Position numbers and translations under genes: made by a program. A DNA stretch of 64,000 nt from assembly GCA_040772045.1 (NCBI GenBank), contig JAXGYV010000004.1, positions 65,432 to 129,431 of the forward strand. Direction: 5' to 3'. Numbering within the stretch: position 1 is the stretch's first letter; every line of letters starts with the position of its first letter. Source of the stretch: Thermoleophilia bacterium (GTDB taxonomy: Bacteria; Actinomycetota; Thermoleophilia; UBA2241). Below the pieces are notes generated by a model. It ran no database searches. It was not told the origin of the DNA and saw nothing but the letters and a program-made list of their open reading frames with translations. This document shows positions 1 through 64,000 of the stretch, piece by piece.

Positions 1-2
1 AG

Positions 3-779
3 TGCGTCGAGATCCGTCTCAAGGATTACTCCGTCCTCGACAGCCCAGTCCCTTTACAGGTCTGGTCTCAAGAGGCGTACTACCTGGACTGCGCACAGCC
101 TCCTCTCCTCTTCGAGGAGGGCCAGTTCACGCGCGTCGACCCCTTCTCCCGCCGCGAGTGGTACCAGTTTCCCGAACCGTTCGGCCGCGGTCTGACCGTG
201 TGCCATGACCACGAAGAGGTCAGCACACTGCCCCGCCTGCTGCCCACCGCCTTTGGCGACAAGGGCCTGCGTTACGTCGACTTCAAGATGGGGATGCCAG
301 AACAGGATCTGATCGCAGACCAGGCGCTCACGGCCAGCGGTGCAACCAGCAAACACCCCGTCACTCTCAGAGACGGCGTGCGCGTGCGACCCCTCGACGT
401 CTTCACCGCCACGCTACCGCCCAACCCGGCTCCGCACGAGCTCGCTCGCCTCGCGCTCAGCGGTCAGATCACCGACATCGGCGTGATCGCGGTGGACTGC
501 ATCGGTCAGCGCGCGGGCAAGCCAGCGCGCATCACGTACATCGTGATCCCTCCCGACATCAGGTGGGTCAACGAGCTCATTCCGGGCGCTACTATGGTCT
601 CCTACGGTACCTCCACTCCCGCGGCCATCTACGCCCAATACCTCGTTCAGGGCCGTATTCGGCAGACTGGTGTGATTGCCCCCGAGGTCCTCGCGCGTTC
701 CGTACGCGACCGCTTCATCCTCGACCTCGGCCGACGCCAGATCATCGTCCGCCGGCGCGAAGAGGTGCAGGTGAACTAG
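3..779 (+). CDS. 5'-partial CDS; C-terminal region weakly resembles the saccharopine dehydrogenase / carboxynorspermidine dehydrogenase C-terminal domain
   Basis: The reading frame is open from position 3 through the track ORF 198..779 with no upstream stop, so the gene starts before the window. The saccharopine-dehydrogenase-like call is weak pattern recognition only. Confidence 0.3.
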   Translation, partial: CVEIRLKDYSVLDSPVPLQVWSQEAYYLDCAQPPLLFEEGQFTRVDPFSRREWYQFPEPFGRGLTVCHDHEEVSTLPRLLPTAFGDKGLRYVDFKMGMPEQDLIADQALTASGATSKHPVTLRDGVRVRPLDVFTATLPPNPAPHELARLALSGQITDIGVIAVDCIGQRAGKPARITYIVIPPDIRWVNELIPGATMVSYGTSTPAAIYAQYLVQGRIRQTGVIAPEVLARSVRDRFILDLGRRQIIVRRREEVQVN

Positions 780-797
780 CGCTGCGCGCGATCGTCG

Positions 798-1163
798 TCA
801 GTCGCGCGGCGCCGTCGGCTGGTGCACCGGCGTGCCCGTGGGATGAGCCAGGCGCAACACGCCATGGCGTTCGGACGCGACCACGCTCTCCGCTTGTGCG
901 AAGGCGAGCAGCGCCACGAGGCCAGCTGCGTCATGCTGGCCCCCAAGCTCCCGCACGCTGAGCTCGTGATTGGCCACGAGCCGCTCCCAGGTGCCCCGCA
1001 CCCTCTCCCACGTGTACTCTGCTCTCTGGCCGTTGACCAACAGAGCGATGGTCTTCTCGCCGACACTCAGCACCCGTGCGGTCCCAGGCCACTGCACCAG
1101 CGGGAACTCCTGGCCAATCGTGCGCGCGAGACGCCATTTTATCGTCTCCATCGATAGCATCAC
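798..1163 (-). CDS. hypothetical protein (121 aa)
   Basis: Complete ORF filling the gap between flanking genes. No recognisable domain. Confidence 0.3.
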   Translation of the reverse strand: MMLSMETIKWRLARTIGQEFPLVQWPGTARVLSVGEKTIALLVNGQRAEYTWERVRGTWERLVANHELSVRELGGQHDAAGLVALLAFAQAESVVASERHGVLRLAHPTGTPVHQPTAPRD

Positions 1164-1196
1164 TCCTCCTCGGCAACCCCGTCCCCAACGATCGGC

Positions 1197-2120
1197 TTAC
1201 GGCCCTCGTTCAGTCCCCTGCGATGGGCGAACGGCCGGCTCTACATGTACCACGATATCGGCCACCTCAGCGAACCGCGTCTGAACCGCCCGCTCGACCT
1301 CGTGAGCAAGTGTGTGCCCGCCCTCCAAAGACATCCCCCGCTCCGCTACGACGTGGAGATCGACAAATACCCGGCTCTCGGAGCCGCGAGTCCGCACAGA
1401 GTGGCAATCGACCACGCCGGGGACGGCACGCACCACCGCGGCGAGCTCCGCCGGCGAGAGCCGAGCTCGATCGCCCAGCGTGTACCCCGCGTCGCGCAGC
1501 ACCAGGAACGCCGAGTGAAGGATGGCCACCGCCACCAAGAGGGCAACCACTCCATCCGCCTGCTGCCATCCGAGTCGCGTGGCGATCAAGCTGACGATAA
1601 CGCCGAGACTTACCAACACATCGCTGAGCGTGTGCCGAGCATCAGCGACGAGCACCTCGCTCCCCAACCGCCGACCCGCACGTTCCTCCCACCGGGTCAC
1701 GCCTGCGTTGATGCAGAGCGTGACTCCCATGACCGCGAACGAGAGGGCGCCGACCTCCGTGGGCGCGCCACGCCCGAGGAGATGCTCCACCGCGCCACGG
1801 CCCACGGCGTAGCCGGCCACGCACAGCATGGCGGCGATCGCTACCGCCGTGAACGTCTCGAACTTGCCGTGGCCGTAGGGATGCGACTCGTCCGCCGGCC
1901 GCGCGGCGAGCCACATCCCGATGAGCCCGACGACGTTCGAAGTGCTATCGAGCAGCGAATGAACGCCGTCGGCCTGCATAGCCGCGGAGCGCGTGAGCGT
2001 GCCGTACACGAGCTTCGCCAGTGCCACGGCTAAATTGAGCGCGAGGACGCTCAGAAGTACTCTGCGGATGCTCCGATAGCGCGACCGCTCCACCTGCGCG
2101 CAGCCGTGCGGCGGGCACAT
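1197..2120 (-). CDS. cation diffusion facilitator (CDF) family metal efflux transporter
   Basis: Multiple TM helices and the CDF signature HPYGHGKFE. Has the C-terminal cytoplasmic domain typical of CzcD/FieF proteins. Confidence 0.85.
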   Translation of the reverse strand: MCPPHGCAQVERSRYRSIRRVLLSVLALNLAVALAKLVYGTLTRSAAMQADGVHSLLDSTSNVVGLIGMWLAARPADESHPYGHGKFETFTAVAIAAMLCVAGYAVGRGAVEHLLGRGAPTEVGALSFAVMGVTLCINAGVTRWEERAGRRLGSEVLVADARHTLSDVLVSLGVIVSLIATRLGWQQADGVVALLVAVAILHSAFLVLRDAGYTLGDRARLSPAELAAVVRAVPGVVDCHSVRTRGSESRVFVDLHVVAERGMSLEGGHTLAHEVERAVQTRFAEVADIVVHVEPAVRPSQGTERGP

Positions 2121-2122
2121 CG

Positions 2123-3220
2123 CTAGACGGGACGAGGGACCAGCCCGACCCGTTCGCGGACGCGTTCCATTGTGCGGGCTGCGATAGCCTCAGCCCGGCA
2201 CGCCCCCTCGCGAAGGATGTTCCGCGTGCCCGCTGGGTCGGCTGTGAGCTCGGCCACTTTGCGCTGGAAAGGAGCCAGCGCATCCGCCACTAGATCGCCC
2301 AGGTCGCGCTTGAAGTCGGCGTAGCCCTTGCCGGCATAGCGCTCCTCGATCGCCTCTGGAGAGAGGCCGCTGAAGATGCTGTGGATAGCGACGAGGTTCG
2401 TGAGCGCTGGTTTGTCCGGAGTGGCCCGTATTTCCGTGCCGGAATCTGTGACCGCCCGACGGATCTTGCGGCGGATAACGTCCGGCGGATCCAGAAGCGC
2501 GATGTAGCTCCCCGGCGAGGCAGCGCTCTTGCTCATCTTGTTGGCTGGGTTGTCGAGGCTCATGATCCGCCGCCCCTCCTCGCGGATGACCGGCTCCGGG
2601 ATCACGAAGGTCTTGCCGAACTCCCGATTGAAGCGCTGCGCGATATCCCTGGTGAGCTCCACGTGCTGCTTTTGATCGTCGCCAACCGGAACGTGATCTG
2701 CTCCATAGAGGAGGATGTCGGCGGCCATGAGCACCGGGTAGTCGAACAGGCCCACACCCACGCTCTCCTGCTCGCCACCCCCCTTTTCCTTGAACTGTGT
2801 CATGCGTCGCAGCTCTCCGAAGTACGTGATGGTGTTGAGGATCCACGCGAGCTCCGAGTGCGCCGGCACGTGACTCTGTACAAAGAGAATCGAGCGCTCG
2901 GGGTCGATGCCGGCGGCCAGCAGGATGTTTGCTAGCTGCAGTGTGGCGGCGGTGAGGGCCTTGCGTTCTTGCCGTACGGTGATCGCGTGGAGATCCACCA
3001 CGCAGTAGAGACAGTCGTGCGTCTCCTGCATCTGCACCCAATGACGGATGGCCCCCAAGTAGTTCCCGATGTGGAGTGCGCCACTTGGCTGCACGCCCGA
3101 GAACACGCGCGGACGGCGTTCGGCTGGGTTGCACTGGCTGATCATCGCCAGCGGAGTGTAGCGCAGCGCCCCCTCTTCTGGCATCCCGGCGCTCGGCGGC
3201 CCTCGCAGACCGCCCGTCAT
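2123..3220 (-). CDS. trpS: tryptophanyl-tRNA synthetase
   Basis: Class I aaRS HIGH-type motif (HIGNYLG) and KMSKS motif. Length about 365 aa fits TrpRS. Confidence 0.9.
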   Translation of the reverse strand: MTGGLRGPPSAGMPEEGALRYTPLAMISQCNPAERRPRVFSGVQPSGALHIGNYLGAIRHWVQMQETHDCLYCVVDLHAITVRQERKALTAATLQLANILLAAGIDPERSILFVQSHVPAHSELAWILNTITYFGELRRMTQFKEKGGGEQESVGVGLFDYPVLMAADILLYGADHVPVGDDQKQHVELTRDIAQRFNREFGKTFVIPEPVIREEGRRIMSLDNPANKMSKSAASPGSYIALLDPPDVIRRKIRRAVTDSGTEIRATPDKPALTNLVAIHSIFSGLSPEAIEERYAGKGYADFKRDLGDLVADALAPFQRKVAELTADPAGTRNILREGACRAEAIAARTMERVRERVGLVPRPV

Positions 3221-3474
3221 CGACTAGCTGTTGCCTGCGGATCGGCAGCGGTGCTACATTGCACGGGTAACGCAGGTACGAAGGACGCCCGGAAGAGCGT
3301 CGCACGAGAGCCCGCCGCCCAGCGGGCGCCGAAGGGGCAAGGTGGCCACGGCCACCGAAACTCTCAGGCCAACGGAGTGCGATGTGACGGGCCCCTGGAC
3401 CAGACGGACTTCCCGTTCTCGGACAGGGTGATGGGGCACATCACCCTGTCCTTCGCATTCAGGGGAAGGACGGA

Positions 3475-4632
3475 TTGGGTATGGGGTCTCTGCATTGGCG
3501 TACAGTAAACCCGCACGGGCGGCGACGAGTCCTGGTTACGAAGGAGCTGCCAGGAACACGCTGGCTCCAGCTTCTCACGGCGGACGACTGTCGTGTCGAC
3601 GTCTGTGCATCACCCTCGACTCTCACCGCGAGCGACATCCGTGCCGCCCTTGCGGGCGGCTGCGCCGCCGTTCTGGGCCAGCTCACCGAGCCGTGGAACG
3701 CCGACCTGCTCCGGGCGCTCAAAGACGCCGGTGGTGGCGTGTACGCGAACTACGCCGTGGGTTTCGACAACGTCGACGTAGAGGCGGCCACCCGCCTCGG
3801 CCTCCCCGTCGGCAACACCCCTGGCGTGCTCACCCAGTCGACAGCCGAGCTCGCCGTGGCGCTCACCTTGGCCGCCGCGCGCCGTATCGCAGAGGGCGAC
3901 GCCTACATGCGCGCGGGTCGCTTCACCGGCTGGCACCCGACACTCCTTCTCGGCCAGCTCTTGGAGCGCAAGGTGCTCGGCGTCGTCGGCGCTGGCCGTA
4001 TCGGCGTCCGGTACGCGCAGATCATGCAGTCCGCCTACCGGATGGATGTCACCTATTTCGACATCCGTCGCAGCGCCGAGCTGGAGGACTTCTCTGCCGC
4101 GTACTCGGCTTTCCTAGAGGCGCGCGGCGAGCAGGGGCTTACGTGTCGCCGCGCGGCCTCCCTCGATGAGCTGCTGGCGGAGGCTGACGTCGTCAGCGTT
4201 CACACGGCACTGCGCGAGGAAACCCGGCACCTCCTTGGGCGCGAGCAGTTCGCCCGCATGAAGCGCGACGCGATCTTCGTGAATACGAGCCGCGGCGCGC
4301 TGCACGACGAGGCAGCGCTCGTCGATCATTGCCGCACGCACCCTACGTTCCGTGCCGCCCTCGACGTCTACGAGGACGAGCCCGCCATGTGCCCGGGGCT
4401 CTCTGAGCTACCAAACGTCGTCGTCGTTCCGCACCTGGGCTCCGCCACCGGCTGGACACGCGAGGGGATGGCTGCTCTGGCCGCCGCCAATGTGCTCGGC
4501 ATCCTCAATAACTGGCCGGTCTGGAACCGCGCCGACATTCGCCCGTTTCTCTCCGCCTCGGCTCCGAAAGCGGCGCCGAGCATCGTGAATGCCACTGAGC
4601 TTGGACTCGAAAGATATGGAGGGACGTCATGA
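3475..4632 (+). CDS. D-isomer-specific 2-hydroxyacid dehydrogenase (hydroxypyruvate/glyoxylate reductase-like)
   Basis: NAD-binding GxGxxG (VLGVVGAGRIGVRYAQ) and catalytic-domain architecture of the D-2-hydroxyacid dehydrogenase family. ATGA overlap with the next gene. Confidence 0.85.
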   Translation: MGMGSLHWRTVNPHGRRRVLVTKELPGTRWLQLLTADDCRVDVCASPSTLTASDIRAALAGGCAAVLGQLTEPWNADLLRALKDAGGGVYANYAVGFDNVDVEAATRLGLPVGNTPGVLTQSTAELAVALTLAAARRIAEGDAYMRAGRFTGWHPTLLLGQLLERKVLGVVGAGRIGVRYAQIMQSAYRMDVTYFDIRRSAELEDFSAAYSAFLEARGEQGLTCRRAASLDELLAEADVVSVHTALREETRHLLGREQFARMKRDAIFVNTSRGALHDEAALVDHCRTHPTFRAALDVYEDEPAMCPGLSELPNVVVVPHLGSATGWTREGMAALAAANVLGILNNWPVWNRADIRPFLSASAPKAAPSIVNATELGLERYGGTS

Positions 4633-5876
4633 ACCCCAGCGAGAACGGCGCACCCAGAAAGACGGCCGCGCCGCAGACTATGAAATTAGCTGACCGCGTA
4701 GCTCGGCTGGGCACTGAGACGGCCTTCGCCGTCTCGGCCGAAGCTGCCGCCCATGCCGCCAAGGGAAACCGCGTGTTTCCCTTCCATCTCGGCGACATGA
4801 ACCTGCCGACTCCGGCCAACATCCAGGAGGCCGCGGTCCGCGCCCTCCGCGAGGGCAAGACAGGGTACTGTCCCAACGGGGGGATCCCCGCGCTACGCGA
4901 CGCATTGGCCGCCGAGATCACGTGTACCCACGGCCTGCAACTCAGCGCCGAGAACGTGGCCATCCAGCCTGGCGGCAAGCCCGTGATCGGGAAGTTCCTG
5001 CTCACATTAGTGAACCCCGGCGAGGAGGTCCTGTACCCCAACCCCGGATTCCCGATCTATGAATCACAGATCGAGTTTCACGGTGGCGTCGCCGTGCCGT
5101 ACGGCTTTGTCCCAGGGAAGGAGAACTTCCTCCTCGACTTCGAGGCCATCGAGCGTTCCATCACGCCACGTACTCGCGCGATCATCTTCAACAACCTCCA
5201 CAACCCCACCGGGGCGGTGAGCCCCCGCGAGGAGATCGAGGCGCTCGCTGAGCTCTGTCTGAAACACGACCTGTACGTGCTTTCCGACGAGGCCTACTGG
5301 GACATCCGGTACAGCGGAGAGAGCCTCTCCATCGCCTCATTGCCCGGCATGGCCGAACGCACCGTGATCCTCTACACGTTCAGCAAGAAGTTCGCCATGA
5401 CTGGCTGGCGTCTCGGCGGCGCGATAGGGCCGAAGCACGTGATTTCCGTGATCGCCACCCTCAACGTAAACGATGAATCATGTACGAACCACTTCGTGCA
5501 ATACGCCGGGATCGAGGCGCTCACCGGCGATCAGTCCGGCGCCCAGCGCATCCTCGCGGTACTCAGAGGGCGCCGCGACGCGGCGGCGGCGGCGCTCAAC
5601 GACATCCCGGGCATCCGCTGTTACTCGCCGTCTGCGACGTTCTACCTTTACCCGGACGTGACCGACGCCATGGAGCGCTTGGGCTTGACGGACTACACCA
5701 GCTTCCGGCTGGGCGCTCTCGAACAGACCGGCTGCTCCTTCTGCACCCGGCTCCACTTCGGTAGGGCGTTGCCCGGCGAGGAGCGCGCATACGTGCGCAT
5801 CGCGTACTCTGGTATAGACGGAGAGAATATCAGCGAGGGTCTCGGCAGGCTCAAGGCGTGGGTCGAGGCCCAGTGA
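4629..5876 (+). CDS. class I/II PLP-dependent aminotransferase
   Basis: Aminotransferase fold with the PLP-lysine motif region SKKFAMTGWRLGG. Start overlaps the upstream stop codon. Confidence 0.85.
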   Translation: MNPSENGAPRKTAAPQTMKLADRVARLGTETAFAVSAEAAAHAAKGNRVFPFHLGDMNLPTPANIQEAAVRALREGKTGYCPNGGIPALRDALAAEITCTHGLQLSAENVAIQPGGKPVIGKFLLTLVNPGEEVLYPNPGFPIYESQIEFHGGVAVPYGFVPGKENFLLDFEAIERSITPRTRAIIFNNLHNPTGAVSPREEIEALAELCLKHDLYVLSDEAYWDIRYSGESLSIASLPGMAERTVILYTFSKKFAMTGWRLGGAIGPKHVISVIATLNVNDESCTNHFVQYAGIEALTGDQSGAQRILAVLRGRRDAAAAALNDIPGIRCYSPSATFYLYPDVTDAMERLGLTDYTSFRLGALEQTGCSFCTRLHFGRALPGEERAYVRIAYSGIDGENISEGLGRLKAWVEAQ

Positions 5877-5891
5877 GGCGGGGAGGTCCAC

Positions 5892-8549
5892 ATGACTGAG
5901 TCGGCACCAAGCGCGAAGCTGCGCCGCACACCACTCTTCGAGCGTCACCTTGCCCACGGGGGCAGGATGGTGGACTTCGCCGGGTGGGAGATGCCGGTAC
6001 AGTATCGTCCGGGCATCATAGAGGAACACCTCACGACACGTAAGGGCGCCGGGCTCTTCGATGTATCGCACATGGGCCGCTTTCTGGTCCGCGGCGCGGA
6101 TGCCGTCCCCTTCCTCCAGCACGTCCTGAGCAACAACGCCTGTGCTCTCGACGTAGGGGAGGCGCAATACACGATCGTGCCCACCGAGACGGGCGGCGCC
6201 GTAGACGATGCGTACCTCTACCGGTTCTTCGCGGACCAGTATCTCCTGGTGGTTAACGCCAGCAATCGGGAGAAGGACTGGGCGCATTTCCAGCAGTTCA
6301 TCGCTGCCTTCAACCAGGTGGAGCTAACCGACCACACCGAAGACATCGTCATGCTCGCCGTACAGGGGCCGAGCGCCCGTGAGGCGGTGGTCGGCCTCCT
6401 CGAGGCCGGCGAGCTGCCCGAGCCGATGCGCAACAAGCTCAGCGTGGTTCGCATGGCCGGCGCCGAAGTGTGGCTCAGCCGCACCGGCTACACAGGCGAG
6501 CCCATGTGTTTCGAGCTCTTCGCACCCCGGGAACACGGGCCCGCGCTCTGGGATGCGTTCGTGGCCGCGGGCGTTGTCCCCGTGGGGCTTGGAGCCCGCG
6601 ACACCCTGCGTCTCGAGGCCGGCCTGCCGCTCTACGGGCACGAGCTCGGCACTGACCCCAGCGGTCAAGAGATCCCGATCTTCGCGATGCCCCTCGCCAA
6701 GTTCGCGGTGAGCCTCTCTCCTCTGAAGGGAGACTTCGTCGGGAGAGCGGCCCTCCAGCGGCAGCAAGAGGCCTACCGACGCATCGTCTTTCGCGACTAC
6801 TCGCTGGCGCACGACCTCCCACGCATCATCCAGCCGGTTGCTCTGACCGACAGAGGCGTGGCCAGAAGCGGAGCCAAGGTGACTCGCTCGGACCGCCACG
6901 TAGGGTGGATCACCAGCGGCACCATGGTGCCGCGGTGGAAAGACGAGGGCAACGGTCTTGCCCAGCGCTTCACAGACAAGCGCGACCTGCGCCCCCTCGC
7001 GCTGGCGCTCCTCGACGCCGACATCGTGGAGGGAGATCGTGTCAACATCGACATCCGCGGCAAGCAGGCAGAGGGTGTTGTCGTCGAGTGGCACCTCCGC
7101 AGTGACGCTCCGCCGTTCGCGCGACCTATCCCGTTGGGCCGTACGTGCCCCGTCAAGCCGCTTCCGGTCCATGAGGACTCCGCCCGCGCGCTGCTGCACG
7201 CCGCAGCCGACAACACGACGTGGCGCCAGCAGCGCTGCATCAACCTGATCCCCTCCGAGATGACCACATCCCCCGCCGTGCGGCTGCTGAGTGTGATGGA
7301 CCCCTGCTTCCGCTACGCCGAACACCGGGAGCTGGAGGCATTCTGTCGCGCCGACGTCTTCTACTACCAGGGAACCGACTTCATCGACGAGGTCGAGCGC
7401 CTCCTGACGGCCGAGCTGCGCAAGTACTTCGGCTGCTCTGAGGTCGAAACGCGTGTCATCAGCGGCCAGATGGCCAACGCGGCTGTCTTCAGCGCCATGG
7501 TGGATTACCTCAACAGAGCAGACCCCAAGAGCGAGCCCCGCCGTCTGCGCATGGTCATGAACCACCATATCGTCAAAGGCGGCCATCTGAGCGCGCAGCC
7601 CATGGGTGCTCTCCGGGATTTCGTCTCCCGCGACCCCAAGACCGACATGGCCGCGGTCGAGAACTTCCCCATGCTCCCCGGCAACCCGTTCAAGACGGAT
7701 GTCGAGAAAACCAAGCAGCTGATCCTGGAACAGCAACCGGAGCTCATCATCTTCGGCCGCAGCATGGTCCTCCACAAGGAGCCGGTTCAGGAGATCCGAC
7801 GCTTCCTCGACGAGCACTCGCTATCGCCCGTCGTGATGTACGACATGGCCCACGTCCTCGGCCTCATCGGGCCGTCCTTCCAGGACCCGTTCCGCGAGGG
7901 TGCCGACATCGTGACCGGTTCGACGCATAAGACGTTTTTCGGCACCCAGCGCGGCGTTATCGCCTGTCGCTTCACGGAGTCGGAGGAGCGCTACGACCTC
8001 TGGGAGGCCATCCGGCGACGCACTTTCCCTGGCTCCGTCTCTAACCACCACCTCGGCACGTTGCTCGGCCTACTCTTGGCGACCTACGAGATGAACCACT
8101 TCAAGGACGAATACCAGCCCGCCGTGGTGGCGAACGCCAAAGCGTTCGCGCGCGCCCTGCACGAGGCCGGCTTGTCCGTTGCCGGCGATCCGACGATCGA
8201 TTTTACGGAGACTCACCAGGTGATCCTCCGCGTGGGCTACGGCCACGGTCCCGCTATCGCCCGCCGCCTCGAGGACAACGACATCATCTGCAACTATCAA
8301 GCAGCACCCGATGAGGAGGGCTTCTCGGCCGCCGGCGCACTACGGCTCGGCGTCTCGGAGATGACCCGCTTCGGCTTCGGCGCCGATGAGTTCCGCGAGC
8401 TGGCGGCACTGATGCGCGCGGTCATCCTCGACGGCGCCGACGTGCGGCAGCGCGTCAACGCGCTGCGCGCGGACTATCGCACCCTGCGCTACTGCTTCAC
8501 GGAAGCACAGTACAGAGAGGAGCTGGCGCGTCTGCGAGCGCTTCTGTGA
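5892..8549 (+). CDS. fusion protein: N-terminal glycine-cleavage T-protein (aminomethyltransferase) domain + C-terminal serine hydroxymethyltransferase-like PLP domain
   Basis: N-terminal ~400 aa are GcvT-like (GAGLFDVSHMGRF..., folate-binding). C-terminal ~450 aa are SHMT-like: NLIPSE..TSPAV near the domain start and the PLP-lysine motif GSTHKTFFGTQRG. Confidence 0.8.
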   Translation: MTESAPSAKLRRTPLFERHLAHGGRMVDFAGWEMPVQYRPGIIEEHLTTRKGAGLFDVSHMGRFLVRGADAVPFLQHVLSNNACALDVGEAQYTIVPTETGGAVDDAYLYRFFADQYLLVVNASNREKDWAHFQQFIAAFNQVELTDHTEDIVMLAVQGPSAREAVVGLLEAGELPEPMRNKLSVVRMAGAEVWLSRTGYTGEPMCFELFAPREHGPALWDAFVAAGVVPVGLGARDTLRLEAGLPLYGHELGTDPSGQEIPIFAMPLAKFAVSLSPLKGDFVGRAALQRQQEAYRRIVFRDYSLAHDLPRIIQPVALTDRGVARSGAKVTRSDRHVGWITSGTMVPRWKDEGNGLAQRFTDKRDLRPLALALLDADIVEGDRVNIDIRGKQAEGVVVEWHLRSDAPPFARPIPLGRTCPVKPLPVHEDSARALLHAAADNTTWRQQRCINLIPSEMTTSPAVRLLSVMDPCFRYAEHRELEAFCRADVFYYQGTDFIDEVERLLTAELRKYFGCSEVETRVISGQMANAAVFSAMVDYLNRADPKSEPRRLRMVMNHHIVKGGHLSAQPMGALRDFVSRDPKTDMAAVENFPMLPGNPFKTDVEKTKQLILEQQPELIIFGRSMVLHKEPVQEIRRFLDEHSLSPVVMYDMAHVLGLIGPSFQDPFREGADIVTGSTHKTFFGTQRGVIACRFTESEERYDLWEAIRRRTFPGSVSNHHLGTLLGLLLATYEMNHFKDEYQPAVVANAKAFARALHEAGLSVAGDPTIDFTETHQVILRVGYGHGPAIARRLEDNDIICNYQAAPDEEGFSAAGALRLGVSEMTRFGFGADEFRELAALMRAVILDGADVRQRVNALRADYRTLRYCFTEAQYREELARLRALL

Positions 8550-9865
8550 GCGCTCCGGAAGCAGAGCCGCGCGCGTTCCTGCGCGCCCTCTTCGACGCGG
8601 CCGTCTCCTCCGCTCTGCCGGCCCGGGTGATCCCGGGCCGGCTCCCCGCTCTCCCTCATGGGAGAACCGTTGTGGTGGGGGCGGGCAAAGCCGCGGCGGC
8701 GATGGCTCGTGCCGTGGAGCAGGAGTGGGCCGGGCCGCTCGCGGAGCTCTCCGGCCTGGTGGTTACGCGCTACGGGCACGCCGTGCCGTGCGCGCACATC
8801 GAGGTCGTGGAGGCATCCCACCCGATGCCCGATGCCCAGGGCCGCCGAGCCGCCGAGCGCATCCGTACACTGGCCGCCGAGCTCCGCGAGGACGATCTCC
8901 TCATCTGCCTGATCTCCGGCGGCGGCTCGGCGCTGCTCGCGCTGCCCGCGCCAGGGATCGACATGGCCGACAAGCGGACGGTAAACGACGCGCTGTTGCG
9001 CTGTGGGGCCCCCATCGAGGCGATCAACTGCGTGCGGAAACACCTGTCGGCGATTAAGGGGGGGCGCCTGGCCGAAGCGGCACACCCCGCGCGCGTGGTC
9101 ACCTTCCTCATCAGCGATGTCCCCGGCGACGACCCTTCGGTGATCGCCTCGGGGCCCACCGTCCCCGACCCCTCCACGTACGCCGACGCCATCGCCGTCC
9201 TGGCCCGCTTTGGCGTCGACGTGCCCCCAGCCGTGAAAGCGAGACTGCTGGCCGGCGCGGGCGCGACGACGCCCTCCGGCGTCGCGAGCGCGGCACCCGA
9301 GGAGACGCCCAAGCCAGGCGACCCGGCCTTCGCGTGCGACGAGGTAGTCATGCTGGCCACCGCCGCCGACGCCCTCCGGGCGGCGGCGGCGGTGGCTCGC
9401 CAGGCCGGCGTCACGCCAGTAGTGCTCGGCGACGCCGTCGAGGGCGAGGCGCGCACGGTGGGGGCCGCCCACGCTCAACTGGCTCTGCGCTGTGCCGCGG
9501 GAGACGGACCCGCCTCGCCACCATGCGTCCTGCTCAGCGGAGGCGAGACTACGGTGACCGTGCGCGGGACCGGCCGTGGCGGACGCAACGCGGAGTACCT
9601 GCTCTCAGCCGCCATCACCCTTGGCGGCAGCCAGCGCATATACGGACTCGCCGGCGATACCGATGGCATCGACGGCACGGAGGACAACGCCGGCGCCCTG
9701 ACGGGGCCGCACACGCTGGCCGCCGCGCGCCGCGCCGGCCTGGACCCCGACGGCGCGCTCCGGGCCAACGACGCCTACGGTGTGTTCGCCGCCCTCGGCG
9801 ACCTCGTGATCACCGGCCCCACGCGGACCAACGTGAACGACTTCCGCGCCCTCTACGTGGTCTGA
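8546..9865 (+). CDS. glycerate kinase (MOFRL family, glycerate 2-kinase type)
   Basis: DUF4147+MOFRL architecture. GTG start overlaps the stop of the upstream gene (TGTGA). Confidence 0.8.
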   Translation: MSAPEAEPRAFLRALFDAAVSSALPARVIPGRLPALPHGRTVVVGAGKAAAAMARAVEQEWAGPLAELSGLVVTRYGHAVPCAHIEVVEASHPMPDAQGRRAAERIRTLAAELREDDLLICLISGGGSALLALPAPGIDMADKRTVNDALLRCGAPIEAINCVRKHLSAIKGGRLAEAAHPARVVTFLISDVPGDDPSVIASGPTVPDPSTYADAIAVLARFGVDVPPAVKARLLAGAGATTPSGVASAAPEETPKPGDPAFACDEVVMLATAADALRAAAAVARQAGVTPVVLGDAVEGEARTVGAAHAQLALRCAAGDGPASPPCVLLSGGETTVTVRGTGRGGRNAEYLLSAAITLGGSQRIYGLAGDTDGIDGTEDNAGALTGPHTLAAARRAGLDPDGALRANDAYGVFAALGDLVITGPTRTNVNDFRALYVV

Positions 9866-9914
9866 CCTTCGCCGGGGCAGTCCTGGGCGGGCAGCCACTG
9901 TGGGCCACCAGCTC

Positions 9915-12392
9915 TCAGCCGGCCTCGATCTCCTCGTCTGTTGCTCCCGACTCGGAGACGACGTGGAGGGCGACGGCGGACACCTTGTCGCTCTCGCGGA
10001 GATTCATCACCTTAACGCCCTGCGTGGCTCTCCCGTAGCGGCCGATGCCATCGACGCGCATCTTGATGACCACGCCATCGCGGCTCTGGATGGCGATCTC
10101 GTGGTTGTCGCGCACCACGCGCACCCCGGCCAGAGAGCCCTTTCGATCGGTAAGGGTGACCGTGCGCACGCCCAAGCCGCCCCTTCCCTGCACCGGATAC
10201 TGGTCCAGCCTCGTGCGCTTGCCGAAGCCGTTCTCGGTAACGACGAGCAGATCTGAGTCGTCGCGAGCCACATCTGTGGCGATAACCTCATCGTCTTTGC
10301 GCAGGCGCATCCCGCGGACTCCGCTGGTGTTGCGTCCCGTGGGCCGCACATCTGCTTCGTGGAAGCGGATCGCCTGACCGAGACGGCTGACCATGATGAT
10401 GTCGTCTTCGCCAGAGCAGTGCCGCACCTGAATGAGCTCGTCGTCGGGTCGCACGTCGACGGCGATAATGCCATCGGCCTTCAGCGGGGTGTTGTACGAG
10501 CCGAAGAGCGTCTTTTTCACCATACCGCGGCGCGTGGCGAAGATGAGATACTTTCCCTCGGCCACGTCGAAGTTCCGGGTGCGGATGATCGCGCGCACCG
10601 TCTCGTCGCTGCGCAGCGGCAACAAGTTGGCCAGGTGCTTGCCCCGAGCGTTCCGGCCGGCGAGCGGAAGCTCGTGTGCTTTCAGTCGGTAGACCTTGCC
10701 GATGCTCGTGAAGAACAAGACGTACTCGTGGGTCGAGGCGAAGAAGAAGTGCTCGACCTCGTCTTCTTCCTTGAGCTCCATGCCGGTGACGCCTACACCA
10801 CCGCGCTTCTGCTGACGGTACGTGGTAACGGGAAGCCGCTTCACGTAGCCCGTCTTGGTGATGGTGATGGCCATCTGTTCGTCGGCGATGAGATCCTCGA
10901 TGTCTAGTTCGCCCTCGTCGGGGATGATCTGCGTGCGCCGGTCGTCGTTGTAAAGCCGCTTAACCTCGAGCAGCTCGTCCTTGATGACTTGGTAGATAGC
11001 GTGCTCGTCACCGAGCAGCCTGCGCAGCTCCTGGATACGTACCAGTAGCCCTTGGTGTTCTTCGTGCACCTTGTGACGCTCGAGCTGCGTGAGCCGCTGG
11101 AGGCGGAGGTCGAGGATGGCCTGCGCCTGTGGCCTGGTGAGCTCGAAGGTGTCCATGAGCGACTCGCGGGCGGCGTCGGGCTCTCTCGCCTTCCGGATGA
11201 TGCTGATGACTTGATCGAGGTTGTCCAGAGCCACCAGCAGGCCCTCGAGGATGTGCGCCCTGGTCTCGGCTTTATCGAGCTCGAACTTACTGCGGCGGAC
11301 GATGACGTCCTTCTGAAACGCCACGTACGCCTTGATCATCTCCGGCAACGTGAGCGTGCGCGGCACCCCGCCGACCAGCGCGATGTTGATGACGCCGAAC
11401 GTGGTCTGCATCTGGGTGTGCTTGTACAGCTTGTTCAGCACTACCTTCGGCACGGCCTCGCGTTTGAGCTCGATGACCACGCGCATGCCGTTACGGTCGC
11501 TCTCATTCCGCAGATCGCTGGCCTCGGGCAGCTTCTTCTGCTTGACGAGGTCCACGATCTGCTCGATGAGCGCCGCACGGTTCACCTGGTAGGGAAGCTC
11601 GGTTACTACGATGGCACTGCGATTGCCCTTGAGCTGCTCAGTGTGGGCCTTGGCGCGGACGCGGATGCGTCCGCGCCCCGTGCGATACGCCTCTTTGATG
11701 CCGGCGGTGCCGAGGATGAGGCCGCCGGTGGGGAAGTCCGGCCCCTTGATGTGCTGCATGAGGTCGTCCGCCGACGCGTCGGGCTGATCGATGCTGGCCA
11801 CGATGGCGTCTACCACCTCGCCCAGATTGTGCGGGGGGATGTTGGTGGCCATGCCCACAGCGATACCGTTGGACCCGTTGACCAGGAGGTTCGGCATGCG
11901 CGCCGGCAGGACCGTGGGCTCCCGGCGCGTCTCGTCGTAGTTGGGGACCCAGTCCACGGTGTTGGCGTCGATGTCGCGCAGCATCTCCACGGCGATGCGG
12001 CTGAAGCGCGCCTCCGTGTAGCGCATGGCGGCCGGCGAGTCGCCCTCGACAGAACCGAAGTTCCCCTGGCCGTCGACCAGCGGGTAGCGCATGTTGAAGT
12101 CTTGCGCCATGCGCACCAGTGTTGGATAGATGACCGCCTCGCCGTGCGGGTGATAGTTACCCGAGGTGTCGCCCGCGATCTTGGCGCACTTACGGTGCTG
12201 CTTATTCGGCGCCAGCCCCAGATCGTTCATCGCCACCAGAATGCGCCGTTGGCTCGGCTTGAGGCCGTCGCGCACGTCTGGCAGCGCACGGTCGACGATG
12301 ACGCTCATCGCATAGTCGATGAACGATGAGCGCATCTCCTCCTCGAGCTCGATGGGCTCGATCCTGCCTTCTAGCGTCTGAACCTGATCCAT
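9915..12392 (-). CDS. gyrA: DNA gyrase subunit A
   Basis: Canonical GyrA N-terminus including the active-site region, followed by C-terminal beta-pinwheel repeats. 825 aa. Confidence 0.95.
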
Positions 12393-12404
12393 ATGCCGCT
12401 CGCC

Positions 12405-14822
<2,418 letters not shown>

Positions 14823-15005
14823 CTAAAGACAGCCTGTGGAGGCGGGGGGTTCTGCCTGAGTAAGTATACCAGAATCAGCCTCTCGCGACCGCCTCCGCGC
14901 CCTCCTGCTCGCTCTACAATTTCGTCGTTTTGCTCGTGTTTCCTGCATGACACCCAGCGGTCCACAGACCACCGAGAGGACGGGCGTGTCGGGCGACGCC
15001 GCGTG

Positions 15006-15302
15006 TCAGCGAGGGCGTCTGCCTGAGACAAACCGCAGGCGCTCTACGGGGCAATCCGGGTCGGCGGCGTGCATCTTGGCCAGGAACTCACCGCTCAGAT
15101 AGGTGAGCTCCTGCGCCCAGACCGAGGATTCACATTCGAGGACGAGCGTGCCCCGTGCGAGCCGGACCGGCGTGGCGGCCGCGGTCACGTGCGCTCCCGC
15201 GGCGGCCGACCACGCGGCGTACGCGCGGGCCTCCTCGCCCTCGCGCAGCCTCTCGGCCGTACGCTTCAGCACGTCGCCCAGGCGTACGAACTCGGCCGTC
15301 AT
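15006..15302 (-). CDS. DUF721 family protein (recF-gyrB-associated)
   Basis: Small conserved ORF between recF and gyrB. The likely start is an internal ATG (MTAEF...) overlapping the recF stop (ATGA). The track ORF extends to 15404 but overlaps recF. Confidence 0.55.
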   Translation of the reverse strand: MTAEFVRLGDVLKRTAERLREGEEARAYAAWSAAAGAHVTAAATPVRLARGTLVLECESSVWAQELTYLSGEFLAKMHAADPDCPVERLRFVSGRRPR

Positions 15303-16408
15303 ACCGCACCCTCCGGAGTATTCAAATCGATGACCAGCGCGCGGGCGAGCTCCCCGGAAGTGAAGTACATCGTCGTGGTGGTCGTCACCAGCACCTGGCC
15401 GCACTGCAGAAGCAGTTCCACCAGGAGGCGTCTTCGCCGCTCGTCAAGTTCGCTCATCACGTCGTCGAGGAGCAGCGGCCCAGTCTTGTCGAAGACCTCG
15501 GCGGCCACGTGCCGCTCGGCCAGGAGGAGGGCCAGCACCGCCGCTCGCTGTTCCCCCTGGGAGCCGAAAGGCCGCAGGTCACGACCTAGGGGGCTCGCGC
15601 CGGCCCCGCCCACCTCCAGGAAGCGCAGTTCATCGCGGTGCGGCCCAAGCGAGGTTGTACCGCGAACGATCTCCAGCGCTCGCCGCTGCCGTAGCGCCGC
15701 AAGGTAGGCCTGCACATCGTGCTCGTACTCCGCAAAACCAGACTGGAGCTCGAGATCGAACGTGCCTCCGCACGGCGTGAGGGCGGTGGCATGCTCTGCA
15801 AAGATCGGTCGGAGATATTCCACGAAATCTCTGCGCCGCCTACCCAAGTCGATACCGGCCTGAGCCACCTGCTTGTCCCACGGGTCGAGTGTGCGTTCCG
15901 CCGTGCCGCCACGCACGCGCACCAACTGAGCGTTTCGCTGTCGCAGCGCTAGGTGGAGATCCGTGCTGGCGGCTGCGTAGCTAGCATCCAGCGCGGCGGC
16001 AAACGCGTCAAGGTGAGCGCGGCGACGGGCCGGACTGCCTTTCACCAGAAGCAAACTCTCTGGTACGAAGATGAATACGGCTGCGCGGCGCCGCAATTCC
16101 TCGGCGGTGGCATCGCCTGCGCGACTAACTCGAATACGTCGGCCAGAGCCCGGCGCGAAGTACACCTGGGTACGGCTCCCGTCGTCGAGCTGCGCCTCGG
16201 CTCGCACGTAGCTTGCCCCCCACCGGACGAGCTTTTCGTCGCGGCTCGTCCGTGGCGACGCCGCCCGGAGGGCGTAGAACACCCCCTCGAGTAAGTTCGT
16301 CTTGCCAGCCGCATTCTCACCGACCACGATGTTGAGCCCGGGCGAAAAGACGAACCGGGCTTTGTGGTAGGAGCGGAAGTTCGTCAGTCCTATCTCGGCG
16401 ACGTGCAT
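15299..16408 (-). CDS. recF: DNA replication and repair protein RecF
   Basis: N-terminal Walker A (GENAAGKTNLLEG) and ABC/SMC-like RecF architecture. Conserved dnaN-recF-gyrB synteny. Confidence 0.9.
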   Translation of the reverse strand: MHVAEIGLTNFRSYHKARFVFSPGLNIVVGENAAGKTNLLEGVFYALRAASPRTSRDEKLVRWGASYVRAEAQLDDGSRTQVYFAPGSGRRIRVSRAGDATAEELRRRAAVFIFVPESLLLVKGSPARRRAHLDAFAAALDASYAAASTDLHLALRQRNAQLVRVRGGTAERTLDPWDKQVAQAGIDLGRRRRDFVEYLRPIFAEHATALTPCGGTFDLELQSGFAEYEHDVQAYLAALRQRRALEIVRGTTSLGPHRDELRFLEVGGAGASPLGRDLRPFGSQGEQRAAVLALLLAERHVAAEVFDKTGPLLLDDVMSELDERRRRLLVELLLQCGQVLVTTTTTMYFTSGELARALVIDLNTPEGAV

Positions 16409-16601
16409 ACGCGGTACTCTTGGTCGTCGATAGCGACCACGTCGCCGGGCCGTACGAGATGCGCTCGGCGGCGCTCTTCCGCACCGTTTAACCGAATGCG
16501 TCCGCCTTGCACCATGGCTTTCGCCTCTCCGCCGCTACCAGCGATGCCGGCCACTTTGAGGAGAGCACCCAGCGTGAGTGGACCTCTTACGAAGACGTCG
16601 A

Positions 16602-17714
16602 TCAGGTGCTCAGGCGAATCGGCATGATCAGGTACACGAAATCGGCCGCCGCCTCATCTACCCCTGTGATAAGTCCGGGCCGAAGAGGACTGATCAGTTT
16701 GAGGGAGATCTTGCTCCCCTCCACGGCCTCCACCCCGTCGATAAGGTACGCGTGGTTGAATCCGATCTCGAAATCCTCACCCTCGTACGCGACATCGATC
16801 TGCTCTTCCGCCTGGCCGACATCTTGCGTAATCGCCCGCATGGTTAGCGATCCGGCGGAGAACCGCAGGCGAAGCGGAGCGTTTTTCTGAGCGAGTAGTC
16901 CAACCCGGCGGGCGACAGCGAGGAACGACTCCTTCTCCAATTCAAGCTCGTGCTCATACGCGTCTGGGAGCAGCTGCTTGTAATTCGGGAAAGCGCCATC
17001 GATGAGCCGCGTAGCGAGCACGACCTCGCCGAACCCAAAAACCGCCTGATTTTCAGTCACGGCAACGTCAACCGCATCGCGATCGCCCGCCGCAGCCAGC
17101 CGAGCGACCTCTCCCAGCGCCTTTACGGGCACGATCGCTTGCATCTCTATCTCTGGCCCGCCCTCCAGCTGCGACTGCTTCACAGCTAAACGATAACTAT
17201 CAGTCGCCACCATCTTCAGCGAGCCTCCACCCAGCACAACTAACACACCGGTGAGAATCGGGCGCGTCTCATCCCTCGAAGCGGCTCGCGCCACCTTGCT
17301 GAGGGTCTCGACGAGAGGGTCGGCGGCCACGCGGAAACTCGCAGAGAGATCGAATGCCGATGTCTGTGGAAAATCGCTAGCCGCCCACGAGTTCAGCTCG
17401 AACATCGCTTTCCCCGCGACCACCTGCACGGTGCCACCGCCACCACTCTCCACGGTAACCTCGTCCCCCGACAGGTTACGTACGATGTCGGAGAACAGTC
17501 GCGCCGGAACAACCACGTCACCCGGCTCATCGATAGTGCTCGTCAGCGTCGCCCTTACAGAGATCTCCATATCGGTCGCATACAAGTTCAAACGCTCTTC
17601 GGAGGCCTGCAGGAGGATGCCCGAGAGCACCGGTAGTGCACTCCGCGCCGATACGGCACGTGCAAGCACAGCGAGTCTGTCAACGAGGGTGCCACGGTCA
17701 CACCGGAGTCTCAT
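16602..17714 (-). CDS. dnaN: DNA polymerase III beta sliding clamp
   Basis: 370 aa three-domain clamp. Sits immediately downstream of dnaA and oriC. Confidence 0.9.
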   Translation of the reverse strand: MRLRCDRGTLVDRLAVLARAVSARSALPVLSGILLQASEERLNLYATDMEISVRATLTSTIDEPGDVVVPARLFSDIVRNLSGDEVTVESGGGGTVQVVAGKAMFELNSWAASDFPQTSAFDLSASFRVAADPLVETLSKVARAASRDETRPILTGVLVVLGGGSLKMVATDSYRLAVKQSQLEGGPEIEMQAIVPVKALGEVARLAAAGDRDAVDVAVTENQAVFGFGEVVLATRLIDGAFPNYKQLLPDAYEHELELEKESFLAVARRVGLLAQKNAPLRLRFSAGSLTMRAITQDVGQAEEQIDVAYEGEDFEIGFNHAYLIDGVEAVEGSKISLKLISPLRPGLITGVDEAAADFVYLIMPIRLST

Positions 17715-17979
17715 GCCAGCTCCTTATTTCTATGAAGAAAGTTCCTTTGTATCTGCTTCATCGTCATTATCATCTGCTGGAAGCTGTGTAGAACTGCGGG
17801 GGTGCGTGCAGAATGCGTAGTCCTCCGCAGTTCATCGTCCTGTGGACGCCGTGTGGATAAGTGTGAACGTTTACCATCCGCCAGGCGACCACACACAGCA
17901 TAGTCGGTTAAAGGGTGGGTTGTGAATCGCTCATCCTCACCATTCCACAGTCACGCTCACAACCGGTCGGGTCGCGGGC
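17715..17979. promoter_or_regulatory. oriC candidate (dnaA-dnaN intergenic): DnaA boxes plus AT-rich DNA unwinding element
   Basis: A perfect DnaA box TGTGGATAA (17852-17860) is flanked by the near-boxes TGTGGACGC, TGTGAACGT, TGTGAATCG, ATTCCACAG and TTTCACACG. AT-rich stretch at 17721-17775 (ttatttctatgaagaaagttcctttgtatctgcttcatcgtcattatcatc) in an otherwise ~68% GC genome. Confidence 0.7.
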
Positions 17980-19437
17980 CTAGCGGGTGGCTTTCACACG
18001 GTCAGTTACAGTCTGTACGAGCTCGTGGAGCTGGCGGTCGTGACCATCCTTGAGGAGACGCTCGATCTTTTGGATGGCGTAGAGAACAGTAGTGTGGTGA
18101 CGACCACCGAAGCGCTCGCCGATTTGAGGAAGAGACGCATCGGTGAGCTCACGCGAGATATACATGGCGACTTGGCGCGCGTATGCCAGGTCTTGTGTAC
18201 GACGATCGCCGCGGAGGTCGCTGATGTGACAGCCGAATTGCCGGGCGACCTCTGCCTGCACCGCGTCGACTGTAACGGGCATTCTGAACGCGTGAGGGAG
18301 GATATCCTTGAGGGCCTCCTGCGCGAGCGGCAGCGTAATTTCCCCTCCCCGGACGGCTGCGAAGCTGACCACCCGTGTGAGCGCCCCGTGGAGTTCACGG
18401 ATATTAGACGTAACGCGTGCGGCGATGTACTCGAGCACCTCACCCTCGCGGATCGGCAGGCCATCCCATTTGACCTGTCGCCGCAGGATTGCGATGCGTG
18501 TCTCTAGGTCGGGCCGGCCAATGTCGACGACGACACCAGCGCCGAAGCGAGAGCGGAGCCGCTCCTCCAATGCCTCCAGCTCCCGAGGAGGTCTGTCCGA
18601 CGTGATCACGATCTGCTTGCCGGCTTCGTACAGCGAGTTGAAGGTATGAAAGAACTCGACCTGTGTCTGCTGCTTCTCAGCGAGGAACTGAACATCGTCC
18701 ACGAGGAGGATGTCGTTGTCGCGATAAGCTTGTTTGAACCCCTCGATGCGCCCCTTGTCGGTAAGCGCGTTGATGAAGTCGTCGGTGAAGCGTTCCACGG
18801 TGACGTACTTGAACTGCAACCGTGGATGACTCGCCAGTGCCGCATGAGCGATAGCTTGCACGAGGTGCGTCTTCCCAAGGCCTGTATCGGCATAGATGAA
18901 GACGGGGTTGTACGCGGTTGCGGGCGACTCGGCGACGCTATTAGCTACCGCGGCGGCGTACTCATTGTGCGGCCCGATCACGAAACGCGCGAACGTATAC
19001 CGGGGATTAAGCTCCTGCGTCGCCTTCGCCACGGGCGCGGAGGGCTCCGCGACCCCTGGAGCTGTAGTTTTCGCTGGTGATACTGGCGCCGTGGACTGCT
19101 GGGCTTCGTCTGGGGGAGAACTTTCGGCGGGTTTCTGCGCCTCAGCCCGATCATCTACCACGATACATACGGTGATCGGCGTGGAGAGAACAGTCGTCAA
19201 CGCGTTCGTGAGGAGAGGTCCGAACCGCTTCTCCACCCAGTCACGCATGAACTCACTCGCTACACCGAGGGTGAAGGTATCGTTCGAGAGCGCAACCGCG
19301 ACGGAAGGAGCGAAGAAGAGACGATACGTCGCCTCGTTCACGTGCTGCTGGAGGTAAACCCGGGCCTCATCCCAGATGCGTGTTAGGTGGTCGTCGATCG
19401 CGTGGCTCCTCTGCGTCGAACCGGATGCGAATGGCAT
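17980..19437 (-). CDS. dnaA: chromosomal replication initiator protein DnaA
   Basis: AAA+ Walker A/B and a C-terminal DnaA-box-binding domain. 485 aa with an extended, proline/alanine-rich domain II. Confidence 0.95.
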   Translation of the reverse strand: MPFASGSTQRSHAIDDHLTRIWDEARVYLQQHVNEATYRLFFAPSVAVALSNDTFTLGVASEFMRDWVEKRFGPLLTNALTTVLSTPITVCIVVDDRAEAQKPAESSPPDEAQQSTAPVSPAKTTAPGVAEPSAPVAKATQELNPRYTFARFVIGPHNEYAAAVANSVAESPATAYNPVFIYADTGLGKTHLVQAIAHAALASHPRLQFKYVTVERFTDDFINALTDKGRIEGFKQAYRDNDILLVDDVQFLAEKQQTQVEFFHTFNSLYEAGKQIVITSDRPPRELEALEERLRSRFGAGVVVDIGRPDLETRIAILRRQVKWDGLPIREGEVLEYIAARVTSNIRELHGALTRVVSFAAVRGGEITLPLAQEALKDILPHAFRMPVTVDAVQAEVARQFGCHISDLRGDRRTQDLAYARQVAMYISRELTDASLPQIGERFGGRHHTTVLYAIQKIERLLKDGHDRQLHELVQTVTDRVKATR

Positions 19438-20267
19438 TACAGGATGGATTCCAGGAGAGAAGCGCCCCCTTCAGTAAGCACCCGTTTCCCGTCGCCGACG
19501 GGACGAACCAGGCCGGCTCGTTCCAGTATACCGAGTTCACGAAAAGCCGTAGCTGGAGCGATTTCCAACTCCTTGGCTAGGGGTGTTGGCCCAGCGGCGC
19601 CGAGCTCCATGAGCAAGACGAGCATGCGCTTTTGCCGGGTGGTAAGACGTACCGCGGGCTCGGCCGGAGTTGAGGGAGGACGAGCCTCACCCGTCTTGTG
19701 GGGCAGCCGTATGGTGAGCACGGTACCGCCGCCCAGGTTGTCCTCGATGGTGAGCACGCCGCGCAGGAACGCCAGCGACTCCTGGGCGATCGGCAGCCCG
19801 GACCCCACGCCACGAATCCAGTGCCGCTGAGCGGCGGTCGCTGTAGTGAAGCCGGGCTGGATGGCCCTGGCTTTGTCGGCGATGCCAGGGCCGTGATCCG
19901 ATATCCGCAAGACCTGTCCGCCGTCTAGGACCGTGACTACCACATCCTGAAATGAAGCGTGAATGAGATTCTCGATGAGCTCTCGAATGACCGTGTATGG
20001 GACCTGTCCGCCCTGCTCCCGGCAGTGCCGGTACGTCTCTGTGGCGAGTGAGCCGATAAGCGCGGGCAAGTCGGCCTCTTCCACGGTGATTACCCGCGGC
20101 GGGCTGGTCAGCGTGTCGTAGACGGCGATTCGTGGTGCCCCCGGTCCGCGGAGCGGGCCCTCTCCCTCCGGCGCGCTGGGCCCGTTGTCGCACGCACGCT
20201 CGTCGGCGCAGCTGGGCGCCGGCGCGTCGCTGTGACCGGCGAGAAGCCTCTCGAGGAAGGACTCCAT
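19437..20267 (-). CDS. GHKL (histidine-kinase-like) ATPase domain fused to a C-terminal winged helix-turn-helix domain; translationally coupled to dnaA
   Basis: HATPase_c motifs: N-box ELIENLIHA, G1 DHGPGI, G2 GSGLPI. C-terminal MarR/ArsR-like wHTH (TTRQKRMLVLLMELG...LAKELEIAPATAFRELGILERAGLV). Its stop codon overlaps the dnaA start (TAATG). Confidence 0.7.
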   Translation of the reverse strand: MESFLERLLAGHSDAPAPSCADERACDNGPSAPEGEGPLRGPGAPRIAVYDTLTSPPRVITVEEADLPALIGSLATETYRHCREQGGQVPYTVIRELIENLIHASFQDVVVTVLDGGQVLRISDHGPGIADKARAIQPGFTTATAAQRHWIRGVGSGLPIAQESLAFLRGVLTIEDNLGGGTVLTIRLPHKTGEARPPSTPAEPAVRLTTRQKRMLVLLMELGAAGPTPLAKELEIAPATAFRELGILERAGLVRPVGDGKRVLTEGGASLLESIL

Positions 20268-20354
20268 GGGCCGCCGAGTATAGCAGAGGCACTACGCCGA
20301 CCGAAAAGGCGCTCGGAAGCGATGAAACGCTAGCGAGCGGCAGAATCGCCGCCG

Positions 20355-20700
20355 TTCTCCACAAGGTTTTCGACAACTGTGGAGAAAGGCCCGAGGCCGC
20401 TGATCGAATTCCCGGTAAATGCGCGGCTTGTGGAAACTGGGGTTTCACGCCACATGAGAGCCAGTTGGTGGACGCAGTTCTCTCAGGGTACCCCGGCGGT
20501 GGGCTTTCTGCGGCCACTTGGTTCGTGGCGGCAGAGCAAACCTGCTGCATAGCGTGCATGAACGCAGAGAATCTCGCGGGTCGAGCAGTGTCAAGAGCTT
20601 GTTGAGGACCGAGTCGCTTATCCACGTGACCCACGAGCCTGGATGCGCGCAAAAAGGAAGATATCCACACTTTCCACAGATGACCGTGGAGAGATGCTGC
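20355..20700. promoter_or_regulatory. second DnaA-box cluster in the divergent promoter region upstream of the GHKL-wHTH/dnaA operon
   Basis: TTCTCCACA (20355-63) and TGTGGAGAA (20378-86) form a perfect inverted pair. Further boxes: TGTGGAAAC (20429-37), TTATCCACG (20618-26), ATATCCACA (20661-69), TTTCCACAG (20671-79) and CGTGGAGAG (20686-94). Confidence 0.55.
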
Positions 20701-20764
20701 GTCACACGAAACAGGTGTGGGACGTGCCCTGTTGGGCGAAGAGGTACACTCTTTCTGCTGCGGA

Positions 20765-20885
20765 GCTCCCGAACGAGGGGCTGAGAAGGCGCTTCCTGGT
20801 GCCGACGCACAGGACCTGACCACCCCCATGGGTGGCGGCGTCACGGCGACGCTGCTGGGTAATGCCAGCGAAGGGAGAGAGACTG
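20765..20885 (+). ncRNA. TPP (thiamine pyrophosphate) riboswitch candidate
   Basis: Conserved THI-element blocks appear in the expected order: GGGGCUGAGA ... ACCUGA ... CUGGGUAAUGCCAGCGAAGGGAG. It sits immediately 5' of the thiT-like transporter / thiamine pyrophosphokinase genes. An unusual ~35-nt insertion forming two small hairpins lies between ACCUGA and the GGGUAAUGCC block. Confidence 0.65.
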
Positions 20886-20887
20886 AG

Positions 20888-21565
20888 ATGTCACAGGTGT
20901 CCGTTTGTTCCCCGAGCTGCGCGCGTGCCTCGCGCGCACACACACAAATGAGCATGAACCCCGCGCGATGGGGCGCGCGGGGCCTGGCGGAGGTCGCGGT
21001 GGCCATCGCCCTGGCCGCCGCGCTCGGGTTCGTGAAGCCGTTCACCATGCCACAAGGTGGGTCTGTGAGCCTCGAGATGCTCCCGCTCGTCTTCGTGGCC
21101 ATACGCGTCGGCGTGGGCCCGGCGCTGGTGGCGGGGGGGCTCTATGGCTTCGTGCAGCTCGTCCTGCCGGGTGCATACATTTACCACCCCGCGCAGGTCG
21201 CTCTCGACTACCCGCTGGCGTACATGGCGATCGCCGCCGCCGGCCTGCTCCATGTGAGGGGGTGGCGCGCCCTCGCCGCCTCCGTGGCGCTCGCCGCCAC
21301 AGGGCGGCTGGTATTTCACTTTCTGTCGGGCATCATTTTCTTCGCCACCTACGCGCGCGACCTGGGTTGGAACCCATGGCTCTACTCCCTCTCGTACAAC
21401 GTGCTCTACCTCGTGCCCGAGGCTGCTATTACCGCAGTGATCCTCTGGCCGCTGCTGAAAGCGTACGACGCAGCCTTTCCCGGCGGCACCTCGGCCGGTG
21501 TTCTCGAGGGAGAGCGGAGTGCGGTAGCCGGTGAGAACCATCACCGGCCGGACTGCTGTGGCTGA
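20888..21565 (+). CDS. thiamine transporter ThiT-like (ECF-type S component / YuaJ family) membrane protein
   Basis: About 200 aa multi-TM protein downstream of the TPP riboswitch. An alternative in-frame ATG lies at 20948. The N-terminal part of track ORF 20717.. overlaps the riboswitch and is not coding. Confidence 0.65.
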   Translation: MSQVSVCSPSCARASRAHTQMSMNPARWGARGLAEVAVAIALAAALGFVKPFTMPQGGSVSLEMLPLVFVAIRVGVGPALVAGGLYGFVQLVLPGAYIYHPAQVALDYPLAYMAIAAAGLLHVRGWRALAASVALAATGRLVFHFLSGIIFFATYARDLGWNPWLYSLSYNVLYLVPEAAITAVILWPLLKAYDAAFPGGTSAGVLEGERSAVAGENHHRPDCCG

Positions 21566-22256
21566 GGAGGTTAGGGCCCGCGCCGCCGTCGCGGCCGTCT
21601 TCCTCAACGGGGAGTATGAGCCCGAGCCGGCCTTCTATCGCCAGGCGGCTGAGGGCGCGAGCATGTTGATCGGCGCGGACGGCGGGGCGGCGTGGATGAT
21701 TAAGCTAGGGCTGCTGCCGTCGGTCGTTGTCGGCGACTTCGATTCACTGTCGCCGCTGGCGCTGGAGGAGTTGCAGGCGAAAGGTGTGAGGAGCGTGCGC
21801 CATCCGGTCCGCAAGGACCGCACCGACGCCGAGCTTGCGGTCGGTGAGGCCTTACGCATGGGTGCCGGCGCCATCGATGTGTTCGGCGGGCTTGGCGCGG
21901 GCTTCGACTATGCGGTGGGGCACGTGGCGCTGCTGCGCGGTCTGGCGCGGCGTCGCGTGCCGGCCCGGCTGCTGGAGCCCGCCCTCACGTTCATGGTCAT
22001 GCCAGCGCGCAGCCGCCTCTCCGTAAGCGCGTCGCCCGGATCTCGCTTCTCGCTCCAGCCGCTCACGCAGCGAGCTGTGGTAAGCCTGAGGGGTTTCGAC
22101 TACGAGCTTCGGGCGGCGCGGCTGCGCGCCGACGCGTGCCGCGGACTAGGGAACATGGTGACCCGCCACGATGCGGAGGTCCTGGTGCACGCGGGCCTAG
22201 CGGCCGTGCATGTGGGTGCTCCCCTCCAGCCTTTCTGGTCGGGCATGACGGCGTAA
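21531..22256 (+). CDS. thiamine pyrophosphokinase
   Basis: TPK motifs GADGGA and GDFDS. Co-oriented with the thiT-like gene and overlaps it. Confidence 0.8.
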   Translation: MRTITGRTAVAEEVRARAAVAAVFLNGEYEPEPAFYRQAAEGASMLIGADGGAAWMIKLGLLPSVVVGDFDSLSPLALEELQAKGVRSVRHPVRKDRTDAELAVGEALRMGAGAIDVFGGLGAGFDYAVGHVALLRGLARRRVPARLLEPALTFMVMPARSRLSVSASPGSRFSLQPLTQRAVVSLRGFDYELRAARLRADACRGLGNMVTRHDAEVLVHAGLAAVHVGAPLQPFWSGMTA

Positions 22257-22602
22257 GAAGCGCCCGCTCGTGCCGTGCGTGGCTGGCTGCCGCGGGCGCT
22301 CAGTCTGCCTGGCCACCGGTCCGGGGTGGCTTAACGGCCCCACTGATGATCCGTGCCGCCACATCGTCCGAGTCTATGACGTAGGCATGATGCTCAACCT
22401 GGGCGCGTAGTGCTTCCACACGAAGCCGCCGCCCGCAGAGAGCTGCGTCTGGCTGTCGTGGTTGCCCTGTGTTGGCGAGGCATCCATCCTGAGCGTGGTG
22501 GGTCATTGGCTGCTCCTCCCGGTCCTCTAGACTCATCGGAGCGGGAGGGCCGCCAGTTTACAAACTCCCGTAAACAGCCGAGACTGCACTTGTTCTGCGC
22601 TC

Positions 22603-23910
22603 ATGCTCTCGCGACAGGTGGGTGCGGGGGCGGAGAGCGCGACAACGGCCGAAGACACGAGAGCAACACAGCCGGGGGTGCCAGTGCTGATCAGTATCAA
22701 CGAAGCGCTCGACGCAGTCTTGGGCGCGGTGGCGACCGGCGGCGTGGAATCCGTGCCGCTCCTCGACGCTCTCGGGCGGACGCTTGCGGAAGACGTCGTC
22801 GCCCCCGACGACGTGCCACCGTTCTCCAACTCCGCGATGGATGGCTTCGCGCTGCGCGTCGCCGACCAGACCGGGCGACGTTCCCTGCGGTTGGTAGCGG
22901 AGATCCCCGCGGGGCACGTGTTCCCTGAGGAGCTGCCGCCGGGCGGTGTGGCGCGCATCATGACGGGAGCTCCTCTGCCGCCAGGCGCCGACGCCGTGGT
23001 CGAAGTGGAGGCCACGACCGTGTGTGGCGAGGAGGTGGAGATCGAGAACCCGGTGGAAAGAGGGCGGAATGTGCGCTACGTCGGCGAAGACGTGCGCCGC
23101 GGCAGTACCCTGCTGACGGCGGGGGACGCTATCGAGGCCGCGCACCTCGGAGTGCTCGCCTCCGCCGGCGTGGCGCGGGTGCGGGTGGCTCGCCGCCCGT
23201 CGGTGGCCATCCTCTCCACGGGCAGCGAGCTGGTTCCGATCGACCAGCGGCCTGGGCCAGGGCAGATCCGCAACTCGAACTCCTACACCGCCTACGGTCA
23301 GGCTAGAGAGGCAGGAGCAGCACCCGTGCTGCTCGGCATCGCTCGCGACGATCGCGAGGAGACGCGAGAGCAACTACGTCGGGCGCTGCGGGAGGACGTG
23401 GTGATCACCTCCGGGGGCGTGTCTGTCGGCGACTACGACTTTGTGAAGGCGGTCCAAGAGGAGCTGGGCGTAGAACGCCGGTTCTGGGGCGTGCGGACCA
23501 AGCCTGGCAAGCCGCTCGTGTTCGGCGTTCGCGACAGAACGCTGGTCTTCGGCGTACCCGGTAACCCGGTTGCGGCCATGGTCTCCTTTGAGGTGTACAT
23601 TCGGCCCGCGCTCCTGCGCATGCAGGGGCGCCGGGATGTCTGGAGGCCGTGGGTGCTGGCGACCTCGGCCGAGCCCGTGAAGCACGGCAGCGACCGCGCT
23701 GAACTGCGTCGCTGTCGCGTGTGGCAGACGGCGGATGGGCGATGGTGCTGGACGACGACGGGCCCGCAGGGGTCAGGAATTCTCAGCTCGATGGCGCTGG
23801 CTGACGGCCTTGCGCTGGTTGCGGTGGACCATCCCGGTGGGCCGACAGGGGAGCGTATGCCAGTGATGCTGCTCCGGGGGGCCGCCGCGGAGCGACCGCC
23901 GTACCCCTGA
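22603..23910 (+). CDS. moeA: molybdopterin molybdenumtransferase MoeA
   Basis: MoeA N-domain (SAMDGFA), MoCF-biosynthesis domain and MoeA C-domain. 435 aa. Confidence 0.85.
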   Translation: MLSRQVGAGAESATTAEDTRATQPGVPVLISINEALDAVLGAVATGGVESVPLLDALGRTLAEDVVAPDDVPPFSNSAMDGFALRVADQTGRRSLRLVAEIPAGHVFPEELPPGGVARIMTGAPLPPGADAVVEVEATTVCGEEVEIENPVERGRNVRYVGEDVRRGSTLLTAGDAIEAAHLGVLASAGVARVRVARRPSVAILSTGSELVPIDQRPGPGQIRNSNSYTAYGQAREAGAAPVLLGIARDDREETREQLRRALREDVVITSGGVSVGDYDFVKAVQEELGVERRFWGVRTKPGKPLVFGVRDRTLVFGVPGNPVAAMVSFEVYIRPALLRMQGRRDVWRPWVLATSAEPVKHGSDRAELRRCRVWQTADGRWCWTTTGPQGSGILSSMALADGLALVAVDHPGGPTGERMPVMLLRGAAAERPPYP

Positions 23911-23918
23911 GCAGGGGC

Positions 23919-24599
23919 TCAGCGGAAGGCATAGTCGCTGAGCCGCGCCCAAACGACGAGCCGTTGTTTGGCGCTGTACGGTGGGTGACAAGTAGTGAGA
24001 ACCAGGTCGTACCCGCGATCGTGAAGCACGCTCGTGTCAGTTGGGCGAGTCACCGTTTTCTTAGCTACGCGGTAGGTAAAGGTCGCGTAGGGTGTAACGA
24101 GTACCAGCTGGTCGCCGGGCCGCAGGCGGTCGAGATTGCGGAAGGGCGCGCCGTAGGTGGTCCGATGACCAGCGATGGCAAACGGCTGCCCTTGTCCCGG
24201 TAGTGGGGTATTGGCATAGTGCACCGGGCCGCTGCGCAGCAGCGTCTGGTCCGGGTCCGCGGCCGCGCCTCGTGCTCTGCCCTGGAGTACCACGCTGTTG
24301 AGTCCGATGCGCTTGTTCCGCAGGCGACCGATGGGCTGGCCGCTGCGGAGACGCCGCGCGAAGCGGTTCGCCAGCGAGGCGATGCGAGTGTACGGGTCGT
24401 CTGCCGCCGGCGATGGCGACTGCCGCCGGAGCGCGCGCAAGAATGCCTGCTCCGACTGGCGATAGGTCTCTCCAAGCCGAGCTTGCTGGACCTCCGCGTA
24501 GCCGGCCGACCAGAGGGGGTAAGCGAGCACAATGCCACCGGCGATAATCAAGCAGCTCGAGAGCTGGCGCACCAGCCGATGTCGCGTCATGCGTTGCAT
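23919..24599 (-). CDS. sortase family transpeptidase (class E-like)
   Basis: N-terminal TM anchor and the catalytic TLxTC motif (LVLTTCHP). The likely start is the internal ATG (MQRMTRHRL...), giving ~226 aa. The track ORF extends further to 24812. Confidence 0.7.
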   Translation of the reverse strand: MQRMTRHRLVRQLSSCLIIAGGIVLAYPLWSAGYAEVQQARLGETYRQSEQAFLRALRRQSPSPAADDPYTRIASLANRFARRLRSGQPIGRLRNKRIGLNSVVLQGRARGAAADPDQTLLRSGPVHYANTPLPGQGQPFAIAGHRTTYGAPFRNLDRLRPGDQLVLVTPYATFTYRVAKKTVTRPTDTSVLHDRGYDLVLTTCHPPYSAKQRLVVWARLSDYAFR

Positions 24600-24643
24600 A
24601 TGCCCATGGTACACTGGGCGGCCGGGGTTCCGAGGAGGTATGA

Positions 24644-25126
24644 GTGCGGTCCTGTAGCGACGTCCACAACTACCTGATGGAGCAGGACGTGCCACACGAG
24701 GTTCTCCACCTCCCGGCCCTCGCCAGGACGGCGCGGGCGGCATCCGAGCTCTTAGCGGTGCCGCTGGCCGATGTCGTGAAGACGCTGGTCTTCCTCCTCG
24801 ACGACAAACCAACGCTGGTCCTGATCGCTGGAGACCAGGTCGCCGACGCGAAGCGGCTCGCCGCCGTAACGGGTGCGCTCGAGGTCGCCCAGGTGCGCGG
24901 CAAGCAGGTGTTCGATATCACGGGGTACCGAGCGGGAGCGGTCCCCCCCTGCGGTCTGGCTACGACGTTGCCGGCGATCGCCGACGCGCGCATCTTCCTC
25001 CGCGATGTGGTGTACTGCGGCGGCGGTGCCACAGCGACCATGCTGAAGCTGAGGAGTAGCGATCTGCGACACCTTCTGCGGCCCGCAGTGGCCGACATCG
25101 CCACGATGAAGACTGAGCGCACCTAG
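24644..25126 (+). CDS. YbaK/EbsC-type aminoacyl-tRNA deacylase domain protein
   Basis: 160 aa with the YbaK/ProX deacylase fold pattern (conserved GGG...K region). Confidence 0.75.
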   Translation: MRSCSDVHNYLMEQDVPHEVLHLPALARTARAASELLAVPLADVVKTLVFLLDDKPTLVLIAGDQVADAKRLAAVTGALEVAQVRGKQVFDITGYRAGAVPPCGLATTLPAIADARIFLRDVVYCGGGATATMLKLRSSDLRHLLRPAVADIATMKTERT

Positions 25127-25141
25127 ACTGCGGGGTCATGG

Positions 25142-26134
25142 ATGCACGAGTGGAGCGGTCGAATTCCACAGGGGCGGCCTGTCGATGCGGGCAAGCCCGC
25201 GCGGCGAGAGCACGCGGAGACTCCTACGCCGAGCGGGCGCCGTACACCGGAGCGCGGCCTCCTGGCGGGTATGGCGTGTGCCGCGAAGGCAGCTCGTTTG
25301 ATGATCGGTCTCATCGCCGCCACCGCGCTCATCGTGGGCTGCGGAGGAGACGGAGAGAGTGGGCAAGCGCCGTTATCGCCGATGGAGCGGTGTACGCAGG
25401 TGCTGGGCCATAAGCCGCAGGGGCTGGCACGTACGGTCGCCACGTCGGGCGCGCTGGTTGTCGCCACGGCCGGCGATTACCCTCCGCAGAGCTGGGTGGA
25501 CGACCACGGTAAGCTCGTCGGATTCGATGTCGAAGTGGCGAAGCGCGTCGGCGATCTCCTGGGCGTGGAGGTGAACTTCATCACGCCAGAGTGGGACGCC
25601 GTCCCGGCCGCCCTCGCGGGCGGCAAGGTGCAGGTCTCTATCGGCTCGCTCGCGCCGTCAGAGGAACTCGAGCAGGCGCTCATGTTCAGCACGCCGTACT
25701 ACGCTATGCCAGCGCGAGTGGCGGTGAAGAAGGGATCGCCCAAGCTCGCTGGCGCCAGCGGCCTGGCCGGTAAGAAGGTGGGGGTAGGAGCGCAGACGAC
25801 GTACTTCTATTGGCTGCGGGAGCACACCCAGGCGGTCATTAAGACCTATACCGCCGAGGCTGACACGTTCCCGGAACTGGCCGCCGGCCGCCTCGACGCG
25901 GTTGTGGCGGCTGGTCCGACACTGGCTCAGGCCATCCGGTCGGGCCAGCCCTTCGTCCTCTCGGGAAAACCGTTGTTCTCCCAGGAATTCGCCTTCGCCG
26001 TGCGGCAGGGGGAGGCCGACCTCCTCGCGCTGATGGAGTACGCGATCCGCACACTGAGCGACGACGGATCGCTCAGCAGGCTCACCAGGGAGTGGTTTGG
26101 TGGCGCCGACCTGAGTATCTCCGCCGAGAACTAA
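25142..26134 (+). CDS. amino-acid ABC transporter substrate-binding lipoprotein (family 3 SBP)
   Basis: Lipoprotein signal (LIVGCGG) and a periplasmic-binding-protein type 2 fold typical of polar amino-acid SBPs. Confidence 0.8.
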   Translation: MHEWSGRIPQGRPVDAGKPARREHAETPTPSGRRTPERGLLAGMACAAKAARLMIGLIAATALIVGCGGDGESGQAPLSPMERCTQVLGHKPQGLARTVATSGALVVATAGDYPPQSWVDDHGKLVGFDVEVAKRVGDLLGVEVNFITPEWDAVPAALAGGKVQVSIGSLAPSEELEQALMFSTPYYAMPARVAVKKGSPKLAGASGLAGKKVGVGAQTTYFYWLREHTQAVIKTYTAEADTFPELAAGRLDAVVAAGPTLAQAIRSGQPFVLSGKPLFSQEFAFAVRQGEADLLALMEYAIRTLSDDGSLSRLTREWFGGADLSISAEN

Positions 26135-26173
26135 CGGCGACACAGGACGACCGCTCGCCTATGATCTCGGGGA

Positions 26174-27232
26174 TCAGACCACCGTGTGGGCGGTCGCGGC
26201 GTTCGTCCAGCCATAGGCCACGGCGGTGTACGCGGCAGCGAAGCGCAGCTCGTCTCCGAGTTGCACCGGGGGCTCGGCGTCGGTGACATCGAGCACGGTG
26301 TGGTCGGAGCTAGCACTGACGATGCTCACCCCAGGGTGCGTCGGGGTGAGGAACGAGACGCTCAGATCCGTCTCTCCCATGGCGCAGATAGCGCGTCGGC
26401 GCACGCCAAGGTCGGGCCACTGGCGGCGGCGATGGAACGCGTCGATGCCGACCGCGCCATCCGGCGCCGAGGGCTTGTCTTTCAGCTCGATAACCTCGGC
26501 AAACGCGGTGAAGGTGTCGGTGTGGGGCACGGGCAGGGCGGCCCCGGTGGTCATGTCGGTTCCGAACAGGATGCCTTCGCCGACGCGCAATTGCGTGAAG
26601 CGTTCCGGCACCGCCCCCTCCATCACGAGGTGAAGGTTGCCGGTGTGGCCTCCGGAGACGGTTCGCAGCCGGAGGCCCAGCTTGCCCTCGATCTCGAGGG
26701 CTAACGTGGCGAAGCGCTCCTGATTCTCTCTGGTGGGGAGCACGCCGCACAGGCAGTTGAGGCAGACGGCCACGCCCTCGAGCTCGAGCCCCGGGAGATC
26801 GAGGACCAGGCGGCACAGGCCGGCTGCCTCATGGGGCATGACGCCCTCGCGACGATCACCGGCCTCGACGACGACGAGCACCCGGTGGGCGATGCCCTGA
26901 CGCACCGCGGACGCGGACAGAGCACGCACCACGAGCTCCTCGGAGTTCAGGCTCACTTGGGTGCGCGCGACGACCTCGTCGATCTCGCTCAGCGCAGGGA
27001 GCCGGAGCAGCATGATGTCGCAGTCGACACCGGCCTGGCGGAGGCGACGGATGTTGTCAAGTCGCGATTCGCCGATCATGACGCATCCGCCGGCGAGCAT
27101 GGCGCGGGCGATGTCGGGCTCGCCGCAGACGCACTTGCTGACGCCGACGACCTCAATGCCCCAAGGTGCGCAGAGTGCCACCACTGCCTCGGTATTCGCC
27201 TTGATCTTCCGGCAGTCGGCCTCGATCCTCAT
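26174..27232 (-). CDS. alanine racemase N-terminal-fold PLP enzyme (YhfX / ornithine-racemase-like family)
   Basis: TIM-barrel PLP-binding N-domain plus C-terminal beta domain typical of fold-type III racemase-like proteins. Lacks clear alanine racemase active-site motifs. Confidence 0.65.
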   Translation of the reverse strand: MRIEADCRKIKANTEAVVALCAPWGIEVVGVSKCVCGEPDIARAMLAGGCVMIGESRLDNIRRLRQAGVDCDIMLLRLPALSEIDEVVARTQVSLNSEELVVRALSASAVRQGIAHRVLVVVEAGDRREGVMPHEAAGLCRLVLDLPGLELEGVAVCLNCLCGVLPTRENQERFATLALEIEGKLGLRLRTVSGGHTGNLHLVMEGAVPERFTQLRVGEGILFGTDMTTGAALPVPHTDTFTAFAEVIELKDKPSAPDGAVGIDAFHRRRQWPDLGVRRRAICAMGETDLSVSFLTPTHPGVSIVSASSDHTVLDVTDAEPPVQLGDELRFAAAYTAVAYGWTNAATAHTVV

Positions 27233-27958
27233 GGCCGCGACCCCCCCCTGTGGCGAGCGCGTTTCGCTTGATGGCGGCGAGAGGTATTGCTGACGCTACT
27301 TTATAGCTTCTCGCTCGTCTGCGTGGTGAGTCCGATTGCGCCAGTCCGCTCGAGCGAGCCAGAGCATCAGTGCCACGGCGTAAGCGGGCTCTGTGGGGAA
27401 TCGCCAGGGTCGCGGCTGGCCTTCTCCGCAAAACGGACGGCGGCTAACCGATCGGTCAGTGGCCAGTGTGGCACGCTGGTGCCGGGGATGCGCGAGTCCG
27501 AGCCTCTGGCATGGGACGCTTTATGCACGAGTGCAATGGATGAATACAAGCACGGTCGAGAAGGTGGTACAGTGCAATCGGTTGCACGGACGTGACTGGT
27601 GACGTTTTTTGTCAGAGCCGCCGCGGGAGCGCACGTGGCCGCGGTGGGGCTGGCGCAAGGGGAGGCTGCCGGTGCGCGGCAAAGGGAGCGAGTACGTCTC
27701 GTGGCAGGTTGCGTGGGTGCGCACGTCCTCTCGGAATCCATCGCCAGAGTCCCCGGAGCGCACAGCAAAGCCGCTGCGGCGGACGGCCGTGACCGAGTGG
27801 CGGCCTCGCCGAAAGTGGTGCACGGGGGTGCTTCTGGCGAGAGACAACTCCTGCTCTCGGTCAGGTGGGACATGGCGAGGTCCGGCCGGCCGAGGCGCTC
27901 TCTCCAGAGGCGGCGGCCCGTCGCGAAGGGGGTAAGCATCGTGGGGGAAGGAGAGGAT

Positions 27959-29251
27959 GTGACCCAACACTGGAAAGACATCCCACTGTTCAAAGGCGTC
28001 ACCGACGAGGAGTGGCACGATTGGCGCTGGCAGCTGCGTAATCGCCTCACCACGGTGGAAGACTTCGACCACGTGCTCGTGATGACGGAGGCGCAGCGTG
28101 AGGACCTGCGCCGCTGTATGGGAAAGTTCCGGGTGGCCGTCACCCCGTACTACGCGTCGCTCATGGACCCCAACGACCCGGCGTGCCCGGTGCGTATGCA
28201 GGGCGTGCCCTCTCCGCTCGAGCTAGTAGTACGTGAGGAGGACATGGAGGACGCGATCGCCGAGACGATCGACTCGCCTACGCCCAGCCTCACTCATCGG
28301 TACCCCGATCGGGTGTTATTCGTAGTCACGGAGATGTGCTCCATGTACTGTCGCCACTGTACGCGGCGGCGCATCGTGGGCGGTCACGAGTCGATCGTCT
28401 CCCAGAAGGTCATCGATGACGCCATCACCTACATCCAGCGCAACAGGGAAGTCCGCGATGTGCTCATCAGCGGCGGGGATCCACTGGTGCTCGGCGACGA
28501 CCAGCTGGAAGAGATCATCGCCCGAGTGCGTGCGATCGATCACGTGGAGATCATCCGCGTGGGCTCGCGCATGCCGGTAGTGTGTCCGCAGCGGGTGACT
28601 GCCGAGCTGTGCGCGATGCTGAAGAAGTACCACCCGCTCTACCTGAACACGCACTTCAACCATCCGAAGGAGATCACGCCGGATTCCGCAAGGGCCTGCG
28701 GCATGCTCGCCGACGCGGGCATCAACCTCGGCAACCAGAGCGTCCTCCTGCGTGGCATCAACGACTGCGCACACGTGATGAAGCGACTCGTTCAGGGTCT
28801 GGTACGCATCCGTGTGAAGCCGTACTATTATTACCAGTGCGATCTCGCCATGGGGACCAATCACTTCCGCACGTCGGTCGCCAAGGGCATAGAGATCTAC
28901 GAGAGCCTGCGGGGCCACACTACGGGCTTCGCCGTGCCCGTCTACATCATCGACGCCATTGGGGGTGGCGGGAAGACACCTGTGACTCCCAGCTACGTTG
29001 TCTCGATGTCGCCGGGCAAGATCATCCTGCGCAACTACGAGGGCGTGATCTCCAGGTACACGGAGCCAGATGACTACGTCGAGGGGGAGTGCCGCTGTCC
29101 CGACTGTAGGGCTGAGCGCGTCCGTAAGGGTGTCGCACGTCTCTTCGACGTTCCAGACGTCACGCTCGAGGACGTATGGGCGGCGCGCATGCAGAAGGTC
29201 AAGGACCGCAAGAACGTCATGGCCGATATTCATGGGCCAGCGGAGTCGTGA
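27959..29251 (+). CDS. kamA: lysine 2,3-aminomutase (radical SAM, PLP)
   Basis: Radical-SAM motif CSMYCRHCTRRR and the C-terminal zinc/cysteine cluster CRCPDC. Full-length collinear similarity to clostridial KamA from KDIPLFKGV onward. The start is assigned to the in-frame GTG after the AAGGAG RBS. An alternative ATG lies at 27872, and the track ORF begins at 27599. Confidence 0.85.
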   Translation: MTQHWKDIPLFKGVTDEEWHDWRWQLRNRLTTVEDFDHVLVMTEAQREDLRRCMGKFRVAVTPYYASLMDPNDPACPVRMQGVPSPLELVVREEDMEDAIAETIDSPTPSLTHRYPDRVLFVVTEMCSMYCRHCTRRRIVGGHESIVSQKVIDDAITYIQRNREVRDVLISGGDPLVLGDDQLEEIIARVRAIDHVEIIRVGSRMPVVCPQRVTAELCAMLKKYHPLYLNTHFNHPKEITPDSARACGMLADAGINLGNQSVLLRGINDCAHVMKRLVQGLVRIRVKPYYYYQCDLAMGTNHFRTSVAKGIEIYESLRGHTTGFAVPVYIIDAIGGGGKTPVTPSYVVSMSPGKIILRNYEGVISRYTEPDDYVEGECRCPDCRAERVRKGVARLFDVPDVTLEDVWAARMQKVKDRKNVMADIHGPAES

Positions 29252-29370
29252 GGGCGTCTGGTTCCCGAGTGGCGGCGTGGAATAGCATGGCGTAAGAAAC
29301 CACACAAGCAGGTACGGAACACCTCGCCGGACGCCCAGCCGCGTTTGGGGGAGAGAGGCGCAGCCGAGAG

Positions 29371-31158
29371 ATGAGTGAGCGGTTGACGAAGGTGCTGGTA
29401 GAGCCGATCGGGGTGACAGTAGCTGTCTCGCCGGGACGCACGTTGCTGGATGCTCTCACCACCGCGGCCGTTTCGGTGTCCGCCGATTGCCATGGGCGTG
29501 GCACGTGCGGCAAGTGCCTTGTACGGCCTGGCGCGGGGCAAGTAACGCCGCCGACCGACATCGAGCGAGATCGACTGACCGTCGCCCAGATCGCCGAAGG
29601 GTGGCGGCTCGCCTGCCAGACGAGCCCGCTCAGCTCCTCGGTGAGCATCGAGGTGCGTCAGACGCGGGGTCGTCGGCAGATCCTCACGGCGTCACGTCTG
29701 CGCCACGGCGCAGTGCGGCCGGCCGTAGTCAAAGGGCTTGTGGAGCTCCCCCCGGCGACACTCGGCGACGCGCGCTCCGACGAGGTACGTCTGCGTGACG
29801 CGATGGCGGGTGTCGACATCCCGCTCTCCGTCATCCGGCGTCTGCCGTCCACCCTTCGGGCTGGCGAATGGCGGGCGCTCGTCACACGCCGCGGTCGTCG
29901 CGTGATCGACGTGGAACCGGCCGACGCCGGGACGGGCGCGTACGGTGCGGCAGTCGACATCGGCACGTCGAAGATCGTGGTCTATCTCTTCAACCTGCTC
30001 ACCGGTCGCCACATCGATCAAGAGGCGCTCGAGAATCCCCAGATGCGGTTTGGCGAAGATGTCGTCACGCGTATCGCGCAGGCGCTGGACGGGGGTCTCG
30101 AAGGGCTCACCCAAGCTGTGCGAGGGGGGATCAATGAGGCGCTGGAGCGCCTCTACGTCCGGCAGGGCATCCGTCCGCGGCTTCTCTGCGACATGACGGT
30201 GGTCGCCAATACAGCCATGCACCATCTCGCCCTCGGGATTTCGCCTGAGGGGCTGAGCGGTGCACCCTTCGCGCCGGCCGTTGACCGCGCCCTCGACGTG
30301 CGCGCCGCCGACCTCGCCCTGAACATGAACGCCGAGGCGAGTGTCCACTTCCTGCCCCCCATCGCCGGCTTCGTCGGCTCGGACGCGCTCGCCGTAGTGG
30401 CCGCTACGCGACTCACCTCTCGCCGACTGCCCTGCTTGGCGATCGACATCGGTACGAACACGGAGATCAGCCTCTCGGCGGGCGGGGTGGTCACCGTAAC
30501 GAGCTGCGCGTCGGGGCCGGCCTTCGAGGGCTATCAGATCACGCACGGTATGAAGGCCGTCGAAGGGGCTATCGAACGAACGAACATCTCTGGCGATGGC
30601 CGGGTGACCAGCATCGCCACTATCGGCGGCGCCGCCCCGCTGGGGATCTGCGGATCGGGAGTGGTCGACGTGCTCGCCGGTCTGCGGCGGGCGGGCGTTG
30701 TGGACCGCACGGGTCGCATGGTGCACCATGCTCGCGTGCGCTCAGGGCGCTCCGGCTTGGAGTACGTGGTTGCCACCGGCCCTGGCGGCGACATCGTGTT
30801 CACGCAGCAGGATGTGCGGGCCCTCCAGTTGGCGAAGGGCGCTATCGCCGCCGGCTGGTCACTTCTCCTGCGACGCGTGGGGCTTCGCCCAGAAGACCTG
30901 CACCGTGTGTTCGTGGCCGGCGCCTTCGGTAACTACCTCGATGTGCAGCACAGCCTCGCCCTTGGCTTGCTGCCGCCGGTCCCACCTGCCCGGGTGTCCT
31001 TCGTGGGAAACGCCGCCGGAGTGGGCGCCCAGATGGCCCTGGTCGACGTCCGCGCGCGGCGGCGCATGGCTCGTCTCCGTTCCCGAATCGAGTTCCTCGA
31101 GCTGGCCACGCACGGCGACTTCCACGAGGAGTTCAGCTCCAGGCTGGGTTTCGAGTGA
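29371..31158 (+). CDS. RACo-like protein (COG3894): N-terminal 2Fe-2S ferredoxin domain + ASKHA-fold ATPase (DUF4445)
   Basis: Plant-type ferredoxin cysteine motif CHGRGTCGKC..C at the N-terminus. The large C-terminal domain has actin/Hsp70-like phosphate-binding motifs (DIGTSKIVV, DIGTNTEI). Confidence 0.65.
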   Translation: MSERLTKVLVEPIGVTVAVSPGRTLLDALTTAAVSVSADCHGRGTCGKCLVRPGAGQVTPPTDIERDRLTVAQIAEGWRLACQTSPLSSSVSIEVRQTRGRRQILTASRLRHGAVRPAVVKGLVELPPATLGDARSDEVRLRDAMAGVDIPLSVIRRLPSTLRAGEWRALVTRRGRRVIDVEPADAGTGAYGAAVDIGTSKIVVYLFNLLTGRHIDQEALENPQMRFGEDVVTRIAQALDGGLEGLTQAVRGGINEALERLYVRQGIRPRLLCDMTVVANTAMHHLALGISPEGLSGAPFAPAVDRALDVRAADLALNMNAEASVHFLPPIAGFVGSDALAVVAATRLTSRRLPCLAIDIGTNTEISLSAGGVVTVTSCASGPAFEGYQITHGMKAVEGAIERTNISGDGRVTSIATIGGAAPLGICGSGVVDVLAGLRRAGVVDRTGRMVHHARVRSGRSGLEYVVATGPGGDIVFTQQDVRALQLAKGAIAAGWSLLLRRVGLRPEDLHRVFVAGAFGNYLDVQHSLALGLLPPVPPARVSFVGNAAGVGAQMALVDVRARRRMARLRSRIEFLELATHGDFHEEFSSRLGFE

Positions 31159-31266
31159 CCTCCTGCTTCTCGTGGAGTTCCTGAGCGTGTCGCTCACCGT
31201 CGCCCCTCTTGATCGGACGATGCGCCGGCAGGCCACGATTCGCGTGGTAGCGGAGGGGCCTCGCGG

Positions 31267-32190
31267 ATGAACACGACCGGCATGGCGCAGAGCCGCACCG
31301 CGGGGCAGGTGAAGGGGTACATGCTGGTCGCTGGCGCGTACGTGGTGTTCGGGGCCATCGGCGCGCTCGTCAACTACGCCCGCGCTCCCGAGAGCATACT
31401 GCTCGCGCTGCGCTTCACCATTGCCGCGGTGGTCCTCGCGCTGCCGCTGGCGCGGCGACGCACCCTGGCCGAGATCCTGCGCTCGGGGATCTGGTGGCGT
31501 GTCTTGCTCATGGGTATCCTGGACGCGACGGCGCTGCTCTGTCTGTTCATCGCGTTGCGAGAGACCGGCGTGGCCGCGGGCATGTTCCTGTTCTTCACGG
31601 GCCCAGTATTCGTGGCGCTGCTGGCTCCCGCGCTCACCGGGCAGGCGACCGACCGCGTGGTGTGGCTCTCGCTCGTCCTGGCGCTCGCCGGGCTTCTCTT
31701 GATCCTCATGCCCGCATTCGCGGGCACGCAGGTGTGCTTCTCCATCTACGGTGTAGTGGCTGGCCTTGCGGGGGCGATCGTGTGGGCCTTCTTCATGATG
31801 GTGATGAAAGGGCTCACGCGGACGGTCAGCAGCTCTGCCCTCGTGTTCGCGGAGTGCGTCCTGGACTGCCTATTGCTCTTGCCCCTGGGGCTCTGGCAGA
31901 TGGCGGCGTCCGACTACGTTCTGACGGGCCGCGACATGCTGTCGGCGGCCATTCTCGGCGTGGTGTGCACGGCGTTCGCCTACTGGGTCTTCGTGGCAGG
32001 AGTCGGCCTCATCAGAGTGCAGCATTCGTCAATCCTCGGCTACCTGGAGCCGGTCACGGCCCCGCTGTATGCTTTGGTGTTCCTTGGCGAGAGGCCTGTC
32101 GTCTGGACGCTTGGCGGCGGCGTTCTGATCCTGCTGGCCGGGGTCCTGGTAGTGATGTTCGGGAAGGCTGAGGAGGAAATGCACCCATGA
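31267..32190 (+). CDS. EamA/DMT superfamily transporter
   Basis: About 10 TM helices with a duplicated EamA domain pattern. Confidence 0.8.
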   Translation: MNTTGMAQSRTAGQVKGYMLVAGAYVVFGAIGALVNYARAPESILLALRFTIAAVVLALPLARRRTLAEILRSGIWWRVLLMGILDATALLCLFIALRETGVAAGMFLFFTGPVFVALLAPALTGQATDRVVWLSLVLALAGLLLILMPAFAGTQVCFSIYGVVAGLAGAIVWAFFMMVMKGLTRTVSSSALVFAECVLDCLLLLPLGLWQMAASDYVLTGRDMLSAAILGVVCTAFAYWVFVAGVGLIRVQHSSILGYLEPVTAPLYALVFLGERPVVWTLGGGVLILLAGVLVVMFGKAEEEMHP

Positions 32191-32264
32191 GGCTCAGCGC
32201 CCGTGTCTCGTGAGCTCGAGTGCTGAGAACACGGTCAGGTCCCCTTTCTCTCGGGAGGCGCTCG

Positions 32265-33134
32265 ATGGAGAAGCTCATCGTCACTGTCGCCGGCGTGGGT
32301 GCCGAGACGACGAAGGAGGCACAGCCCAACTTGCCGATCACCCCGCGCGAGATCGGCGTGGATGCGGCCCGGTGCTGCGCGGCCGGCGCGAGCGTGTACC
32401 ACTTGCACGTACGGGACGCCGAGGGCAATCCCACCCAGAACAGAGAGGTATTCGCCGCCGCGATCGATGAGATCCGTGCGCGCACCGACATCATTATCCA
32501 GACCAGTACCGGCGGCGCGATGGGCATGACGGCCGACGAGCGCCTGCAGCCGTTAGAGCTCGCCCCCGAGATGGCGTCGCTCACCACCGGCACGACGAAC
32601 TTCGGCGACGAGGTGTTCTTCAACGACACCGCCCTGATGACCGAGTTCTACACGCGCATGCGGGCGAGGGGCGTACGGCCGGAGTTCGAGATCTTCGAGC
32701 ACGGTCAGATCAATAACGCCCTGCGCTTAGTGAACAAGCTGGGACCGGCGGGGCCTCTCATGCACTGGGACTTCGTGCTGGGTGTGCCGGGCAGCATGAG
32801 CGGGGAGCCGCGCAACCTGGTGTTTCTCGTCGACTCCATCCCCAAGGAGGGGTCCACGTGGACGTGCACGGGGATCGGCCGCTGGCACGTGCCGCTGATG
32901 CTCACGGCGCTGGCCTTGGGGGGCAACATCCGCCTGGGCTTCGAGGACAACATCTTCCTCCACAAAGGGGTGCTCGCCGAGAGCAACGAGCAGCTCGTCT
33001 CACGCGTGGCTCGTGTGGCCGTGGAGGTGGGACGTGAGTGCGCGACGCCCGACGAGGCGCGGCAGATCCTTCGGCTGGCTCCGTACGACAGGGAGGTCAG
33101 TGGCGCGGCGGCGGCAGGCCGCTCCGCCGGGTGA
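32265..33134 (+). CDS. beta-keto acid cleavage enzyme (BKACE / 3-keto-5-aminohexanoate cleavage enzyme Kce-like, DUF849)
   Basis: TIM-barrel DUF849 family similarity throughout. The start is assigned to the ATG after a GGGAGG RBS (MEKLIVTVAG...). Confidence 0.75.
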   Translation: MEKLIVTVAGVGAETTKEAQPNLPITPREIGVDAARCCAAGASVYHLHVRDAEGNPTQNREVFAAAIDEIRARTDIIIQTSTGGAMGMTADERLQPLELAPEMASLTTGTTNFGDEVFFNDTALMTEFYTRMRARGVRPEFEIFEHGQINNALRLVNKLGPAGPLMHWDFVLGVPGSMSGEPRNLVFLVDSIPKEGSTWTCTGIGRWHVPLMLTALALGGNIRLGFEDNIFLHKGVLAESNEQLVSRVARVAVEVGRECATPDEARQILRLAPYDREVSGAAAAGRSAG

Positions 33135-33249
33135 GGCGGCGGCCATGGCGGCGCCGCGAGGGTGTGCGCGGAGAGCTAGTGTTGACAGTCCTGTCAACGC
33201 TGGCCACTCGCGAGCCGCTGCCTTACCCTCTTGAGAAAGGTAAACTCGG

Positions 33250-35385
33250 GTGACGATCACGCGGCCGTACCGCAGGCCGCCGTTCCGGGTCCGAGATGAG
33301 GTGGTGCAACTGTCTGCTGATCGCCACGTCGAAGGCGGCGAGGTGGAGTTGCTCCACGCGCTGCTTCGACTCACCAACCAGCTCCAGTCGAATCTCGATC
33401 TCGACGCCGTGGTGAGGGTCGTCGCCACCGCCGTCTCGGAGACGTTCGGCTTCGGGGAGGCGGTGGTGTACGTGCGCGAGGGTGACCTCCTGTGGGTGCG
33501 TGCCGCAACAGGGGGAGACGGCACCCAGAATCAGTGCATCGTGGGCAGTCCGTGCGAAGTGGCGAGTGCCGAGCGCATCATGATGGAGACCTATCGGGTG
33601 GGTGATGTGTACCTCGTGCCCGCCGACGCGCCGCAGTGGACGGAGGACATGCGCCGGTGCCTGGCCGCTCATCCTGTTCTGCCGGTGGCGCCTGGAGGCT
33701 GGCGGTATGGCGACACCCTCTTCGTGCCCTTGCGCGATCAGCGGCGGCGCTTAGCCGGACTGCTGCGTCTCGGAGCACCGGTTCATGGCAATCGTCCCGG
33801 ACTCGACGTTGTGGCGTCACTGGGGGTCTTTGCCGCCCACGCGGCGGTTGCTATCGCCAACGCTCGCGAGCACGAGCAGCTCCAGCAGGTCACGCGCGAG
33901 CTAGAGAAACAGCTTGAGGTACGGCGTGAGCTGCTCGAGGCCAGCCGTACACTTCTCGGTACTCTCGATGAGGCGATGGTCTTCGGCCGCATCAGCCACA
34001 TGCTCGACAGCCTGCTGGATTTCGATGCGATGGGCATTGGGCTCATCGATCGTGCACAGGGTGTGATTCGCCCGGCCTACTTGGCCGAGGAGGGGGTTCT
34101 CCTGGACACGGGTGCGACCCTCCCGCTGGACGAGCCGGTGATCGCTGCTCTGCTCCACGGAGACGAGCCAGCCGTGATCGTTGAAGGTGCTCAGCTCTCT
34201 CATAAGACTCTCGTGCCGGGCACGACGGAGACGGCGGGGCCGACGATCCTCGCTTCACTGGCCGCGGGGGGAGAGCCATTTGGGCTGTTGGCAGTAGCGC
34301 GACACGAAGAGCCGCTTCGGCGACGGCCTTTCGGTCCGTACGAGGCCGAGCTGGTCCAGCTGGTCGCCAATATGGCGGCGATCGCGCTGCAGAACGCCCG
34401 CAGCTACAAGGAGATCCTGCACTTGGCCAGCAGCGATGAGCTGACGGGTATTCACAACTACCGCCACTTCCGCGAGACGCTGACCATGGAGGTCCGGCGC
34501 GCGGACCGGTACGCGGAGGCCTTCTGCTTGCTGATGATGGACCTCGATCATTTCAAGGCTGTGAACGACACCGTCGGCCATCAACAGGGCGACGAGGTGC
34601 TGCGGGCTGTGGGGGGCATTCTCCGCCAGTGCTCACGGGAGTCTGACTACCTCGCCCGCTACGGTGGCGAGGAGTTCGTGATGATCCTGCCGCGCACTGG
34701 GCTGGCGGAGGCGCGCACGGTGGCCGAGCGTATCCGCAGTCGCGTGCGAGAGATAGACCCTGGTTCGCCTGCGCTCACTGTGAGCATGTCCATCGGTGTG
34801 GCAGCCTATCCGCAGACCGCGGCGGATGCCGATGGCGTGCTGCGCGCCGCCGACGTCGCGCTCCTGCGGGCTAAGGCGGCGGGGAGAAATCGCGTCTGCC
34901 TGTACGCTGAAGGGGCTGCGGAGGGCGGCGAAGGCATCGTTACGCCACAGAGCCCGGCCGTAAGCCTCGGACGGCACTTCGCACGCACGCTCGGTTTGGA
35001 CGAGCAGGAGACAGCCGGCCTGGCCGCAGCCCTCGCGGTTCTCACCGGCGCGGCTGGTGGCCAAGAGAGGCCTGCCGCGCTTCTGCCGCCCGAGGGCTCT
35101 GAAGCGGCCGCGGGCGCCATGTACGCGCTTCTCTCCAGCACGGAACGCTGGGACGGGACGGGCTATCCCGAAGGCCTTCGCGGACGGGCGATCCCCCGCG
35201 TAGGCCGCGTGCTCGCTGTTCTGCGGGCATACCTTGCCTGCGGGGCCAGCGAGACGAGGGAGGCGAGCCGCTATCTCTGGAGACTGGCTGGCGACCAACT
35301 GGATCCAGGTCTCGTGCAACGGTTCATCGCCTGTCTCGCCGCGGCGGAGGGCCGGGAGGCGGGTCACCGAGCCGCGGCATCGTAA
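33250..35385 (+). CDS. GAF-GAF-GGDEF diguanylate cyclase with a C-terminal degenerate HD-GYP-like segment
   Basis: Two GAF regions. GGDEF domain with an intact GGEEF motif and an RxxD-type I-site. C-terminal ~160 aa carry DGTGYPEGLRGRAIP (the GYP motif) but lack the HD metal-binding dyad. Confidence 0.8.
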   Translation: MTITRPYRRPPFRVRDEVVQLSADRHVEGGEVELLHALLRLTNQLQSNLDLDAVVRVVATAVSETFGFGEAVVYVREGDLLWVRAATGGDGTQNQCIVGSPCEVASAERIMMETYRVGDVYLVPADAPQWTEDMRRCLAAHPVLPVAPGGWRYGDTLFVPLRDQRRRLAGLLRLGAPVHGNRPGLDVVASLGVFAAHAAVAIANAREHEQLQQVTRELEKQLEVRRELLEASRTLLGTLDEAMVFGRISHMLDSLLDFDAMGIGLIDRAQGVIRPAYLAEEGVLLDTGATLPLDEPVIAALLHGDEPAVIVEGAQLSHKTLVPGTTETAGPTILASLAAGGEPFGLLAVARHEEPLRRRPFGPYEAELVQLVANMAAIALQNARSYKEILHLASSDELTGIHNYRHFRETLTMEVRRADRYAEAFCLLMMDLDHFKAVNDTVGHQQGDEVLRAVGGILRQCSRESDYLARYGGEEFVMILPRTGLAEARTVAERIRSRVREIDPGSPALTVSMSIGVAAYPQTAADADGVLRAADVALLRAKAAGRNRVCLYAEGAAEGGEGIVTPQSPAVSLGRHFARTLGLDEQETAGLAAALAVLTGAAGGQERPAALLPPEGSEAAAGAMYALLSSTERWDGTGYPEGLRGRAIPRVGRVLAVLRAYLACGASETREASRYLWRLAGDQLDPGLVQRFIACLAAAEGREAGHRAAAS

Positions 35386-35438
35386 GTGAGTTCGAGCGTC
35401 CGGGGGCTTTTGCGCGAGCCTTCTGGAATAATGGCGCC

Positions 35439-38294
35439 GTGGCCACTGTGAAACCCTTGCGCCCAGATCGTCCCGCCGGCCGGCCTGGCCGGCGTCCGCT
35501 GCTGGTCGGCGGCATCATCGTCGGCATCATCGTCTTCCTCGTGGTGCTCTTCCGCGTGCTGGGTCTCTATGTCGAGTGGTTATGGTTCGGCGACATCGAT
35601 CTGCGCGTCGTGTTCTGGACCACCTTCTGGAGCCGGCTGGTCGTGGGAATCGTCTTCGCGGTCGCCTTCTTCCTCATCGTGTGGGGTAATGTGGAGCTCG
35701 CCCGTCGGCTCGCGCCGCGTCTGCGAGCCGTGGGCGAGGACGTGGTGGAATACGCGTGGGAGCGCATCCATCATCTGGCGGGCAAGGTCGCGTTCGTAGG
35801 CATCGCTCTGCTCGCCGTTGGGGTCGGCTACGTGGTCTCCCGCAGCTGGCTCACGTTCCAGAAAGCGCTCCATGCCGAGTCGTTCGGCGCGAAGGACCCG
35901 ATCTTTGGGCACGACATCGGGTTCTACATCTTCACCGTACCAGCATGGCACTACGTGCAGTCCTTCATCTTCGCCTGCCTGTTCGTCTCCCTGATCCTCG
36001 CGGGAGCGGTTCACCTTCTGCTCGGCGGCGCCGGCGTGGGGCAGATCGGCTTCACCGTGGAGAACGGACAACCGAAGTTCACGCGTCCGCAGCAGCTCGA
36101 CCTCGGCCTCTCGTCACGGGGGATCGCCCATCTCAGCGGTGTGCTCGCGGCCATGTTCGTGGTGGTGGGTGTAGGGCAGCTGTTCAAGGCGTGGGATCTG
36201 TTGTTCTCCGCGGATGGGGTGGTGTTCGGGGCGACCTACACGGATGTGCACGCCGTACTGCCCGCGACCCGCGTCCTCATGGCAGTGGCCTTTGCACTGG
36301 CCGCGGTCCTCCTCTGGAACATGTGGCGACGGCTCAAGTGGTGGCCGCTCACGGTGGGAGTATGGGTCGTAGTGCTGCTCGTGGCACAGCTCGCCATCCC
36401 CGCCATCATGCAAGCCCTCATCGTGAAACCAAACGAGCTCAGCAAAGAGCGGGAGTTCATCGGCTACAACCTCGCGGCCACACGTCGTGCGTACGACCTC
36501 ACGAGCATCAGCGAGCAGCCGCTCGCCACGCGACAGGCTCTTACAGAGGACGATCTCGAAGACAACGAGGTCACTCTGCGGAACATCAGGCTGTGGGACC
36601 CGGGCACGCTCGTCACCAGCTACCGCCAGCTGCAGGAGTTGCGTCCGTACTACTCCTTTGTGGATGCCGACGTTGACCGCTACGAGGTCAACGGCGTGTT
36701 GCGTCAGACCATGGTGTCTGCTCGCGAGCTGAACATCGCCGGCCTTCCCGCGAACGCGCAGACGTGGGTCAACCAGCACATCACCTACACGCACGGGTAC
36801 GGCGTGACGTTGTCGGCCGTCAACCAGGTGACTGCCGACGGCTCCCCCGACTTCCTGGTGAAGGACATGCCTCCGCAGGCCGTCGAGGAGCTGAAGATCG
36901 AGAAGCCGCAGATCTACTACGGCGAGATCGGCACGGACTACACGCTCGTCAATACCACGGAGAAGGAGTTCGATTTCCCGGGGGCCGGCGGCGACGTGTA
37001 CGCCCCCTACTCCGGCGAGGGCGGTATCCCCGTCTCCAGCTTCCTCAATCGGTTGGCGTTCAACGTGCGCTATCGCACGATCAAGTTCTTCACCACCGCG
37101 GCCCTCACGGGCGAGAGCCGCATCATCATCCGCAACAACATCAACGAGATCCTCGCCAGCGCAGCGCCTTTCCTGCAGCGAGACAAGGATCCGTACCTGG
37201 CGATCGCCGAGGGGCGGCTCAAGTGGGTGATCGACTGCTACACCACCACCGATCAGTACGCGTACAGCCAGCCGGAGAGCGGCCTCAACTACATCCGCAA
37301 CTCGGTGAAGGCGGTGATCGACGCGTACGACGGCACGCTGACGCTCTACGCGTTCGATCCTCAGGATCCCATTCTGCGCGCCTACGCACGCATCTTCCCC
37401 GGCGCGTTTACGCCGGCGGAGCGCATGCCCGAGGCATTGCGCCGGCACGTGCGGTACGCGCAAGACTACTTCGACGTGCAGGCGCGCGTGTTCGCCACGT
37501 ACCACGTGACCGATCCCGAGGTGCTCTACAACAAGGGCGACCAGTGGCAGATCCCGGCCAATGTGGCGCTCTCCGGCTCGGGAGAGATGCAGCCGTACTA
37601 CGTCATCATGCGCCTGCCGGGCGAGGAAAAGGAGGAGTTCCTCCTGATCATGCCGTTCGTGCCGAATGGGCGCAAGAACATGGTGTCGTGGTTGGGCGCA
37701 CGGTCCGACCCGCCCAACTACGGCAAGGCTGTCTCCATCGTGTTCAGCAAAGGGAGCGTGGTGTACGGACCGAGCCAGGTAGAGGCGGCCATCAACCAGG
37801 ACCCCAAGGTATCGGCACAGCTCACCCTGTGGGATCGCTCTGGCTCAAAGGCGCTCTCCGGAAATCTCCTCGTGGTGCCGATCGCCGATGCACTCCTCTA
37901 CGTGCAGCCCCTGTACTTGCAGGCGGAGGAGACGAAGCTGCCGCAGTTAAAGCAGGTCATCGTCTTCTACCAGATGCCCGAGGGTCAGACGGAGGGCTCG
38001 CGCAGTCAGATCGTGGCCATGCAGCCCACGCTGGGCGAGGCCCTCGCCGACGTGTTCGGCAGCTCGTCCGCAAGTCCCACACCCGAGCCGACGGCCTCCC
38101 CAACGCCCGGCGTCACGCCGTCGCCGGGCGCCTCGCCGACCGCTCTGCCAGAGGACCTGAGCGCGCTCATCGCGCTCGCCAACCAGCAGTTCGAGGCCGC
38201 CGAAGAAGCGCTGCGGCAGGGCGACTGGGCGGAGTACGGACGGCAGATCGACGCTCTGGAGGCGACGCTGCGGAAGCTGAGCGCTCTGCAGTAG
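35439..38294 (+). CDS. UPF0182 family membrane protein
   Basis: 951 aa. N-terminal multi-TM region with the motif LYVEWLWFGDIDLRVVFWT, then a large extracytoplasmic domain. C-terminal PT/PS-rich linker. Confidence 0.85.
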   Translation: MATVKPLRPDRPAGRPGRRPLLVGGIIVGIIVFLVVLFRVLGLYVEWLWFGDIDLRVVFWTTFWSRLVVGIVFAVAFFLIVWGNVELARRLAPRLRAVGEDVVEYAWERIHHLAGKVAFVGIALLAVGVGYVVSRSWLTFQKALHAESFGAKDPIFGHDIGFYIFTVPAWHYVQSFIFACLFVSLILAGAVHLLLGGAGVGQIGFTVENGQPKFTRPQQLDLGLSSRGIAHLSGVLAAMFVVVGVGQLFKAWDLLFSADGVVFGATYTDVHAVLPATRVLMAVAFALAAVLLWNMWRRLKWWPLTVGVWVVVLLVAQLAIPAIMQALIVKPNELSKEREFIGYNLAATRRAYDLTSISEQPLATRQALTEDDLEDNEVTLRNIRLWDPGTLVTSYRQLQELRPYYSFVDADVDRYEVNGVLRQTMVSARELNIAGLPANAQTWVNQHITYTHGYGVTLSAVNQVTADGSPDFLVKDMPPQAVEELKIEKPQIYYGEIGTDYTLVNTTEKEFDFPGAGGDVYAPYSGEGGIPVSSFLNRLAFNVRYRTIKFFTTAALTGESRIIIRNNINEILASAAPFLQRDKDPYLAIAEGRLKWVIDCYTTTDQYAYSQPESGLNYIRNSVKAVIDAYDGTLTLYAFDPQDPILRAYARIFPGAFTPAERMPEALRRHVRYAQDYFDVQARVFATYHVTDPEVLYNKGDQWQIPANVALSGSGEMQPYYVIMRLPGEEKEEFLLIMPFVPNGRKNMVSWLGARSDPPNYGKAVSIVFSKGSVVYGPSQVEAAINQDPKVSAQLTLWDRSGSKALSGNLLVVPIADALLYVQPLYLQAEETKLPQLKQVIVFYQMPEGQTEGSRSQIVAMQPTLGEALADVFGSSSASPTPEPTASPTPGVTPSPGASPTALPEDLSALIALANQQFEAAEEALRQGDWAEYGRQIDALEATLRKLSALQ

Positions 38295-38450
38295 AAGGCT
38301 GACGAGAGCGTGATGCTCCACGGCACGTCGCGGGGCAAGACTTGGCCGGCCGAACTAGGCGAGCTAGTACATTTTTTGTCTATCGCTTCACCTTCGGCGG
38401 TTTTTCGCCGATACACTGCCCGAGGTACCGATCCTGTCTGGAGGCAGGTC

Positions 38451-40157
38451 ATGCGACGTCGCACTCGCTGGGGGCTCCCGGGCTTGAGCCTGGTTGAGCT
38501 CCTTGTCACGGTGTTCATCGCCACTCTCGTATTCGCGGCCATGGTGCCGCTGTTCGTGGGTGCTCAGAAGAAGAACGTAGCCGATAACCTGCGAAACATC
38601 GCGCTGCAGATCGCGCAGGACAAGATCGAGAAGATCCGCCAGCTGGACTTCGACCAGATAGTCGCCGACCCGGGCGACCCGTCGAGTGTGCCGAACCTGT
38701 ATAACCCCTCGTTTGCCGGCGGGCAGTTCGGCCCCACCTTTGCTGCCGTCGCCGGCACGACCAGTAAGACGATCCACATCGACTACACCGTCAGCGATGT
38801 GCCGGCGGGGTCTCTGGAAGGGCTCGACCAGTGCAAGAAGGTCGTGGTCGATGTGTGGTGGGACCCGCCGCCCGCCCCGGTGAAGCACGTGATCCTGGAG
38901 ACCCTCATCTACCAGCAGTACGCGGGTCCCAGGATCGCGGTCTTTGACGTGAGCCCGCTGGAGGAGGTGGCCTCCAACGTCGTCTGGGTGACCTCCTCGA
39001 GCGTCGATCTGACGGCGACCATCGCCAGCGAGGACCTGGCGAGCATGAACGCCGGTGGCACACCGCAGGGGTTCGTGCGCTTCAGCGTGAACGCGTACAA
39101 CGGTGCCAGGGTAGCCTTCGGCGAGGTGAGCACGCCGGTGTACGCCAATCCTGGCCAGTATGTGTTCACGTGGGATGCTTCAACGGCGCCGGATGGGGTG
39201 TATGTATTCCAGGCCGTCGCCTTCTCTCTCAATCGGTTCCAGGGCAATACGGTTTCGCAGGCCTACAGGGTCGAGAAGGGGCCGCCGGCCGCGGTCACGA
39301 ACCTGGCGGCTGCGGCGGGCAACGGTGTGGTCTACCTGACGTGGGATACCTCGCCCGCCGGCGATCTTTCTCACTACCAGGTGTGGCGTGGTACCGCGGC
39401 CGGTGGCGAGGTGCTGCTGGCCGACGGTGTAGCCACGCCCAGTTACTCTGACGAAACCGTCGTGAACGACACCACTTACTACTACGTGGTCAAAGCGATA
39501 GACGAACTCGGCAATGCCAGCCCAGCGTCGGCTGAGGTCAGCGCGATGCCGCAGGTGATGTCGGACACAGAGGCCCCATCTGTTCCCGGGGGCTTCGCCG
39601 CGGCCAAGAATGGCCCGAGTCAGCCGTCCGTCCGGCTGACCTGGGCCGCGTCGACCGATACGGGCACCCCGGCCAGTGGGCTCGCCTGCTACCAGATAGA
39701 ACGCAGTCCCGATGGCGTGGGCTCATGGACGGCCGTCGACGGTAATGTGAGTTCGACGGCGATCGCCTACGTCGATGCGTCCGCCGGGTACGACGCCCTG
39801 TGGTACTACCGCATCCGGGCCGTCGATTTGGCCGGCAACGCGTCCGCCTACTCGCCGGTGAGCTCGGCGCGCACAGATCCCATCCCGACGTACACGCTCA
39901 CGGTGAGGAACAGCCACAACTCCAGTTCGCTCTCCGTCCGCGTGCAGAGCGTGTCTACAGGACTCTGGTACCGCCAGGACGGGACTTCGTCGAGCAGCTC
40001 GCCGACCCCCGTGGTGATCAAGAAGAACAAGGCCGCCGCATGGAGCGGTCTGCCGGCTGGCGTGTACACGGTGTTCGGCAGCTACAACAACGGCGCTTCG
40101 TGGATCACCAAGCTGGGCGACATCTCCGGCGGCCCGACCACGGTGCAGTTCCCATGA
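38451..40157 (+). CDS. large pilin-like protein: prepilin-type N-terminal cleavage/methylation motif + fibronectin type III-like repeats
   Basis: Leader MRRRTRWGLPG followed by LSLVELLVTVFIATLVF (class III signal). C-terminal region contains FN3-like repeats (YYYVVKAIDELGNASP, YYRIRAVDLAGNASAYSP). The track ORF starts further upstream at 38310. Confidence 0.6.
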   Translation: MRRRTRWGLPGLSLVELLVTVFIATLVFAAMVPLFVGAQKKNVADNLRNIALQIAQDKIEKIRQLDFDQIVADPGDPSSVPNLYNPSFAGGQFGPTFAAVAGTTSKTIHIDYTVSDVPAGSLEGLDQCKKVVVDVWWDPPPAPVKHVILETLIYQQYAGPRIAVFDVSPLEEVASNVVWVTSSSVDLTATIASEDLASMNAGGTPQGFVRFSVNAYNGARVAFGEVSTPVYANPGQYVFTWDASTAPDGVYVFQAVAFSLNRFQGNTVSQAYRVEKGPPAAVTNLAAAAGNGVVYLTWDTSPAGDLSHYQVWRGTAAGGEVLLADGVATPSYSDETVVNDTTYYYVVKAIDELGNASPASAEVSAMPQVMSDTEAPSVPGGFAAAKNGPSQPSVRLTWAASTDTGTPASGLACYQIERSPDGVGSWTAVDGNVSSTAIAYVDASAGYDALWYYRIRAVDLAGNASAYSPVSSARTDPIPTYTLTVRNSHNSSSLSVRVQSVSTGLWYRQDGTSSSSSPTPVVIKKNKAAAWSGLPAGVYTVFGSYNNGASWITKLGDISGGPTTVQFP

Positions 40158-40888
40158 TGCCGGGTATCGCGGCGAAGAAGCGCGGACGGCTGCGCCGCCA
40201 GGAGGGCCTCACGCTCGTCGAGGTGCTGGTCTCGCTCATCGTGCTGGGGATCATCACCACGATGATCATCGTGGCGTACTTCGCGCTCAATCGGTCCTAT
40301 GCCTACTCGGTCGCCAGCGGCAAGGCGCGTGAGGAGGCGCGCCAAGGACTGGCTCGCATGGTGCGCGAGATCCGCGACTGCGAGACGCGCCTCGATCTGC
40401 CCGAGGCGGCCATTGTCCGCGCCCGCGAGCGGTGGATCCTGTTGTATACGACGTTCAACGAGGAGGGGAACAGCGACCCCGCTATGGTCCCTGGACTGGT
40501 CATGTTTCGTCTCTACGACAACGGCCAGATCTGGCGCTTCGAGGACATCGACCGCAACGGGGACATCGCCAACATCGACGAGAACTCCTATCCGGTGAGC
40601 GCCGTCCACCAGGAGGCCGAGCGGGCTTCCGGCGAGGGCGGCCGATCTCTGGTCGGTCATGTCGTCAATTACGACGGGCTGGTAAGTCCCACGCCGGCCT
40701 TGTTCCGCTACTCGTACATCGACGACCTCGGTCAGATACAGATGTCGAACGAGATCTACTACACGCAGAACCGCGTGCGCATTCGCTCGGTGCAGATCCA
40801 TATGCTGGTCGACCTCAACCCGAAGCACGCGCCGGTCTACGCCGATCTCATGTCCACTGCGCAGTTGCGTAACCAGCGGTTGAACTAG
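40154..40888 (+). CDS. type IV pilus pseudopilin / minor pilin (PilV/PilW-like)
   Basis: Leader ending in G followed by LTLVEVLVSLIVLGI. ATG overlaps the stop of the upstream gene (ATGA). Track ORF 39800.. is an artefactual 5' extension. Confidence 0.6.
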   Translation: MMPGIAAKKRGRLRRQEGLTLVEVLVSLIVLGIITTMIIVAYFALNRSYAYSVASGKAREEARQGLARMVREIRDCETRLDLPEAAIVRARERWILLYTTFNEEGNSDPAMVPGLVMFRLYDNGQIWRFEDIDRNGDIANIDENSYPVSAVHQEAERASGEGGRSLVGHVVNYDGLVSPTPALFRYSYIDDLGQIQMSNEIYYTQNRVRIRSVQIHMLVDLNPKHAPVYADLMSTAQLRNQRLN

Positions 40889-40911
40889 GAATCACGGAGG
40901 CGGGAAGCGAG

Positions 40912-42084
40912 GTGCCCATGCGCCGGCTTGCACATCAGCAAGGGAGCGGACTCATCCTGATCATCGGGGTCGTGGCGGCGCTCGCGATCCTGGGTGCCAC
41001 GCTCGTGGTGTTCACTAACAACTATCAGCACAATACGTATCAGGACAGAATTCGCGCCAAGACGTTCAACGTAGCCGAGGCGGCGATCGACGCGGGGATG
41101 GGTGCGTTGAGCGCCAAGTGGCCGACGGCGGCTGGCGCGGGTCCGGACGTGAGCACTGCCGCGCTGACCGCCTTCCGCTCCCAGTTCACTCCGGAGGAGA
41201 ACCCGGATCCCGTGGTGTCCGCCTTCGTGAACATCGAGTACTACGATAACCTGACGCCTATCGACAAGACGATCACTTGGGATAAGGGGTCGTCGACCGA
41301 TCCCAACGCACCGGACGACCGCATGTGGCTGGTAGCGCAGGTTGGCATGGGGACAAAGGCCGCGCGCATCCAGACACTCGTTGAGCGCACCTACTTTGAG
41401 TCTGGCATCCCGCGTGGCGTAGCCTTGTACACCGGTGGCAACCTGCTGAGCAACGGCGGCGGGAACAACCCGAAGATCCACATCGAGGTCCCGCCGCCGG
41501 TGGGTACGCAGACGTGTGTCAAAGTGGTCGGCACGATCGACGACCCCACGGTCTCGGGCGCCGACATCGTCCAGCTCACCGGCGCCACCGCCGGCACCGT
41601 CGAAGACGTATTCCCCGCGGCCCTGCGCGCGGGCCTCACCGCGCTCGCCAAGACGCACGGTCGCTACTTTACCTCCGTGTCGGCGGCCGAAAATAGCCCG
41701 CCGAACGGTACCTGGAGCCCCGCCGGGGGCTTCAGTGGCCTCTGCGTGATCGAAGTGCCGAACGGCACGAGCTGCCGGCTGCAGAGCGTGTACAACTCCG
41801 AGGCGGAGCCCGGCATCCTGATGCTGCTGAACAAGAACGCCGACTGCGTCCTCGATTTCGGCAGCGGATCGGACTACTGGGGAGTGCTCTACACCGACGG
41901 CTGGGTCGACAAAGGGCACGGCAGCTACGAGGTGCACGGCATGGTGGTCTCCGCCTCCACCGTCGACATCCGCGGCACCTGCGACGTGAGCTACAACGAT
42001 AAGGTGATCTCGCGGCTGAGCGCGCGCTGGTCGCTGAACGTCCACCTGGTTCCCAACACGTGGCGGGAGCTGAGACCGGAGTAG
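40912..42084 (+). CDS. PilX-N-terminal-domain-like pilus assembly/minor pilin protein
   Basis: N-terminal hydrophobic segment GSGLILIIGVVAALAILGATLVVF typical of PilX_N proteins, followed by a Gly-rich extracellular region. Confidence 0.55.
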   Translation: MPMRRLAHQQGSGLILIIGVVAALAILGATLVVFTNNYQHNTYQDRIRAKTFNVAEAAIDAGMGALSAKWPTAAGAGPDVSTAALTAFRSQFTPEENPDPVVSAFVNIEYYDNLTPIDKTITWDKGSSTDPNAPDDRMWLVAQVGMGTKAARIQTLVERTYFESGIPRGVALYTGGNLLSNGGGNNPKIHIEVPPPVGTQTCVKVVGTIDDPTVSGADIVQLTGATAGTVEDVFPAALRAGLTALAKTHGRYFTSVSAAENSPPNGTWSPAGGFSGLCVIEVPNGTSCRLQSVYNSEAEPGILMLLNKNADCVLDFGSGSDYWGVLYTDGWVDKGHGSYEVHGMVVSASTVDIRGTCDVSYNDKVISRLSARWSLNVHLVPNTWRELRPE

Positions 42085-42113
42085 CGCGGACGCTCGGCCG
42101 GGGCCGAGGTTGA

Positions 42114-42164
42114 GCAAGAGGGGGAGGGGCGAGGACCGCACGGTCATCGCCCCTCCCCCTCTTG
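42114..42164. terminator. strong palindromic hairpin (bidirectional terminator candidate)
   Basis: 19-nt perfect arms GCAAGAGGGGGAGGGGCGA / TCGCCCCTCCCCCTCTTGC with a 14-nt loop. No U-tract. Confidence 0.45.
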
Positions 42165-42218
42165 CAGGTATACTTCCTTAGGATCGGGGGTGCGCGAGGC
42201 TCCTCGCGCTCCATTGAC

Positions 42219-42293
42219 GGGCGATTAGCTCAGGGGAAGAGCACCTGCCTTACAAGCAGGGTGTCGGTGGTTCGATTCCACCATCGCCCACCA
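42219..42293 (+). tRNA. tRNA-Val (anticodon TAC)
   Basis: Cloverleaf read by eye: acceptor GGGCGAT/ATCGCCC, anticodon stem CCTGC/GCAGG with loop CTTACAA, T-arm GGTGG-TTCGATT-CCACC, encoded CCA. Confidence 0.9.
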
Positions 42294-42410
42294 CATCGCC
42301 ATCCGCGAGTTCTCCGGGAGCACTGGCCGGCGGGCCGGCTGCGAAACGACTGCCGTGGGCTGAGGCGTCGACGTCGCCCATGGCGTTCGCGCCCTCCGCT
42401 GGATGTGTGC

Positions 42411-43247
42411 TCACCCCGCCGCCAGGCAGATCACACCGGCGAGCACCGTGCCCGCCGCGGCCAGCTGCATCTGGGTCAGGCGTTCGGTCAGTACCCAGCG
42501 TGCATAACAGGCCGTCACGACGGGCGCGAGGGAGCCGAGCACGCCCACCACGCTGAGGTAGCCGCGTGCGGCGGCCATGGTGAACAGGGTATTCGCCACG
42601 ACCAGGAGGAGGCCCACCGCCGCGAGCAGGGGCACGGCTGATGGGGTGAGCTCTAGGCGGGGACGGCGTGCCGCCAGGTACGCCCCGATAGTACAGGCGG
42701 AGGCGAAACGGGTGGAGAGCACGGCCCAGGAGGGGTTCGCCGCGCCCATGTCCAAGCCGACGAGCATGGCTCCGAAGCCAACGGCCGCGCCGAGCGCGAA
42801 GAGCACGCTGGCGAGACTCGCGGTGCGGCGAGGCCCTCGGCCCTCGGCCCGCGAGATGAGAGCTATGCCCGCGACGGCAAGCGCGATGCCGATGTACTGC
42901 AACACGGCGGGGTGCTCTCCGCGGGCCACACCGACGAGCACGGGCACAGCCGCGCTGGTCGCGATGATCGGAGCCACGATGCTCATAGTACCCATGGCGA
43001 GCGCACGATAGTAGGCCACGATGGCCATGGCGCCGGCGATGCCTCCCAGGCTTGGACCGAGCACCGCGGTCAGCTCGGGCGGCGACTGCGCGTCGAAGAG
43101 CACGAGTATGGCGGCGGCCAGCACAGCCGCTGGCTGGCTTACGGCGTTCACCGACCATACGGAATGGCGACGCGTGTACAGCCCGCCGAGGAAATCCGAG
43201 GACCCCCAGGCAAGGCTCGCGACCAGCGCGAGCAAGGCGGCGAGCAT
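42411..43247 (-). CDS. EamA/DMT superfamily transporter
   Basis: 278 aa, ~10 TM helices, EamA-like repeat pattern. Confidence 0.75.
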   Translation of the reverse strand: MLAALLALVASLAWGSSDFLGGLYTRRHSVWSVNAVSQPAAVLAAAILVLFDAQSPPELTAVLGPSLGGIAGAMAIVAYYRALAMGTMSIVAPIIATSAAVPVLVGVARGEHPAVLQYIGIALAVAGIALISRAEGRGPRRTASLASVLFALGAAVGFGAMLVGLDMGAANPSWAVLSTRFASACTIGAYLAARRPRLELTPSAVPLLAAVGLLLVVANTLFTMAAARGYLSVVGVLGSLAPVVTACYARWVLTERLTQMQLAAAGTVLAGVICLAAG

Positions 43248-43440
43248 GCGGCTCCTTAGGTCGATGGTGGGGTGGAGGGTGCGTCGGCATTCTACGGAGT
43301 GGCGGCGGCGCCCGACAAGCGTGCGTCGTCGCTGGCCTGCGGCGTCTAGACGGCTCGTACGCAGGCAGGAAACCGAGCAGTCTGTGCGAAACCAGTGAGA
43401 CGGTCGGAGAACCGCGAGGCGGACGGGGGGCTGATAGGCG

Positions 43441-44106
43441 GTGTCGCGGGCGAGCGGATCGATCGCGTCGTTGATCGTCCATGAGACGCGCGGGCGTTTC
43501 GCCGCGTTGCAGCCCTACGTAGAATTGCTGCAAGAGGAGAGCATCGGTGCCCTCAACGAGCAGCAGCGCGATTGCGTAGCGGCCATCGCGCGCAACCTCG
43601 ACCGCCTCTTCGGCGGCATCGTCGGCCTTCTGGAGCTGCTGCGGGGTGATCTCGACGGGTTATCCCTGCGCCCGCGGAAGGTCTCCGTCGACGAGGCGTT
43701 GTCGGCGGCCACGGCGCTGCTCCAAGCGCGTGGCCTGCAGGCGCTCACCGTGGGGCCAAAAGAAAGGTTCCCGCCGGTGAGGGCCGACCCGGTGCGCACC
43801 GGCAGCATCGTCGCCGCCCTCTGCCTCCGGGCGGCGGCCGCTAGCGGCGGCGGGGCAACCCTTCGGGTCGTGGCCTGTCCGGTGCAGCCGGACCGTGTCT
43901 GCGTGCTCATCGCCCTGCCCGACTGTCCGCTTCAGTGCGGCATTAGCGGTGACCTCGTGGGCGAGCGGCCGGAGGATGCGGCCCTCGCCTTGATCGCTTG
44001 GCTGATGCGGCGGCAGGGCGGCCGGCTGTGGATGGCGGCCGAAGGGCGCGGCAGTTGTCTGGCGCTCGCCGTGGCCGCGTCCGCGGCAGCCGAGGAGCCT
44101 CGATGA
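43441..44106 (+). CDS. soluble histidine-kinase-like protein (H-box + HATPase-like region, no sensor/TM domain)
   Basis: H-box-like IVHETRGRF followed by a degenerate ATPase-like C-terminal region. Sits immediately upstream of a tandem receiver protein. Confidence 0.45.
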   Translation: MSRASGSIASLIVHETRGRFAALQPYVELLQEESIGALNEQQRDCVAAIARNLDRLFGGIVGLLELLRGDLDGLSLRPRKVSVDEALSAATALLQARGLQALTVGPKERFPPVRADPVRTGSIVAALCLRAAAASGGGATLRVVACPVQPDRVCVLIALPDCPLQCGISGDLVGERPEDAALALIAWLMRRQGGRLWMAAEGRGSCLALAVAASAAAEEPR

Positions 44107-44122
44107 TGAGGCGCCGCAGTCA

Positions 44123-44956
44123 GTGTACCGTGGAGCATGCGCCAACGAGCTCAGCATCGCAGGAAGTGGAGATGTGGGCGGCCCGAAGGTCCTGATCGTC
44201 GACGCGGAAATCGAAGCACGAGCGCGCGCTGTGCAGCCACTGCGCGCCGCTGGTTACACGGTGTTTACCGCGGACGATGCGGTGAGCGCGCAGCGGCTTG
44301 CCATGAGAGAGCAGCCGCACGTGCTGGTCGTCGCTCTCAAGCTGCCGGGTGGCGACGGCTTTCAGGTGATGGAGCGGTTGCACTCAATCCCGGCCACGGC
44401 CGGCACTCCCGTGGTCATCCTGAGTGATGACGATAGCGAGAAGGAGCGCGCGCTGAGCGCCGGCGCGGTCGACTTCCTGGTCAAACCGGCCGATGCCGAG
44501 GCGCTCATCGGCTCGCTCCGCTTCGTGCTCGGCCCTCTGGCGCCGGTACCGGCGGCTGAGCCGGCGGCGCACGATCCATCGAGCAAGACCGTGCTTCTTG
44601 TTGACGATGACGCCGACGTGCGCCTCGCGCTGAGCATGCTCCTGAAGTCACGGGGCTACCGGGTGATCGCGGCGGAAGACGCCATCTCCGCCGTGAGATC
44701 GGCCGTGATCAATAGTCCCGACCTCGTGCTCCTCGACCTCGGCCTTCCGGGCGGCGGGGGCTTTGTAGTTATGCAGCGGCTTCGAGCACTGCCGGCCCTC
44801 GCCGCCGTACCGGTGATCGTGGTCACCGGACGCGACCCTGCCGAGGCCAGGGAGAAGGCGCTGCGGCTGGGCGCTGTCGCCTTCCTGCAGAAGCCCGTCG
44901 ACAGTAGGGCGGTTATGGCGGCCGTGCGCGCCGTCTTCGAGCCGACCGCTTCGTAG
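44123..44956 (+). CDS. response regulator with two tandem receiver (REC) domains, no output domain
   Basis: Two CheY-like domains. The first has an acidic pocket VLIVDAE...D, the second a canonical VLLVDDD...DLGLPGGGG. Conserved phospho-acceptor Asp and Lys positions. Confidence 0.75.
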   Translation: MYRGACANELSIAGSGDVGGPKVLIVDAEIEARARAVQPLRAAGYTVFTADDAVSAQRLAMREQPHVLVVALKLPGGDGFQVMERLHSIPATAGTPVVILSDDDSEKERALSAGAVDFLVKPADAEALIGSLRFVLGPLAPVPAAEPAAHDPSSKTVLLVDDDADVRLALSMLLKSRGYRVIAAEDAISAVRSAVINSPDLVLLDLGLPGGGGFVVMQRLRALPALAAVPVIVVTGRDPAEAREKALRLGAVAFLQKPVDSRAVMAAVRAVFEPTAS

Positions 44957-45075
44957 TGGCTCGCCCCGCCGCCGCCCTCCGTCGTGTCGAGGGTCTGGTT
45001 ACGGGGAGGGCGGCTGCCCGATCAGGTTAGCAATCCGCAGATAGGGGAATCAGGCGACTGGCACGGCGTCGTGCC

Positions 45076-45333
45076 GTGTCTTGTGAAAAGGAAAGGGAGG
45101 TGCCCTCGGTGGCCGAGATCAAGGTCGACTGCAGGGGTGAAACCTGCCCGGTGCCGCTCGTCGAGACGCGCAAGGCGCTTCGCCGGGCCCAGCCAGGCGA
45201 TATCGTCGAGATCGTCGGGACGCACCCGTCTTCTAAGAAAGAGATCCCCATGGCCGTCGAGGCTCTTGGCCTGTCGTTACTGGGTATCGAGGAGCGAGAG
45301 GACGGAGAGTGGACGATAAAGATCAAGCGATGA
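45076..45333 (+). CDS. TusA-like sulfurtransferase
   Basis: CPxP motif (DCRGETCPVP). About 75-85 aa. A possible GTG start at 45109 follows a GGAAAGGGAGG RBS. Confidence 0.75.
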   Translation: MSCEKEREVPSVAEIKVDCRGETCPVPLVETRKALRRAQPGDIVEIVGTHPSSKKEIPMAVEALGLSLLGIEEREDGEWTIKIKR

Positions 45334-45842
45334 AGCGCAGCCAAGCGGCGCCCGACGTGGAGACTGGCGCCGCGGTGGCCGACCGCGATGTCGCGCAGGT
45401 GGAGGGAGAGGCGCACCGGCGCAAGCCGGAGAAGATCACGCTCATCGTCCACAGCGGCGATTTCGACAAGCTGTACAGCGCGTTCATCATCGGCAACGGA
45501 GCGCTCTCCATGGGCATGGAGGCCTCGATGTACTTCACCTTCTGGGGCCTTAGCCGGCTGAGGCGTGGCCGCCTTGCCAGCGGGCCGCTCTCGAAGATGC
45601 ACCTGCTGGGCCTCGGTAAGCTGATGGTGAAACGCCGAATGCGCAAGCAGCGCGTGCGCCCGCTGGAGGAGATGGCACGGGATTTCCGGGAGCTGGGCGG
45701 CAAGATCTTCGCCTGCGATATGACCATGGACATCATGGGGATCAAGGCGGAGCAGCTTCACCAGGAACTCATCGACGAGTACTGCGCCGTGGGCACGTAC
45801 ATCCGCGAGGCGCGCGAGTCGACGGTGACGTTGTTCATCTGA
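45330..45842 (+). CDS. DsrE/DsrF-like family protein
   Basis: DsrE-fold pattern. Start ATG overlaps the tusA-like stop (ATGA). Often paired with TusA. Confidence 0.55.
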   Translation: MKRSQAAPDVETGAAVADRDVAQVEGEAHRRKPEKITLIVHSGDFDKLYSAFIIGNGALSMGMEASMYFTFWGLSRLRRGRLASGPLSKMHLLGLGKLMVKRRMRKQRVRPLEEMARDFRELGGKIFACDMTMDIMGIKAEQLHQELIDEYCAVGTYIREARESTVTLFI

Positions 45843-45908
45843 AGCCGGTGGGGCGCGGCGCGAGGCAGCGCGCCGACGCGCCCACCGGCAGAGCGAAAGG
45901 GAAAGAGC

Positions 45909-47078
45909 GTGTTCGGAGAGACGACCTATCTAGACAACTCCGCCACGACGCGGCTGGACGAGCGGGTCTTAGAGGCGATGAAGCCTTACTTCTTCGAGAC
46001 GTACGCCGTGGCGACGTCGGAGTTCGGCTACTCGCTGGGGATCGAGGCCCGGGAGGCCCTCGACGCGGCCCGCGGCGCCGTGGCACAGCGGATCGGTGCC
46101 GCGGCCGACGAGATCGTCTTCACGTCGGGCAGCACCGAGTCGAGCAACATGGCGCTCAAGGGCGTCGCACTGGCGCTCGGCGAGAAGAAGGGCCGTCACA
46201 TCGTCACCACGGCCATCGAGGACTTCCCGGTGCTCAACACCGCGCGCGCACTAGAACGCCAGGGATTCACGGTGACCTACCTGCCGGTAGACGGAGACGG
46301 CCTGCTGGATGCCGAGGCGGTTCGCGCGGCGATCACGCCGGAGACCATCCTGGTGAGCGTGCAGCACGCCAACCAGGAGATCGGCACGGTGCAGGACGTG
46401 GAGGCTGTGGGGCGCATCGCGCGCGAGCAGGGTGTGGTGTTTCACAGCGACGCGACCCATACCTTCACCAGAGTGCCACTCGACGTTCGGCAGGGCAGCC
46501 CCGATCTGGTGACCTTGAGCGCGCACACCATTCATGGCCCCCGCGGCGTGGGTGCGCTGTACGTGCGCCCGGGGACGCCGCTGAAGAAGTGGATGGACGG
46601 CGGCTTCCAGGAGAGAGATCTTCGCGCCGGCGTGGAAGACGTGCCTGGCGCGGTTGGGTTTGCCGAGGCCGTACGGCTCGTGACGGCCGAGGAGACGGCG
46701 GCGCTGCAAGCTATGCGCGACCGGGTGATCGACCGTCTGCTCGCCGAGGTGCCTCACGTGACCCTCAACGGGCATCGTCGGCGGCGGACGCCGCACAACG
46801 CGAACCTCACCTTCCACTACGTGGAGGGCGAGTCGATCACTCTGCAATTGGACATGCGCGGCTTCGCCGTGAGCACCGGCTCCGCTTGCTTCAGCAAGTC
46901 GCTGGAGGCGAGCCACGTGATCCTGGGCATCGGCGGCGACCACGAACGGGCGCACGGATCGGTGCGCTTCACCTTCGGCCGCTTCAATACCATGGAGGAT
47001 GCGGACCGTGTAGTGGAGTCGATCACGGAAGTCGTCGAACGCTTACGAGCGATTAGCCCCCTGGCTCCGAAGGACTGA
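45909..47078 (+). CDS. cysteine desulfurase (NifS/IscS type)
   Basis: Class V aminotransferase fold, PLP-lysine motif (HTIHGP/SAH-K region), and the catalytic Cys loop STGSACFS. Confidence 0.9.
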   Translation: MFGETTYLDNSATTRLDERVLEAMKPYFFETYAVATSEFGYSLGIEAREALDAARGAVAQRIGAAADEIVFTSGSTESSNMALKGVALALGEKKGRHIVTTAIEDFPVLNTARALERQGFTVTYLPVDGDGLLDAEAVRAAITPETILVSVQHANQEIGTVQDVEAVGRIAREQGVVFHSDATHTFTRVPLDVRQGSPDLVTLSAHTIHGPRGVGALYVRPGTPLKKWMDGGFQERDLRAGVEDVPGAVGFAEAVRLVTAEETAALQAMRDRVIDRLLAEVPHVTLNGHRRRRTPHNANLTFHYVEGESITLQLDMRGFAVSTGSACFSKSLEASHVILGIGGDHERAHGSVRFTFGRFNTMEDADRVVESITEVVERLRAISPLAPKD

Positions 47079-47106
47079 GTTCGGGCGAGGGCGAGAAGGA
47101 GATGCC

Positions 47107-47745
47107 ATGACGAGGTTCCCATACAACGAGACCGTGCTCGAGCACTTCAAGCATCCACACAATGTCGGTGAACTCGAGGATGCGGACGGTAAAGCTGTGG
47201 AGGGAAGTCCAGCCTGTGGCGACATGGTCTCGGTGACCATCAAGGTGAACGCCGAGAGTCGGGTGATCGAAGATATCAAGTTCCAGAGCTACGGGTGCGC
47301 GAGCAACATCGCCACCGGGTCGATCATCACCGACCTCGCCAAGGGTAGGACGATCGATGAGGCGAAGAAGATCACCTGGAAACAGGCCTCGGATGAGCTT
47401 GGAGGCTTGCCGCCGGTGAAGGCCCATTGCTCCGTCCTGGCGGTTGAGGGCCTGCGGGCCGCGGTCAGAGACTACGAGGAGCGCCACGGCCTGGTGACGG
47501 AACGGGTGCCGACCACGGTGGACGTGCTCAAGAAGCGGCTGCGGCACGTGATGGATCCACTCCACGGCCTGGACATCGTGCGTACGGACCTTGTAAAGGA
47601 CGTCACCTTCACGGATGGCGTGGTGCGCATCGTCGTCGATCTGGACGACAGCCATCAGTTCGCGCAGGTCATTCGCACCGACATCAAGGAGAAGATCGAG
47701 CCGCTCTGGGACGTGGAGAGAGTTGAGGTCGAGTTCACCGGCTGA
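47107..47745 (+). CDS. IscU/NifU-type Fe-S scaffold fused to a C-terminal DUF59/MIP18-like domain
   Basis: Three conserved scaffold cysteines (SPACGD, YGCAS, HCS) in the N-terminal ~130 aa. C-terminal ~80 aa resemble the DUF59 Fe-S assembly domain (VMDPLHGLDIVRTDLV...). Confidence 0.75.
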   Translation: MTRFPYNETVLEHFKHPHNVGELEDADGKAVEGSPACGDMVSVTIKVNAESRVIEDIKFQSYGCASNIATGSIITDLAKGRTIDEAKKITWKQASDELGGLPPVKAHCSVLAVEGLRAAVRDYEERHGLVTERVPTTVDVLKKRLRHVMDPLHGLDIVRTDLVKDVTFTDGVVRIVVDLDDSHQFAQVIRTDIKEKIEPLWDVERVEVEFTG

Positions 47746-47810
47746 GCGATCGGCTCTCTCGTCCCGTCGTCGGGTGGCGTCCGTACTTTGGACGCCGGGA
47801 CGTGGAGGTG

Positions 47811-47839
47811 TTTTGCGACCGCGGGCGCGGAGTGCTACA
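47811..47839 (+). promoter_or_regulatory. sigma70-like promoter for tRNA-Asp
   Basis: TTGCGA - 17 nt - TACACT, ending ~40 nt upstream of the tRNA. Confidence 0.4.
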
Positions 47840-47879
47840 CTGCCATCCCGCCGCGCGGGGTATCGCCCCGCTTCTTTGC

Positions 47880-47955
47880 GGGGGCGTAGTTCAGCTGGTT
47901 AGAACGCCGGCCTGTCACGCCGGAGGTCGCGGGTTCGAGTCCCGTCGCTCCCGCC
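47880..47955 (+). tRNA. tRNA-Asp (anticodon GTC)
   Basis: Acceptor GGGGGCG/CGCTCCC, anticodon stem CCGGC/GCCGG with loop CTGTCAC, T-loop TTCGAGT, encoded CCA. Close to the canonical tRNA-Asp sequence. Confidence 0.9.
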
Positions 47956-48275
47956 ACTGTTTCCCGCGGTCATTGGTGCACGCCTACCACGTGGCATGCC
48001 GACCGCCTCCACGTCGATGCCGCTCCTCACGAGGAACCAGGTGGAGAAGATCCACCAGCGTGTCGGCTTGGTTCTGCAAGCGCTCGCTCTCACGCGGGCG
48101 GTAACCATGTACGTATACGCCTATCAGTGTCCCTCTCTGCCTACTAACGCCTGGTGTGTCGACCGTGAGATCCCTGGCTCTGACCTGGCCGCATCGCGTC
48201 TCGCGTGGCGCCGCGTGCGTTGGTTACAGGAGATCCACCAGCAGTGCCTGCGCGTAGCCTGGACTTGTCCGTGGG

Positions 48276-49268
48276 TCACTCTCCAGTGGTCGCCAGGGGA
48301 TACCACGCGAGCACGTACAGAGCGGCCGCCAGGACGAGCAGCACGAGGCCGGCACGAGACAACGTGGTGCGGCCGGTGCCAGCTTGGTCGGTCGTGTTCG
48401 GCCTCGGCCGTGTTCGCAGCGCGACGACCGCGGCGGCCAAGTCGACGCCGACGGCCACCGCCAGCACGCCGAACTTGCTGCCGTGGAAGACTGGGTCCCA
48501 CGCCTGCCCCTGGACTGACCGCACTGCAGCATAGGTTTGCCAGGAGGCGATCGCGACCGCAAGGCAGGCCGCTAGCACCCACAGCCAGCCGGACTCTCGC
48601 CTCCACGCACAGAGGATGGCGCAGATCACGAGCAGGACGGCCGGTCCGAAGAAGACGGCGGCGCCCAGGACATAGTCCAAAACCCGTTGCAGCAGGGGAT
48701 GGCTGAGGGCAAACGACTCGATGGCCTGCGGCACGCCCACGGATTCCATGGGCACGGGTCTTAGGAGCAGCGTGAAGTCGGAGGCGCCCCAGTATTCATC
48801 GCGGTACCAGAAGAGGAACGCGAGGTAGGGGGCGCGCAGCGTACGTCTCTCCCCGTTCGGCTCGAGGCTGAAGTCGCCGTGCATCACGACGAGGTAGACG
48901 CGGTCGGGTGTGCCGCTGTGGAGCTGGTCCCGGCTCTTACCCAAGAGATCCGCCGCACTATCGGCCGAGGTTGCGACGTAGCGCGCCCAATCTACAGGTC
49001 CGTCGCAGTGCTCTCGGGCAGCCGACTCCACGTTATCCACGAGGTGCTCCGGCGCGTCGGCGGCGCGGGCTTGTGTGGGCGGGCCGAGTATGGCGAGGAC
49101 CAACAGCGTTGCTGCCAGCGCGATGACGCGCTGTGCTGTACCGGCGAGGATGAGACGGACAAGACGAGTCGTCGCGCAGCGCACCGGACCATGGTTCCCC
49201 CTGCCATCGGCCCATGTGGGCAACGACTCAGCTATGCCCGTCGCGTATCTCGCTCGCTTGAGTTTCAT
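48276..49268 (-). CDS. hypothetical membrane protein (N-terminal signal/TM, ~150-aa extracytoplasmic domain, C-terminal multi-TM)
   Basis: Complete 330-aa ORF with the predicted topology. No recognisable family. Confidence 0.45.
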   Translation of the reverse strand: MKLKRARYATGIAESLPTWADGRGNHGPVRCATTRLVRLILAGTAQRVIALAATLLVLAILGPPTQARAADAPEHLVDNVESAAREHCDGPVDWARYVATSADSAADLLGKSRDQLHSGTPDRVYLVVMHGDFSLEPNGERRTLRAPYLAFLFWYRDEYWGASDFTLLLRPVPMESVGVPQAIESFALSHPLLQRVLDYVLGAAVFFGPAVLLVICAILCAWRRESGWLWVLAACLAVAIASWQTYAAVRSVQGQAWDPVFHGSKFGVLAVAVGVDLAAAVVALRTRPRPNTTDQAGTGRTTLSRAGLVLLVLAAALYVLAWYPLATTGE

Positions 49269-49316
49269 GTGCTTGGCGACCGGCCCGCGATTGCACAGGT
49301 CATCCTCGCGGTGGCG

Positions 49317-49751
49317 CTACACGCAGTTCCACAGGTACAGATGCCGCCCGGTCGCCGCTGCCGCGCGGGCAAGTCGTACGATGTCTTCGAGGACCTCCTG
49401 CGCGTCGGGCGTATCCCACGGGATCGCGTCCGTCTCCGTCCAGTCTTCGGCGGTACGTGCGAGCGCATCCGGATCGAGGCGAGCGAGCAGCGAGACGAAT
49501 GCCGGAGGGAACCGGTAGATGAGCCGTTCCCCGTCGTCCGCATTGAGGAGGCACTCGAACTCGTTCTCCTGCCACTCCTGCCACGCGTGCCACTCCTGGT
49601 GCCGCATAGCAGCCCACAGCGCGGACAGCTCGAGGGGGGTGATGTTCTTGTACTGCGCGTGCTCTGGCTCAGGCCACGAATCGCTCTCGTCATAGTCCGC
49701 GGCGTCGTCGTCGGTTGAGATGTAAAAATCCGCCAGTAGTCCCATGGACAC
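49317..49751 (-). CDS. hypothetical acidic Trp-rich protein (144 aa)
   Basis: Complete ORF. Strongly acidic N-terminus (DFYISTDDDAADYDESDSWPEPE) and a WHAWQEWQENEFE segment. No recognisable domain. Confidence 0.45.
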   Translation of the reverse strand: MSMGLLADFYISTDDDAADYDESDSWPEPEHAQYKNITPLELSALWAAMRHQEWHAWQEWQENEFECLLNADDGERLIYRFPPAFVSLLARLDPDALARTAEDWTETDAIPWDTPDAQEVLEDIVRLARAAAATGRHLYLWNCV

Positions 49752-49888
49752 CCCCCCTGATGTTGGTACGTAACTGGTGCGGCTGTGGTCTGGCCCAGTC
49801 TACTGCAGACCTCGGACACGCGACACAGGAGCCGCCCCGACGCGTCCGCTCGGCCTGCTTGCGCGACCACGTGTTCGCGCTCGGTACC

Positions 49889-50230
49889 TCACACCATGCC
49901 GTCCAGCAGCGCGGTGGCGAACCACGCGAGGAGGTTGGCGACCAAGACCACGAGCACGGCATCGGGCCAGAAGTAGGCACTCGTCCATTTGTGGATGAGC
50001 ACGAGCGTAACGAGGACCACAACAGCCCACGTGAGAATGTCGACGACGCCTGCGCCCACGGCTCCTAGACGGAAGCTAAGCTGGGAGAGCAGAAGTTGCA
50101 CGGCGTTAGCGGCCATGGCGACCACGAGCATGGCGATGAACGAGCCATCGACGCGGGTGAGCTTCATGCCTCCCCACAGACAGCCGGCCATGAGCAAAGT
50201 GGCGAGGATGAATGCGATGGCCGTCGGCAT
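49889..50230 (-). CDS. hypothetical small membrane protein (113 aa, 3-4 TM)
   Basis: Complete ORF with hydrophobic helices. Confidence 0.4.
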   Translation of the reverse strand: MPTAIAFILATLLMAGCLWGGMKLTRVDGSFIAMLVVAMAANAVQLLLSQLSFRLGAVGAGVVDILTWAVVVLVTLVLIHKWTSAYFWPDAVLVVLVANLLAWFATALLDGMV

Positions 50231-50316
50231 GGTTCCCGACCCCTCGTGCCCCTACCGTCTGCGTGTTGAGCCGCGCGCGCGGCGATCGCGACCGATAGCC
50301 ACAGCACCCTCGTACA

Positions 50317-50781
50317 TCACGGCGAACGTCGTGTCGAGTGGCATCTCGGCTTCCCCTCGTCGAGTGCCTGAATGCGGCGCGCGTGTCGCCCCGCTTCAAA
50401 GGGTGTGCTGAGCCAGAGGTCGACGATGCGCAGGGCGAGGTCTGCGTCGATCATGCGCTCACCCAAGGCGATCATGTTGGCGTCGTTGTGCAGACGCGCC
50501 AGACGAGCCGACTCCTCGCTCCAGCACAGGGCACAACGCACGCCGCGGTGGCGGTTAGCGGCCATCGCCTCGCCGTTGCCCGAACCGCCCAGGACGACGC
50601 CGCGCTCGCACTCGCCGCGGGCCACCGCGATCGCGGCGGGGTGGATGAAGTCGGGATAGTCAACTGGCTCTGTTGAGAAGGTGCCGAAGTCGACGACTTC
50701 GTGTCCAGCGGCGGTGAGGTGCGCCGCGATGAGCGTCTTGTAGGCGTAACCGGCGTGATCTGAAGCGAGCGCTATGCGCAC
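50317..50781 (-). CDS. rpiB: ribose-5-phosphate isomerase B
   Basis: RpiB/LacAB family: N-terminal MRIALASDHAGY and the GSGNGEAMAANRHRGVRCALCWS region. Confidence 0.85.
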   Translation of the reverse strand: MRIALASDHAGYAYKTLIAAHLTAAGHEVVDFGTFSTEPVDYPDFIHPAAIAVARGECERGVVLGGSGNGEAMAANRHRGVRCALCWSEESARLARLHNDANMIALGERMIDADLALRIVDLWLSTPFEAGRHARRIQALDEGKPRCHSTRRSP

Positions 50782-51049
50782 GATGGACTCCCCTCGTCTC
50801 CTGCCGCTCCACTTTATCTATGCGCCGCTGAGTGACGCAGTCGGTCGACGTATTCCGACACCGCTGCGTCTCTGTCGAGCACTGCCCGGAGAAGTGGCCG
50901 CCTACGGCGCCCAAGGCCGCTCGCACTCTACTCCCCTGCGTGGAGTCGGGGAAGGGTGATCCCCCATCACCCGATCGCGAAGGGGAAGATGCGCGGCCCG
51001 TCGAGAACGGCGGCGCTGGCCTGTGCGAGGATACCGGGACGCTTCGGTA

Positions 51050-52279
51050 TCAGTCCGCGAGTCCGCCGGAGGTGCCTAGGCGCCGCTGGGCGGCGAGCAG
51101 CACGAGGGCGGCGAGCGCGGCGCAGGCGCCGCCGTAAACGAAGGTCGCCCAAGGGCCCACCGCAGACCACAAAGCGCCGCCCAGACTGTTGGCCGCGAGG
51201 CTGGCCAGACCGCTGGCGGTGTAGTACAGGCCGAGGCCCGAGCCGTGTTCCGCCGCCGGGATCGCGCGGCTGATGAGTGCCTTGCTAGTTCCCTCGGTAG
51301 CGGCGATGGCGATGCCGTACGAGGCGAAGAGGGCGAGGAGCGGCAGCCAGGAGTCCGCGGCGGCGAAGCCTGTGTAGACGATCGCGAACACGAGGTACCC
51401 GGCGAACACGAGCGGCAGTTGCCCGAGGCGATCAGAGAGGCTGCCGGCCGGCAGTGAGAAGGCCGAGTACGCCACGTTGTAGAGCACGTAGAGAAGGAGC
51501 ACGCCGGCTGCGCCGATGCCCAGGTGTTGCGCTTTGAGCAGAAGGAACATGTCGCTGGAGTTTCCCACGCCGAAGACGAGCGCGCTCACTAGCAGCCAGC
51601 GGAAGGCGGGCGATCGCGGTAGCCTGGGCCGCGGGACTCCGCGGGCCGGCTGCGCGCGGCGTTCCCGTACGGACCACAGGAGGACGCCGACGCTGATGAC
51701 GCCGGGCACTACAGCGGTGGCGAAGATCCAGCGCAGAGGGATCTGCAGTTTGATCAGCAGCAGGGCGATCAGCGGGCCGGCCACAGCGCCTAAGGTGTCC
51801 AGAGCGCGGTGCAGGCCGAAGGCCAGGCCGCGCTCCTCTGGACGGGTGCTGGCGGCGATGAGAGCGTCGCGTGGGGCACTCCGCATCCCCTTGCCGAGGC
51901 GGTCGACGAACCGTCCGAAGAGCGCGAGGGGCCAGGTGAAAGCCAGGGCGAGAAGCACCTTGCCGATGCTGGCTAACCCGTAGCCGCCCGCCGCGAATAC
52001 ACGGCGGCGGCCGGTGAAGTCGGACCATTGACCAAAGGGGTACTTCGTGATGCTGGCCGTGGCCTCGGCGATCCCTTCGATCACGCCGAGAGCCGCGGCT
52101 GGGGCACCGAGTACGGTGGTGACGAAGAGCGGGAACAGCGGGTAGACGATCTCCGAGCTGAAGTCGGCGAAGAAGCTGACGAGTCCGAGCGAACGGACAT
52201 TGGGGTCAAGGTGCCGTACCCGCGCCAGAGTGCTCGGCGGAGTCGCGTTTCGTTGGCCGGTCCCGGTGCTCACGCTCAC
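51050..52279 (-). CDS. MFS transporter
   Basis: 409 aa, 12 TM helices, MFS loop motifs. Confidence 0.8.
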   Translation of the reverse strand: MSVSTGTGQRNATPPSTLARVRHLDPNVRSLGLVSFFADFSSEIVYPLFPLFVTTVLGAPAAALGVIEGIAEATASITKYPFGQWSDFTGRRRVFAAGGYGLASIGKVLLALAFTWPLALFGRFVDRLGKGMRSAPRDALIAASTRPEERGLAFGLHRALDTLGAVAGPLIALLLIKLQIPLRWIFATAVVPGVISVGVLLWSVRERRAQPARGVPRPRLPRSPAFRWLLVSALVFGVGNSSDMFLLLKAQHLGIGAAGVLLLYVLYNVAYSAFSLPAGSLSDRLGQLPLVFAGYLVFAIVYTGFAAADSWLPLLALFASYGIAIAATEGTSKALISRAIPAAEHGSGLGLYYTASGLASLAANSLGGALWSAVGPWATFVYGGACAALAALVLLAAQRRLGTSGGLAD

Positions 52280-52379
52280 GGCGTCATGCTACTGTGAGCG
52301 TTCTCACACGCGAAACGGCGTCTGGCCAGGGTACCGCCGGGAGGGTGTGGGCCGCTCGCATGGGTGCGGCCGCGACCGT

Positions 52380-53030
52380 TCAGCGCAGGGTTTCGAGCAA
52401 CGCGTCGGCGAAGGCGGCCGCTGCGTCGGGGCCTTGGCCGGTAACGACGCGCCCATCCACGACTACCGGCTCGTCTTGCACGCGGGCATCGGCGCGCTTG
52501 AGTTCGTCTTGCTCCTCCTCCCACACCGTTGCCTCTACGCCCTCGAGCACGCCCGCCCGCGCGAGGATCACGGGGGCGAGGCAGATGGCCGCCACTACTT
52601 TGCCGCCGGCGGCGGCGTCGCGAGCCAGCGCCTGGAGGCTGGCGTCGGCGAAGTGCTCACGGATGCCGGGGCCGCCGATGAACACGACGGCGGCGTACTC
52701 GGCGACGGACGCGTCGGCCGCTCGAACATCGGCGCGCACGGCGACGTTGCCACTGCGCGCGTCGTCGCCCGAGGGAGTGGCCACGATCACTCGGAAGCCA
52801 CCGTTGAGGAGGGCGGCCCGCACTTCGCTGTATTCGAGTTGCTGGAACTCGTGGTCGGCAAGCACCACGAGCACCGCCGCTGCGTCGGCCGATGGACTCG
52901 CGGTGATCTCGGGGGAGGTACGCGAGCTTCCACACGCGGCAAGTACGAGAGGGGCCAGCAGCAGGAGGACGAACGCAGCTACGACGCACTTCCCTGGCAG
53001 GGTCTTCCACGACGTGTGCCCAGCGTGCAT
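52380..53030 (-). CDS. DJ-1/PfpI family lipoprotein
   Basis: Lipobox LVLAACGSS after a signal peptide. DJ-1/PfpI fold with the nucleophile-elbow Cys (AAICLAP). The start is assigned to the internal ATG (MHAGHTSW...). The track ORF extends to 53231. Confidence 0.65.
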   Translation of the reverse strand: MHAGHTSWKTLPGKCVVAAFVLLLLAPLVLAACGSSRTSPEITASPSADAAAVLVVLADHEFQQLEYSEVRAALLNGGFRVIVATPSGDDARSGNVAVRADVRAADASVAEYAAVVFIGGPGIREHFADASLQALARDAAAGGKVVAAICLAPVILARAGVLEGVEATVWEEEQDELKRADARVQDEPVVVDGRVVTGQGPDAAAAFADALLETLR

Positions 53031-53493
53031 CGCTCTTCGCTCCTCGCGAGGTGCTTCTCGGCGCCCTCTCTTGATCGTCTTCGCATCCCTTATAGCAGTG
53101 GGATGCCGTAGGCTCAAGAGGCGCCGGAGATGCGCGTCCGTCGGTTGCCCCCTGGTGCTCTCCGCCTGCGCATGCCGGGTGAGCGCGGGGCACGTGACCA
53201 CGGGAGGAATCGGCGCCACGTACGCGGACATTCCCGCGGCCGCGGGCCTGCCAGAGGGCGTGGGCGCGCTGTAAGCTGTGCGCGTGTCTTGGGGGAGGCA
53301 TCACCCGGCACCGGTGCCGGAACGGAGAAGCCTGCAGTCCAACGGAAGGGATGGCGGAGCTGGTGCGGAGACAGCGGACACAGCCGGTCTTGAGCGGTCC
53401 ACTCGCGCGAGCGACAGGGCCTCGTACACTCATGACGGGCGGAGCGACCGCGGCGGCGGGCGCCGACCGCCCTGTCGCTGAGGGCCGCACGCC

Positions 53494-54507
53494 ATGAGCA
53501 AAGCCAAGCTGAGCACGACGCCACGATCCGGGGTGGTCGGATCGTACAGTCGGCGCCGGCTGTTACTGGCGGACTCCTCCCTGTTCGCGGTCGCCGTCAT
53601 GTGGGGCTTCAACTTCGTCGTCATCAAAGACGCGCTTGGATTTCTCGACCCGATGCTCTACACGATGTTGCGCTACGCAGTGGGTTTCGCGCTGCTGGCG
53701 GGCCTCATGCCGCGGAGTCTCTTGGGAGCCTCACGGCACGACTGGATGTACGGCGGTGTGCTCGGTGTGATCTATCTGGCCGCCCTCGTCGTACAAACGT
53801 ACGCGCTGCAGTGGACTACGCCAGGCAAGTCGGGGTTCATCACCGGCCTCAACGTCGCCATGGTGCCGTTCCTCTTCTGGATCATCGCGCGGCGCTCGCC
53901 GGGCATGTTCCAGATCCTGGGTGCCATCGTGGCCACCGGAGGGCTCGGCGTGCTCTCTCTGCGCGGCAACCTCACGCTGAGCCTCGGCGACGGGCTCACG
54001 TTGATCGGCGCGTTGTGCTATGCCCTGCACATCACCGCCACTGGCTTCTTCGCGCCGAAGGTGCGACCGGCGACGCTGGCGGTGACACAGATCGCCGTGT
54101 CCTTCGCGCTCTGTCTCGTGATAACGCCGTTTGTGACCGATGTGCGGGTAGACTTGCCCGCGCGCGGATGGGCGGCGGTCGTGTGGACCGCGTTCAGCGG
54201 CACTGTGCTCGCCTTTGTGATCCAGTCATGGGCGCAGCGGCACACGAGCTCGACGCACGCCGCCGTGTTGCTGTGTCTCGAAAGCGTGTTCAGCGCCACA
54301 TTCGGCGTGCTCTTCGGCATGGACAGTATTACCTGGCGTCTCGTGACGGGTGCCGGCCTCATCCTCTCGGGTATCCTGGTCATCGAAGCGCTTCCGGCGA
54401 GGATGGATGGTCGTGCACGGATGGCTGCGAGCAAGGCCCGCGCGCTGCCGCCGGAGCGGGCCGAAGGAGGCGACGATGTCGACCACGCTGGTCGTTTACG
54501 AGAGTAA
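53494..54507 (+). CDS. EamA/DMT superfamily transporter
   Basis: 10 TM helices with a duplicated EamA pattern. Confidence 0.8.
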   Translation: MSKAKLSTTPRSGVVGSYSRRRLLLADSSLFAVAVMWGFNFVVIKDALGFLDPMLYTMLRYAVGFALLAGLMPRSLLGASRHDWMYGGVLGVIYLAALVVQTYALQWTTPGKSGFITGLNVAMVPFLFWIIARRSPGMFQILGAIVATGGLGVLSLRGNLTLSLGDGLTLIGALCYALHITATGFFAPKVRPATLAVTQIAVSFALCLVITPFVTDVRVDLPARGWAAVVWTAFSGTVLAFVIQSWAQRHTSSTHAAVLLCLESVFSATFGVLFGMDSITWRLVTGAGLILSGILVIEALPARMDGRARMAASKARALPPERAEGGDDVDHAGRLRE

Positions 54508-55498
54508 GTACGGGCTCACTGAACGGATGGCCCGCGACTTGGGCCGTGTGTTGGGCCCGGCCCGGGTGTGTCGCGCCACAGATCTCGCCAGCGTGGCCCC
54601 AGGAGCGGGCGTCTGCCACGAGGCCCTCACGGCAGCCACGTTCGTCGTCGTGGTCGCGCCTGTCTACAGACACCGCCCCGACCAGCGCATCATCGACTTC
54701 GTGATGGGGGCGCAGGAGTGGCTGCGCGCCCGGCGGGTCGCCTTGGTGTGCGTCGGTCTGGCGACGAGCGCCGGGGCGGTACGCACGTACCTGGAGCCGC
54801 TGAGCAGCGTTCTCGGCGCAAGCGTCGTGTGGACCGGCGGCCTCGGTGGTCGAGTGGCGCTCAGCTGGCTGGATACAGCGGATCGCCAGGAGATCGAGGC
54901 CTCGGGGGAGCTGCGTGGTCACCGGGGTCTCGATGACCTGGACTCCTTCTCGGCCGAGGCGCTCGCCGAGGCGGCGCTGGCGATCAAAGCGGTTCGCGAC
55001 CGGTATACGAACGCCATGCCGCCGGCTGAGCTCCGTCGCGTCATCGAGGACTTCCTCGTCGCGCACACCACCTGCACGTTGTGTACGGGAGCTGGCGAAC
55101 ACGTGCGCGCCACCCCTCTGGAGTACGCCTACCAAAGCGGTGTCCTGTACCTGGTGAGCGAAGGCGGGGAGAAGTTCGCTCACCTGCTGGTGAATCCGCG
55201 TGTCTCCGTGGCCGTCCACGACGACTTCTGCGGCATGGACAGGCTGGCCGGCCTGCAGATGCTCGGTGTGGCCGCGGTGCTGGACGACGCTGCGCCAGAG
55301 CGGGCGTCGGCGCTCGCGCTGCGCGGCCTCGACGAGGTTCGTCTGGCCGCCATGCCGTACGCGCTGAATCTGATTCGTGTGCGGATCGAGCGGGCGGAGT
55401 TCCTCTGGTCACGGTTTCGCGATCAGGGTTACGATCTGCGCCAGACGCTCGCGTTCTCCGCTGAGGGAGAATACGACGCCGCGACGCCGCGCGACTGA
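54476..55498 (+). CDS. flavodoxin-like domain fused to a pyridoxamine-5'-phosphate-oxidase-like FMN-binding domain
   Basis: N-terminus MSTTLVVYESKYGLTE is flavodoxin-like. C-terminal half has a PNPOx/general-stress-protein-26-like split barrel. ATG preceded by a GAAGGAGG RBS. The track ORF from 54350 overlaps the upstream transporter. Confidence 0.6.
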   Translation: MSTTLVVYESKYGLTERMARDLGRVLGPARVCRATDLASVAPGAGVCHEALTAATFVVVVAPVYRHRPDQRIIDFVMGAQEWLRARRVALVCVGLATSAGAVRTYLEPLSSVLGASVVWTGGLGGRVALSWLDTADRQEIEASGELRGHRGLDDLDSFSAEALAEAALAIKAVRDRYTNAMPPAELRRVIEDFLVAHTTCTLCTGAGEHVRATPLEYAYQSGVLYLVSEGGEKFAHLLVNPRVSVAVHDDFCGMDRLAGLQMLGVAAVLDDAAPERASALALRGLDEVRLAAMPYALNLIRVRIERAEFLWSRFRDQGYDLRQTLAFSAEGEYDAATPRD

Positions 55499-55565
55499 GC
55501 GAGCAGGTACACTACGGCGTGCGCTCTAGCGCGCGGCGCTTCACTATCGGAACGGGGCACAGGCG

Positions 55566-56789
55566 ATGAGCAAAAAACCATATGAAGACGTTCGCATAGA
55601 GGGCCATCTGATCGACTCCCTCATGCTGCCCAAAGTGTGGGACGGCATCATGGATCTGGAAGGCGAGTTCGAGGTGCTCTCCTTCGAGGTCGGCCGCACC
55701 AAGACCGAGAAGTCGAGCATCGTGCTCCGCGTGTTCGGCCGTACGAGGGCTCACCTGGATGAGATCCTCGAGGCGATCACGGAACACGGGATCGTCGCCG
55801 TCTCTCCGAGCGATGCCAAAGTTAGGCCGGCCCCGGCCGACGGCGTGTTCCCCGAGGGCTTCTACGCGACCACGCACATGGAAACCCACATTCGGCTCAG
55901 CGGCGAGTGGGTGGAGGTACGTAATCCGGAGATGGATTGCGGGGTGCTCGTTGATCGCAAGGCGGGCACCGCGGAGACCGTGCCCATGAACGATGTGTGC
56001 AAGGGCGAGATGTACGTGGTCGGACACACGGGCGTACGGGTCACCCCTCTCGAACGCACGCGCGAGAGCCAGCCTTTCGAGTTCATGGGCAGCGCCGTGA
56101 GCTCGGAGAAGCCCAAGGCGCTCATCATCCGCGAGGTGGCACGGTTGCTGGAGCGCGCCAAGGAGTCAGGTCGGCACATCATCGCGGTAGTTGGTCCTGC
56201 GGTGGTGCACACCGGTGCCGGCCCCCACTTGGCGCGGCTCATCGAGCGGGGGTACGTCACGGTGCTCTTCGGTGGGAACGCCGTGGCCACGCACGATGCG
56301 GAGGCCGCTCTGCTCGGGACGTCCCTGGGCATCTCCCTCAAGGAGGGGACGGCTATCCAGGGCGGCCACGAGCACCACCTGCGCGCTATCAACACCGTTC
56401 GTCGCTGTGGCAGCTTTGCCGCGGCGGTGGAGCAGGGCGTGCTCACGCAAGGCATCATGTACACCCTCGAGAAGACCGGCACGCCCTACGTGCTCGCCGG
56501 CTCCCTGCGAGACGACGGACCTATGCCAGGCGTCATCAGCGACATGATGCGGGCGCAGGCCGCTATGCGACCCTTCTGTCAGCAGGCCGGCGCTTGTCTG
56601 ATGCTCAGCAGCATGTTGCACTCCATCGCCACGGGGAACCTCCTCCCCGCCTCGGTGCACACGGTCTGCGTGGACATCAATCCGGCCGTAGTCACCAAGC
56701 TCGCCGACCGCGGCAGTTTCCAGGCGATCGGCATCGTCACCGACGTGGGCCTATTCCTCGAGCAGTTGGCGGACGTGCTGGGCTGCTAG
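55566..56789 (+). CDS. LOR/SDH conserved-domain protein (TIGR00300-type, archaeal-type ornithine cyclodeaminase-like)
   Basis: 407 aa with global similarity to the lysine-ketoglutarate reductase/saccharopine dehydrogenase conserved region family. Function inferred from the family only. Confidence 0.6.
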   Translation: MSKKPYEDVRIEGHLIDSLMLPKVWDGIMDLEGEFEVLSFEVGRTKTEKSSIVLRVFGRTRAHLDEILEAITEHGIVAVSPSDAKVRPAPADGVFPEGFYATTHMETHIRLSGEWVEVRNPEMDCGVLVDRKAGTAETVPMNDVCKGEMYVVGHTGVRVTPLERTRESQPFEFMGSAVSSEKPKALIIREVARLLERAKESGRHIIAVVGPAVVHTGAGPHLARLIERGYVTVLFGGNAVATHDAEAALLGTSLGISLKEGTAIQGGHEHHLRAINTVRRCGSFAAAVEQGVLTQGIMYTLEKTGTPYVLAGSLRDDGPMPGVISDMMRAQAAMRPFCQQAGACLMLSSMLHSIATGNLLPASVHTVCVDINPAVVTKLADRGSFQAIGIVTDVGLFLEQLADVLGC

Positions 56790-56942
56790 CGATCTCCGGC
56801 TAGCACGTGCCGGGCGGCAGCTGCGTGGTCTCTCGAACGGTGGGATGGTGGGGGTAGGGTTTCTCGGGGTATCCACCGGTGCGATGGTGACATAAGGTGG
56901 CCGGCAAGCTCGCAGAGAGGAAGAAGGACGGAGGAAACGACG

Positions 56943-58118
56943 ATGAAGCCGAGAGAGATCCGCCCGAATGTGTATTTGATCGGGGCTGTTGATTGGGATA
57001 GGCGTCTCTTCGATGCCCTCATCCCCCTCCCCCATGGGACCAGCTACAACGCCTACTTGGTCCGGGGGAGCCAAAAGACTGCCCTGCTGGACGCCGTGGA
57101 CCCCGCGAAGTGGCACGAGTTGGAGGCGCAGCTGGCCGAGCTACCGGCGCCCGACTACATCGTGGCTCACCACGGCGAGCAGGATCACTCCGGCGGCATC
57201 GTCAATGTTCTGCGGCGGTTTCCCCACGCCGTGGTGGTGACCAACGAGAAGTGCAAGGCCGAGCTGATCGACCATCTGCACATACCGGCCGAGCGCTTCC
57301 GGGTGGTGGCCGATGGAGAGTCGCTCAGCTTGGGCGACAAGACGCTCACCTTCGTCTTCACGCCATGGGTGCACTGGCCCGAGACCATGTGCACCTGGCT
57401 GGCGGAGGACAAACTCCTGTTCACCTGCGATTTCTTCGGCTCGCACCTGGCCACGAGCGATATGTATGCGGACGAGGCGCGGGTGGTGGAGCCGGCGAAA
57501 CGGTACTACGCCGAGATCATGATGCCGTTTGCGGCGCAGGTGGTCAAAAATGTCGAGAAGGTGGCGGAGCATCCGGTGCAGGTGATATGCCCCAGCCACG
57601 GTCCTCTGTACGACCGGCCAGCGTTCATCATGGACCTGTACCGGGACTGGGCTGGCGGCCCGCCGAAGAACGTGGTCACGCTGGCCTACGTGACCATGCA
57701 CGACAGCACGCGGTTGCTGGTCGATCACCTCACGGATGCTCTCGCCGCTCGTGGCATAGCCGTGGAGCGCTTCGAGCTCACCGGAGCCGATATCGGCGAG
57801 CTGGCCTGCTCGCTGGTCGACGCGGCCACGGTGGTCGTCGGTACTCCGACGGTACTCACCGGGCCTCACCCGCTGGCCGCCTACGCCGCGTTCCTCGTTA
57901 ATGCGCTGAAGCCCAAGGCCAAGCACGTGGCCGTGATTGGCTCGTATGGCTGGGCGGGCAAGGCGGTGGAACGCCTCGCCCAGCTGCTCCCCAACTTCAA
58001 GGGCGAGATACTAGACCCGGTGATGGTGAAAGGCATGCCTCGCGTGGAAGACTACACGACGCTCGACGCGCTCGCCGACGCGGTCGCGACGCGCCATCAG
58101 GGGCTCGCGCCCCGGTAA
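56943..58118 (+). CDS. flavodiiron protein (FprA-type: metallo-beta-lactamase-like diiron domain + flavodoxin domain)
   Basis: HxHxDH-type motif (AHHGEQDHSGG) in the N-terminal domain and a C-terminal flavodoxin-like domain. 391 aa. Confidence 0.85.
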   Translation: MKPREIRPNVYLIGAVDWDRRLFDALIPLPHGTSYNAYLVRGSQKTALLDAVDPAKWHELEAQLAELPAPDYIVAHHGEQDHSGGIVNVLRRFPHAVVVTNEKCKAELIDHLHIPAERFRVVADGESLSLGDKTLTFVFTPWVHWPETMCTWLAEDKLLFTCDFFGSHLATSDMYADEARVVEPAKRYYAEIMMPFAAQVVKNVEKVAEHPVQVICPSHGPLYDRPAFIMDLYRDWAGGPPKNVVTLAYVTMHDSTRLLVDHLTDALAARGIAVERFELTGADIGELACSLVDAATVVVGTPTVLTGPHPLAAYAAFLVNALKPKAKHVAVIGSYGWAGKAVERLAQLLPNFKGEILDPVMVKGMPRVEDYTTLDALADAVATRHQGLAPR

Positions 58119-58139
58119 GGGCCGCGGGGTGGACATGCC

Positions 58140-58973
58140 GTGTTAACCGTCGTCACGGGGCTCGCGGCAGCCCTTTCGTACGCTCTCAGCGACATGCTCG
58201 CGCAGCGCGTGAGTCGCATCATCGGCGCGGTGCGGCTGATGATCTGGGCTTTAGGCGTAGGCGTAGTTGTGGTCGTGCCGGTGGCCTTGGTGGTGGAGGG
58301 GCTCCCCGCGGACGCCGCGCAGTGGCGGGCGGCGGGCCTGGCCTGTGTGGCCGGCGTGGTCTACGTGGCCGGGTACTTCACGCTGCTCTCGGCCCTGCGC
58401 CGTGGCGACCTCTCCCTGGTGACCGCGCTGAGCTCCCTGCAGGGCGCGTTTGTGGCAGGTGCCGCGATCGCTGGCGGTGAGCCGGTCACGCCGCTGGTGG
58501 CGGCCGGGCTGGCCCTAGCCGTCGCCGGGGGCGTACTGGCCGCCACACAGGGACGGGCCAAGACTACGGCCGGCGCTGGTCTGGCGGTGGTCGCCGGCCT
58601 GCTGTTCGCCTTGTTCATCGTCCTCTACGACCGTGCCGCCGCGCTTCCGTGGCTCTCGCAGGCGGCGTTCGCCCGGCTCACCTCCTTCCTTACGCTGTTG
58701 CCGGTAGCGCTCGTTCAGCGCGGGTTGTGGATGAAACGTGCCCTACGCCCCGCCGCGACGGCGTCCGGGCTGCTGGAGGTAGGCGGGCTCGTGCTCCTGG
58801 CGGCGTCTGTGTCGCTGGGGCCGCTCGCCGTGGCCGGCGTGATGACGGCGCAGTATGCCACGTTCGCGCTGCTTCTCGGGCTCGCCGTCTTGAAGGAGAG
58901 GCCTCGGCCGCATCAGCTCGCCGGGGTGGCCTGTACCATCGCCTCGGTTACGATCCTCTCATCGCTCGGGTAG
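58140..58973 (+). CDS. EamA/DMT-like transporter
   Basis: 277 aa, ~9-10 TM helices, Gly/Ala-rich helices of the EamA type. Confidence 0.65.
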   Translation: MLTVVTGLAAALSYALSDMLAQRVSRIIGAVRLMIWALGVGVVVVVPVALVVEGLPADAAQWRAAGLACVAGVVYVAGYFTLLSALRRGDLSLVTALSSLQGAFVAGAAIAGGEPVTPLVAAGLALAVAGGVLAATQGRAKTTAGAGLAVVAGLLFALFIVLYDRAAALPWLSQAAFARLTSFLTLLPVALVQRGLWMKRALRPAATASGLLEVGGLVLLAASVSLGPLAVAGVMTAQYATFALLLGLAVLKERPRPHQLAGVACTIASVTILSSLG

Positions 58974-58987
58974 AGGCGCCGCCGCCG

Positions 58988-60049
58988 TTAGAGGCGGGCA
59001 GCGGGCGGTGAGCACAGAGCGAGCAGGTCGGCGAACACGGCGTACGCGGTCTGGGGGAGCAGCCCCGCCATTTCGGCGACCGCTACTCGACCCATGAGGT
59101 CGGTGTGCAGTACGAGGCCAAGCGAGCTGCCCTTCACCGGCGCCAGCGGATGATCCAGCGGGATCTCGGTGAGGCGCACGGCGGCGCCGACCGACCCGTC
59201 CTCCTGCCGTTGGGCGCTGCAGAGGACGCAGAGTCGGTGCCCATTGGACCGTGCTGCGTTCACACGCTCCGGTGTAAGGCCGGCGATGCTCTCGCGTGGG
59301 ATGTCGGCTGGCGTGATATTGGCGCGCATGGCCACGTTCGCCAGCGCCGCGGTCTTGCAGGCGGCATCGAGGCCGTCGATGTCGTGTGACGGGTCGGCCT
59401 CGGCGTAGCCCTCAGCCTGCACTTGGGCGAGGGCCTCGGCGAAGGTCCGGCCCTCGCCCACAGCCTCGATGATGAAGTTGGTCGTCGCGTTGAAGATGGC
59501 TTCGAACCCGGCGATCTCGCACGCGCGCAGGCAGCTCTCGATCAGGCTGAAGACCGGCATGCCGTCGGCCACGGTGCCTTCGAAGCGCCAGCGCCGGCCG
59601 AGCGATTCGGCCAGCGCCTGGAGGTGCTGATACCGCCAGGCGACGGGACCCTTGTTCACGGTGATCACATCCATGCCCAAGCGAAATGCCCGCTCGATGT
59701 GGTCGGTCGCCAGGGGAGCGCCGTCGTCCTCCATGACGGTAGCCTCCACGAGTACGTCGACACCCGATCGCTCGAGGAGCTCGGAGGCGGGCAGAGGGTG
59801 TGCGTGGAGCTTGAGCCCCGCCGCCTCAGCCGGCGTGACGCCGGTCGGGTGCAGGAAACTGCCGTGCCGTGTACCCGCGGCGGCGATCAGTACGCGCAGC
59901 CCCTCGGCCGTCAGACGGTCTTCGTGATCGGCGGCCAGGCGGCAGAACGCTCGCGCGACGTTCCCGAAGCCGAGGAGGCACAGCTTGACCGTGCGGGGGC
60001 GCGCGGGCTCCGGCGACGGCGTCTGAGGCACTGGTGGCACGATCGTCAT
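58988..60049 (-). CDS. hom: homoserine dehydrogenase (no ACT domain)
   Basis: NAD-binding LLGFGNVA and the catalytic-domain motif region (TNFIIEAVGEGRTFAEAL...GYAEADP). The start is assigned to the internal ATG (MTIVPP...). The track ORF extends to 60127. Confidence 0.75.
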   Translation of the reverse strand: MTIVPPVPQTPSPEPARPRTVKLCLLGFGNVARAFCRLAADHEDRLTAEGLRVLIAAAGTRHGSFLHPTGVTPAEAAGLKLHAHPLPASELLERSGVDVLVEATVMEDDGAPLATDHIERAFRLGMDVITVNKGPVAWRYQHLQALAESLGRRWRFEGTVADGMPVFSLIESCLRACEIAGFEAIFNATTNFIIEAVGEGRTFAEALAQVQAEGYAEADPSHDIDGLDAACKTAALANVAMRANITPADIPRESIAGLTPERVNAARSNGHRLCVLCSAQRQEDGSVGAAVRLTEIPLDHPLAPVKGSSLGLVLHTDLMGRVAVAEMAGLLPQTAYAVFADLLALCSPPAARL

Positions 60050-60216
60050 GGGCGGGGCTCCGGTTCGAGGGATGTGACACGCGCTGGCGCGGCGAGCACC
60101 ATGCTCACTTCTTACTGTGGCCCTCATGCTCTGTCAACCGAGTGGACACGTTGCGGCGGGAGCGGACGCACATCGGTAGCCGCCGCAAACGAGCGGCAGC
60201 GTGGCAGAATAGGCAC

Positions 60217-63200
60217 ATGAGCACGCAGAGCCAGAGCACGCAGCCGTTCGCGCTGATCGTGCTGGCATGGGAGTCGGTGGCGGACCTGTGCCAGGGCGAC
60301 CACGGGGCTTTGCGTAGCGCGATCGAACGGTTGTGCGCGCTCGGTGTGGACATCGCTGTGGTGGCGGGGGACGACCTCGCCACGGTAGACGGTTGTCTTG
60401 TCGCCCGGCCCGGAATCGAGGGCCGTCTGTTCTTCGTCCTCTCGAACGGCGCCGAAAGCTACTCGGTCGGGCCGGGGGGGCCACGCCTCGTCGAACGCAG
60501 TCATCCCGTGGACCGCTGGGAGCGGGCGTTGCAGGAGGCCGCCGAGGCCGTGTGCGCGGTCCTTGGGGAACTGGGCGTCCATGCGAGGCTGGCAGGTGGT
60601 TCGCGCGGCTATCGCATGCTCGATCTCGCGCCGGAGTACCGTGCTGACATGGCTGTCGAGGGCGATCTCCGCCAGGCGGTCGAAGGAAGCCTGCGCGCGG
60701 TCGGGCTCGCCGGGTTAGGGGCGGTTGTAGGTATGGCGCGCGATGTGGCGCGCGCGCGCGGCCTACCGCGACCGGTGCTCACCACCGACGGTCGGACGTT
60801 GACCATCGGACTCTCCGGGATGGCCGATGCCGCCCGCTGGGTGGTCCGCAACCTCCTTCGGGGACGCAACCGTGAGCCGGGCGACATGCTGCTGATCGGG
60901 AGCCAGTTCGGGACCCGTGGCGGAGTACCTGGCCGGGAGTCGCGCTTGCTGGTCCCCGAGCTGATGGGCGCCACCGTGATCTCCGTGGGCGACGAGGAGA
61001 GGCCTCCGCCGTCGGTACAACAAGTGGGCGGAGGGCCGCCCGCCGCTCTGAAGCTCCTCGATCGGCAGATTCAAGAACGCGAGCGGGTGGCCCGACTAGG
61101 TTTTCCCCAGGTCAGTGACGATCCGGCGTGGCTGTTTCGCGTGGAGGGATTCGACCCCTTCCGCGAACGCGAGGTCGAAACGTGGTTGACTGTGGCCAAC
61201 GGCCACGTCGGCACGCGGGGCTCGCTCGAAGAGGGATCGGCTGCGAGCACGCCGGCCACCTTCGTGGCTGGCGTGTTCGGCGATGGAACTGCCGATCCTC
61301 CCGTTCGACAACCTGTGCCGGCTCCAGATTGGCTGTGTCTCCGCCTCAGCGTGGACGGAATGCCGCTCACCCTCGCTAACGGCGAGATTGTGGAACATCG
61401 GCGAACCCTGGATATGCGCCAGGGGCTCGTGCTGCGCGAATGGTGCCAGCGAGAGCGAGGCGGCCGCACGGTACGTGTGCGCAGCGCCCGTTTTGCCTCG
61501 CTCGACGACCGCTCGGTGATGGCTGAACGAGCGGAGGCGTCGCTCGAGGACGCGCGCGGGCAGCTCGTCTGGGAGGGTTGTCTGGGGATATCGCATGCGG
61601 GGGGGCCGATAGCCGAGACGGCGGTCGAGCTGCTGGAGCCCGGGGTGATCGCCCTCAGCCGGGGTCGGAACGGCGGCTCGCACGGGCTGGCAGCGGTCAC
61701 GATACCGGTCGCCGGCTCGCCCGTGGTGCGCCGTGTGCTCCAGGAGCGGGATCTCATCGGCGGTTTCGTGGAGCCGGGAGAGCCGGCGAGCGTGGACCGG
61801 TTGGCGGTGGTTCGCGCGGCCCGGAGCCGGCCGCCGTCGGCGGGGGCGGTGTGTCGCTCGCTGGAGGCGGCGGTGCAGACTGGGTTCGACGAGTTGCTGT
61901 GCCGTCACCGCGACGCGTGGCTGCGGCGCTGGGATATCGCCGACGTGGTCATCGACGGCGACCCGGAGGCACAGATGGCCGTCCGCTTCGCCATCTACCA
62001 CATGATCGCCAGCGCCGATCCAGACAACCCCAGTGTGTCCGTCGGCGCTCGCGGGCTCTCCGGCATGTCGTACTTCTGCCATGTCTTCTGGGACACCGAG
62101 ATCTTCGTGGTCCCGTTCTTCATCTACACGTGGCCAGAGGCGGCGCGCACGCTGCTCGCCTATCGGCACCGGCTGCTGCCGGGCGCGCGTCAGAAAGCTC
62201 AGACGATGGGCCACAGGGGGGCTCTGTTCCCGTGGGAATCAGCCGACACGGGGCACGAGACAACGCCTCCCTACGGCTACGGTCCGGGGGGCGAGAAGGT
62301 TCCCATTCTGTCTGGCATCATGGAACATCACATCTCCGCCGATGTGGCCTGGGCAGTGTGGGAATACTGGATGGTGACCGGAGATGATGGCTTCATGGTC
62401 GAGATGGGGGCGGAGCTGCTGCTGGACACAGCCCGCTTCTGGGCCTCTCGAGCTTCCTACGAGGCGGACGGCAGGTACCACATCCGCCTCGTCGTCGGCC
62501 CAGACGAGTACCACGACTCGGTGGACGACAACGCGTACACGAATGTCTTGGCGCGGTGGAACATCCGCCGCGCCCTCGATGCCTTGGCATGGCTGCGAAA
62601 GCACCACGCAGAGGAGGCCGAGCGGCTCATGGCCCGGCTCGATCTCAGCAAGAACGAGGTGCGGTCCTGGCGCGCGGTGGCAGACGGGCTCGTCGACGGG
62701 TTCGATCCAGCCACCGGCCTCTACGAGCAGTTCGCGGGGTTCTACGAGCTGCGCGACCTCGATCCATCGCTGTTGTATCCCAAGCCGCGACCGGCCGACC
62801 TGCTGCTCGGCCGCGAGTTGACGCAGGCATCCAAGGTGGTCAAGCAGGCTGACGTGGTGATGCTCTGCCATCTCTTGACGGACGAGATCGACGCCGAGAC
62901 AACGCGGCGCAACTACGAGTACTACGAACCGGTGACGGTCCACGGCAGCTCGCTCTCGCCGGCGACGCACGCAGCCGTTGCCGCCGAAATAGGGCTTCCC
63001 GTACAGGCCATGGAGGCCTTCCGGCTGGCCTGTGCGGTCGACCTGGCGGACAACATGGGGAATGCCGCTCGCGGCCTCCATTTGGCTACTATGGGAGGCG
63101 TTTGGCAGGCGGTGGTCATGGGCTTCGCCGGTGTGCGGCGGCGCGGCGCGGCGCTCACGATGGAGCCGCGTCTGCCGGCGGAATGGAGTGGGCTCCGATT

Positions 63201-63399
63201 TGCCGTGCGCTTCCGCGGTGCCGTGGCTCGCTTTCACCTGGAGGAGGACAGGGTGAGCCTCGACGTTTCCGGCGAGTCATTACCGGTGTTGGTCTCCGGG
63301 CAGAGCCTTACTCTGGAGCCCGGGGCACACCGTTTCCAGCGAGAGAAGGGCGGCGGCTGGCGCTACGTCGGCGGCCGGGCGGGCAGGAGGGCGCCATGA
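60217..63399 (+). CDS. glycoside hydrolase family 65 phosphorylase with an N-terminal ~330-aa HAD-like extension (OtsB1-like architecture)
   Basis: GH65 N-terminal beta-sandwich, catalytic (alpha/alpha)6 barrel (HVFWDTEIFVVPF, catalytic acid region) and C-terminal domain. The N-terminal region is Gly/Ala-rich with a weak HAD-like pattern. The track ORF starts at 60034 with GTG. An ATG (MSTQSQ) is preferred. Confidence 0.75.
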   Translation: MSTQSQSTQPFALIVLAWESVADLCQGDHGALRSAIERLCALGVDIAVVAGDDLATVDGCLVARPGIEGRLFFVLSNGAESYSVGPGGPRLVERSHPVDRWERALQEAAEAVCAVLGELGVHARLAGGSRGYRMLDLAPEYRADMAVEGDLRQAVEGSLRAVGLAGLGAVVGMARDVARARGLPRPVLTTDGRTLTIGLSGMADAARWVVRNLLRGRNREPGDMLLIGSQFGTRGGVPGRESRLLVPELMGATVISVGDEERPPPSVQQVGGGPPAALKLLDRQIQERERVARLGFPQVSDDPAWLFRVEGFDPFREREVETWLTVANGHVGTRGSLEEGSAASTPATFVAGVFGDGTADPPVRQPVPAPDWLCLRLSVDGMPLTLANGEIVEHRRTLDMRQGLVLREWCQRERGGRTVRVRSARFASLDDRSVMAERAEASLEDARGQLVWEGCLGISHAGGPIAETAVELLEPGVIALSRGRNGGSHGLAAVTIPVAGSPVVRRVLQERDLIGGFVEPGEPASVDRLAVVRAARSRPPSAGAVCRSLEAAVQTGFDELLCRHRDAWLRRWDIADVVIDGDPEAQMAVRFAIYHMIASADPDNPSVSVGARGLSGMSYFCHVFWDTEIFVVPFFIYTWPEAARTLLAYRHRLLPGARQKAQTMGHRGALFPWESADTGHETTPPYGYGPGGEKVPILSGIMEHHISADVAWAVWEYWMVTGDDGFMVEMGAELLLDTARFWASRASYEADGRYHIRLVVGPDEYHDSVDDNAYTNVLARWNIRRALDALAWLRKHHAEEAERLMARLDLSKNEVRSWRAVADGLVDGFDPATGLYEQFAGFYELRDLDPSLLYPKPRPADLLLGRELTQASKVVKQADVVMLCHLLTDEIDAETTRRNYEYYEPVTVHGSSLSPATHAAVAAEIGLPVQAMEAFRLACAVDLADNMGNAARGLHLATMGGVWQAVVMGFAGVRRRGAALTMEPRLPAEWSGLRFAVRFRGAVARFHLEEDRVSLDVSGESLPVLVSGQSLTLEPGAHRFQREKGGGWRYVGGRAGRRAP

Positions 63400-64000
63400 C
63401 AATCCTCGTCGCGTTGGACTTTCGACCCATCTCCGACGATCTCTTAGCGTCGGCCCGCGCGGTCGCCGCGGTGGCCAACTGGTCGCTGCGTGTGCTGCAC
63501 GTGGACGAGCCTGGAGATCCTCCGCCGAGTGGATGGCCGTCTCTCCGGGGTGCTGGGTTGACGCGCATGAGGGGCGACGCCGGGGAGGAGATCCTCCGCG
63601 CGGCGGACGATCCCGCGGTGAGCGTGCTGGCCCTGGGTCTCCGCTCGGAAGGTGAGGCTGGCATCGGGCACGTGGCGCACCATGTGCTGGAGCACGCCGC
63701 GTGCATGCTCCTCGTAGTGCGCCCGGGCATGCGGGTGCCCGATCGCTTGCGACGCATCGTGGTGCCGCTCGAAGGCAGCCCTTCTACATCGGCTGCCATG
63801 CGTGTGGTGGATGAGGTGTTTTGCGCGCGTGGTCGCGAGATCGTGATGGTCCATGTGGTAACCGGCGATACGCCCGTGGAGCCTGGCTCCATGCCCGCGC
63901 CGCGCTTCATGGACCAGGAGCACCACGAATGGGTGGCATGGCAGGAGGAGTTCTGCAGGCGTTTCTCACCCTGCTCCAAAGGCGGCCGACACCGGGTGGC
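63396..64000 (+). CDS. universal stress protein (UspA family), 3'-partial at the window end
   Basis: ATG overlaps the stop of the GH65 gene (ATGA). MTILVALDF..., ...GHVAHHVLEHAACMLLVV, ...RIVVPLEGS indicate tandem USP domains. No stop before the window end. Confidence 0.55.
   Translation, partial: MTILVALDFRPISDDLLASARAVAAVANWSLRVLHVDEPGDPPPSGWPSLRGAGLTRMRGDAGEEILRAADDPAVSVLALGLRSEGEAGIGHVAHHVLEHAACMLLVVRPGMRVPDRLRRIVVPLEGSPSTSAAMRVVDEVFCARGREIVMVHVVTGDTPVEPGSMPAPRFMDQEHHEWVAWQEEFCRRFSPCSKGGRHRV

What the first reader, a model, noticed from the sequence alone, without database searches (positions are those of the whole stretch)
5892..8549. Single 885-aa polypeptide fusing a GcvT-like aminomethyltransferase domain to a divergent SHMT-like domain, inside a glycine-to-glycerate operon
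The two THF-dependent steps that convert two glycines into one serine are normally carried by separate proteins (T-protein releasing CH2-THF, and SHMT consuming it). Here they are one chain, potentially channelling methylene-THF. The SHMT-like half keeps the PLP lysine (STHKTFFG) but lacks the canonical YYGG/ASENF motifs, so its substrate may differ. The gene is translationally coupled within an operon: 2-hydroxyacid dehydrogenase, aminotransferase, this fusion, and MOFRL glycerate kinase (3475-9865). The operon reads as a complete glycine/serine to hydroxypyruvate to glycerate to phosphoglycerate route, as in photorespiration or a C2-assimilation pathway.
Basis: partly seen in the sequence, partly recalled or inferred. 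Interest (0 to 1): 0.55.

Follow-up and report, generated by a model that had tools for sequence, protein, structure and literature searches.

The report
Fused T-protein–SHMT glycine-to-serine enzyme
One gene really does join the glycine-cleavage T-protein to a serine hydroxymethyltransferase, in a glycine-riboswitch-controlled operon that should turn glycine into phosphoglycerate; the fusion is common in uncultured anaerobes, is annotated only as "GcvT", and I found no paper describing it.

Summary
Window 5892-8549(+) is one uninterrupted 885-aa ORF. Its N-half is a canonical GcvT that passes the NCBIfam GcvT cut-offs, with the catalytic Asp106 present. Its C-half is an archaeal-type SHMT, about 40% identical to M. 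jannaschii SHMT, and nearly every catalytic residue checked is kept.

The fusion is not a sequencing artefact and not unique. At least 216 GTDB species genomes encode it. The best 80 are all MAGs, mostly Desulfobacterota, plus Thermoleophilia, Chloroflexota, Planctomycetota and Acidobacteriota.

Riboswitch and operon are conserved in related Thermoleophilia-type loci.

Elsewhere the fusion takes the gcvT position beside gcvH-gcvPA-gcvPB-lipA (33 of 78 loci). In one locus it sits directly upstream of L-serine ammonia-lyase.

Best reading: a bifunctional T-protein/SHMT that converts two glycines into one serine while recycling folate locally. Here it feeds serine → hydroxypyruvate → glycerate → 2-phosphoglycerate.

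This is a new variant of a known kind, of moderate interest. Activity and folate channelling are untested.

The parts
3289..3395 (+). Glycine riboswitch aptamer (singlet)
   Evidence: Rfam RF00504 at 3293-3389, 63.2 bits against gathering score 32, E 1e-10. The fold shows P1 and the P3/P3a-type stems, z = -5. Homologous aptamers lie upstream of the same operon in L001, L069, L074 and L083/L084.
3392..3460 (+). Expression platform: CCCUG segment just after P1, plus a conserved 13-bp hairpin (3421-3451, GGACAGGGUGAUG...CAUCACCCUGUCC) and a short U-containing tail
   Evidence: The hairpin is almost identical in sequence in window, L001, L069, L074 and L083, and has a U-rich tail in L069 and L083. 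The RF03166 alignment pairs CCCUG(G) with (G)ACAGGG, which is the hairpin's 5' arm. Inference: glycine-dependent anti-termination, i.e. an ON switch.
3475..4632 (+). D-2-hydroxyacid dehydrogenase, probable hydroxypyruvate/glyoxylate reductase (the true start may be ATG 3481)
   Evidence: Pfam 2-Hacid_dh_C and 2-Hacid_dh. Best NCBIfam match is glyoxylate reductase PRK13243, 232 bits, below its cut-off. Closest PDB entries are 2cuk (glycerate dehydrogenase/glyoxylate reductase) and 2dbq.
4629..5876 (+). Class I/II PLP aminotransferase, inferred serine → hydroxypyruvate transaminase
   Evidence: Pfam Aminotran_1_2, E 7e-50. No NCBIfam equivalog passes. Closest PDB entries are Thermus AspAT 1bjw and 6f77. 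Orthologues (66-75% identity) lie next to the fusion in Thermoleophilia loci and in L032, L054 and L078 from other phyla.
5892..7130 (+). Fusion protein, N-terminal module (aa 1-413): glycine cleavage T-protein (aminomethyltransferase)
   Evidence: Pfam GCV_T, E 3e-76. NCBIfam GcvT models are above their cut-offs. Matches PDB 1yx2, 1woo and 3a8i at E 1e-53 to 1e-60. Catalytic Asp = D106 (codon 6207-6209), located by comparing 3a8i with the 3a8k D→N mutant. D106, N122, E208, R236 and R240 are invariant in 132 full-length fusions.
7131..7193 (+). Inter-domain linker (about aa 414-434)
   Evidence: Variable in the family alignment: no invariant column between I413 and N441. AlphaFold2 pLDDT is below 50 for residues 401-424.
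7194..8549 (+). Fusion protein, C-terminal module (aa 435-885): archaeal-type serine hydroxymethyltransferase
   Evidence: Pfam SHMT over the full profile length, E 1e-33. Best PDB matches are M. jannaschii SHMT 4bhd/4uqv at E 1e-52, against about 1e-23 for bacterial and eukaryotic SHMT. PLP lysine K680 (codon 7929-7931) plus S455, Y475, E477, Y492, S524/G525, H565, D651, H654, H679 and R818 are conserved in at least 130 of 132 fusions.
8546..9865 (+). Glycerate 2-kinase (DUF4147 + MOFRL)
   Evidence: Pfam DUF4147 E 4e-87 and MOFRL E 1e-36. NCBIfam glycerate 2-kinase 226 bits, below its cut-off. PDB 2b8n (T. maritima glycerate kinase) at E 2.5e-77.

Best explanation
The gene encodes a bifunctional enzyme. 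[quoted passage not shown] It takes the aminomethyl group from lipoyl-H-protein, releases NH3 and makes 5,10-methylene-tetrahydrofolate. A flexible linker of about 20-25 residues connects it to an archaeal-type SHMT module. That module uses the methylene-folate to hydroxymethylate a second glycine to L-serine and regenerates tetrahydrofolate beside the T-site.

Together with P-, H- and L-proteins encoded elsewhere, the net reaction is 2 glycine + NAD+ → serine + CO2 + NH3 + NADH.

In this genome the gene is the third of four translationally coupled genes behind a singlet glycine riboswitch, probably an ON switch. High glycine should therefore induce the whole route:
- glycine → serine (fusion protein);
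- serine → hydroxypyruvate (class I aminotransferase);
- hydroxypyruvate → D-glycerate (2-hydroxyacid dehydrogenase);
- D-glycerate → 2-phosphoglycerate (MOFRL kinase).

Shown here: domain identities, conservation of catalytic residues, presence of the riboswitch, and conserved gene contexts.

Inferred: both enzymatic activities, the folate hand-off, the aminotransferase's substrate, the ON logic of the riboswitch and the direction of flux.
For: - Domain assignment and residues: GcvT models are above their curated cut-offs. The catalytic Asp was located through the 3a8i/3a8k pair. The SHMT profile is matched end to end, with about 40% identity to the characterised M. jannaschii SHMT. SHMT residues S35, Y55, E57, Y65, S97/G98, H126, D200, H203, H228, K229 and R363 (E. 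coli numbering) are all conserved in at least 130 of 132 fusions.
- T-protein role: the fusion lies within 6 kb of gcvH/gcvPA/gcvPB (with lipA, lpd) in 33 of 78 loci. It takes the gcvT position in gcvT-H-PA-PB-lipA-type operons (L045, L068). Only one locus has an extra GcvT-like gene.
- Serine as the product: L-serine ammonia-lyase beta and alpha genes follow the fusion directly in L002. The HPR-AT-fusion-glycerate kinase operon recurs in L001, L069 and L083/L084, with L074 and L053 partial.
- Glycine as the inducer: glycine riboswitches lie upstream in the window, L001, L069, L074 and L004, L072 and L083/L084. These span three phyla.
- Two independent modules: the linker is variable and of low confidence.
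Against: - No biochemical data exist for any member. I found no paper on the fusion.
- The SHMT half scores below NCBIfam's SHMT cut-off (243 vs 335 bits).
- Two positions differ from E. coli SHMT, and I recall both as functionally relevant: N347 (pterin contact) is Gln803, and R235 aligns with Gln686 next to a family-specific Arg687. The C1 carrier or the kinetics could therefore differ.
- The 64-kb window holds no gcvH, gcvP, lpd or lipA, so H-protein dependence in this organism is assumed.
- The aminotransferase is AspAT-like, not a known serine-glyoxylate or serine-pyruvate aminotransferase.
- The AlphaFold2 monomer model gives no reliable inter-domain geometry (pTM 0.57), so channelling has no structural support.
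Confidence: 0.75

Rival explanations
1. Same bifunctional enzyme, but working in the reductive (assimilatory) direction as part of a reductive glycine pathway. The T-module helps make glycine from CH2-THF + CO2 + NH3, and the SHMT module adds a second CH2-THF to give serine for biomass.
For: Most carriers are Desulfobacterota and other anaerobes, a phylum for which the reductive glycine pathway has been discussed (PMC12827605). The fusion clusters with gcvH-PA-PB-lipA-lpd there, without glycine riboswitches. Both reactions are reversible (established biochemistry).
Against: In this window and its relatives the operon sits behind a glycine riboswitch whose architecture suggests induction by glycine. 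That fits glycine consumption, not synthesis. In the reductive direction both modules consume CH2-THF, so the fusion offers no cofactor hand-off. L002 couples the fusion to serine deaminase, which fits either direction.
Confidence: 0.12
2. The C-terminal half is not a serine hydroxymethyltransferase. It is a related fold-type I enzyme with another reaction, such as a beta-hydroxy-amino-acid aldolase or transaldolase or an alpha-methylserine-type enzyme, or it uses a non-folate pterin. On this view the operon processes something other than serine.
For: The score is below the NCBIfam SHMT cut-off. The half resembles the L-threonine transaldolase 7k34 (E 1e-24, deposited as 'Threonine aldolase') and the fluorothreonine transaldolase model at low scores. 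N347 is replaced by Gln803, and the family has its own inserts. Its closest characterised relative uses tetrahydromethanopterin rather than THF (my recollection of the M. jannaschii SHMT literature). A QueD/PTPS-like pterin gene lies next to the fusion in L072.
Against: Glu477 (E57) and Tyr492 (Y65), which are associated with the folate-dependent reaction, are invariant. The transaldolase models score far below their cut-offs (149 vs 650 bits). Covalent linkage to a folate-producing T-protein, and contexts with serine deaminase, hydroxypyruvate reductase and glycerate kinase, all point to serine.
Confidence: 0.08
3. One half is catalytically silent (a pseudoenzyme) and serves only as a scaffold or regulator for the other half.
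For: One distant 50%-cluster representative (P0124) has lost the PLP lysine and the equivalents of H126 and H203. Degenerate SHMT halves therefore exist in the wider family.
Against: In the window protein, and in 131 of 132 full-length relatives, every catalytic residue checked in both halves is retained.
Confidence: 0.03
4. The fusion is an artefact: two adjacent genes joined by a sequencing or assembly error.
For: One related contig (L082) has separate GCV_T (439 aa) and SHMT (442 aa) genes 57 bp apart.
Against: The single-ORF architecture recurs in at least 216 species genomes and thousands of metagenome proteins from independent projects. The L082 contig also has other genes broken into pieces, so it is probably the erroneous one.
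Confidence: 0.01

Closest known systems
Glycine cleavage system T-protein (GcvT/AMT; e.g. B. subtilis 1YX2, T. maritima 1WOO, E. coli 3A8I)
   Same: The N-half aligns over the whole T-protein. It passes the NCBIfam GcvT cut-offs, keeps the catalytic Asp and the conserved N122, E203/E208 and R236/R240 positions, and takes the gcvT slot next to gcvH/gcvP in many genomes.
   Different: It carries two family-specific inserts (about aa 289-311 and 349-368). It is covalently extended by a 450-aa SHMT module. In this genome it is not next to gcvH/gcvP.
Archaeal serine hydroxymethyltransferase (Methanocaldococcus jannaschii, PDB 4BHD/4UQV)
   Same: It is the best solved relative of the C-half (E 1e-52, about 40% identity). 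It shares the YQG, GSTHKTFFG.Q and FPG.VSNHH motifs.
   Different: The archaeal enzyme is a free-standing protein. I recall that it prefers tetrahydromethanopterin. The fused version has extra inserts, Gln803 in place of Asn, and a family-specific Arg687.
Bacterial GlyA (E. coli SHMT, PDB 1DFO)
   Same: Same fold and the same PLP- and substrate-binding residues: S35, Y55, E57, Y65, H126, D200, H203, H228, K229, R363.
   Different: Only about 27% identity. The score is below the NCBIfam SHMT cut-off. The motif variants are PSEM/YYQG instead of ASEN/YYGG.
Glycine decarboxylase–SHMT coupling in plant photorespiration, and the serine → hydroxypyruvate → glycerate branch of the photorespiratory and serine cycles
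   Same: Same chemistry predicted for the operon: two glycines to one serine, then transamination, reduction and glycerate phosphorylation.
   Different: There the T-protein and SHMT are separate proteins. The aminotransferase is class V (SGAT), and the plant kinase makes 3-PGA. Here T and SHMT are one chain, the aminotransferase is class I, and the kinase is a MOFRL 2-kinase type.
Glycine-riboswitch-controlled gcvT operons (e.g. B. subtilis gcvT-gcvPA-gcvPB)
   Same: A glycine aptamer sits upstream of a gcvT-family gene, with a probable ON switch by anti-termination.
   Different: The aptamer here is a singlet with a 'ghost' helix rather than tandem. The controlled operon holds no P or H genes but carries a downstream serine-to-phosphoglycerate route.
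Other GcvT-domain fusions (sarcosine oxidase alpha, dimethylglycine dehydrogenase, TMAO demethylase)
   Same: A folate-binding GCV_T module is fused to the enzyme that supplies or uses the C1 unit (weak matches).
   Different: In those enzymes the GCV_T module traps formaldehyde or iminium from an oxidase or demethylase. Here it is a true H-protein-type T-protein fused to the consumer of methylene-folate.

Membership tests
Glycine cleavage T-protein (GcvT) | Sequence matches the curated GcvT models above their cut-offs | tested here: met
   NF001567 325 bits (cut-off 300) and TIGR00528 262.9 bits (cut-off 235.85). Pfam GCV_T E 3e-76.
Glycine cleavage T-protein (GcvT) | Catalytic aspartate (E. 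coli Asp97 / T. maritima Asp96) and conserved folate-site residues | tested here: met
   D106 aligns with the residue mutated in 3a8k relative to 3a8i. D106, N122, E208, R236 and R240 are invariant in 132 fusions. The assignment of the non-Asp residues to folate binding is from memory.
Glycine cleavage T-protein (GcvT) | Genomic association with gcvH/gcvP | tested here: inconclusive
   Met in 33 of 78 related loci. Not met within this 64-kb window. The rest of the genome was not available.
Glycine cleavage T-protein (GcvT) | H-protein- and THF-dependent aminomethyl transfer | not testable with these tools
   Needs an enzyme assay.
Serine hydroxymethyltransferase (SHMT) | Full-length match to the SHMT profile | tested here: met
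   Pfam PF00464 116.8 bits (gathering score 27), profile positions 12-398 of 399. PDB 4bhd at E 1e-52.
Serine hydroxymethyltransferase (SHMT) | Score above NCBIfam's naming cut-off for SHMT | tested here: not met
   NF000586 243.1 bits against a cut-off of 335. The model is dominated by bacterial GlyA, whereas this half is of the archaeal type.
Serine hydroxymethyltransferase (SHMT) | PLP lysine in the T-H-K motif plus Asp (PLP N1), stacking His, carboxylate Arg, and Glu57/Tyr65 of the folate-dependent mechanism | tested here: met
   K680, H679, D651, H565, R818, E477 and Y492 are conserved in at least 131 of 132 fusions.
Serine hydroxymethyltransferase (SHMT) | Folate/pterin-contact Asn347 and Arg235 (E. 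coli numbering) | tested here: not met
   These positions are Gln803 and Gln686, with an adjacent family-specific Arg687. M. jannaschii SHMT also has Gln at the R235 position.
Serine hydroxymethyltransferase (SHMT) | Reversible Ser + THF ⇌ Gly + CH2-THF activity | not testable with these tools
   Contextual support only: serine deaminase directly downstream in L002, and the HPR/AT/glycerate kinase operon.
Glycine riboswitch (RF00504) | Covariance-model score above the Rfam gathering threshold, located in a 5' leader | tested here: met
   63.2 bits against 32 at 3293-3389, 86 nt upstream of the first ORF. Orthologous leaders in five related loci.
glycine-GGAnGA variant riboswitch (RF03166) | Score above gathering threshold | tested here: not met
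   65.2 bits against 110.
Serine-glyoxylate / serine-pyruvate aminotransferase (class V, SGAT/AGT) | Aminotran_5 (class V) fold | tested here: not met
   The operon's aminotransferase is Aminotran_1_2, closest to Thermus AspAT. Serine transamination is inferred from context only.
Glycerate 2-kinase (MOFRL family) | DUF4147 + MOFRL architecture and similarity to a characterised member | tested here: met
   Pfam E 4e-87 and 1e-36. PDB 2b8n at E 2.5e-77. The NCBIfam equivalogs (archaeal) are below their cut-offs.

The most novel reading that the evidence does not exclude
The fusion is the core of a dedicated 'glycine-to-serine synthase' machine. One folate molecule, possibly tightly bound or polyglutamylated, shuttles between the T-site and the SHMT site, so free methylene-THF is never released. 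In the organisms that carry it, this protein replaces both gcvT and glyA. It would be a natural solution to the long-debated question of whether glycine decarboxylase and SHMT are physically coupled.
Probability: 0.25. Interest if true: 0.7.

Novelty: new variant of a known kind. Interest (0 to 1): 0.5.

Why it matters
Glycine cleavage followed by SHMT is the central 2-glycine-to-serine step of photorespiration. Run in reverse, it is the core of the reductive glycine pathway now being engineered for formate and CO2 assimilation. Whether methylene-folate is handed directly from the T-protein to SHMT has been argued for decades without a physical complex to study.

A natural, widespread covalent T-protein–SHMT fusion supplies such an object. 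It can be expressed, assayed for channelling by isotope dilution or by competition with other CH2-THF consumers, and solved structurally.

It also matters for annotation. Pipelines name these proteins only 'GcvT'. Metabolic reconstructions of Desulfobacterota, Thermoleophilia, Chloroflexota and Planctomycetota MAGs may therefore wrongly report glyA as missing.

The riboswitch-controlled HPR–AT–fusion–glycerate kinase operon is a compact, portable module for converting glycine to phosphoglycerate.

Tried and rejected
- Artefact or frameshift: rejected because the single-ORF architecture is widely conserved. The one split example (L082) lies on a contig with many broken genes.
- gcvH, gcvPA, gcvPB, lpd, lipA or a second glyA in the 64-kb window: tblastn with E. 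coli GcvH, with cluster-derived queries and with E. coli GlyA found nothing except the fusion itself.
- Literature: six full-text searches and two paper look-ups found no description of a natural GcvT–SHMT fusion. This is absence in the searchable library, not proof of absence.
- Second protein search with the C-half alone, to find free-standing relatives: it returned mostly contig-truncated fragments of fusions and was uninformative. Free-standing relatives at about 50% identity do appear in the representative search (P0138, P0150), but their contexts could not be looked up.
- Structure: the AlphaFold2 model has pLDDT 77.5 and pTM 0.57 with a disordered linker. It gives no usable inter-domain geometry, and coordinates are not exposed, so channelling could not be assessed. 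The Foldseek afdb50 library was unavailable.
- glycine-GGAnGA riboswitch variant: below the gathering score.
- Sigma-70 promoter and canonical terminator scan of the operon: nothing above shuffled expectation.
- Exact-sequence look-up of the window protein: not on record.
Full report
**1. Observation**

Window 5892-8549(+) is one uninterrupted ORF of 885 codons.

- Pfam places GCV_T at residues 16-255 (E 3e-76). It also finds a weak GCV_T_C match, and SHMT at residues 439-840 covering almost the whole profile (E 1e-33).
- NCBIfam's GcvT models are passed: 325 bits against a cut-off of 300, and 263 against 236.
- The SHMT model PRK00011 scores 243 bits, below its cut-off of 335.
- gyrA converges on the operon's end at 9865-9915.

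**2. The fusion is real and common**

- The word-indexed protein search returned more than 120 proteins of about 883 aa with the same GCV_T+SHMT architecture, at 64-99% identity. Sources that name them use only 'aminomethyltransferase' or 'GcvT'.
- The exhaustive search of 50%-identity representatives found about 11 more full-length fusion clusters, down to 36% identity. It also found free-standing relatives of each half.
- A scan of one genome per GTDB species found 216 genomes encoding the fusion.
- The best 80 are all MAGs. About three quarters are Desulfobacterota (Desulfobacterales, Desulfosarcina, Syntrophobacter, Desulfatiglandales, Deferrisomatales). The rest are Thermoleophilia and other Actinomycetota, Anaerolineae/Caldilineae, Planctomycetota, Acidobacteriota and a few others.
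- The only split version seen (L082) is on a contig with several other fragmented genes, so it is probably a sequencing error.

**3. Both halves look catalytically competent**

N-half:
- It aligns with the T-proteins of B. subtilis, T. maritima and E. coli at E 1e-53 to 1e-60.
- Comparing E. coli 3a8i with its D→N mutant 3a8k identifies the catalytic Asp. It corresponds to D106 here.
- D106, N122, E208, R236 and R240 are invariant in 132 full-length fusions.

C-half:
- It is far closer to the archaeal SHMT of M. jannaschii (4bhd/4uqv, E 1e-52, about 40% identity) than to bacterial or eukaryotic SHMTs (about 1e-23).
- I aligned it to E. coli GlyA.
- The equivalents of S35, Y55, E57, Y64/Y65, S97/G98, H126, D200, H203, H228, K229 and R363 are S455, Y475, E477, Y491/Y492, S524/G525, H565, D651, H654, H679, K680 and R818. 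All are conserved in at least 128 of 132 fusions.
M. jannaschii SHMT likewise has YQG and ASEN.
- Real differences from E. coli are Gln803 for Asn347, Gln686 for Arg235 next to a family-specific Arg687, and several inserts.

Linker:
- Residues 414-434 are variable.
- The AlphaFold2 model has pLDDT below 50 for residues 401-424 (overall pLDDT 77.5, pTM 0.57). This suggests two independently folded modules on a flexible tether.

**4. Context in the window**

- The window lies next to the replication-origin gene set dnaA-dnaN-recF-gyrB-gyrA on the minus strand.
- It comes from a Thermoleophilia-like actinobacterium. GyrA is 80-83% identical to Thermoleophilia MAGs, and a tRNA-synt_1b (Trp/Tyr-type) tRNA synthetase gene upstream and gyrA downstream are syntenic with them.
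- Rfam finds a glycine riboswitch at 3293-3389, 63 bits against a gathering score of 32, directly upstream of the first gene.
- It is a singlet aptamer. The RF03166 alignment, which scores below that family's threshold, extends it with a 'ghost' helix pairing CCCUG (3393-3397) with CAGGG (3424-3428).
- CAGGG is also part of the 5' arm of a 13-bp hairpin at 3421-3451. That hairpin is nearly identical in sequence in five related leaders and has a U-rich tail in two of them.
- I infer glycine-dependent anti-termination, i.e. an ON switch. This has not been shown.
- The four genes are:
  - a 2-hydroxyacid dehydrogenase, closest to glycerate dehydrogenase/glyoxylate reductases (2cuk, 2dbq);
  - a class I aminotransferase, closest to Thermus AspAT;
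  - the fusion;
  - a DUF4147/MOFRL glycerate kinase, closest to 2b8n.
- The window holds no gcvH, gcvP, lpd, lipA or second glyA.

**5. Context elsewhere**

- Riboswitch followed by the full HPR-AT-fusion-glycerate kinase operon recurs in L001 and L069 and in L083/L084, the contigs of the 75%-identical P0002.
- L074 has the riboswitch, the aminotransferase and the fusion, but no reductase or kinase was detected. L053 is a truncated contig carrying reductase, aminotransferase and fusion.
- Glycine riboswitches, here tandem, also directly precede the fusion in a Phycisphaerae locus (L004) and an Anaerolineaceae locus (L072).
- Clustering ORFs from the 80 loci and scanning them with Pfam shows the fusion within 6 kb of gcvH, gcvPA or gcvPB in 33 of 78 loci, often with lipA and a dihydrolipoamide-dehydrogenase-like gene. 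Among the 41 loci with at least 3 kb on both sides, 20 have them.
- The usual arrangement is divergent. In seven loci it is co-directional, and L045 and L068 read fusion-H-PA-PB-lipA.
- Only L019 has an extra GcvT-like gene nearby. In the other clusters the fusion is therefore the T-protein.
- In the Caldilineaceae locus L002, both subunits of L-serine ammonia-lyase follow the fusion immediately. Both pass their NCBIfam cut-offs.
- The same class I aminotransferase accompanies the fusion in Acidobacteriota (L032), Planctomycetota (L054) and Desulfobacterales (L078).
- All of these contexts are consistent with glycine as substrate and serine as product.

**6. Mechanism proposed**

- The P-protein decarboxylates glycine onto lipoyl-H.
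- The N-module transfers the methylene unit to tetrahydrofolate and releases NH3.
- The tethered C-module uses the methylene-folate and a second glycine to make L-serine, returning tetrahydrofolate.
- In this operon, serine is then transaminated to hydroxypyruvate, reduced to D-glycerate and phosphorylated to 2-phosphoglycerate.
- The advantage of the fusion would be 1:1 stoichiometry and local folate recycling. True channelling is untested.
- I give this reading about 0.75 confidence.

The main rivals are:
- the same enzyme running in the reductive glycine direction, which is plausible in Desulfobacterota but less so behind a glycine-induced leader;
- a non-SHMT activity or a non-folate pterin for the C-half;
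- a catalytically dead half, seen only in the distant representative P0124.

**7. Comparison with the known, and novelty**

- Each part belongs to a well-known family, and the pathway chemistry is that of photorespiration and the serine cycle.
- Three things are new: the covalent union of the T-protein with an archaeal-type SHMT, its wide but unremarked distribution in uncultured anaerobes, and its packaging in a riboswitch-controlled glycine-to-phosphoglycerate operon that uses a class I aminotransferase.
- Six full-text searches and two paper look-ups found no description of it.
- I class it as a new variant of a known kind, with moderate interest (0.5). It is not surprising in principle, but it makes the question of glycine decarboxylase–SHMT coupling directly testable. 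It also exposes a systematic annotation gap, because the SHMT function is hidden under the name 'GcvT'.

Noticed in passing
window 3289-3460: A glycine riboswitch (singlet aptamer plus conserved terminator-like hairpin) lies upstream of the operon. The hairpin sequence GGACAGGGUGAUG...CAUCACCCUGUCC is almost identical across five related leaders.
   Followed up: yes
window 9915-19437 (minus strand): This is the replication-origin neighbourhood: gyrA, gyrB, recF, dnaN and dnaA in a row, so the operon lies within about 10 kb of the probable oriC. ORF 19687-21102(-) next to dnaA (471 aa) has no Pfam match and may be spurious.
   Followed up: partly
L002 197-4457: In a Caldilineaceae MAG, L-serine ammonia-lyase beta and alpha subunits follow the fusion directly on the same strand. 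This gives a glycine → serine → pyruvate module.
   Followed up: yes
L016 7069-9426; L028 3308-5665; L032 4218-6575: A divergent 785-aa transketolase-like gene sits next to the fusion, and in L028 and L032 also next to the same class I aminotransferase. Hydroxypyruvate is a classic transketolase donor, so this may be an alternative fate for serine-derived hydroxypyruvate.
   Followed up: partly
L056, L060, L062, L063, L064, L067, L071 (1-5 kb downstream of the fusion): An isocitrate lyase gene lies close to the fusion in seven Desulfosarcina-type loci. This hints at a glyoxylate-glycine-serine link.
   Followed up: partly
L072 3711-8570: An Anaerolineaceae locus carries a tandem glycine riboswitch, the fusion, a QueD/6-pyruvoyl-tetrahydropterin-synthase-like gene, and a bifunctional hexulose-6-phosphate synthase/RraA-like gene. 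This is an unusual pairing of C1 and pterin genes.
   Followed up: no
P0124 (representative protein, 889 aa): A distant fusion subfamily has lost the PLP lysine (THK → AHH) and the equivalents of H126 and H203. Its SHMT half may be inactive.
   Followed up: no
L019, L031, L039, L052, L066, L077, L080 (between gcvH and the fusion): An Lrp/AsnC-type regulator gene lies between gcvH and the fusion in seven Desulfobacterota loci. This may be protein-based control where no riboswitch is present.
   Followed up: no
L082 6624-9329: GCV_T (439 aa) and SHMT (442 aa) appear here as separate adjacent genes. Several neighbouring genes on the contig are also fragmented, so this is probably a frameshift error rather than a natural split.
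   Followed up: partly
window 35439-38294 (+): A 951-aa UPF0182 family protein (E 1e-275). I recall this uncharacterised membrane protein family as typical of Actinobacteria.
   Followed up: no

What the first reader, a model, noticed from the sequence alone, without database searches (positions are those of the whole stretch)
19437..20700. A GHKL-ATPase/winged-HTH gene is embedded in the dnaA operon and bracketed by two DnaA-box clusters
The gene normally found 5' of dnaA (rpmH/rnpA) is replaced by a 276-aa protein with a histidine-kinase-like ATPase domain (N-box ELIENLIHA, G1 DHGPGI, G2 GSGLPI) fused to a MarR/ArsR-like wHTH. Its stop overlaps the dnaA start codon (TAATG), so the two are almost certainly co-transcribed and translationally coupled. 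A cluster of at least seven DnaA-box-like 9-mers lies directly upstream of this gene, including the perfect inverted pair TTCTCCACA / TGTGGAGAA, plus TTATCCACG and ATATCCACA. The canonical box cluster and DUE lie downstream between dnaA and dnaN. An ATP-binding DNA-binding protein under apparent DnaA autoregulation, made stoichiometrically with DnaA, is a plausible uncharacterised regulator of initiation or origin sequestration. I know of no described family with this arrangement.
Basis: partly seen in the sequence, partly recalled or inferred. Interest (0 to 1): 0.7.

Follow-up and report, generated by a model that had tools for sequence, protein, structure and literature searches.

The report
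Conserved unknown ATPase gene heading dnaA operon
A 276-residue protein that joins an ATP-binding (GHKL) domain to a DNA-binding winged helix is encoded directly in front of the replication initiator gene dnaA, behind a cluster of DnaA-binding sites, in this genome and in every related locus examined from at least three bacterial phyla, which marks it as a likely but uncharacterised partner of chromosome replication control.

Summary
Window 19437..20267(-) encodes a 276-aa protein with an N-terminal F-L motif, a disordered linker, a GHKL ATP-binding domain (N-box E96/N100, G1, G2), a second linker and a winged HTH. Its TAA overlaps an in-frame dnaA ATG. Seven DnaA-box-like 9-mers lie at 20355-20678, a density no simulation reached.

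The family is large: 355 50%-identity clusters at E<=1e-30. It occurs in Thermoleophilia, Coriobacteriia, Humimicrobiia, Armatimonadota and some Bacillota MAGs. In all 77 genome loci, wherever the contig extends far enough, and in 72/72 metagenome loci with room, dnaA follows directly. Outside Thermoleophilia rpmH-rnpA-yidC lies upstream. DnaA boxes run at about 6/kb upstream of the gene against 0.01-0.2/kb in flanking DNA.

No Pfam, NCBIfam, PDB or literature entry describes the family. The nearest structure is the uncharacterised DIP2311 (3LMM).

Function is inferred, not shown. My best reading is an ATP-switched DNA-binding regulator of oriC or the dnaA operon.

One correction: translational coupling through TAATG is not conserved. 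In relatives dnaA appears to start at a conserved ACG/ATC codon 60-70 nt downstream.

Interest is high.

The parts
19437..20267 (-). CDS of the GHKL-wHTH protein (276 aa; ATG 20267..20265, TAA 19439..19437)
   Evidence: ORF list. Pfam HATPase_c 48 bits. 1940 or more homologues. 355 50%-identity clusters at E<=1e-30. AF2 model with pLDDT 84.9.
20238..20267 (-). Residues 1-10, N-terminal motif MESFLERLLA (M-x-x-F-[LF]-x-x-[LIV]-[LI]). A disordered linker follows (residues 11-43, 20139..20237).
   Evidence: M1, F4, L5, R7, L8 and L9 are nearly invariant in the clade. A related motif occurs in most subfamilies but not in the 250-aa Coriobacteriales subfamily. The model predicts a helix at residues 2-9 and has pLDDT below 50 for residues 12-34.
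19698..20138 (-). Residues 44-190: conserved N-terminal strands and helix (RIAVYD..PRV) plus the GHKL ATP-binding fold. The motifs are the N-box E96-x3-N100, G1 D124-x-G-x-G128 and G2 G153-x-G155-x-G157.
19440..19649 (-). Residues 207-276: winged helix-turn-helix, with the recognition helix at 238-250 and the wing at 254-264. A variable linker precedes it (residues 191-206, 19650..19697).
20277..20285 (-). Predicted extended -10 promoter element TGCTATACT, 9 nt before the ATG. This implies a leaderless or nearly leaderless mRNA with no Shine-Dalgarno sequence.
   Evidence: The element is conserved as CTCTGCTATACTCGG in the alignment of 63 upstream regions. The generic sigma-70 scan did not pick it up because the -35 is poor. 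Its role as a promoter is inferred.
20355..20678 (.). Upstream DnaA-box cluster with boxes at 20355(+), 20367(+), 20378(-), 20429(-), 20618(+), 20661(+) and 20670(+). It includes the inverted pair TTCTCCACA-N14-TGTGGAGAA.
   Evidence: Enrichment was tested against simulations. The boxes are positionally conserved in 63 relatives. Density is 5.86 boxes/kb against 0.01/kb elsewhere in 54 loci. An equivalent triple-box module occurs in other phyla.
17980..19437 (-). dnaA CDS as an ORF (485 aa from ATG 19437). The start conserved across the clade is more likely ATC at 19398..19396, with AGGAG at 19410..19406.
   Evidence: Pfam finds DnaA_N, Bac_DnaA and Bac_DnaA_C.
17715..17979 (.). dnaA-dnaN spacer: a perfect DnaA box at 17852-17860(-) and the most AT-rich 40-mer of the window at 17724-17763. 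This is the likely unwinding side of a two-part origin.
   Evidence: GC is 0.54 against 0.66 for the window. GC skew is lowest here. Density is 2.1 boxes/kb in the clade and 5.7/kb in other phyla.
16602..17714 (-). dnaN, followed by recF (15299..16408), dciA (15006..15404), gyrB (12405..14813) and gyrA (9915..12392), all on the - strand.
   Evidence: Pfam. The same order is seen in all related loci.
20749..21565 (+). Divergent neighbour: a sub-threshold TPP riboswitch (20749-20894) and thiT (probable ATG at 20948, ending 21565). It bounds the shared intergenic region.
   Evidence: Rfam TPP scores 32 bits in the window and 29.6-38.6 bits at the same position in four relatives. ThiT matches Pfam at 144 bits and TIGR02357 at 117 bits.

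Best explanation
The ORF is a real, strongly conserved gene and the first cistron of the dnaA-dnaN-recF-dciA-gyrBA origin cluster. It is transcribed from a promoter just downstream of a conserved DnaA-box cluster.

Its product is a small two-module protein. One module is a stand-alone GHKL nucleotide-binding domain. It keeps the Glu-x3-Asn motif typical of GHKL ATPases and Ser/Thr kinases, not of histidine kinases. A flexible linker joins it to a winged helix whose DNA-contact residues are conserved across phyla.

The proposed mechanism is inferred, not shown. ATP binding drives dimerisation of the GHKL domains. That brings two winged helices together on DNA in the DnaA-box region of the origin and dnaA promoter. 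There the protein modulates DnaA assembly and/or transcription of the dnaA operon, and hydrolysis resets the switch. The short N-terminal F-L helix on a disordered tether would recruit a partner, possibly DnaA domain I.

What is shown: gene reality, domain content, the nucleotide-binding motifs, invariant linkage to dnaA, and the DnaA-box cluster. What is inferred: co-transcription, DnaA control of the promoter, ATP-dependent dimerisation, the DNA target, and any effect on initiation.
For: Gene reality and constraint. The closest relatives are 60-80% identical over the full length. There are 355 clusters at E<=1e-30. Invariant residues include E96, N100, D124, G126, G128, G153, G155, G157, T240 and R243. 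The AF2 model has pLDDT 84.9.

Linkage to dnaA. dnaA is directly downstream in all 77 genome loci where the contig allows. The same holds in 72/72 metagenome loci with more than 600 bp of room, spanning GC 27-70%. It also holds in Armatimonadota, Coriobacteriia, Oleimmundimicrobium and Bacillota MAG loci with called genes. Gaps range from -4 to about 130 nt.

DnaA boxes. Density is 5.9-6.0/kb in the intergenic region upstream of the gene and 0.01-0.2/kb in flanking DNA. The boxes are positionally conserved. In a k-mer survey of 72 upstream regions, DnaA-box variants were the dominant motifs shared across phyla.

Kinase type. No HisKA/DHp domain was found. No receiver, STAS or sigma gene lies nearby.
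Against: There is no experimental or expression evidence of any kind.

Synteny could be held passively. The gene lies inside a two-part origin, with box clusters on both sides of the GHKL-dnaA pair, where rearrangements may be counter-selected.

The DNA target of the wHTH is unknown. No family-specific palindrome was found beyond DnaA boxes.

The GHKL domain lacks the transducer domain that GHL ATPases use for hydrolysis, so the catalytic cycle is uncertain.

The boxes lie about 70-400 nt upstream of the predicted -10, not over it. Repression by DnaA is therefore not evident from geometry.

The link between the N-terminal motif and DnaA domain I rests on one clade.
Confidence: 0.5

Rival explanations
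1. The protein acts on DnaA itself, in the manner of SpoIIAB/RsbW. It would be a stand-alone GHKL Ser/Thr kinase or ATP-dependent anti-factor that binds and/or phosphorylates DnaA (or DnaN or DciA). The wHTH would only localise it to origin DNA.
Against: NCBIfam spIIAB scores 17.8 bits against a cut-off of 135. The G1-lid-G2 half resembles histidine kinases and CheA more than anti-sigma kinases. No phospho-acceptor has been identified. The highly conserved DNA-contact residues argue that DNA binding is central and not merely a tether.
Confidence: 0.2
2. The protein is an ordinary transcription factor or nucleoid protein with targets unrelated to replication. It sits in the dnaA operon only because that position gives growth-rate-coupled, origin-proximal expression, or because genes enclosed by a two-part origin are hard to move.
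For: The architecture of a ligand-binding domain plus a wHTH is typical of one-component regulators. DnaA-box clusters flank the GHKL-dnaA pair on both sides in other phyla, at 6.0 and 5.7 boxes/kb. That could freeze gene order.
Against: Not one of about 150 loci shows the gene away from dnaA, across Actinomycetota classes, Armatimonadota and Bacillota MAGs. In Thermoleophilia the upstream neighbour changed from rpmH to thiT while the GHKL-dnaA junction was kept, so rearrangement at this locus is possible. The other genes of the cluster all act in replication.
Confidence: 0.2
3. The protein is a degenerate or orphan histidine-kinase fragment acting in a phosphorelay with a distant response regulator (as MtrA, CtrA and Spo0A bind origins).
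For: Pfam HATPase_c is the only hit above threshold. The best NCBIfam and PDB sequence hits are sensor kinases such as MtrB, KinB and CheA. NCBI names some members 'histidine kinase'.
Against: There is no HisKA, DHp or HPt domain and no conserved His in the N-terminal 90 residues. No receiver gene is nearby. All kinase-family scores are far below the family cut-offs, for example MtrB at 28 against 450 bits. The N-box carries the Glu typical of non-histidine kinases.
Confidence: 0.05

Closest known systems
DIP2311 of Corynebacterium diphtheriae (PDB 3LMM). From memory, it belongs to the COG2865-type 'ATPase-like + HTH' predicted regulators.
   Different: It is 492-556 residues long with extra N-terminal domains and only 13-15% identical. 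The window protein has no Pfam HATPase_c_4 or AlbA_2 hit. No link to dnaA is known for it, though this was not tested here.
SpoIIAB / RsbW anti-sigma factor Ser kinases
   Different: They have no DNA-binding domain and work by partner switching with STAS and sigma proteins encoded alongside. Here the neighbours are dnaA and rpmH or thiT. TIGR01925 scores 17.8 bits against a cut-off of 135.
Catalytic (CA) domains of two-component histidine kinases and CheA P4
   Same: Pfam HATPase_c scores 48 bits. The G1-lid-G2 region (DxGPGI..PGF[TS]T..GxGxGL) and the last strands closely resemble EnvZ, KinB and CheA.
   Different: There is no DHp/HisKA or HPt domain, no sensor and no cognate receiver. The N-box resembles MutL (ELIENLIHA against ELVENSLDA) and has a Glu where histidine kinases have Asn.
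MarR / TrmB / ArsR-type winged-helix regulators
   Different: All sequence scores fall below the gathering thresholds. The MarR dimerisation helices are missing, so dimerisation would have to come from the GHKL module.
Known regulators of DnaA and oriC (Hda, YabA, SirA, DiaA/HobA, Soj, SeqA, and the response regulators MtrA, CtrA and Spo0A)
   Same: The proposed role is the same: a protein that binds origin DNA or DnaA and tunes initiation. Several of these regulators act through DnaA domain I or through DnaA boxes.
   Different: To my knowledge none is a GHKL protein, and none is the conserved first gene of the dnaA operon across phyla. No homology to any of them was found.

Membership tests
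GHKL (Bergerat-fold) ATP-binding superfamily / Pfam HATPase_c | N-box with a Mg-binding Asn, G1 box DxGxG and G2 box GxGxG, in an alpha/beta sandwich | tested here: met
GHKL (Bergerat-fold) ATP-binding superfamily / Pfam HATPase_c | Actual ATP binding and turnover | not testable with these tools
   This needs nucleotide-binding and ATPase assays on purified protein.
Two-component sensor histidine kinases | A DHp/HisKA (or HPt) domain carrying the phospho-acceptor His | tested here: not met
   There is no HisKA or HPt hit. Residues 1-90 hold a short motif, a disordered linker, two strands and one helix, with no invariant His.
Two-component sensor histidine kinases | A cognate response-regulator gene in the neighbourhood | tested here: not met
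   The called genes in 11 annotated loci include no receiver domain.
SpoIIAB/RsbW anti-sigma Ser kinases | Family-level sequence membership (TIGR01925 / HATPase_c_2) | tested here: not met
   TIGR01925 scores 17.8 bits against a cut-off of 135. There is no HATPase_c_2 hit at E<=0.1.
SpoIIAB/RsbW anti-sigma Ser kinases | Genes for a sigma factor and a STAS anti-anti-sigma partner alongside | tested here: not met
   The neighbours are rpmH or thiT upstream and dnaA downstream.
SpoIIAB/RsbW anti-sigma Ser kinases | A catalytic Glu four residues before the Mg-binding Asn | tested here: met
   E96 and N100 are invariant. GHL ATPases share this feature, so it does not discriminate between the two.
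GHL ATPases (MutL, GyrB, Hsp90, MORC) | A transducer domain that supplies the catalytic Lys, and an N-terminal strap for ATP-driven dimerisation | tested here: not met
   Only motifs I and II resemble MutL, at E about 1e-4 to 1e-5. The model has no transducer-like domain.
MarR-family transcription factors | Pfam MarR score above the gathering threshold, and N- and C-terminal dimerisation helices | tested here: not met
   MarR scores 19.7 bits against 24.6. The model has only the core wHTH.
Winged helix-turn-helix DNA-binding fold | Three helices plus a beta-hairpin wing | tested here: met
dnaA operon / chromosomal origin region | Same strand as dnaA, a short or no gap, and conserved adjacency | tested here: met
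   There is a 1-nt overlap in the window. Gaps run from -4 to about 130 nt in the other loci. Adjacency holds in every locus where it could be scored.
dnaA operon / chromosomal origin region | Co-transcription on one mRNA | not testable with these tools
   No terminator-like site lies on the - strand between the genes. Confirmation needs RNA-seq or RT-PCR.
DnaA-box cluster (DnaA-binding region of oriC or the dnaA promoter) | Local enrichment of TTATCCACA-like 9-mers, conserved in position among relatives | tested here: met
DnaA-box cluster (DnaA-binding region of oriC or the dnaA promoter) | DnaA binding and origin or promoter function | not testable with these tools
   This needs EMSA, footprinting or ChIP, and an autonomous-replication or reporter assay.

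The most novel reading that the evidence does not exclude
The GHKL-wHTH protein is a previously unrecognised, widely conserved core component of replication-initiation control in deep-branching Terrabacteria (Thermoleophilia, Coriobacteriia, Humimicrobiia, Armatimonadota and some Bacillota). It would be an ATP-driven switch, either a clamp or a Ser/Thr kinase, that acts directly on DnaA and/or the DnaA-box array. It would fill the role that Hda, YabA, SirA or SeqA play elsewhere, and its tethered N-terminal peptide would dock on DnaA domain I.
Probability: 0.35. Interest if true: 0.9.

Novelty: new variant of a known kind. Interest (0 to 1): 0.8.

Why it matters
The rpmH-dnaA-dnaN region is among the best-studied loci in bacteria. 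Even so, how initiation is controlled outside a few model organisms is largely unknown, and most phyla lack recognisable Hda, SeqA, YabA or SirA.

This gene offers a concrete, testable candidate. It is small and strongly conserved, it always heads the dnaA operon, and it has an ATP-binding domain and a DNA-binding domain. It occurs in lineages that include abundant Coriobacteriaceae seen in many public assemblies and common soil Thermoleophilia.

If it regulates DnaA or oriC, it would add a new protein class (GHKL) to the initiation toolkit. It would also link initiation to nucleotide state by a route other than the AAA+ cycle of DnaA itself.

The side observation that dnaA in this clade appears to start at ACG/ATC is a second, independent lever on DnaA dosage and worth testing.

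Tried and rejected
- Shallow structure model. The first AF2 run used a 27-sequence alignment and gave a poor GHKL model (pLDDT 63.6). An 80-sequence alignment replaced it.
- Fold libraries and scans. The afdb50 fold library was unavailable. It was repeated with alignment A3.
- Spacer RNA structure. RNAalifold on the GHKL-dnaA spacer of 19 relatives gave -4.7 kcal/mol and essentially no covariation. No RNA element is claimed there, despite the conserved GCCGCCGCATCCCCGGGG.
- Readthrough or frameshift fusion of the GHKL protein and DnaA. This was rejected. The two frames are related about randomly (roughly one third in frame), and spacer lengths differ by non-multiples of 3.
- Family-specific operator. 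A k-mer survey of 72 upstream regions returned mainly DnaA-box variants, with a few less frequent extra k-mers and no clear palindrome.
- Defence-system or phage origin. PADLOC and PHROGs gave only domain-level hits.
- Spurious ORF. Thousands of homologues and the conservation pattern rule this out. The overlapping 471-aa ORF at 19687..21102(-) is a high-GC artefact.
- Generic sigma-70 scan. It did not detect the predicted promoter, so that call rests on conservation of TGCTATACT alone.
- Literature. Eight full-text searches found nothing on this family.
- Possible mis-binning. Organism labels such as 'Methanomicrobiales', 'Calditrichia' and 'Bacteroidales' on a few MAG contigs are probably binning errors, because the loci are typical of Thermoleophilia or Coriobacteriia.
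Full report
**1. What is in the window**

On the minus strand the gene order is gyrA (9915..12392), gyrB (12405..14813), dciA (15006..15404), recF (15299..16408), dnaN (16602..17714), dnaA (17980..19437) and then the flagged ORF (19437..20267). Divergent on the plus strand are thiT and a thiamine pyrophosphokinase gene, followed by moeA.

The ORF encodes 276 aa. Its TAA (19439..19437) shares one base with an in-frame ATG of the dnaA reading frame.

Pfam gives HATPase_c at 48 bits (gathering score 26.4) for residues 91-191. Winged-helix hits (MarR, HTH_20, TrmB, HVO_A0261_N) on residues 208-274 fall below threshold. NCBIfam gives only weak matches to sensor kinases, MutL and SpoIIAB, all far below their family cut-offs.

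Cumulative GC skew reaches its minimum at 16-18 kb. The locus is therefore the chromosomal origin region. No rpmH, rnpA or yidC is detectable anywhere in the 64 kb.

**2. The DnaA-box observation**

Boxes with at most 1 mismatch to TTATCCACA lie at 20355(+), 20378(-), 20618(+) and 20661(+). Boxes with 2 mismatches lie at 20367, 20429(-) and 20670.

The whole window has 11 boxes with at most 1 mismatch, against 3.2 expected. Four of them fall within 324 bp. In 60 first-order Markov simulations no 450-bp stretch held more than 2 such boxes, or more than 4 at the 2-mismatch level, where 7 are observed.

The dnaA-dnaN spacer carries the only perfect box (17852). It also carries the most AT-rich 40-mer of the window (17724-17763, GC 0.33 against a median of 0.65). 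The layout is thus a two-part origin region, with the larger box cluster upstream of the new gene and the probable unwinding element downstream of dnaA.

About 150 nt of the shared intergenic region on the thiT side is taken up by a weak TPP riboswitch. It scores 32 bits here and 29.6-38.6 bits at the same position in four relatives, always below the Rfam gathering score of 54.3.

**3. Is the gene real, and how widespread is it?**

A search of 5.8 billion proteins returned 1940 hits. The top 120 are 58-99% identical over the full length.

An exhaustive profile search of 1.84 billion cluster representatives found 355 clusters at E<=1e-30 and 533 at E<=1e-10, and the representatives aligned share the same architecture. 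Source names, where present, are 'ATP-binding protein', 'histidine kinase' or 'anti-sigma regulatory factor'. The organisms named are Thermoleophilia, Coriobacteriia/Coriobacteriaceae, Candidatus Humimicrobiia, Candidatus Oleimmundimicrobium, Armatimonadota and 'Firmicutes' MAGs.

In an 80-sequence alignment with mean column identity 31%, the invariant residues are A48, Y50, D51, P57, Y79, G86, P90, E96, E99, N100, H103, A104, F106, G117, D124, G126, P127, G128, K132, P138, A143, G153, V154, G155, G157, P159, G170, D176, N177, G181, V183, T185, G226, T240, R243 and L264. The GHKL core and the recognition helix are equally conserved (0.71 and 0.70), while the two linkers are not (0.13 and 0.21).

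**4.

- A scan of one genome per GTDB species gave 77 loci, nearly all labelled Thermoleophilia or Actinomycetota MAGs. In every locus where the contig allows, the order is TPK <- thiT <- | GHKL -> dnaA -> dnaN -> recF.
- Annotated contigs were fetched for distant members: Armatimonadota (L078), Coriobacteriia (L080), Oleimmundimicrobium (L082, 37% GC), an unnamed NCBI assembly contig (L084, 67% GC), Coriobacteriales and the related short-N-terminus subfamily (L166, L169-L171) and Bacillota MAGs (L167, L168). All show rpmH <- rnpA <- yidD <- yidC <- jag | GHKL -> dnaA -> dnaN -> (yaaA) -> recF -> dciA -> gyrB.
- A metagenome scan seeded with low-GC members found 548 relatives. Of the 80 loci kept (GC 27-70%), all 72 with more than 600 bp of downstream sequence have dnaA immediately downstream. 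The script flagged L094 as an exception, but there the two genes overlap by 4 nt.
- Gaps between the GHKL stop and the dnaA start run from -4 to about 130 nt, and many are 2-14 nt.

The gene was not found away from dnaA in about 150 loci. In Thermoleophilia the upstream neighbour changed from rpmH to thiT while the GHKL-dnaA junction was kept.

**5. Cis elements around the gene**

In 54 Thermoleophilia loci, boxes with at most 1 mismatch occur at:
- 5.86/kb in the thiT-GHKL intergenic region (2-6 per locus);
- 2.08/kb in the dnaA-dnaN spacer;
- 0/kb in the two coding regions;
- 0.01/kb in the remaining 483 kb.

In 46 loci from other lineages the figures are 5.99/kb upstream, 5.69/kb in the dnaA-dnaN spacer and 0.2-0.3/kb elsewhere.

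An alignment of 63 upstream regions shows five positionally conserved boxes. It also shows a conserved TGCTATACT 9-11 nt before the ATG. That is an extended -10, which implies a leaderless mRNA without a Shine-Dalgarno sequence (window 20285..20277).

Across phyla the same module recurs: TTTTCCACA-n2-3-TGTGGAAA-n3-5-TGTGGATAA. In a k-mer survey of 72 upstream regions, DnaA-box variants dominated the motifs shared across phyla.

Some database proteins carry a false N-terminal extension 'MSKTLWIT'. This is simply the translation of that conserved box module.

**6. Structure and chemistry**

With the 80-sequence alignment, AF2 gives pLDDT 84.9. The model contains:
- a short helix at residues 2-9;
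- a disordered segment at 12-34;
- strands at 46-49 and 58-61;
- a helix at 67-84;
- the N-box helix at 91-103;
- the rest of the Bergerat fold, to residue 187;
- a linker;
- a winged helix (helices 210-222, 227-234 and 238-250, wing 254-264, helix 266-275).

The first half of the domain, V-I-R-E-L-I-E-N-L-I-H-A...D-H-G-P-G-I, aligns with motifs I and II of MutL. The second half, PGFTT...RGVGSGLP...IEDNLGGGTV, aligns with EnvZ and CheA.

The invariant Glu sits four residues before the Mg-binding Asn. From established knowledge of the GHKL superfamily, this is the mark of the ATPases (GyrB, MutL, Hsp90) and the Ser/Thr kinases (SpoIIAB, PDK/BCK). Histidine kinases carry Asn at that position. 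There is no DHp, HPt or transducer domain and no receiver, STAS or sigma gene nearby.

**7. Most likely mechanism**

Shown: the gene is real; the nucleotide-binding motifs are intact; the DNA-contact residues of the wHTH (T240 and R243 invariant, K261 and R262 nearly so) are conserved across phyla; linkage to dnaA is invariant; and a conserved DnaA-box array lies in front.

Inferred: the gene is co-transcribed with dnaA from a promoter under the influence of DnaA. ATP binding dimerises the GHKL modules, as it does in other stand-alone GHKL domains. This pairs two winged helices on DNA in the origin and dnaA promoter region. There the protein changes DnaA assembly or operon transcription, and hydrolysis resets it.

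I give this reading about 0.5. A direct action on DnaA (kinase or anti-factor) gets 0.2, an unrelated regulator held in place by position 0.2, and an orphan histidine-kinase relay 0.05.

A passive explanation for the synteny cannot be excluded, since genes enclosed by a two-part origin are hard to move. It explains neither the retention of the gene nor its sequence conservation.

**8. The N-terminal motif**

Most subfamilies begin with M-x-x-F-[LF]-x-x-[LIV]-[LI]. Examples are MESFLDRLL, MRDFLRQVI, MERFLEKIL, MKRFFET and MSLRAFLARLI. A disordered stretch of 15-60 residues follows.

The 250-aa Coriobacteriales subfamily lacks the motif. In all four of its loci examined, the adjacent DnaA has a strongly diverged domain I, with DnaA_N scoring 0-16.6 bits against 43-57 bits in L078 and L080. 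This is one clade and therefore one evolutionary event. I treat it only as a hint that the peptide docks on DnaA domain I.

**9. Correction on translational coupling**

In 45 of 68 Thermoleophilia loci there is no in-frame ATG, GTG or TTG between the upstream stop and the invariant Trp of the DnaA N-terminus.

The codon eight positions before that Trp is ACG in 39 loci, ATC in 25 (including the window) and ATG in one. That one, L038, has an upstream context nearly identical to those of its ACG relatives. Three loci were mis-anchored.

A GGGG or GAGG run lies 5-8 nt upstream in 62 of 68 loci. The seven codons that follow vary synonymously (GAG/GAA, CAG/CAA, CTG/CTC), so they are translated.

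dnaA in this clade therefore most probably initiates at ACG or ATC, 60-70 nt after the GHKL stop. The window keeps ATC (19398..19396) and AGGAG (19410..19406). Its overlapping ATG at 19437 is a lineage-specific addition that may or may not be used.

Overlaps do occur in other lineages (GTGA, ATGA, TAATG). Coupling is thus recurrent but not a defining feature.

**10. Novelty and verdict**

No Pfam or NCBIfam family model, no solved structure and no paper among eight full-text searches describes a GHKL-wHTH gene at the head of the dnaA operon. The library lacks most subscription journals, so absence of evidence there is not proof.

The parts are familiar: a GHKL domain, a wHTH and DnaA boxes. 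The combination and its invariant position are not. I rate it a new variant of a known kind, namely a nucleotide-switched DNA-binding regulator or an origin-associated factor. There is a substantial chance that it is a new class of initiation regulator. Interest is 0.8.

Noticed in passing
window 19396-19410 (-); L001-L077 at the GHKL-dnaA junction: dnaA in this Thermoleophilia clade appears to use a non-canonical start codon. It is ACG in 39 loci, ATC in 25 (including the window) and ATG in only 1. A Shine-Dalgarno-like GGGG/GAGG run precedes it. In 45 of 68 loci there is no in-frame ATG, GTG or TTG at all upstream of the conserved N-terminus.
   Followed up: partly
L002, L006, L013 and other loci, in the 60-70 nt between the GHKL stop and the dnaA start (e.g. 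L006:6862-6935): The spacer holds a conserved element, GCCGCCGCATCCCCGGGG, flanked by CCCCGG. RNAalifold finds only a weak structure with no covariation, so its role is unknown.
   Followed up: partly
window 20749-20894 (+); L002, L006, L013 and L025 at about 5370-5528 (-): A sub-threshold TPP riboswitch (29.6-38.6 bits against the Rfam gathering score of 54.3) lies in front of thiT at the same position in the window and four relatives. It is probably a real but divergent THI element.
   Followed up: partly
L078-L168, upstream of the GHKL gene (e.g. L091, L099, L101, L107): A triple DnaA-box module, TTTTCCACA-n2-3-TGTGGAAA-n3-5-TGTGGATAA, recurs in front of the gene in Actinomycetota, Armatimonadota and Bacillota loci. 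In Thermoleophilia the middle box has decayed to cTTGAAcA.
   Followed up: partly
L166, L169, L170 and L171 (Coriobacteriales subfamily): GHKL-wHTH proteins of about 250 aa that lack the N-terminal F-L motif sit next to DnaA proteins of about 500 aa. Domain I of those DnaA proteins barely matches Pfam DnaA_N (0-16.6 bits, against 43-57 bits elsewhere).
   Followed up: partly
window 20277-20285 (-): The GHKL gene seems to be leaderless. A conserved extended -10 (TGCTATACT) ends 9 nt before the ATG, and there is no Shine-Dalgarno sequence.
   Followed up: partly
window 3293-3389 (+): A glycine riboswitch aptamer scores 63 bits, above the gathering score.
   Followed up: no
window 42219-42290 (+) and 47880-47953 (+): Two tRNA genes, found by Rfam at 70-71 bits.
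   Followed up: no
window 12405-14813 (-): GyrB is unusually long (802 aa as an ORF). About 190 residues separate the Toprim domain from the C-terminal domain.
   Followed up: no
L071, L072; P0490: Contigs carrying typical Thermoleophilia or Coriobacteriia versions of the locus are labelled Methanomicrobiales archaeon, Calditrichia and Bacteroidales in their MAG records. These are probably binning errors.
   Followed up: no
window 19687-21102 (-): A 471-aa ORF overlaps the GHKL gene, the DnaA-box region and the thiT leader. It is a high-GC artefact, not a gene.
   Followed up: no

What the first reader, a model, noticed from the sequence alone, without database searches (positions are those of the whole stretch)
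19437..20700. A GHKL-ATPase/winged-HTH gene is embedded in the dnaA operon and bracketed by two DnaA-box clusters
The gene normally found 5' of dnaA (rpmH/rnpA) is replaced by a 276-aa protein with a histidine-kinase-like ATPase domain (N-box ELIENLIHA, G1 DHGPGI, G2 GSGLPI) fused to a MarR/ArsR-like wHTH. Its stop overlaps the dnaA start codon (TAATG), so the two are almost certainly co-transcribed and translationally coupled. A cluster of at least seven DnaA-box-like 9-mers lies directly upstream of this gene, including the perfect inverted pair TTCTCCACA / TGTGGAGAA, plus TTATCCACG and ATATCCACA. The canonical box cluster and DUE lie downstream between dnaA and dnaN. An ATP-binding DNA-binding protein under apparent DnaA autoregulation, made stoichiometrically with DnaA, is a plausible uncharacterised regulator of initiation or origin sequestration. 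I know of no described family with this arrangement.
Basis: partly seen in the sequence, partly recalled or inferred. Interest (0 to 1): 0.7.

Follow-up and report, generated by a model that had tools for sequence, protein, structure and literature searches.

The report
ATPase–DNA-binding gene built into dnaA operon
Across many soil and gut bacteria (Actinomycetota and at least one other phylum), a small gene of unknown role sits between the chromosome's replication start site and dnaA, the gene for the replication-starting protein. It is read in the same direction as dnaA, and it makes a protein that binds ATP and DNA. So it is a strong, so far undescribed candidate for a protein that controls when chromosome copying begins.

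Summary
Window 19437-20267(-) encodes a real 276-aa protein: an N-terminal segment, a GHKL ATPase (Bergerat fold, no DHp/His site) and a C-terminal winged HTH of the MarR type. It is the first gene of the dnaA operon. Its stop codon overlaps the dnaA start (TAATG) in this genome; in relatives the two genes are 10-130 bp apart. The 449-bp region upstream (20268-20716) carries 7 DnaA-box-like 9-mers, the densest such cluster in the whole 1.9-Mb genome (0.11 expected). It includes an inverted pair conserved across the family. The dnaA-dnaN gap has 2 boxes and an AT-rich stretch (a likely unwinding element). The layout is conserved, always immediately upstream of dnaA, in 25 same-family genomes, in 7 genomes of two sister families, and in 80 of 80 diverse genomes drawn from Thermoleophilia, Coriobacteriia, Actinomycetes, Ca. 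Sysuimicrobiota and probably Clostridia. In 77 of those, the gene's 500-bp upstream region carries a mean of 6 DnaA boxes. rpmH/rnpA were not lost: in this lineage they moved to another contig. Best explanation: an ATP-gated DNA-binding regulator made together with DnaA that modulates replication initiation or dnaA transcription at the origin. This is inferred, not shown. The family is undescribed as far as I could find.

The parts
19437..20267 (-). GHKL-ATPase + MarR-type winged-HTH protein (276 aa), first gene of the dnaA operon
   Evidence: Pfam HATPase_c 2e-12, C-terminal MarR/HTH_20 sub-threshold; AF2 model pLDDT 86.9: GHKL 36-190 matches DIP2311 3LMM at Z 15.3; 204-276 matches MarR-family DNA-binding domains at Z 13-14; conserved in >100 genomes
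20268..20716 (.). Intergenic region between ghkl and divergent thiT, with 7 DnaA-box-like 9-mers (main origin DnaA-box cluster; probably also the ghkl-dnaA promoter)
   Evidence: densest box cluster in the genome; cluster conserved upstream of the gene in 77 genomes, mean 6.1 boxes per 500 bp
20351..20390 (.). Inverted DnaA-box pair TTCTCCACA / TGTGGAGAA, 14-bp spacer
   Evidence: the repeat finder I2; conserved across the family
19435..19439 (-). TAATG overlap of ghkl stop and dnaA start
   Evidence: not conserved in relatives
17980..19437 (-). dnaA (485 aa)
   Evidence: Pfam Bac_DnaA 4.5e-65, DnaA_N, Bac_DnaA_C
17715..17979 (.). dnaA-dnaN intergenic region: 2 DnaA boxes (perfect TTATCCACA at 17852) and an AT-rich 60-mer at 17720-17779, likely DNA unwinding element (second origin subregion)
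   Evidence: GC-skew sign change near 18000
16602..17714 (-). dnaN (beta clamp)
   Evidence: Pfam DNA_pol3_beta x3
20717..21565 (+). thiT/YuaJ thiamine transporter, divergent neighbour that took the place of rpmH in this lineage
   Evidence: Pfam Thia_YuaJ 4.7e-42; thiT next to ghkl in all family-f1 loci

Best explanation
The gene encodes a lineage-specific regulator of chromosome replication initiation, made together with DnaA. It is transcribed with dnaA from the promoter inside the origin's main DnaA-box cluster. The protein is proposed to be an ATP-gated DNA-binding protein: ATP binding or hydrolysis by the GHKL domain (all catalytic motifs are invariant) switches its state, most likely by ATP-dependent dimerisation as in other GHKL clamps, or possibly by a kinase step. 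That switch sets how the MarR-type winged HTH binds origin-region DNA, near the DnaA boxes and the ghkl-dnaA promoter. Through this binding the protein would tune dnaA transcription and/or DnaA access to oriC. Shown: the gene is real, with an ATPase and a DNA-binding fold; it is co-oriented and tightly linked with dnaA; and it sits between the main box cluster and dnaA in >100 genomes. Inferred: co-transcription, ATP gating, DNA targets and any effect on initiation.
For: (1) Position conserved without exception: immediately upstream of dnaA in 25/25 same-family genomes, in 7 genomes of sister families f2/f4, and in 80/80 diverse genomes from genome contigs. rpmH/rnpA, or thiT in this clade, lie divergent beyond the box cluster. 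(2) The 500 bp upstream holds a mean of 6.1 DnaA-box-like 9-mers, at least 3 in 97% of 77 genomes, against 0.71 inside the coding control. In G000 it is the densest cluster in the genome. (3) GHKL motifs are invariant across 40 diverse homologs: N-box Asn100, G1 Asp124/Gly126/Gly128, G2 Gly153/155/157, Gly181. The C-terminal wHTH, with a conserved recognition motif 'STAYRDL' and wing 'GKR', keeps this architecture family-wide. (4) The AF2 model is confident (pLDDT 86.9): GHKL plus a MarR-type DNA-binding domain. (5) The GHKL and DnaA trees are congruent, consistent with co-inheritance of the dnaA module. (6) Mechanistic precedent: a GHKL kinase controls a MarR/ArsR-like wHTH repressor in CapK/CapS (PMC13373217).
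Against: Position alone is weak evidence of function: rpmH, rnpA, yidC and jag are also fixed beside oriC without any role in replication. No experiment links the protein to DnaA or to initiation. The DnaA-complex prediction gave no answer. The N-box/G-box conservation fits equally well with a kinase of unknown substrate. No consistent operator motif for the wHTH was found: the candidate TGCAAA-N5-TTTTCA occurs in only 7/20 family upstream regions and not in G000. Some lineages (f3, f5, f6, f7 of the same class) lack the gene, so it is not needed for initiation in general.
Confidence: 0.45

Rival explanations
1. GHKL Ser/Thr protein kinase like RsbW/SpoIIAB/CapK, whose output is phosphorylation of a partner, perhaps DnaA itself or a STAS-domain protein encoded elsewhere. 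The wHTH would serve mainly to tether it to origin DNA.
For: The GHKL lacks a DHp domain, like anti-sigma factor kinases. It gives a weak HMM hit to SpoIIAB (E 3e-5). CapK is a GHKL kinase regulating a wHTH repressor.
Against: No STAS-domain gene in any examined neighbourhood (window; L067, L070, L072). Sequence and structure are closer to histidine-kinase CA domains and DIP2311 than to RsbW. Pfam does not call HATPase_c_2.
Confidence: 0.2
2. A transcription factor of some other pathway (stress, metabolism) whose place next to oriC reflects gene-dosage benefit near the origin or historical hitchhiking with the dnaA region, not a replication role.
For: Other oriC-adjacent genes (rpmH, rnpA, yidC, thiT here) have no replication role. 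Distant homologs have assorted wHTH types (IclR, ArsR, TrmB, DtxR), as for ordinary one-component regulators.
Against: The gene always lies precisely between the box cluster and dnaA, on dnaA's strand and with a tight spacer, across classes and phyla. It is single-copy, with no paralogs elsewhere in G000.
Confidence: 0.2
3. An autoregulatory repressor or activator whose only real target is its own ghkl-dnaA promoter, so it sets DnaA levels in response to an ATP/ADP or energy signal, without acting on origin unwinding.
For: The gene lies within its own promoter region, next to a candidate palindrome (TGCAAA-N5-TTTTCA) in part of the family and a conserved -10-like element. MarR-type domains are classic autoregulators.
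Against: Untested. It cannot yet be told apart from an origin-acting mode. The candidate operator is not conserved in G000.
Confidence: 0.15

Closest known systems
CapK/CapS kinase-repressor pair (PMC13373217)
   Same: A GHKL ATPase/kinase controls a MarR/ArsR-like winged-HTH DNA-binding repressor by ATP-dependent chemistry. The genes are encoded next to the operon they regulate.
   Different: CapK and CapS are two separate proteins, and CapS carries a STAS domain that is the phosphorylated substrate. The pair regulates anti-phage immune operons in response to ssDNA. Here one chain holds GHKL plus wHTH, there is no STAS, and the gene is embedded in the dnaA operon at oriC.
RsbW/SpoIIAB anti-sigma factor kinases
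   Same: GHKL Bergerat fold without a DHp/phospho-His domain; weak sequence similarity to SpoIIAB.
   Different: No DNA-binding domain. Partner-switching with STAS anti-anti-sigma proteins and sigma factors, none of which is encoded here.
MarR-family transcription regulators
   Same: The C-terminal domain has the MarR winged-HTH fold (Z 13-14 to MarR, MepR, Hpr).
   Different: In MarR the ligand-sensing dimerisation domain is part of the wHTH protein. Here a GHKL ATPase takes its place.
Known DnaA/initiation regulators (DiaA, Hda, SeqA, YabA, SirA, Soj, HobA, CtrA; PrpR binding the rpmH-dnaA region of M. tuberculosis)
   Same: Possible functional analogy: proteins that modulate DnaA activity or dnaA transcription at or near oriC. 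CtrA is a two-component-type regulator that binds the origin.
   Different: No shared fold or sequence was detected in PDB searches. None is encoded inside the dnaA operon between the DnaA-box cluster and dnaA.
DIP2311 (PDB 3LMM), Corynebacterium diphtheriae structural-genomics protein
   Same: Best structural match for the GHKL domain (Z 15.3, 151 residues).
   Different: Function unknown. No evidence of an oriC location or a MarR-type C-terminus.

Membership tests
RsbW/SpoIIAB anti-sigma factor kinase | GHKL kinase domain lacking DHp/phospho-His | tested here: met
   No HisKA domain. The N-terminal region is a beta-hairpin plus helices, not a DHp hairpin.
RsbW/SpoIIAB anti-sigma factor kinase | STAS-domain anti-anti-sigma partner and sigma factor encoded alongside | tested here: not met
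   Neighbourhoods of the window and of L067, L070, L072 contain no STAS or sigma genes.
RsbW/SpoIIAB anti-sigma factor kinase | Pfam HATPase_c_2 (RsbW-type) assignment | tested here: not met
   Only HATPase_c (histidine-kinase type) was called; closest PDB sequences are HK CA domains.
Sensor histidine kinase | DHp domain with phosphorylatable His | tested here: not met
   No HisKA hit; no DHp hairpin in the AF2 model.
MarR family transcription regulator | MarR-type winged-HTH DNA-binding domain | tested here: met
   Residues 204-276 match MarR/MepR/Hpr structures at Z 13-14; weak Pfam MarR hit.
MarR family transcription regulator | Small-ligand-binding dimerisation domain fused to the wHTH | tested here: not met
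   The rest of the protein is a GHKL ATPase.
CapK/CapS DNA-damage kinase-repressor system | Two proteins: GHKL kinase plus STAS-wHTH substrate, next to immune operons | tested here: not met
   A single chain without STAS, next to dnaA, not next to defence genes.
Bipartite bacterial oriC flanking dnaA | DnaA-box clusters on both sides of dnaA plus an AT-rich unwinding element | tested here: met
   Main cluster of 5-8 boxes upstream of the ghkl-dnaA operon; 0-3 boxes plus an AT-rich 60-mer in the dnaA-dnaN gap.
Known DnaA-binding initiation regulators (DiaA/HobA, Hda, YabA, SirA) | Shared fold/sequence and direct DnaA binding | tested here: inconclusive
   No fold or sequence match to these. The DnaA-binding prediction gave no answer.

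The most novel reading that the evidence does not exclude
The GHKL-wHTH protein is a previously unrecognised replication-initiation co-factor that acts directly at oriC. It binds the DnaA-box cluster or the DnaA filament in an ATP-dependent way and clamps or remodels origin DNA, promoting or restraining initiation. It would be a second ATP-switched origin protein beside DnaA, found in Actinomycetota and other lineages that lack the classic E. coli/B. subtilis initiation regulators.
Probability: 0.25. Interest if true: 0.85.

Novelty: new variant of a known kind. Interest (0 to 1): 0.62.

Why it matters
How bacteria outside the E. coli/B. subtilis/Caulobacter models control replication initiation is largely unknown. 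Actinomycetota, for example, lack DiaA, SeqA, Hda-type and YabA-type regulators. A protein family encoded inside the dnaA operon, always placed between the origin's DnaA-box cluster and dnaA across several classes and at least two phyla, makes that question directly testable. It would also be an unusual single-chain pairing of a GHKL ATP switch with a MarR-type DNA-binding domain. If it regulates initiation, it is a new lineage-specific control of the cell cycle, and perhaps a target in gut Coriobacteriia (Eggerthella, Slackia, Gordonibacter).

Tried and rejected
Complex prediction of DnaA (alignment A4) with the GHKL-wHTH protein (A2) gave 'no answer' (ipSAE 0.10 against a mark of 0.32). A related-loci scan with the most diverse alignment (A2) failed for lack of conserved columns; it was redone with A3. 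P0136, an apparent GHKL-DnaA 'fusion', proved to be a frameshifted read-through gene call, not a real fusion. NCBIfam gave only generic histidine-kinase/MutL/SpoIIAB matches below their curated cut-offs. Literature searches (HVO_A0261; Thermoleophilia+dnaA; GHKL+dnaA+oriC; rpmH+dnaA+Coriobacteriia; 'between rpmH and dnaA'; MarR+GHKL) found no description of this family. Considered and rejected: (a) rpmH/rnpA lost from the genome: they are present on contig C7; (b) the upstream box cluster being chance: it is the genome's densest and is conserved; (c) a mis-annotated ORF: it is conserved in more than 100 genomes with invariant catalytic motifs; (d) a conserved TAATG translational coupling: present only in G000. 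A single operator motif for the wHTH was not found; the candidate TGCAAA-N5-TTTTCA is only partly conserved.
Full report
Setting. The 64-kb window is contig C4:65432-129431 of genome G000: 1.92 Mb in 25 contigs, about 66% GC, 94.6% complete. A named homolog, 'ATP-binding protein [Thermoleophilia bacterium]' (P0037), places it in the actinobacterial class Thermoleophilia. On the minus strand the window carries the classic actinobacterial origin cluster: gyrA (9915-12392), gyrB (12405-14813), a DciA-like ORF (15006-15404), recF (15299-16408), dnaN (16602-17714) and dnaA (17980-19437). GC skew changes sign near 18000.

The observation. Directly upstream of dnaA, on the same strand, is a 276-aa ORF (19437-20267). 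Its TAA stop overlaps the dnaA ATG (TAATG). Pfam finds HATPase_c (2e-12) plus sub-threshold MarR, HTH_20 and HVO_A0261_N hits at the C-terminus. NCBIfam gives only generic histidine-kinase, MutL and SpoIIAB similarity. Divergent from it, on the plus strand, lie a ThiT/YuaJ thiamine transporter (20717-21565) and thiamine pyrophosphokinase.

DnaA boxes. I counted TTWTNCACA 9-mers with at most one mismatch. The ghkl-thiT intergenic region (20268-20716) has 7, including an inverted pair with a 14-bp spacer at 20351-20390. Across the whole genome this is the only 450-bp window with 5 or more such boxes; the mean is 0.11 per 450 bp. The dnaA-dnaN gap has only 2 boxes, one of them a perfect TTATCCACA at 17852. 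It also has the most AT-rich 60-mer of the 5-kb origin area (17720-17779, 63% AT), a likely unwinding element. So the origin looks bipartite: a main box cluster upstream of the ghkl-dnaA operon and a unwinding-element subregion downstream of dnaA. The new gene lies between them. The same holds in relatives. Across 20 same-family loci there are 5-8 boxes upstream of ghkl and 0-3 plus an AT-rich stretch between dnaA and dnaN. The inverted box pair TTCCACAG-N14-CTGTGGA is conserved. Across 77 diverse genomes, the 500 bp upstream of the gene carry a mean of 6.1 boxes, against 3.3 downstream of dnaA and 0.7 inside the coding control.

Synteny and distribution. With the protein as query, all 24 same-family relatives carry it at 63-71% identity. 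In every one, dnaA follows directly and thiT lies divergent upstream. Sister families f2 and f4 of the same class have the arrangement rnpA-rpmH <- intergenic region -> ghkl -> dnaA. In family f1, rpmH has moved 168 kb to 1.25 Mb away. Families f3, f5 and f7 keep the classic rpmH | dnaA junction with no ghkl gene, and f6 has neither within 1.5 kb. So the gene was inserted between the origin region and dnaA in part of the class. A HMMER search of 50%-identity representatives found 446 relatives at E at most 1e-10. Contig look-ups of distant members (47-54% identity) show the same layout: yidC-yidD-(rnpA)-rpmH | ghkl -> dnaA -> dnaN. In L070, a MAG labelled Clostridia, the order is mnmE-jag-yidC-yidD-rnpA-rpmH | ghkl -> dnaA -> dnaN -> S4(yaaA) -> recF, which is Firmicutes-like. 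A scan of one genome per GTDB species returned 80 loci: Thermoleophilia, Coriobacteriia (Eggerthellaceae including Slackia, Gordonibacter, Eggerthella sp., Raoultibacter), Actinomycetes, Ca. Hakubella, Ca. Sysuimicrobiota (Armatimonadetes CSP1-3), Eubacteriales/Clostridia and one Betaproteobacteria MAG. In 80/80 the gene lies immediately upstream of dnaA, with rpmH/rnpA (or thiT) divergent beyond. Quick maximum-likelihood trees of the GHKL protein and of DnaA from these loci are broadly congruent. Some Bacillota and Betaproteobacteria DnaAs nest among actinobacterial ones. This means either misbinned origin contigs in MAGs or co-transfer of the whole dnaA module, so the phylum count beyond Actinomycetota and Ca. 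Sysuimicrobiota should be taken with care. L070's Firmicutes-type gene order suggests that genuine Bacillota carriers exist.

Protein. An alignment of 40 diverse homologs (A2, 35-64% identity) keeps the GHKL motifs invariant: N-box Asn100 with E96/E99/H103/A104, G1 Asp124/Gly126/Gly128, G2 Gly153/Gly155/Gly157, and Gly181 in 'EDNLxxGTV'. It also keeps a C-terminal winged HTH with a conserved recognition motif 'STAYRDL' and wing 'GKR'. Distant members carry the same core with assorted C-terminal HTH labels (IclR, TrmB, ArsR, DtxR-like) and sometimes inserts. An AlphaFold2 model built on A2 is confident (mean pLDDT 86.9, pTM 0.61). It shows a short conserved N-terminal helix (MESFLxRLL in the Thermoleophilia subfamily), a flexible linker, a beta-hairpin and helices, the GHKL domain, and a MarR-type winged HTH at 204-276. 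Structure searches match the GHKL part to DIP2311 of Corynebacterium diphtheriae (3LMM, Z 15.3) and histidine-kinase CA domains, and the C-terminus to MarR-family DNA-binding domains (Z 13-14). A profile search of the PDB gives histidine-kinase CA domains first, SpoIIAB at E 3e-5, and ArsR/SmtB/MarR-type metal regulators for the C-terminus. There is no DHp domain, so no histidine phosphotransfer. A P0136 'fusion' with DnaA is a frameshift artefact.

Interpretation. The solid facts are these. The gene is real and ancient. It always sits between the origin's main box cluster and dnaA. It encodes an ATP-binding GHKL domain fused to a sequence-specific DNA-binding domain. My best explanation is an ATP-gated regulator of replication initiation and/or dnaA expression that binds origin-region DNA. 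GHKL proteins commonly use ATP-driven dimerisation as a switch (established knowledge for MutL, GyrB and MORC), and MarR-type domains bind DNA as dimers, so an ATP-set dimer acting on oriC or the dnaA promoter is a natural mechanism. A kinase mode is also possible, by analogy with CapK phosphorylating the wHTH repressor CapS (PMC13373217). No STAS-domain partner is encoded nearby, however. A conserved -10-like element lies about 15 bp before the ATG. A candidate palindrome, TGCAAA-N5-TTTTCA, appears in 7/20 family upstream regions, far above genome background, but is absent in G000, so no operator is established. A model of the DnaA-protein complex gave no answer, which is no evidence either way. 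Rivals are: (i) a kinase whose main output is phosphorylating DnaA or another protein; (ii) an unrelated regulator kept near oriC for gene-dosage or historical reasons; (iii) a pure autoregulator of the ghkl-dnaA promoter. The rigid position, single copy and DNA-binding domain favour a replication-linked role, but nothing here is experimental.

Novelty and significance. I found no description of this protein family or of any gene inside the dnaA operon between the box cluster and dnaA. Its kind, a DnaA or origin regulator, is known; its architecture and placement are new.

Noticed in passing
window 15006-15404 (-): A DciA (DUF721) helicase-operator ORF lies between recF and gyrB, as in Mycobacterium (Rv0004 position).
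   Followed up: partly
window 20717-22256 (+): A thiamine transporter (ThiT/YuaJ) and thiamine pyrophosphokinase sit divergent from the ghkl-dnaA operon, in place of rpmH, in every family-f1 genome. In this lineage the oriC-flanking gene rpmH/rnpA has been relocated to contig C7.
   Followed up: yes
window 17720-17779: The most AT-rich 60-mer of the origin area (63% AT, against 34% in the window), next to the perfect DnaA box at 17852: a likely DNA unwinding element in the dnaA-dnaN gap.
   Followed up: partly
loci L120, L122, L128, L130, L131, L142; L134, L139: DnaA and GHKL trees put Bacillota (and one Betaproteobacteria) MAG sequences inside actinobacterial clades, with near-identical DnaA between the L134 'Betaproteobacteria' and L139 'Bacillota' MAGs. 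This points to misbinned origin contigs or horizontal transfer of the whole dnaA module.
   Followed up: partly
P0136 (metagenome protein): A 643-aa gene call that joins ghkl and dnaA through frameshifts: an assembly or gene-calling artefact, not a real fusion.
   Followed up: yes
window upstream of 20267 (about 20280-20295); family-f1 upstream regions: A conserved -10-like 'TAtAcT' element about 15 bp before the ghkl ATG, suggesting a very short 5' leader. A candidate palindrome TGCAAA-N5-TTTTCA appears in 7/20 relatives but not in G000.
   Followed up: partly
window 22603-24812: MoeA (molybdopterin biosynthesis) and a sortase gene lie near the origin region; not examined further.
   Followed up: no
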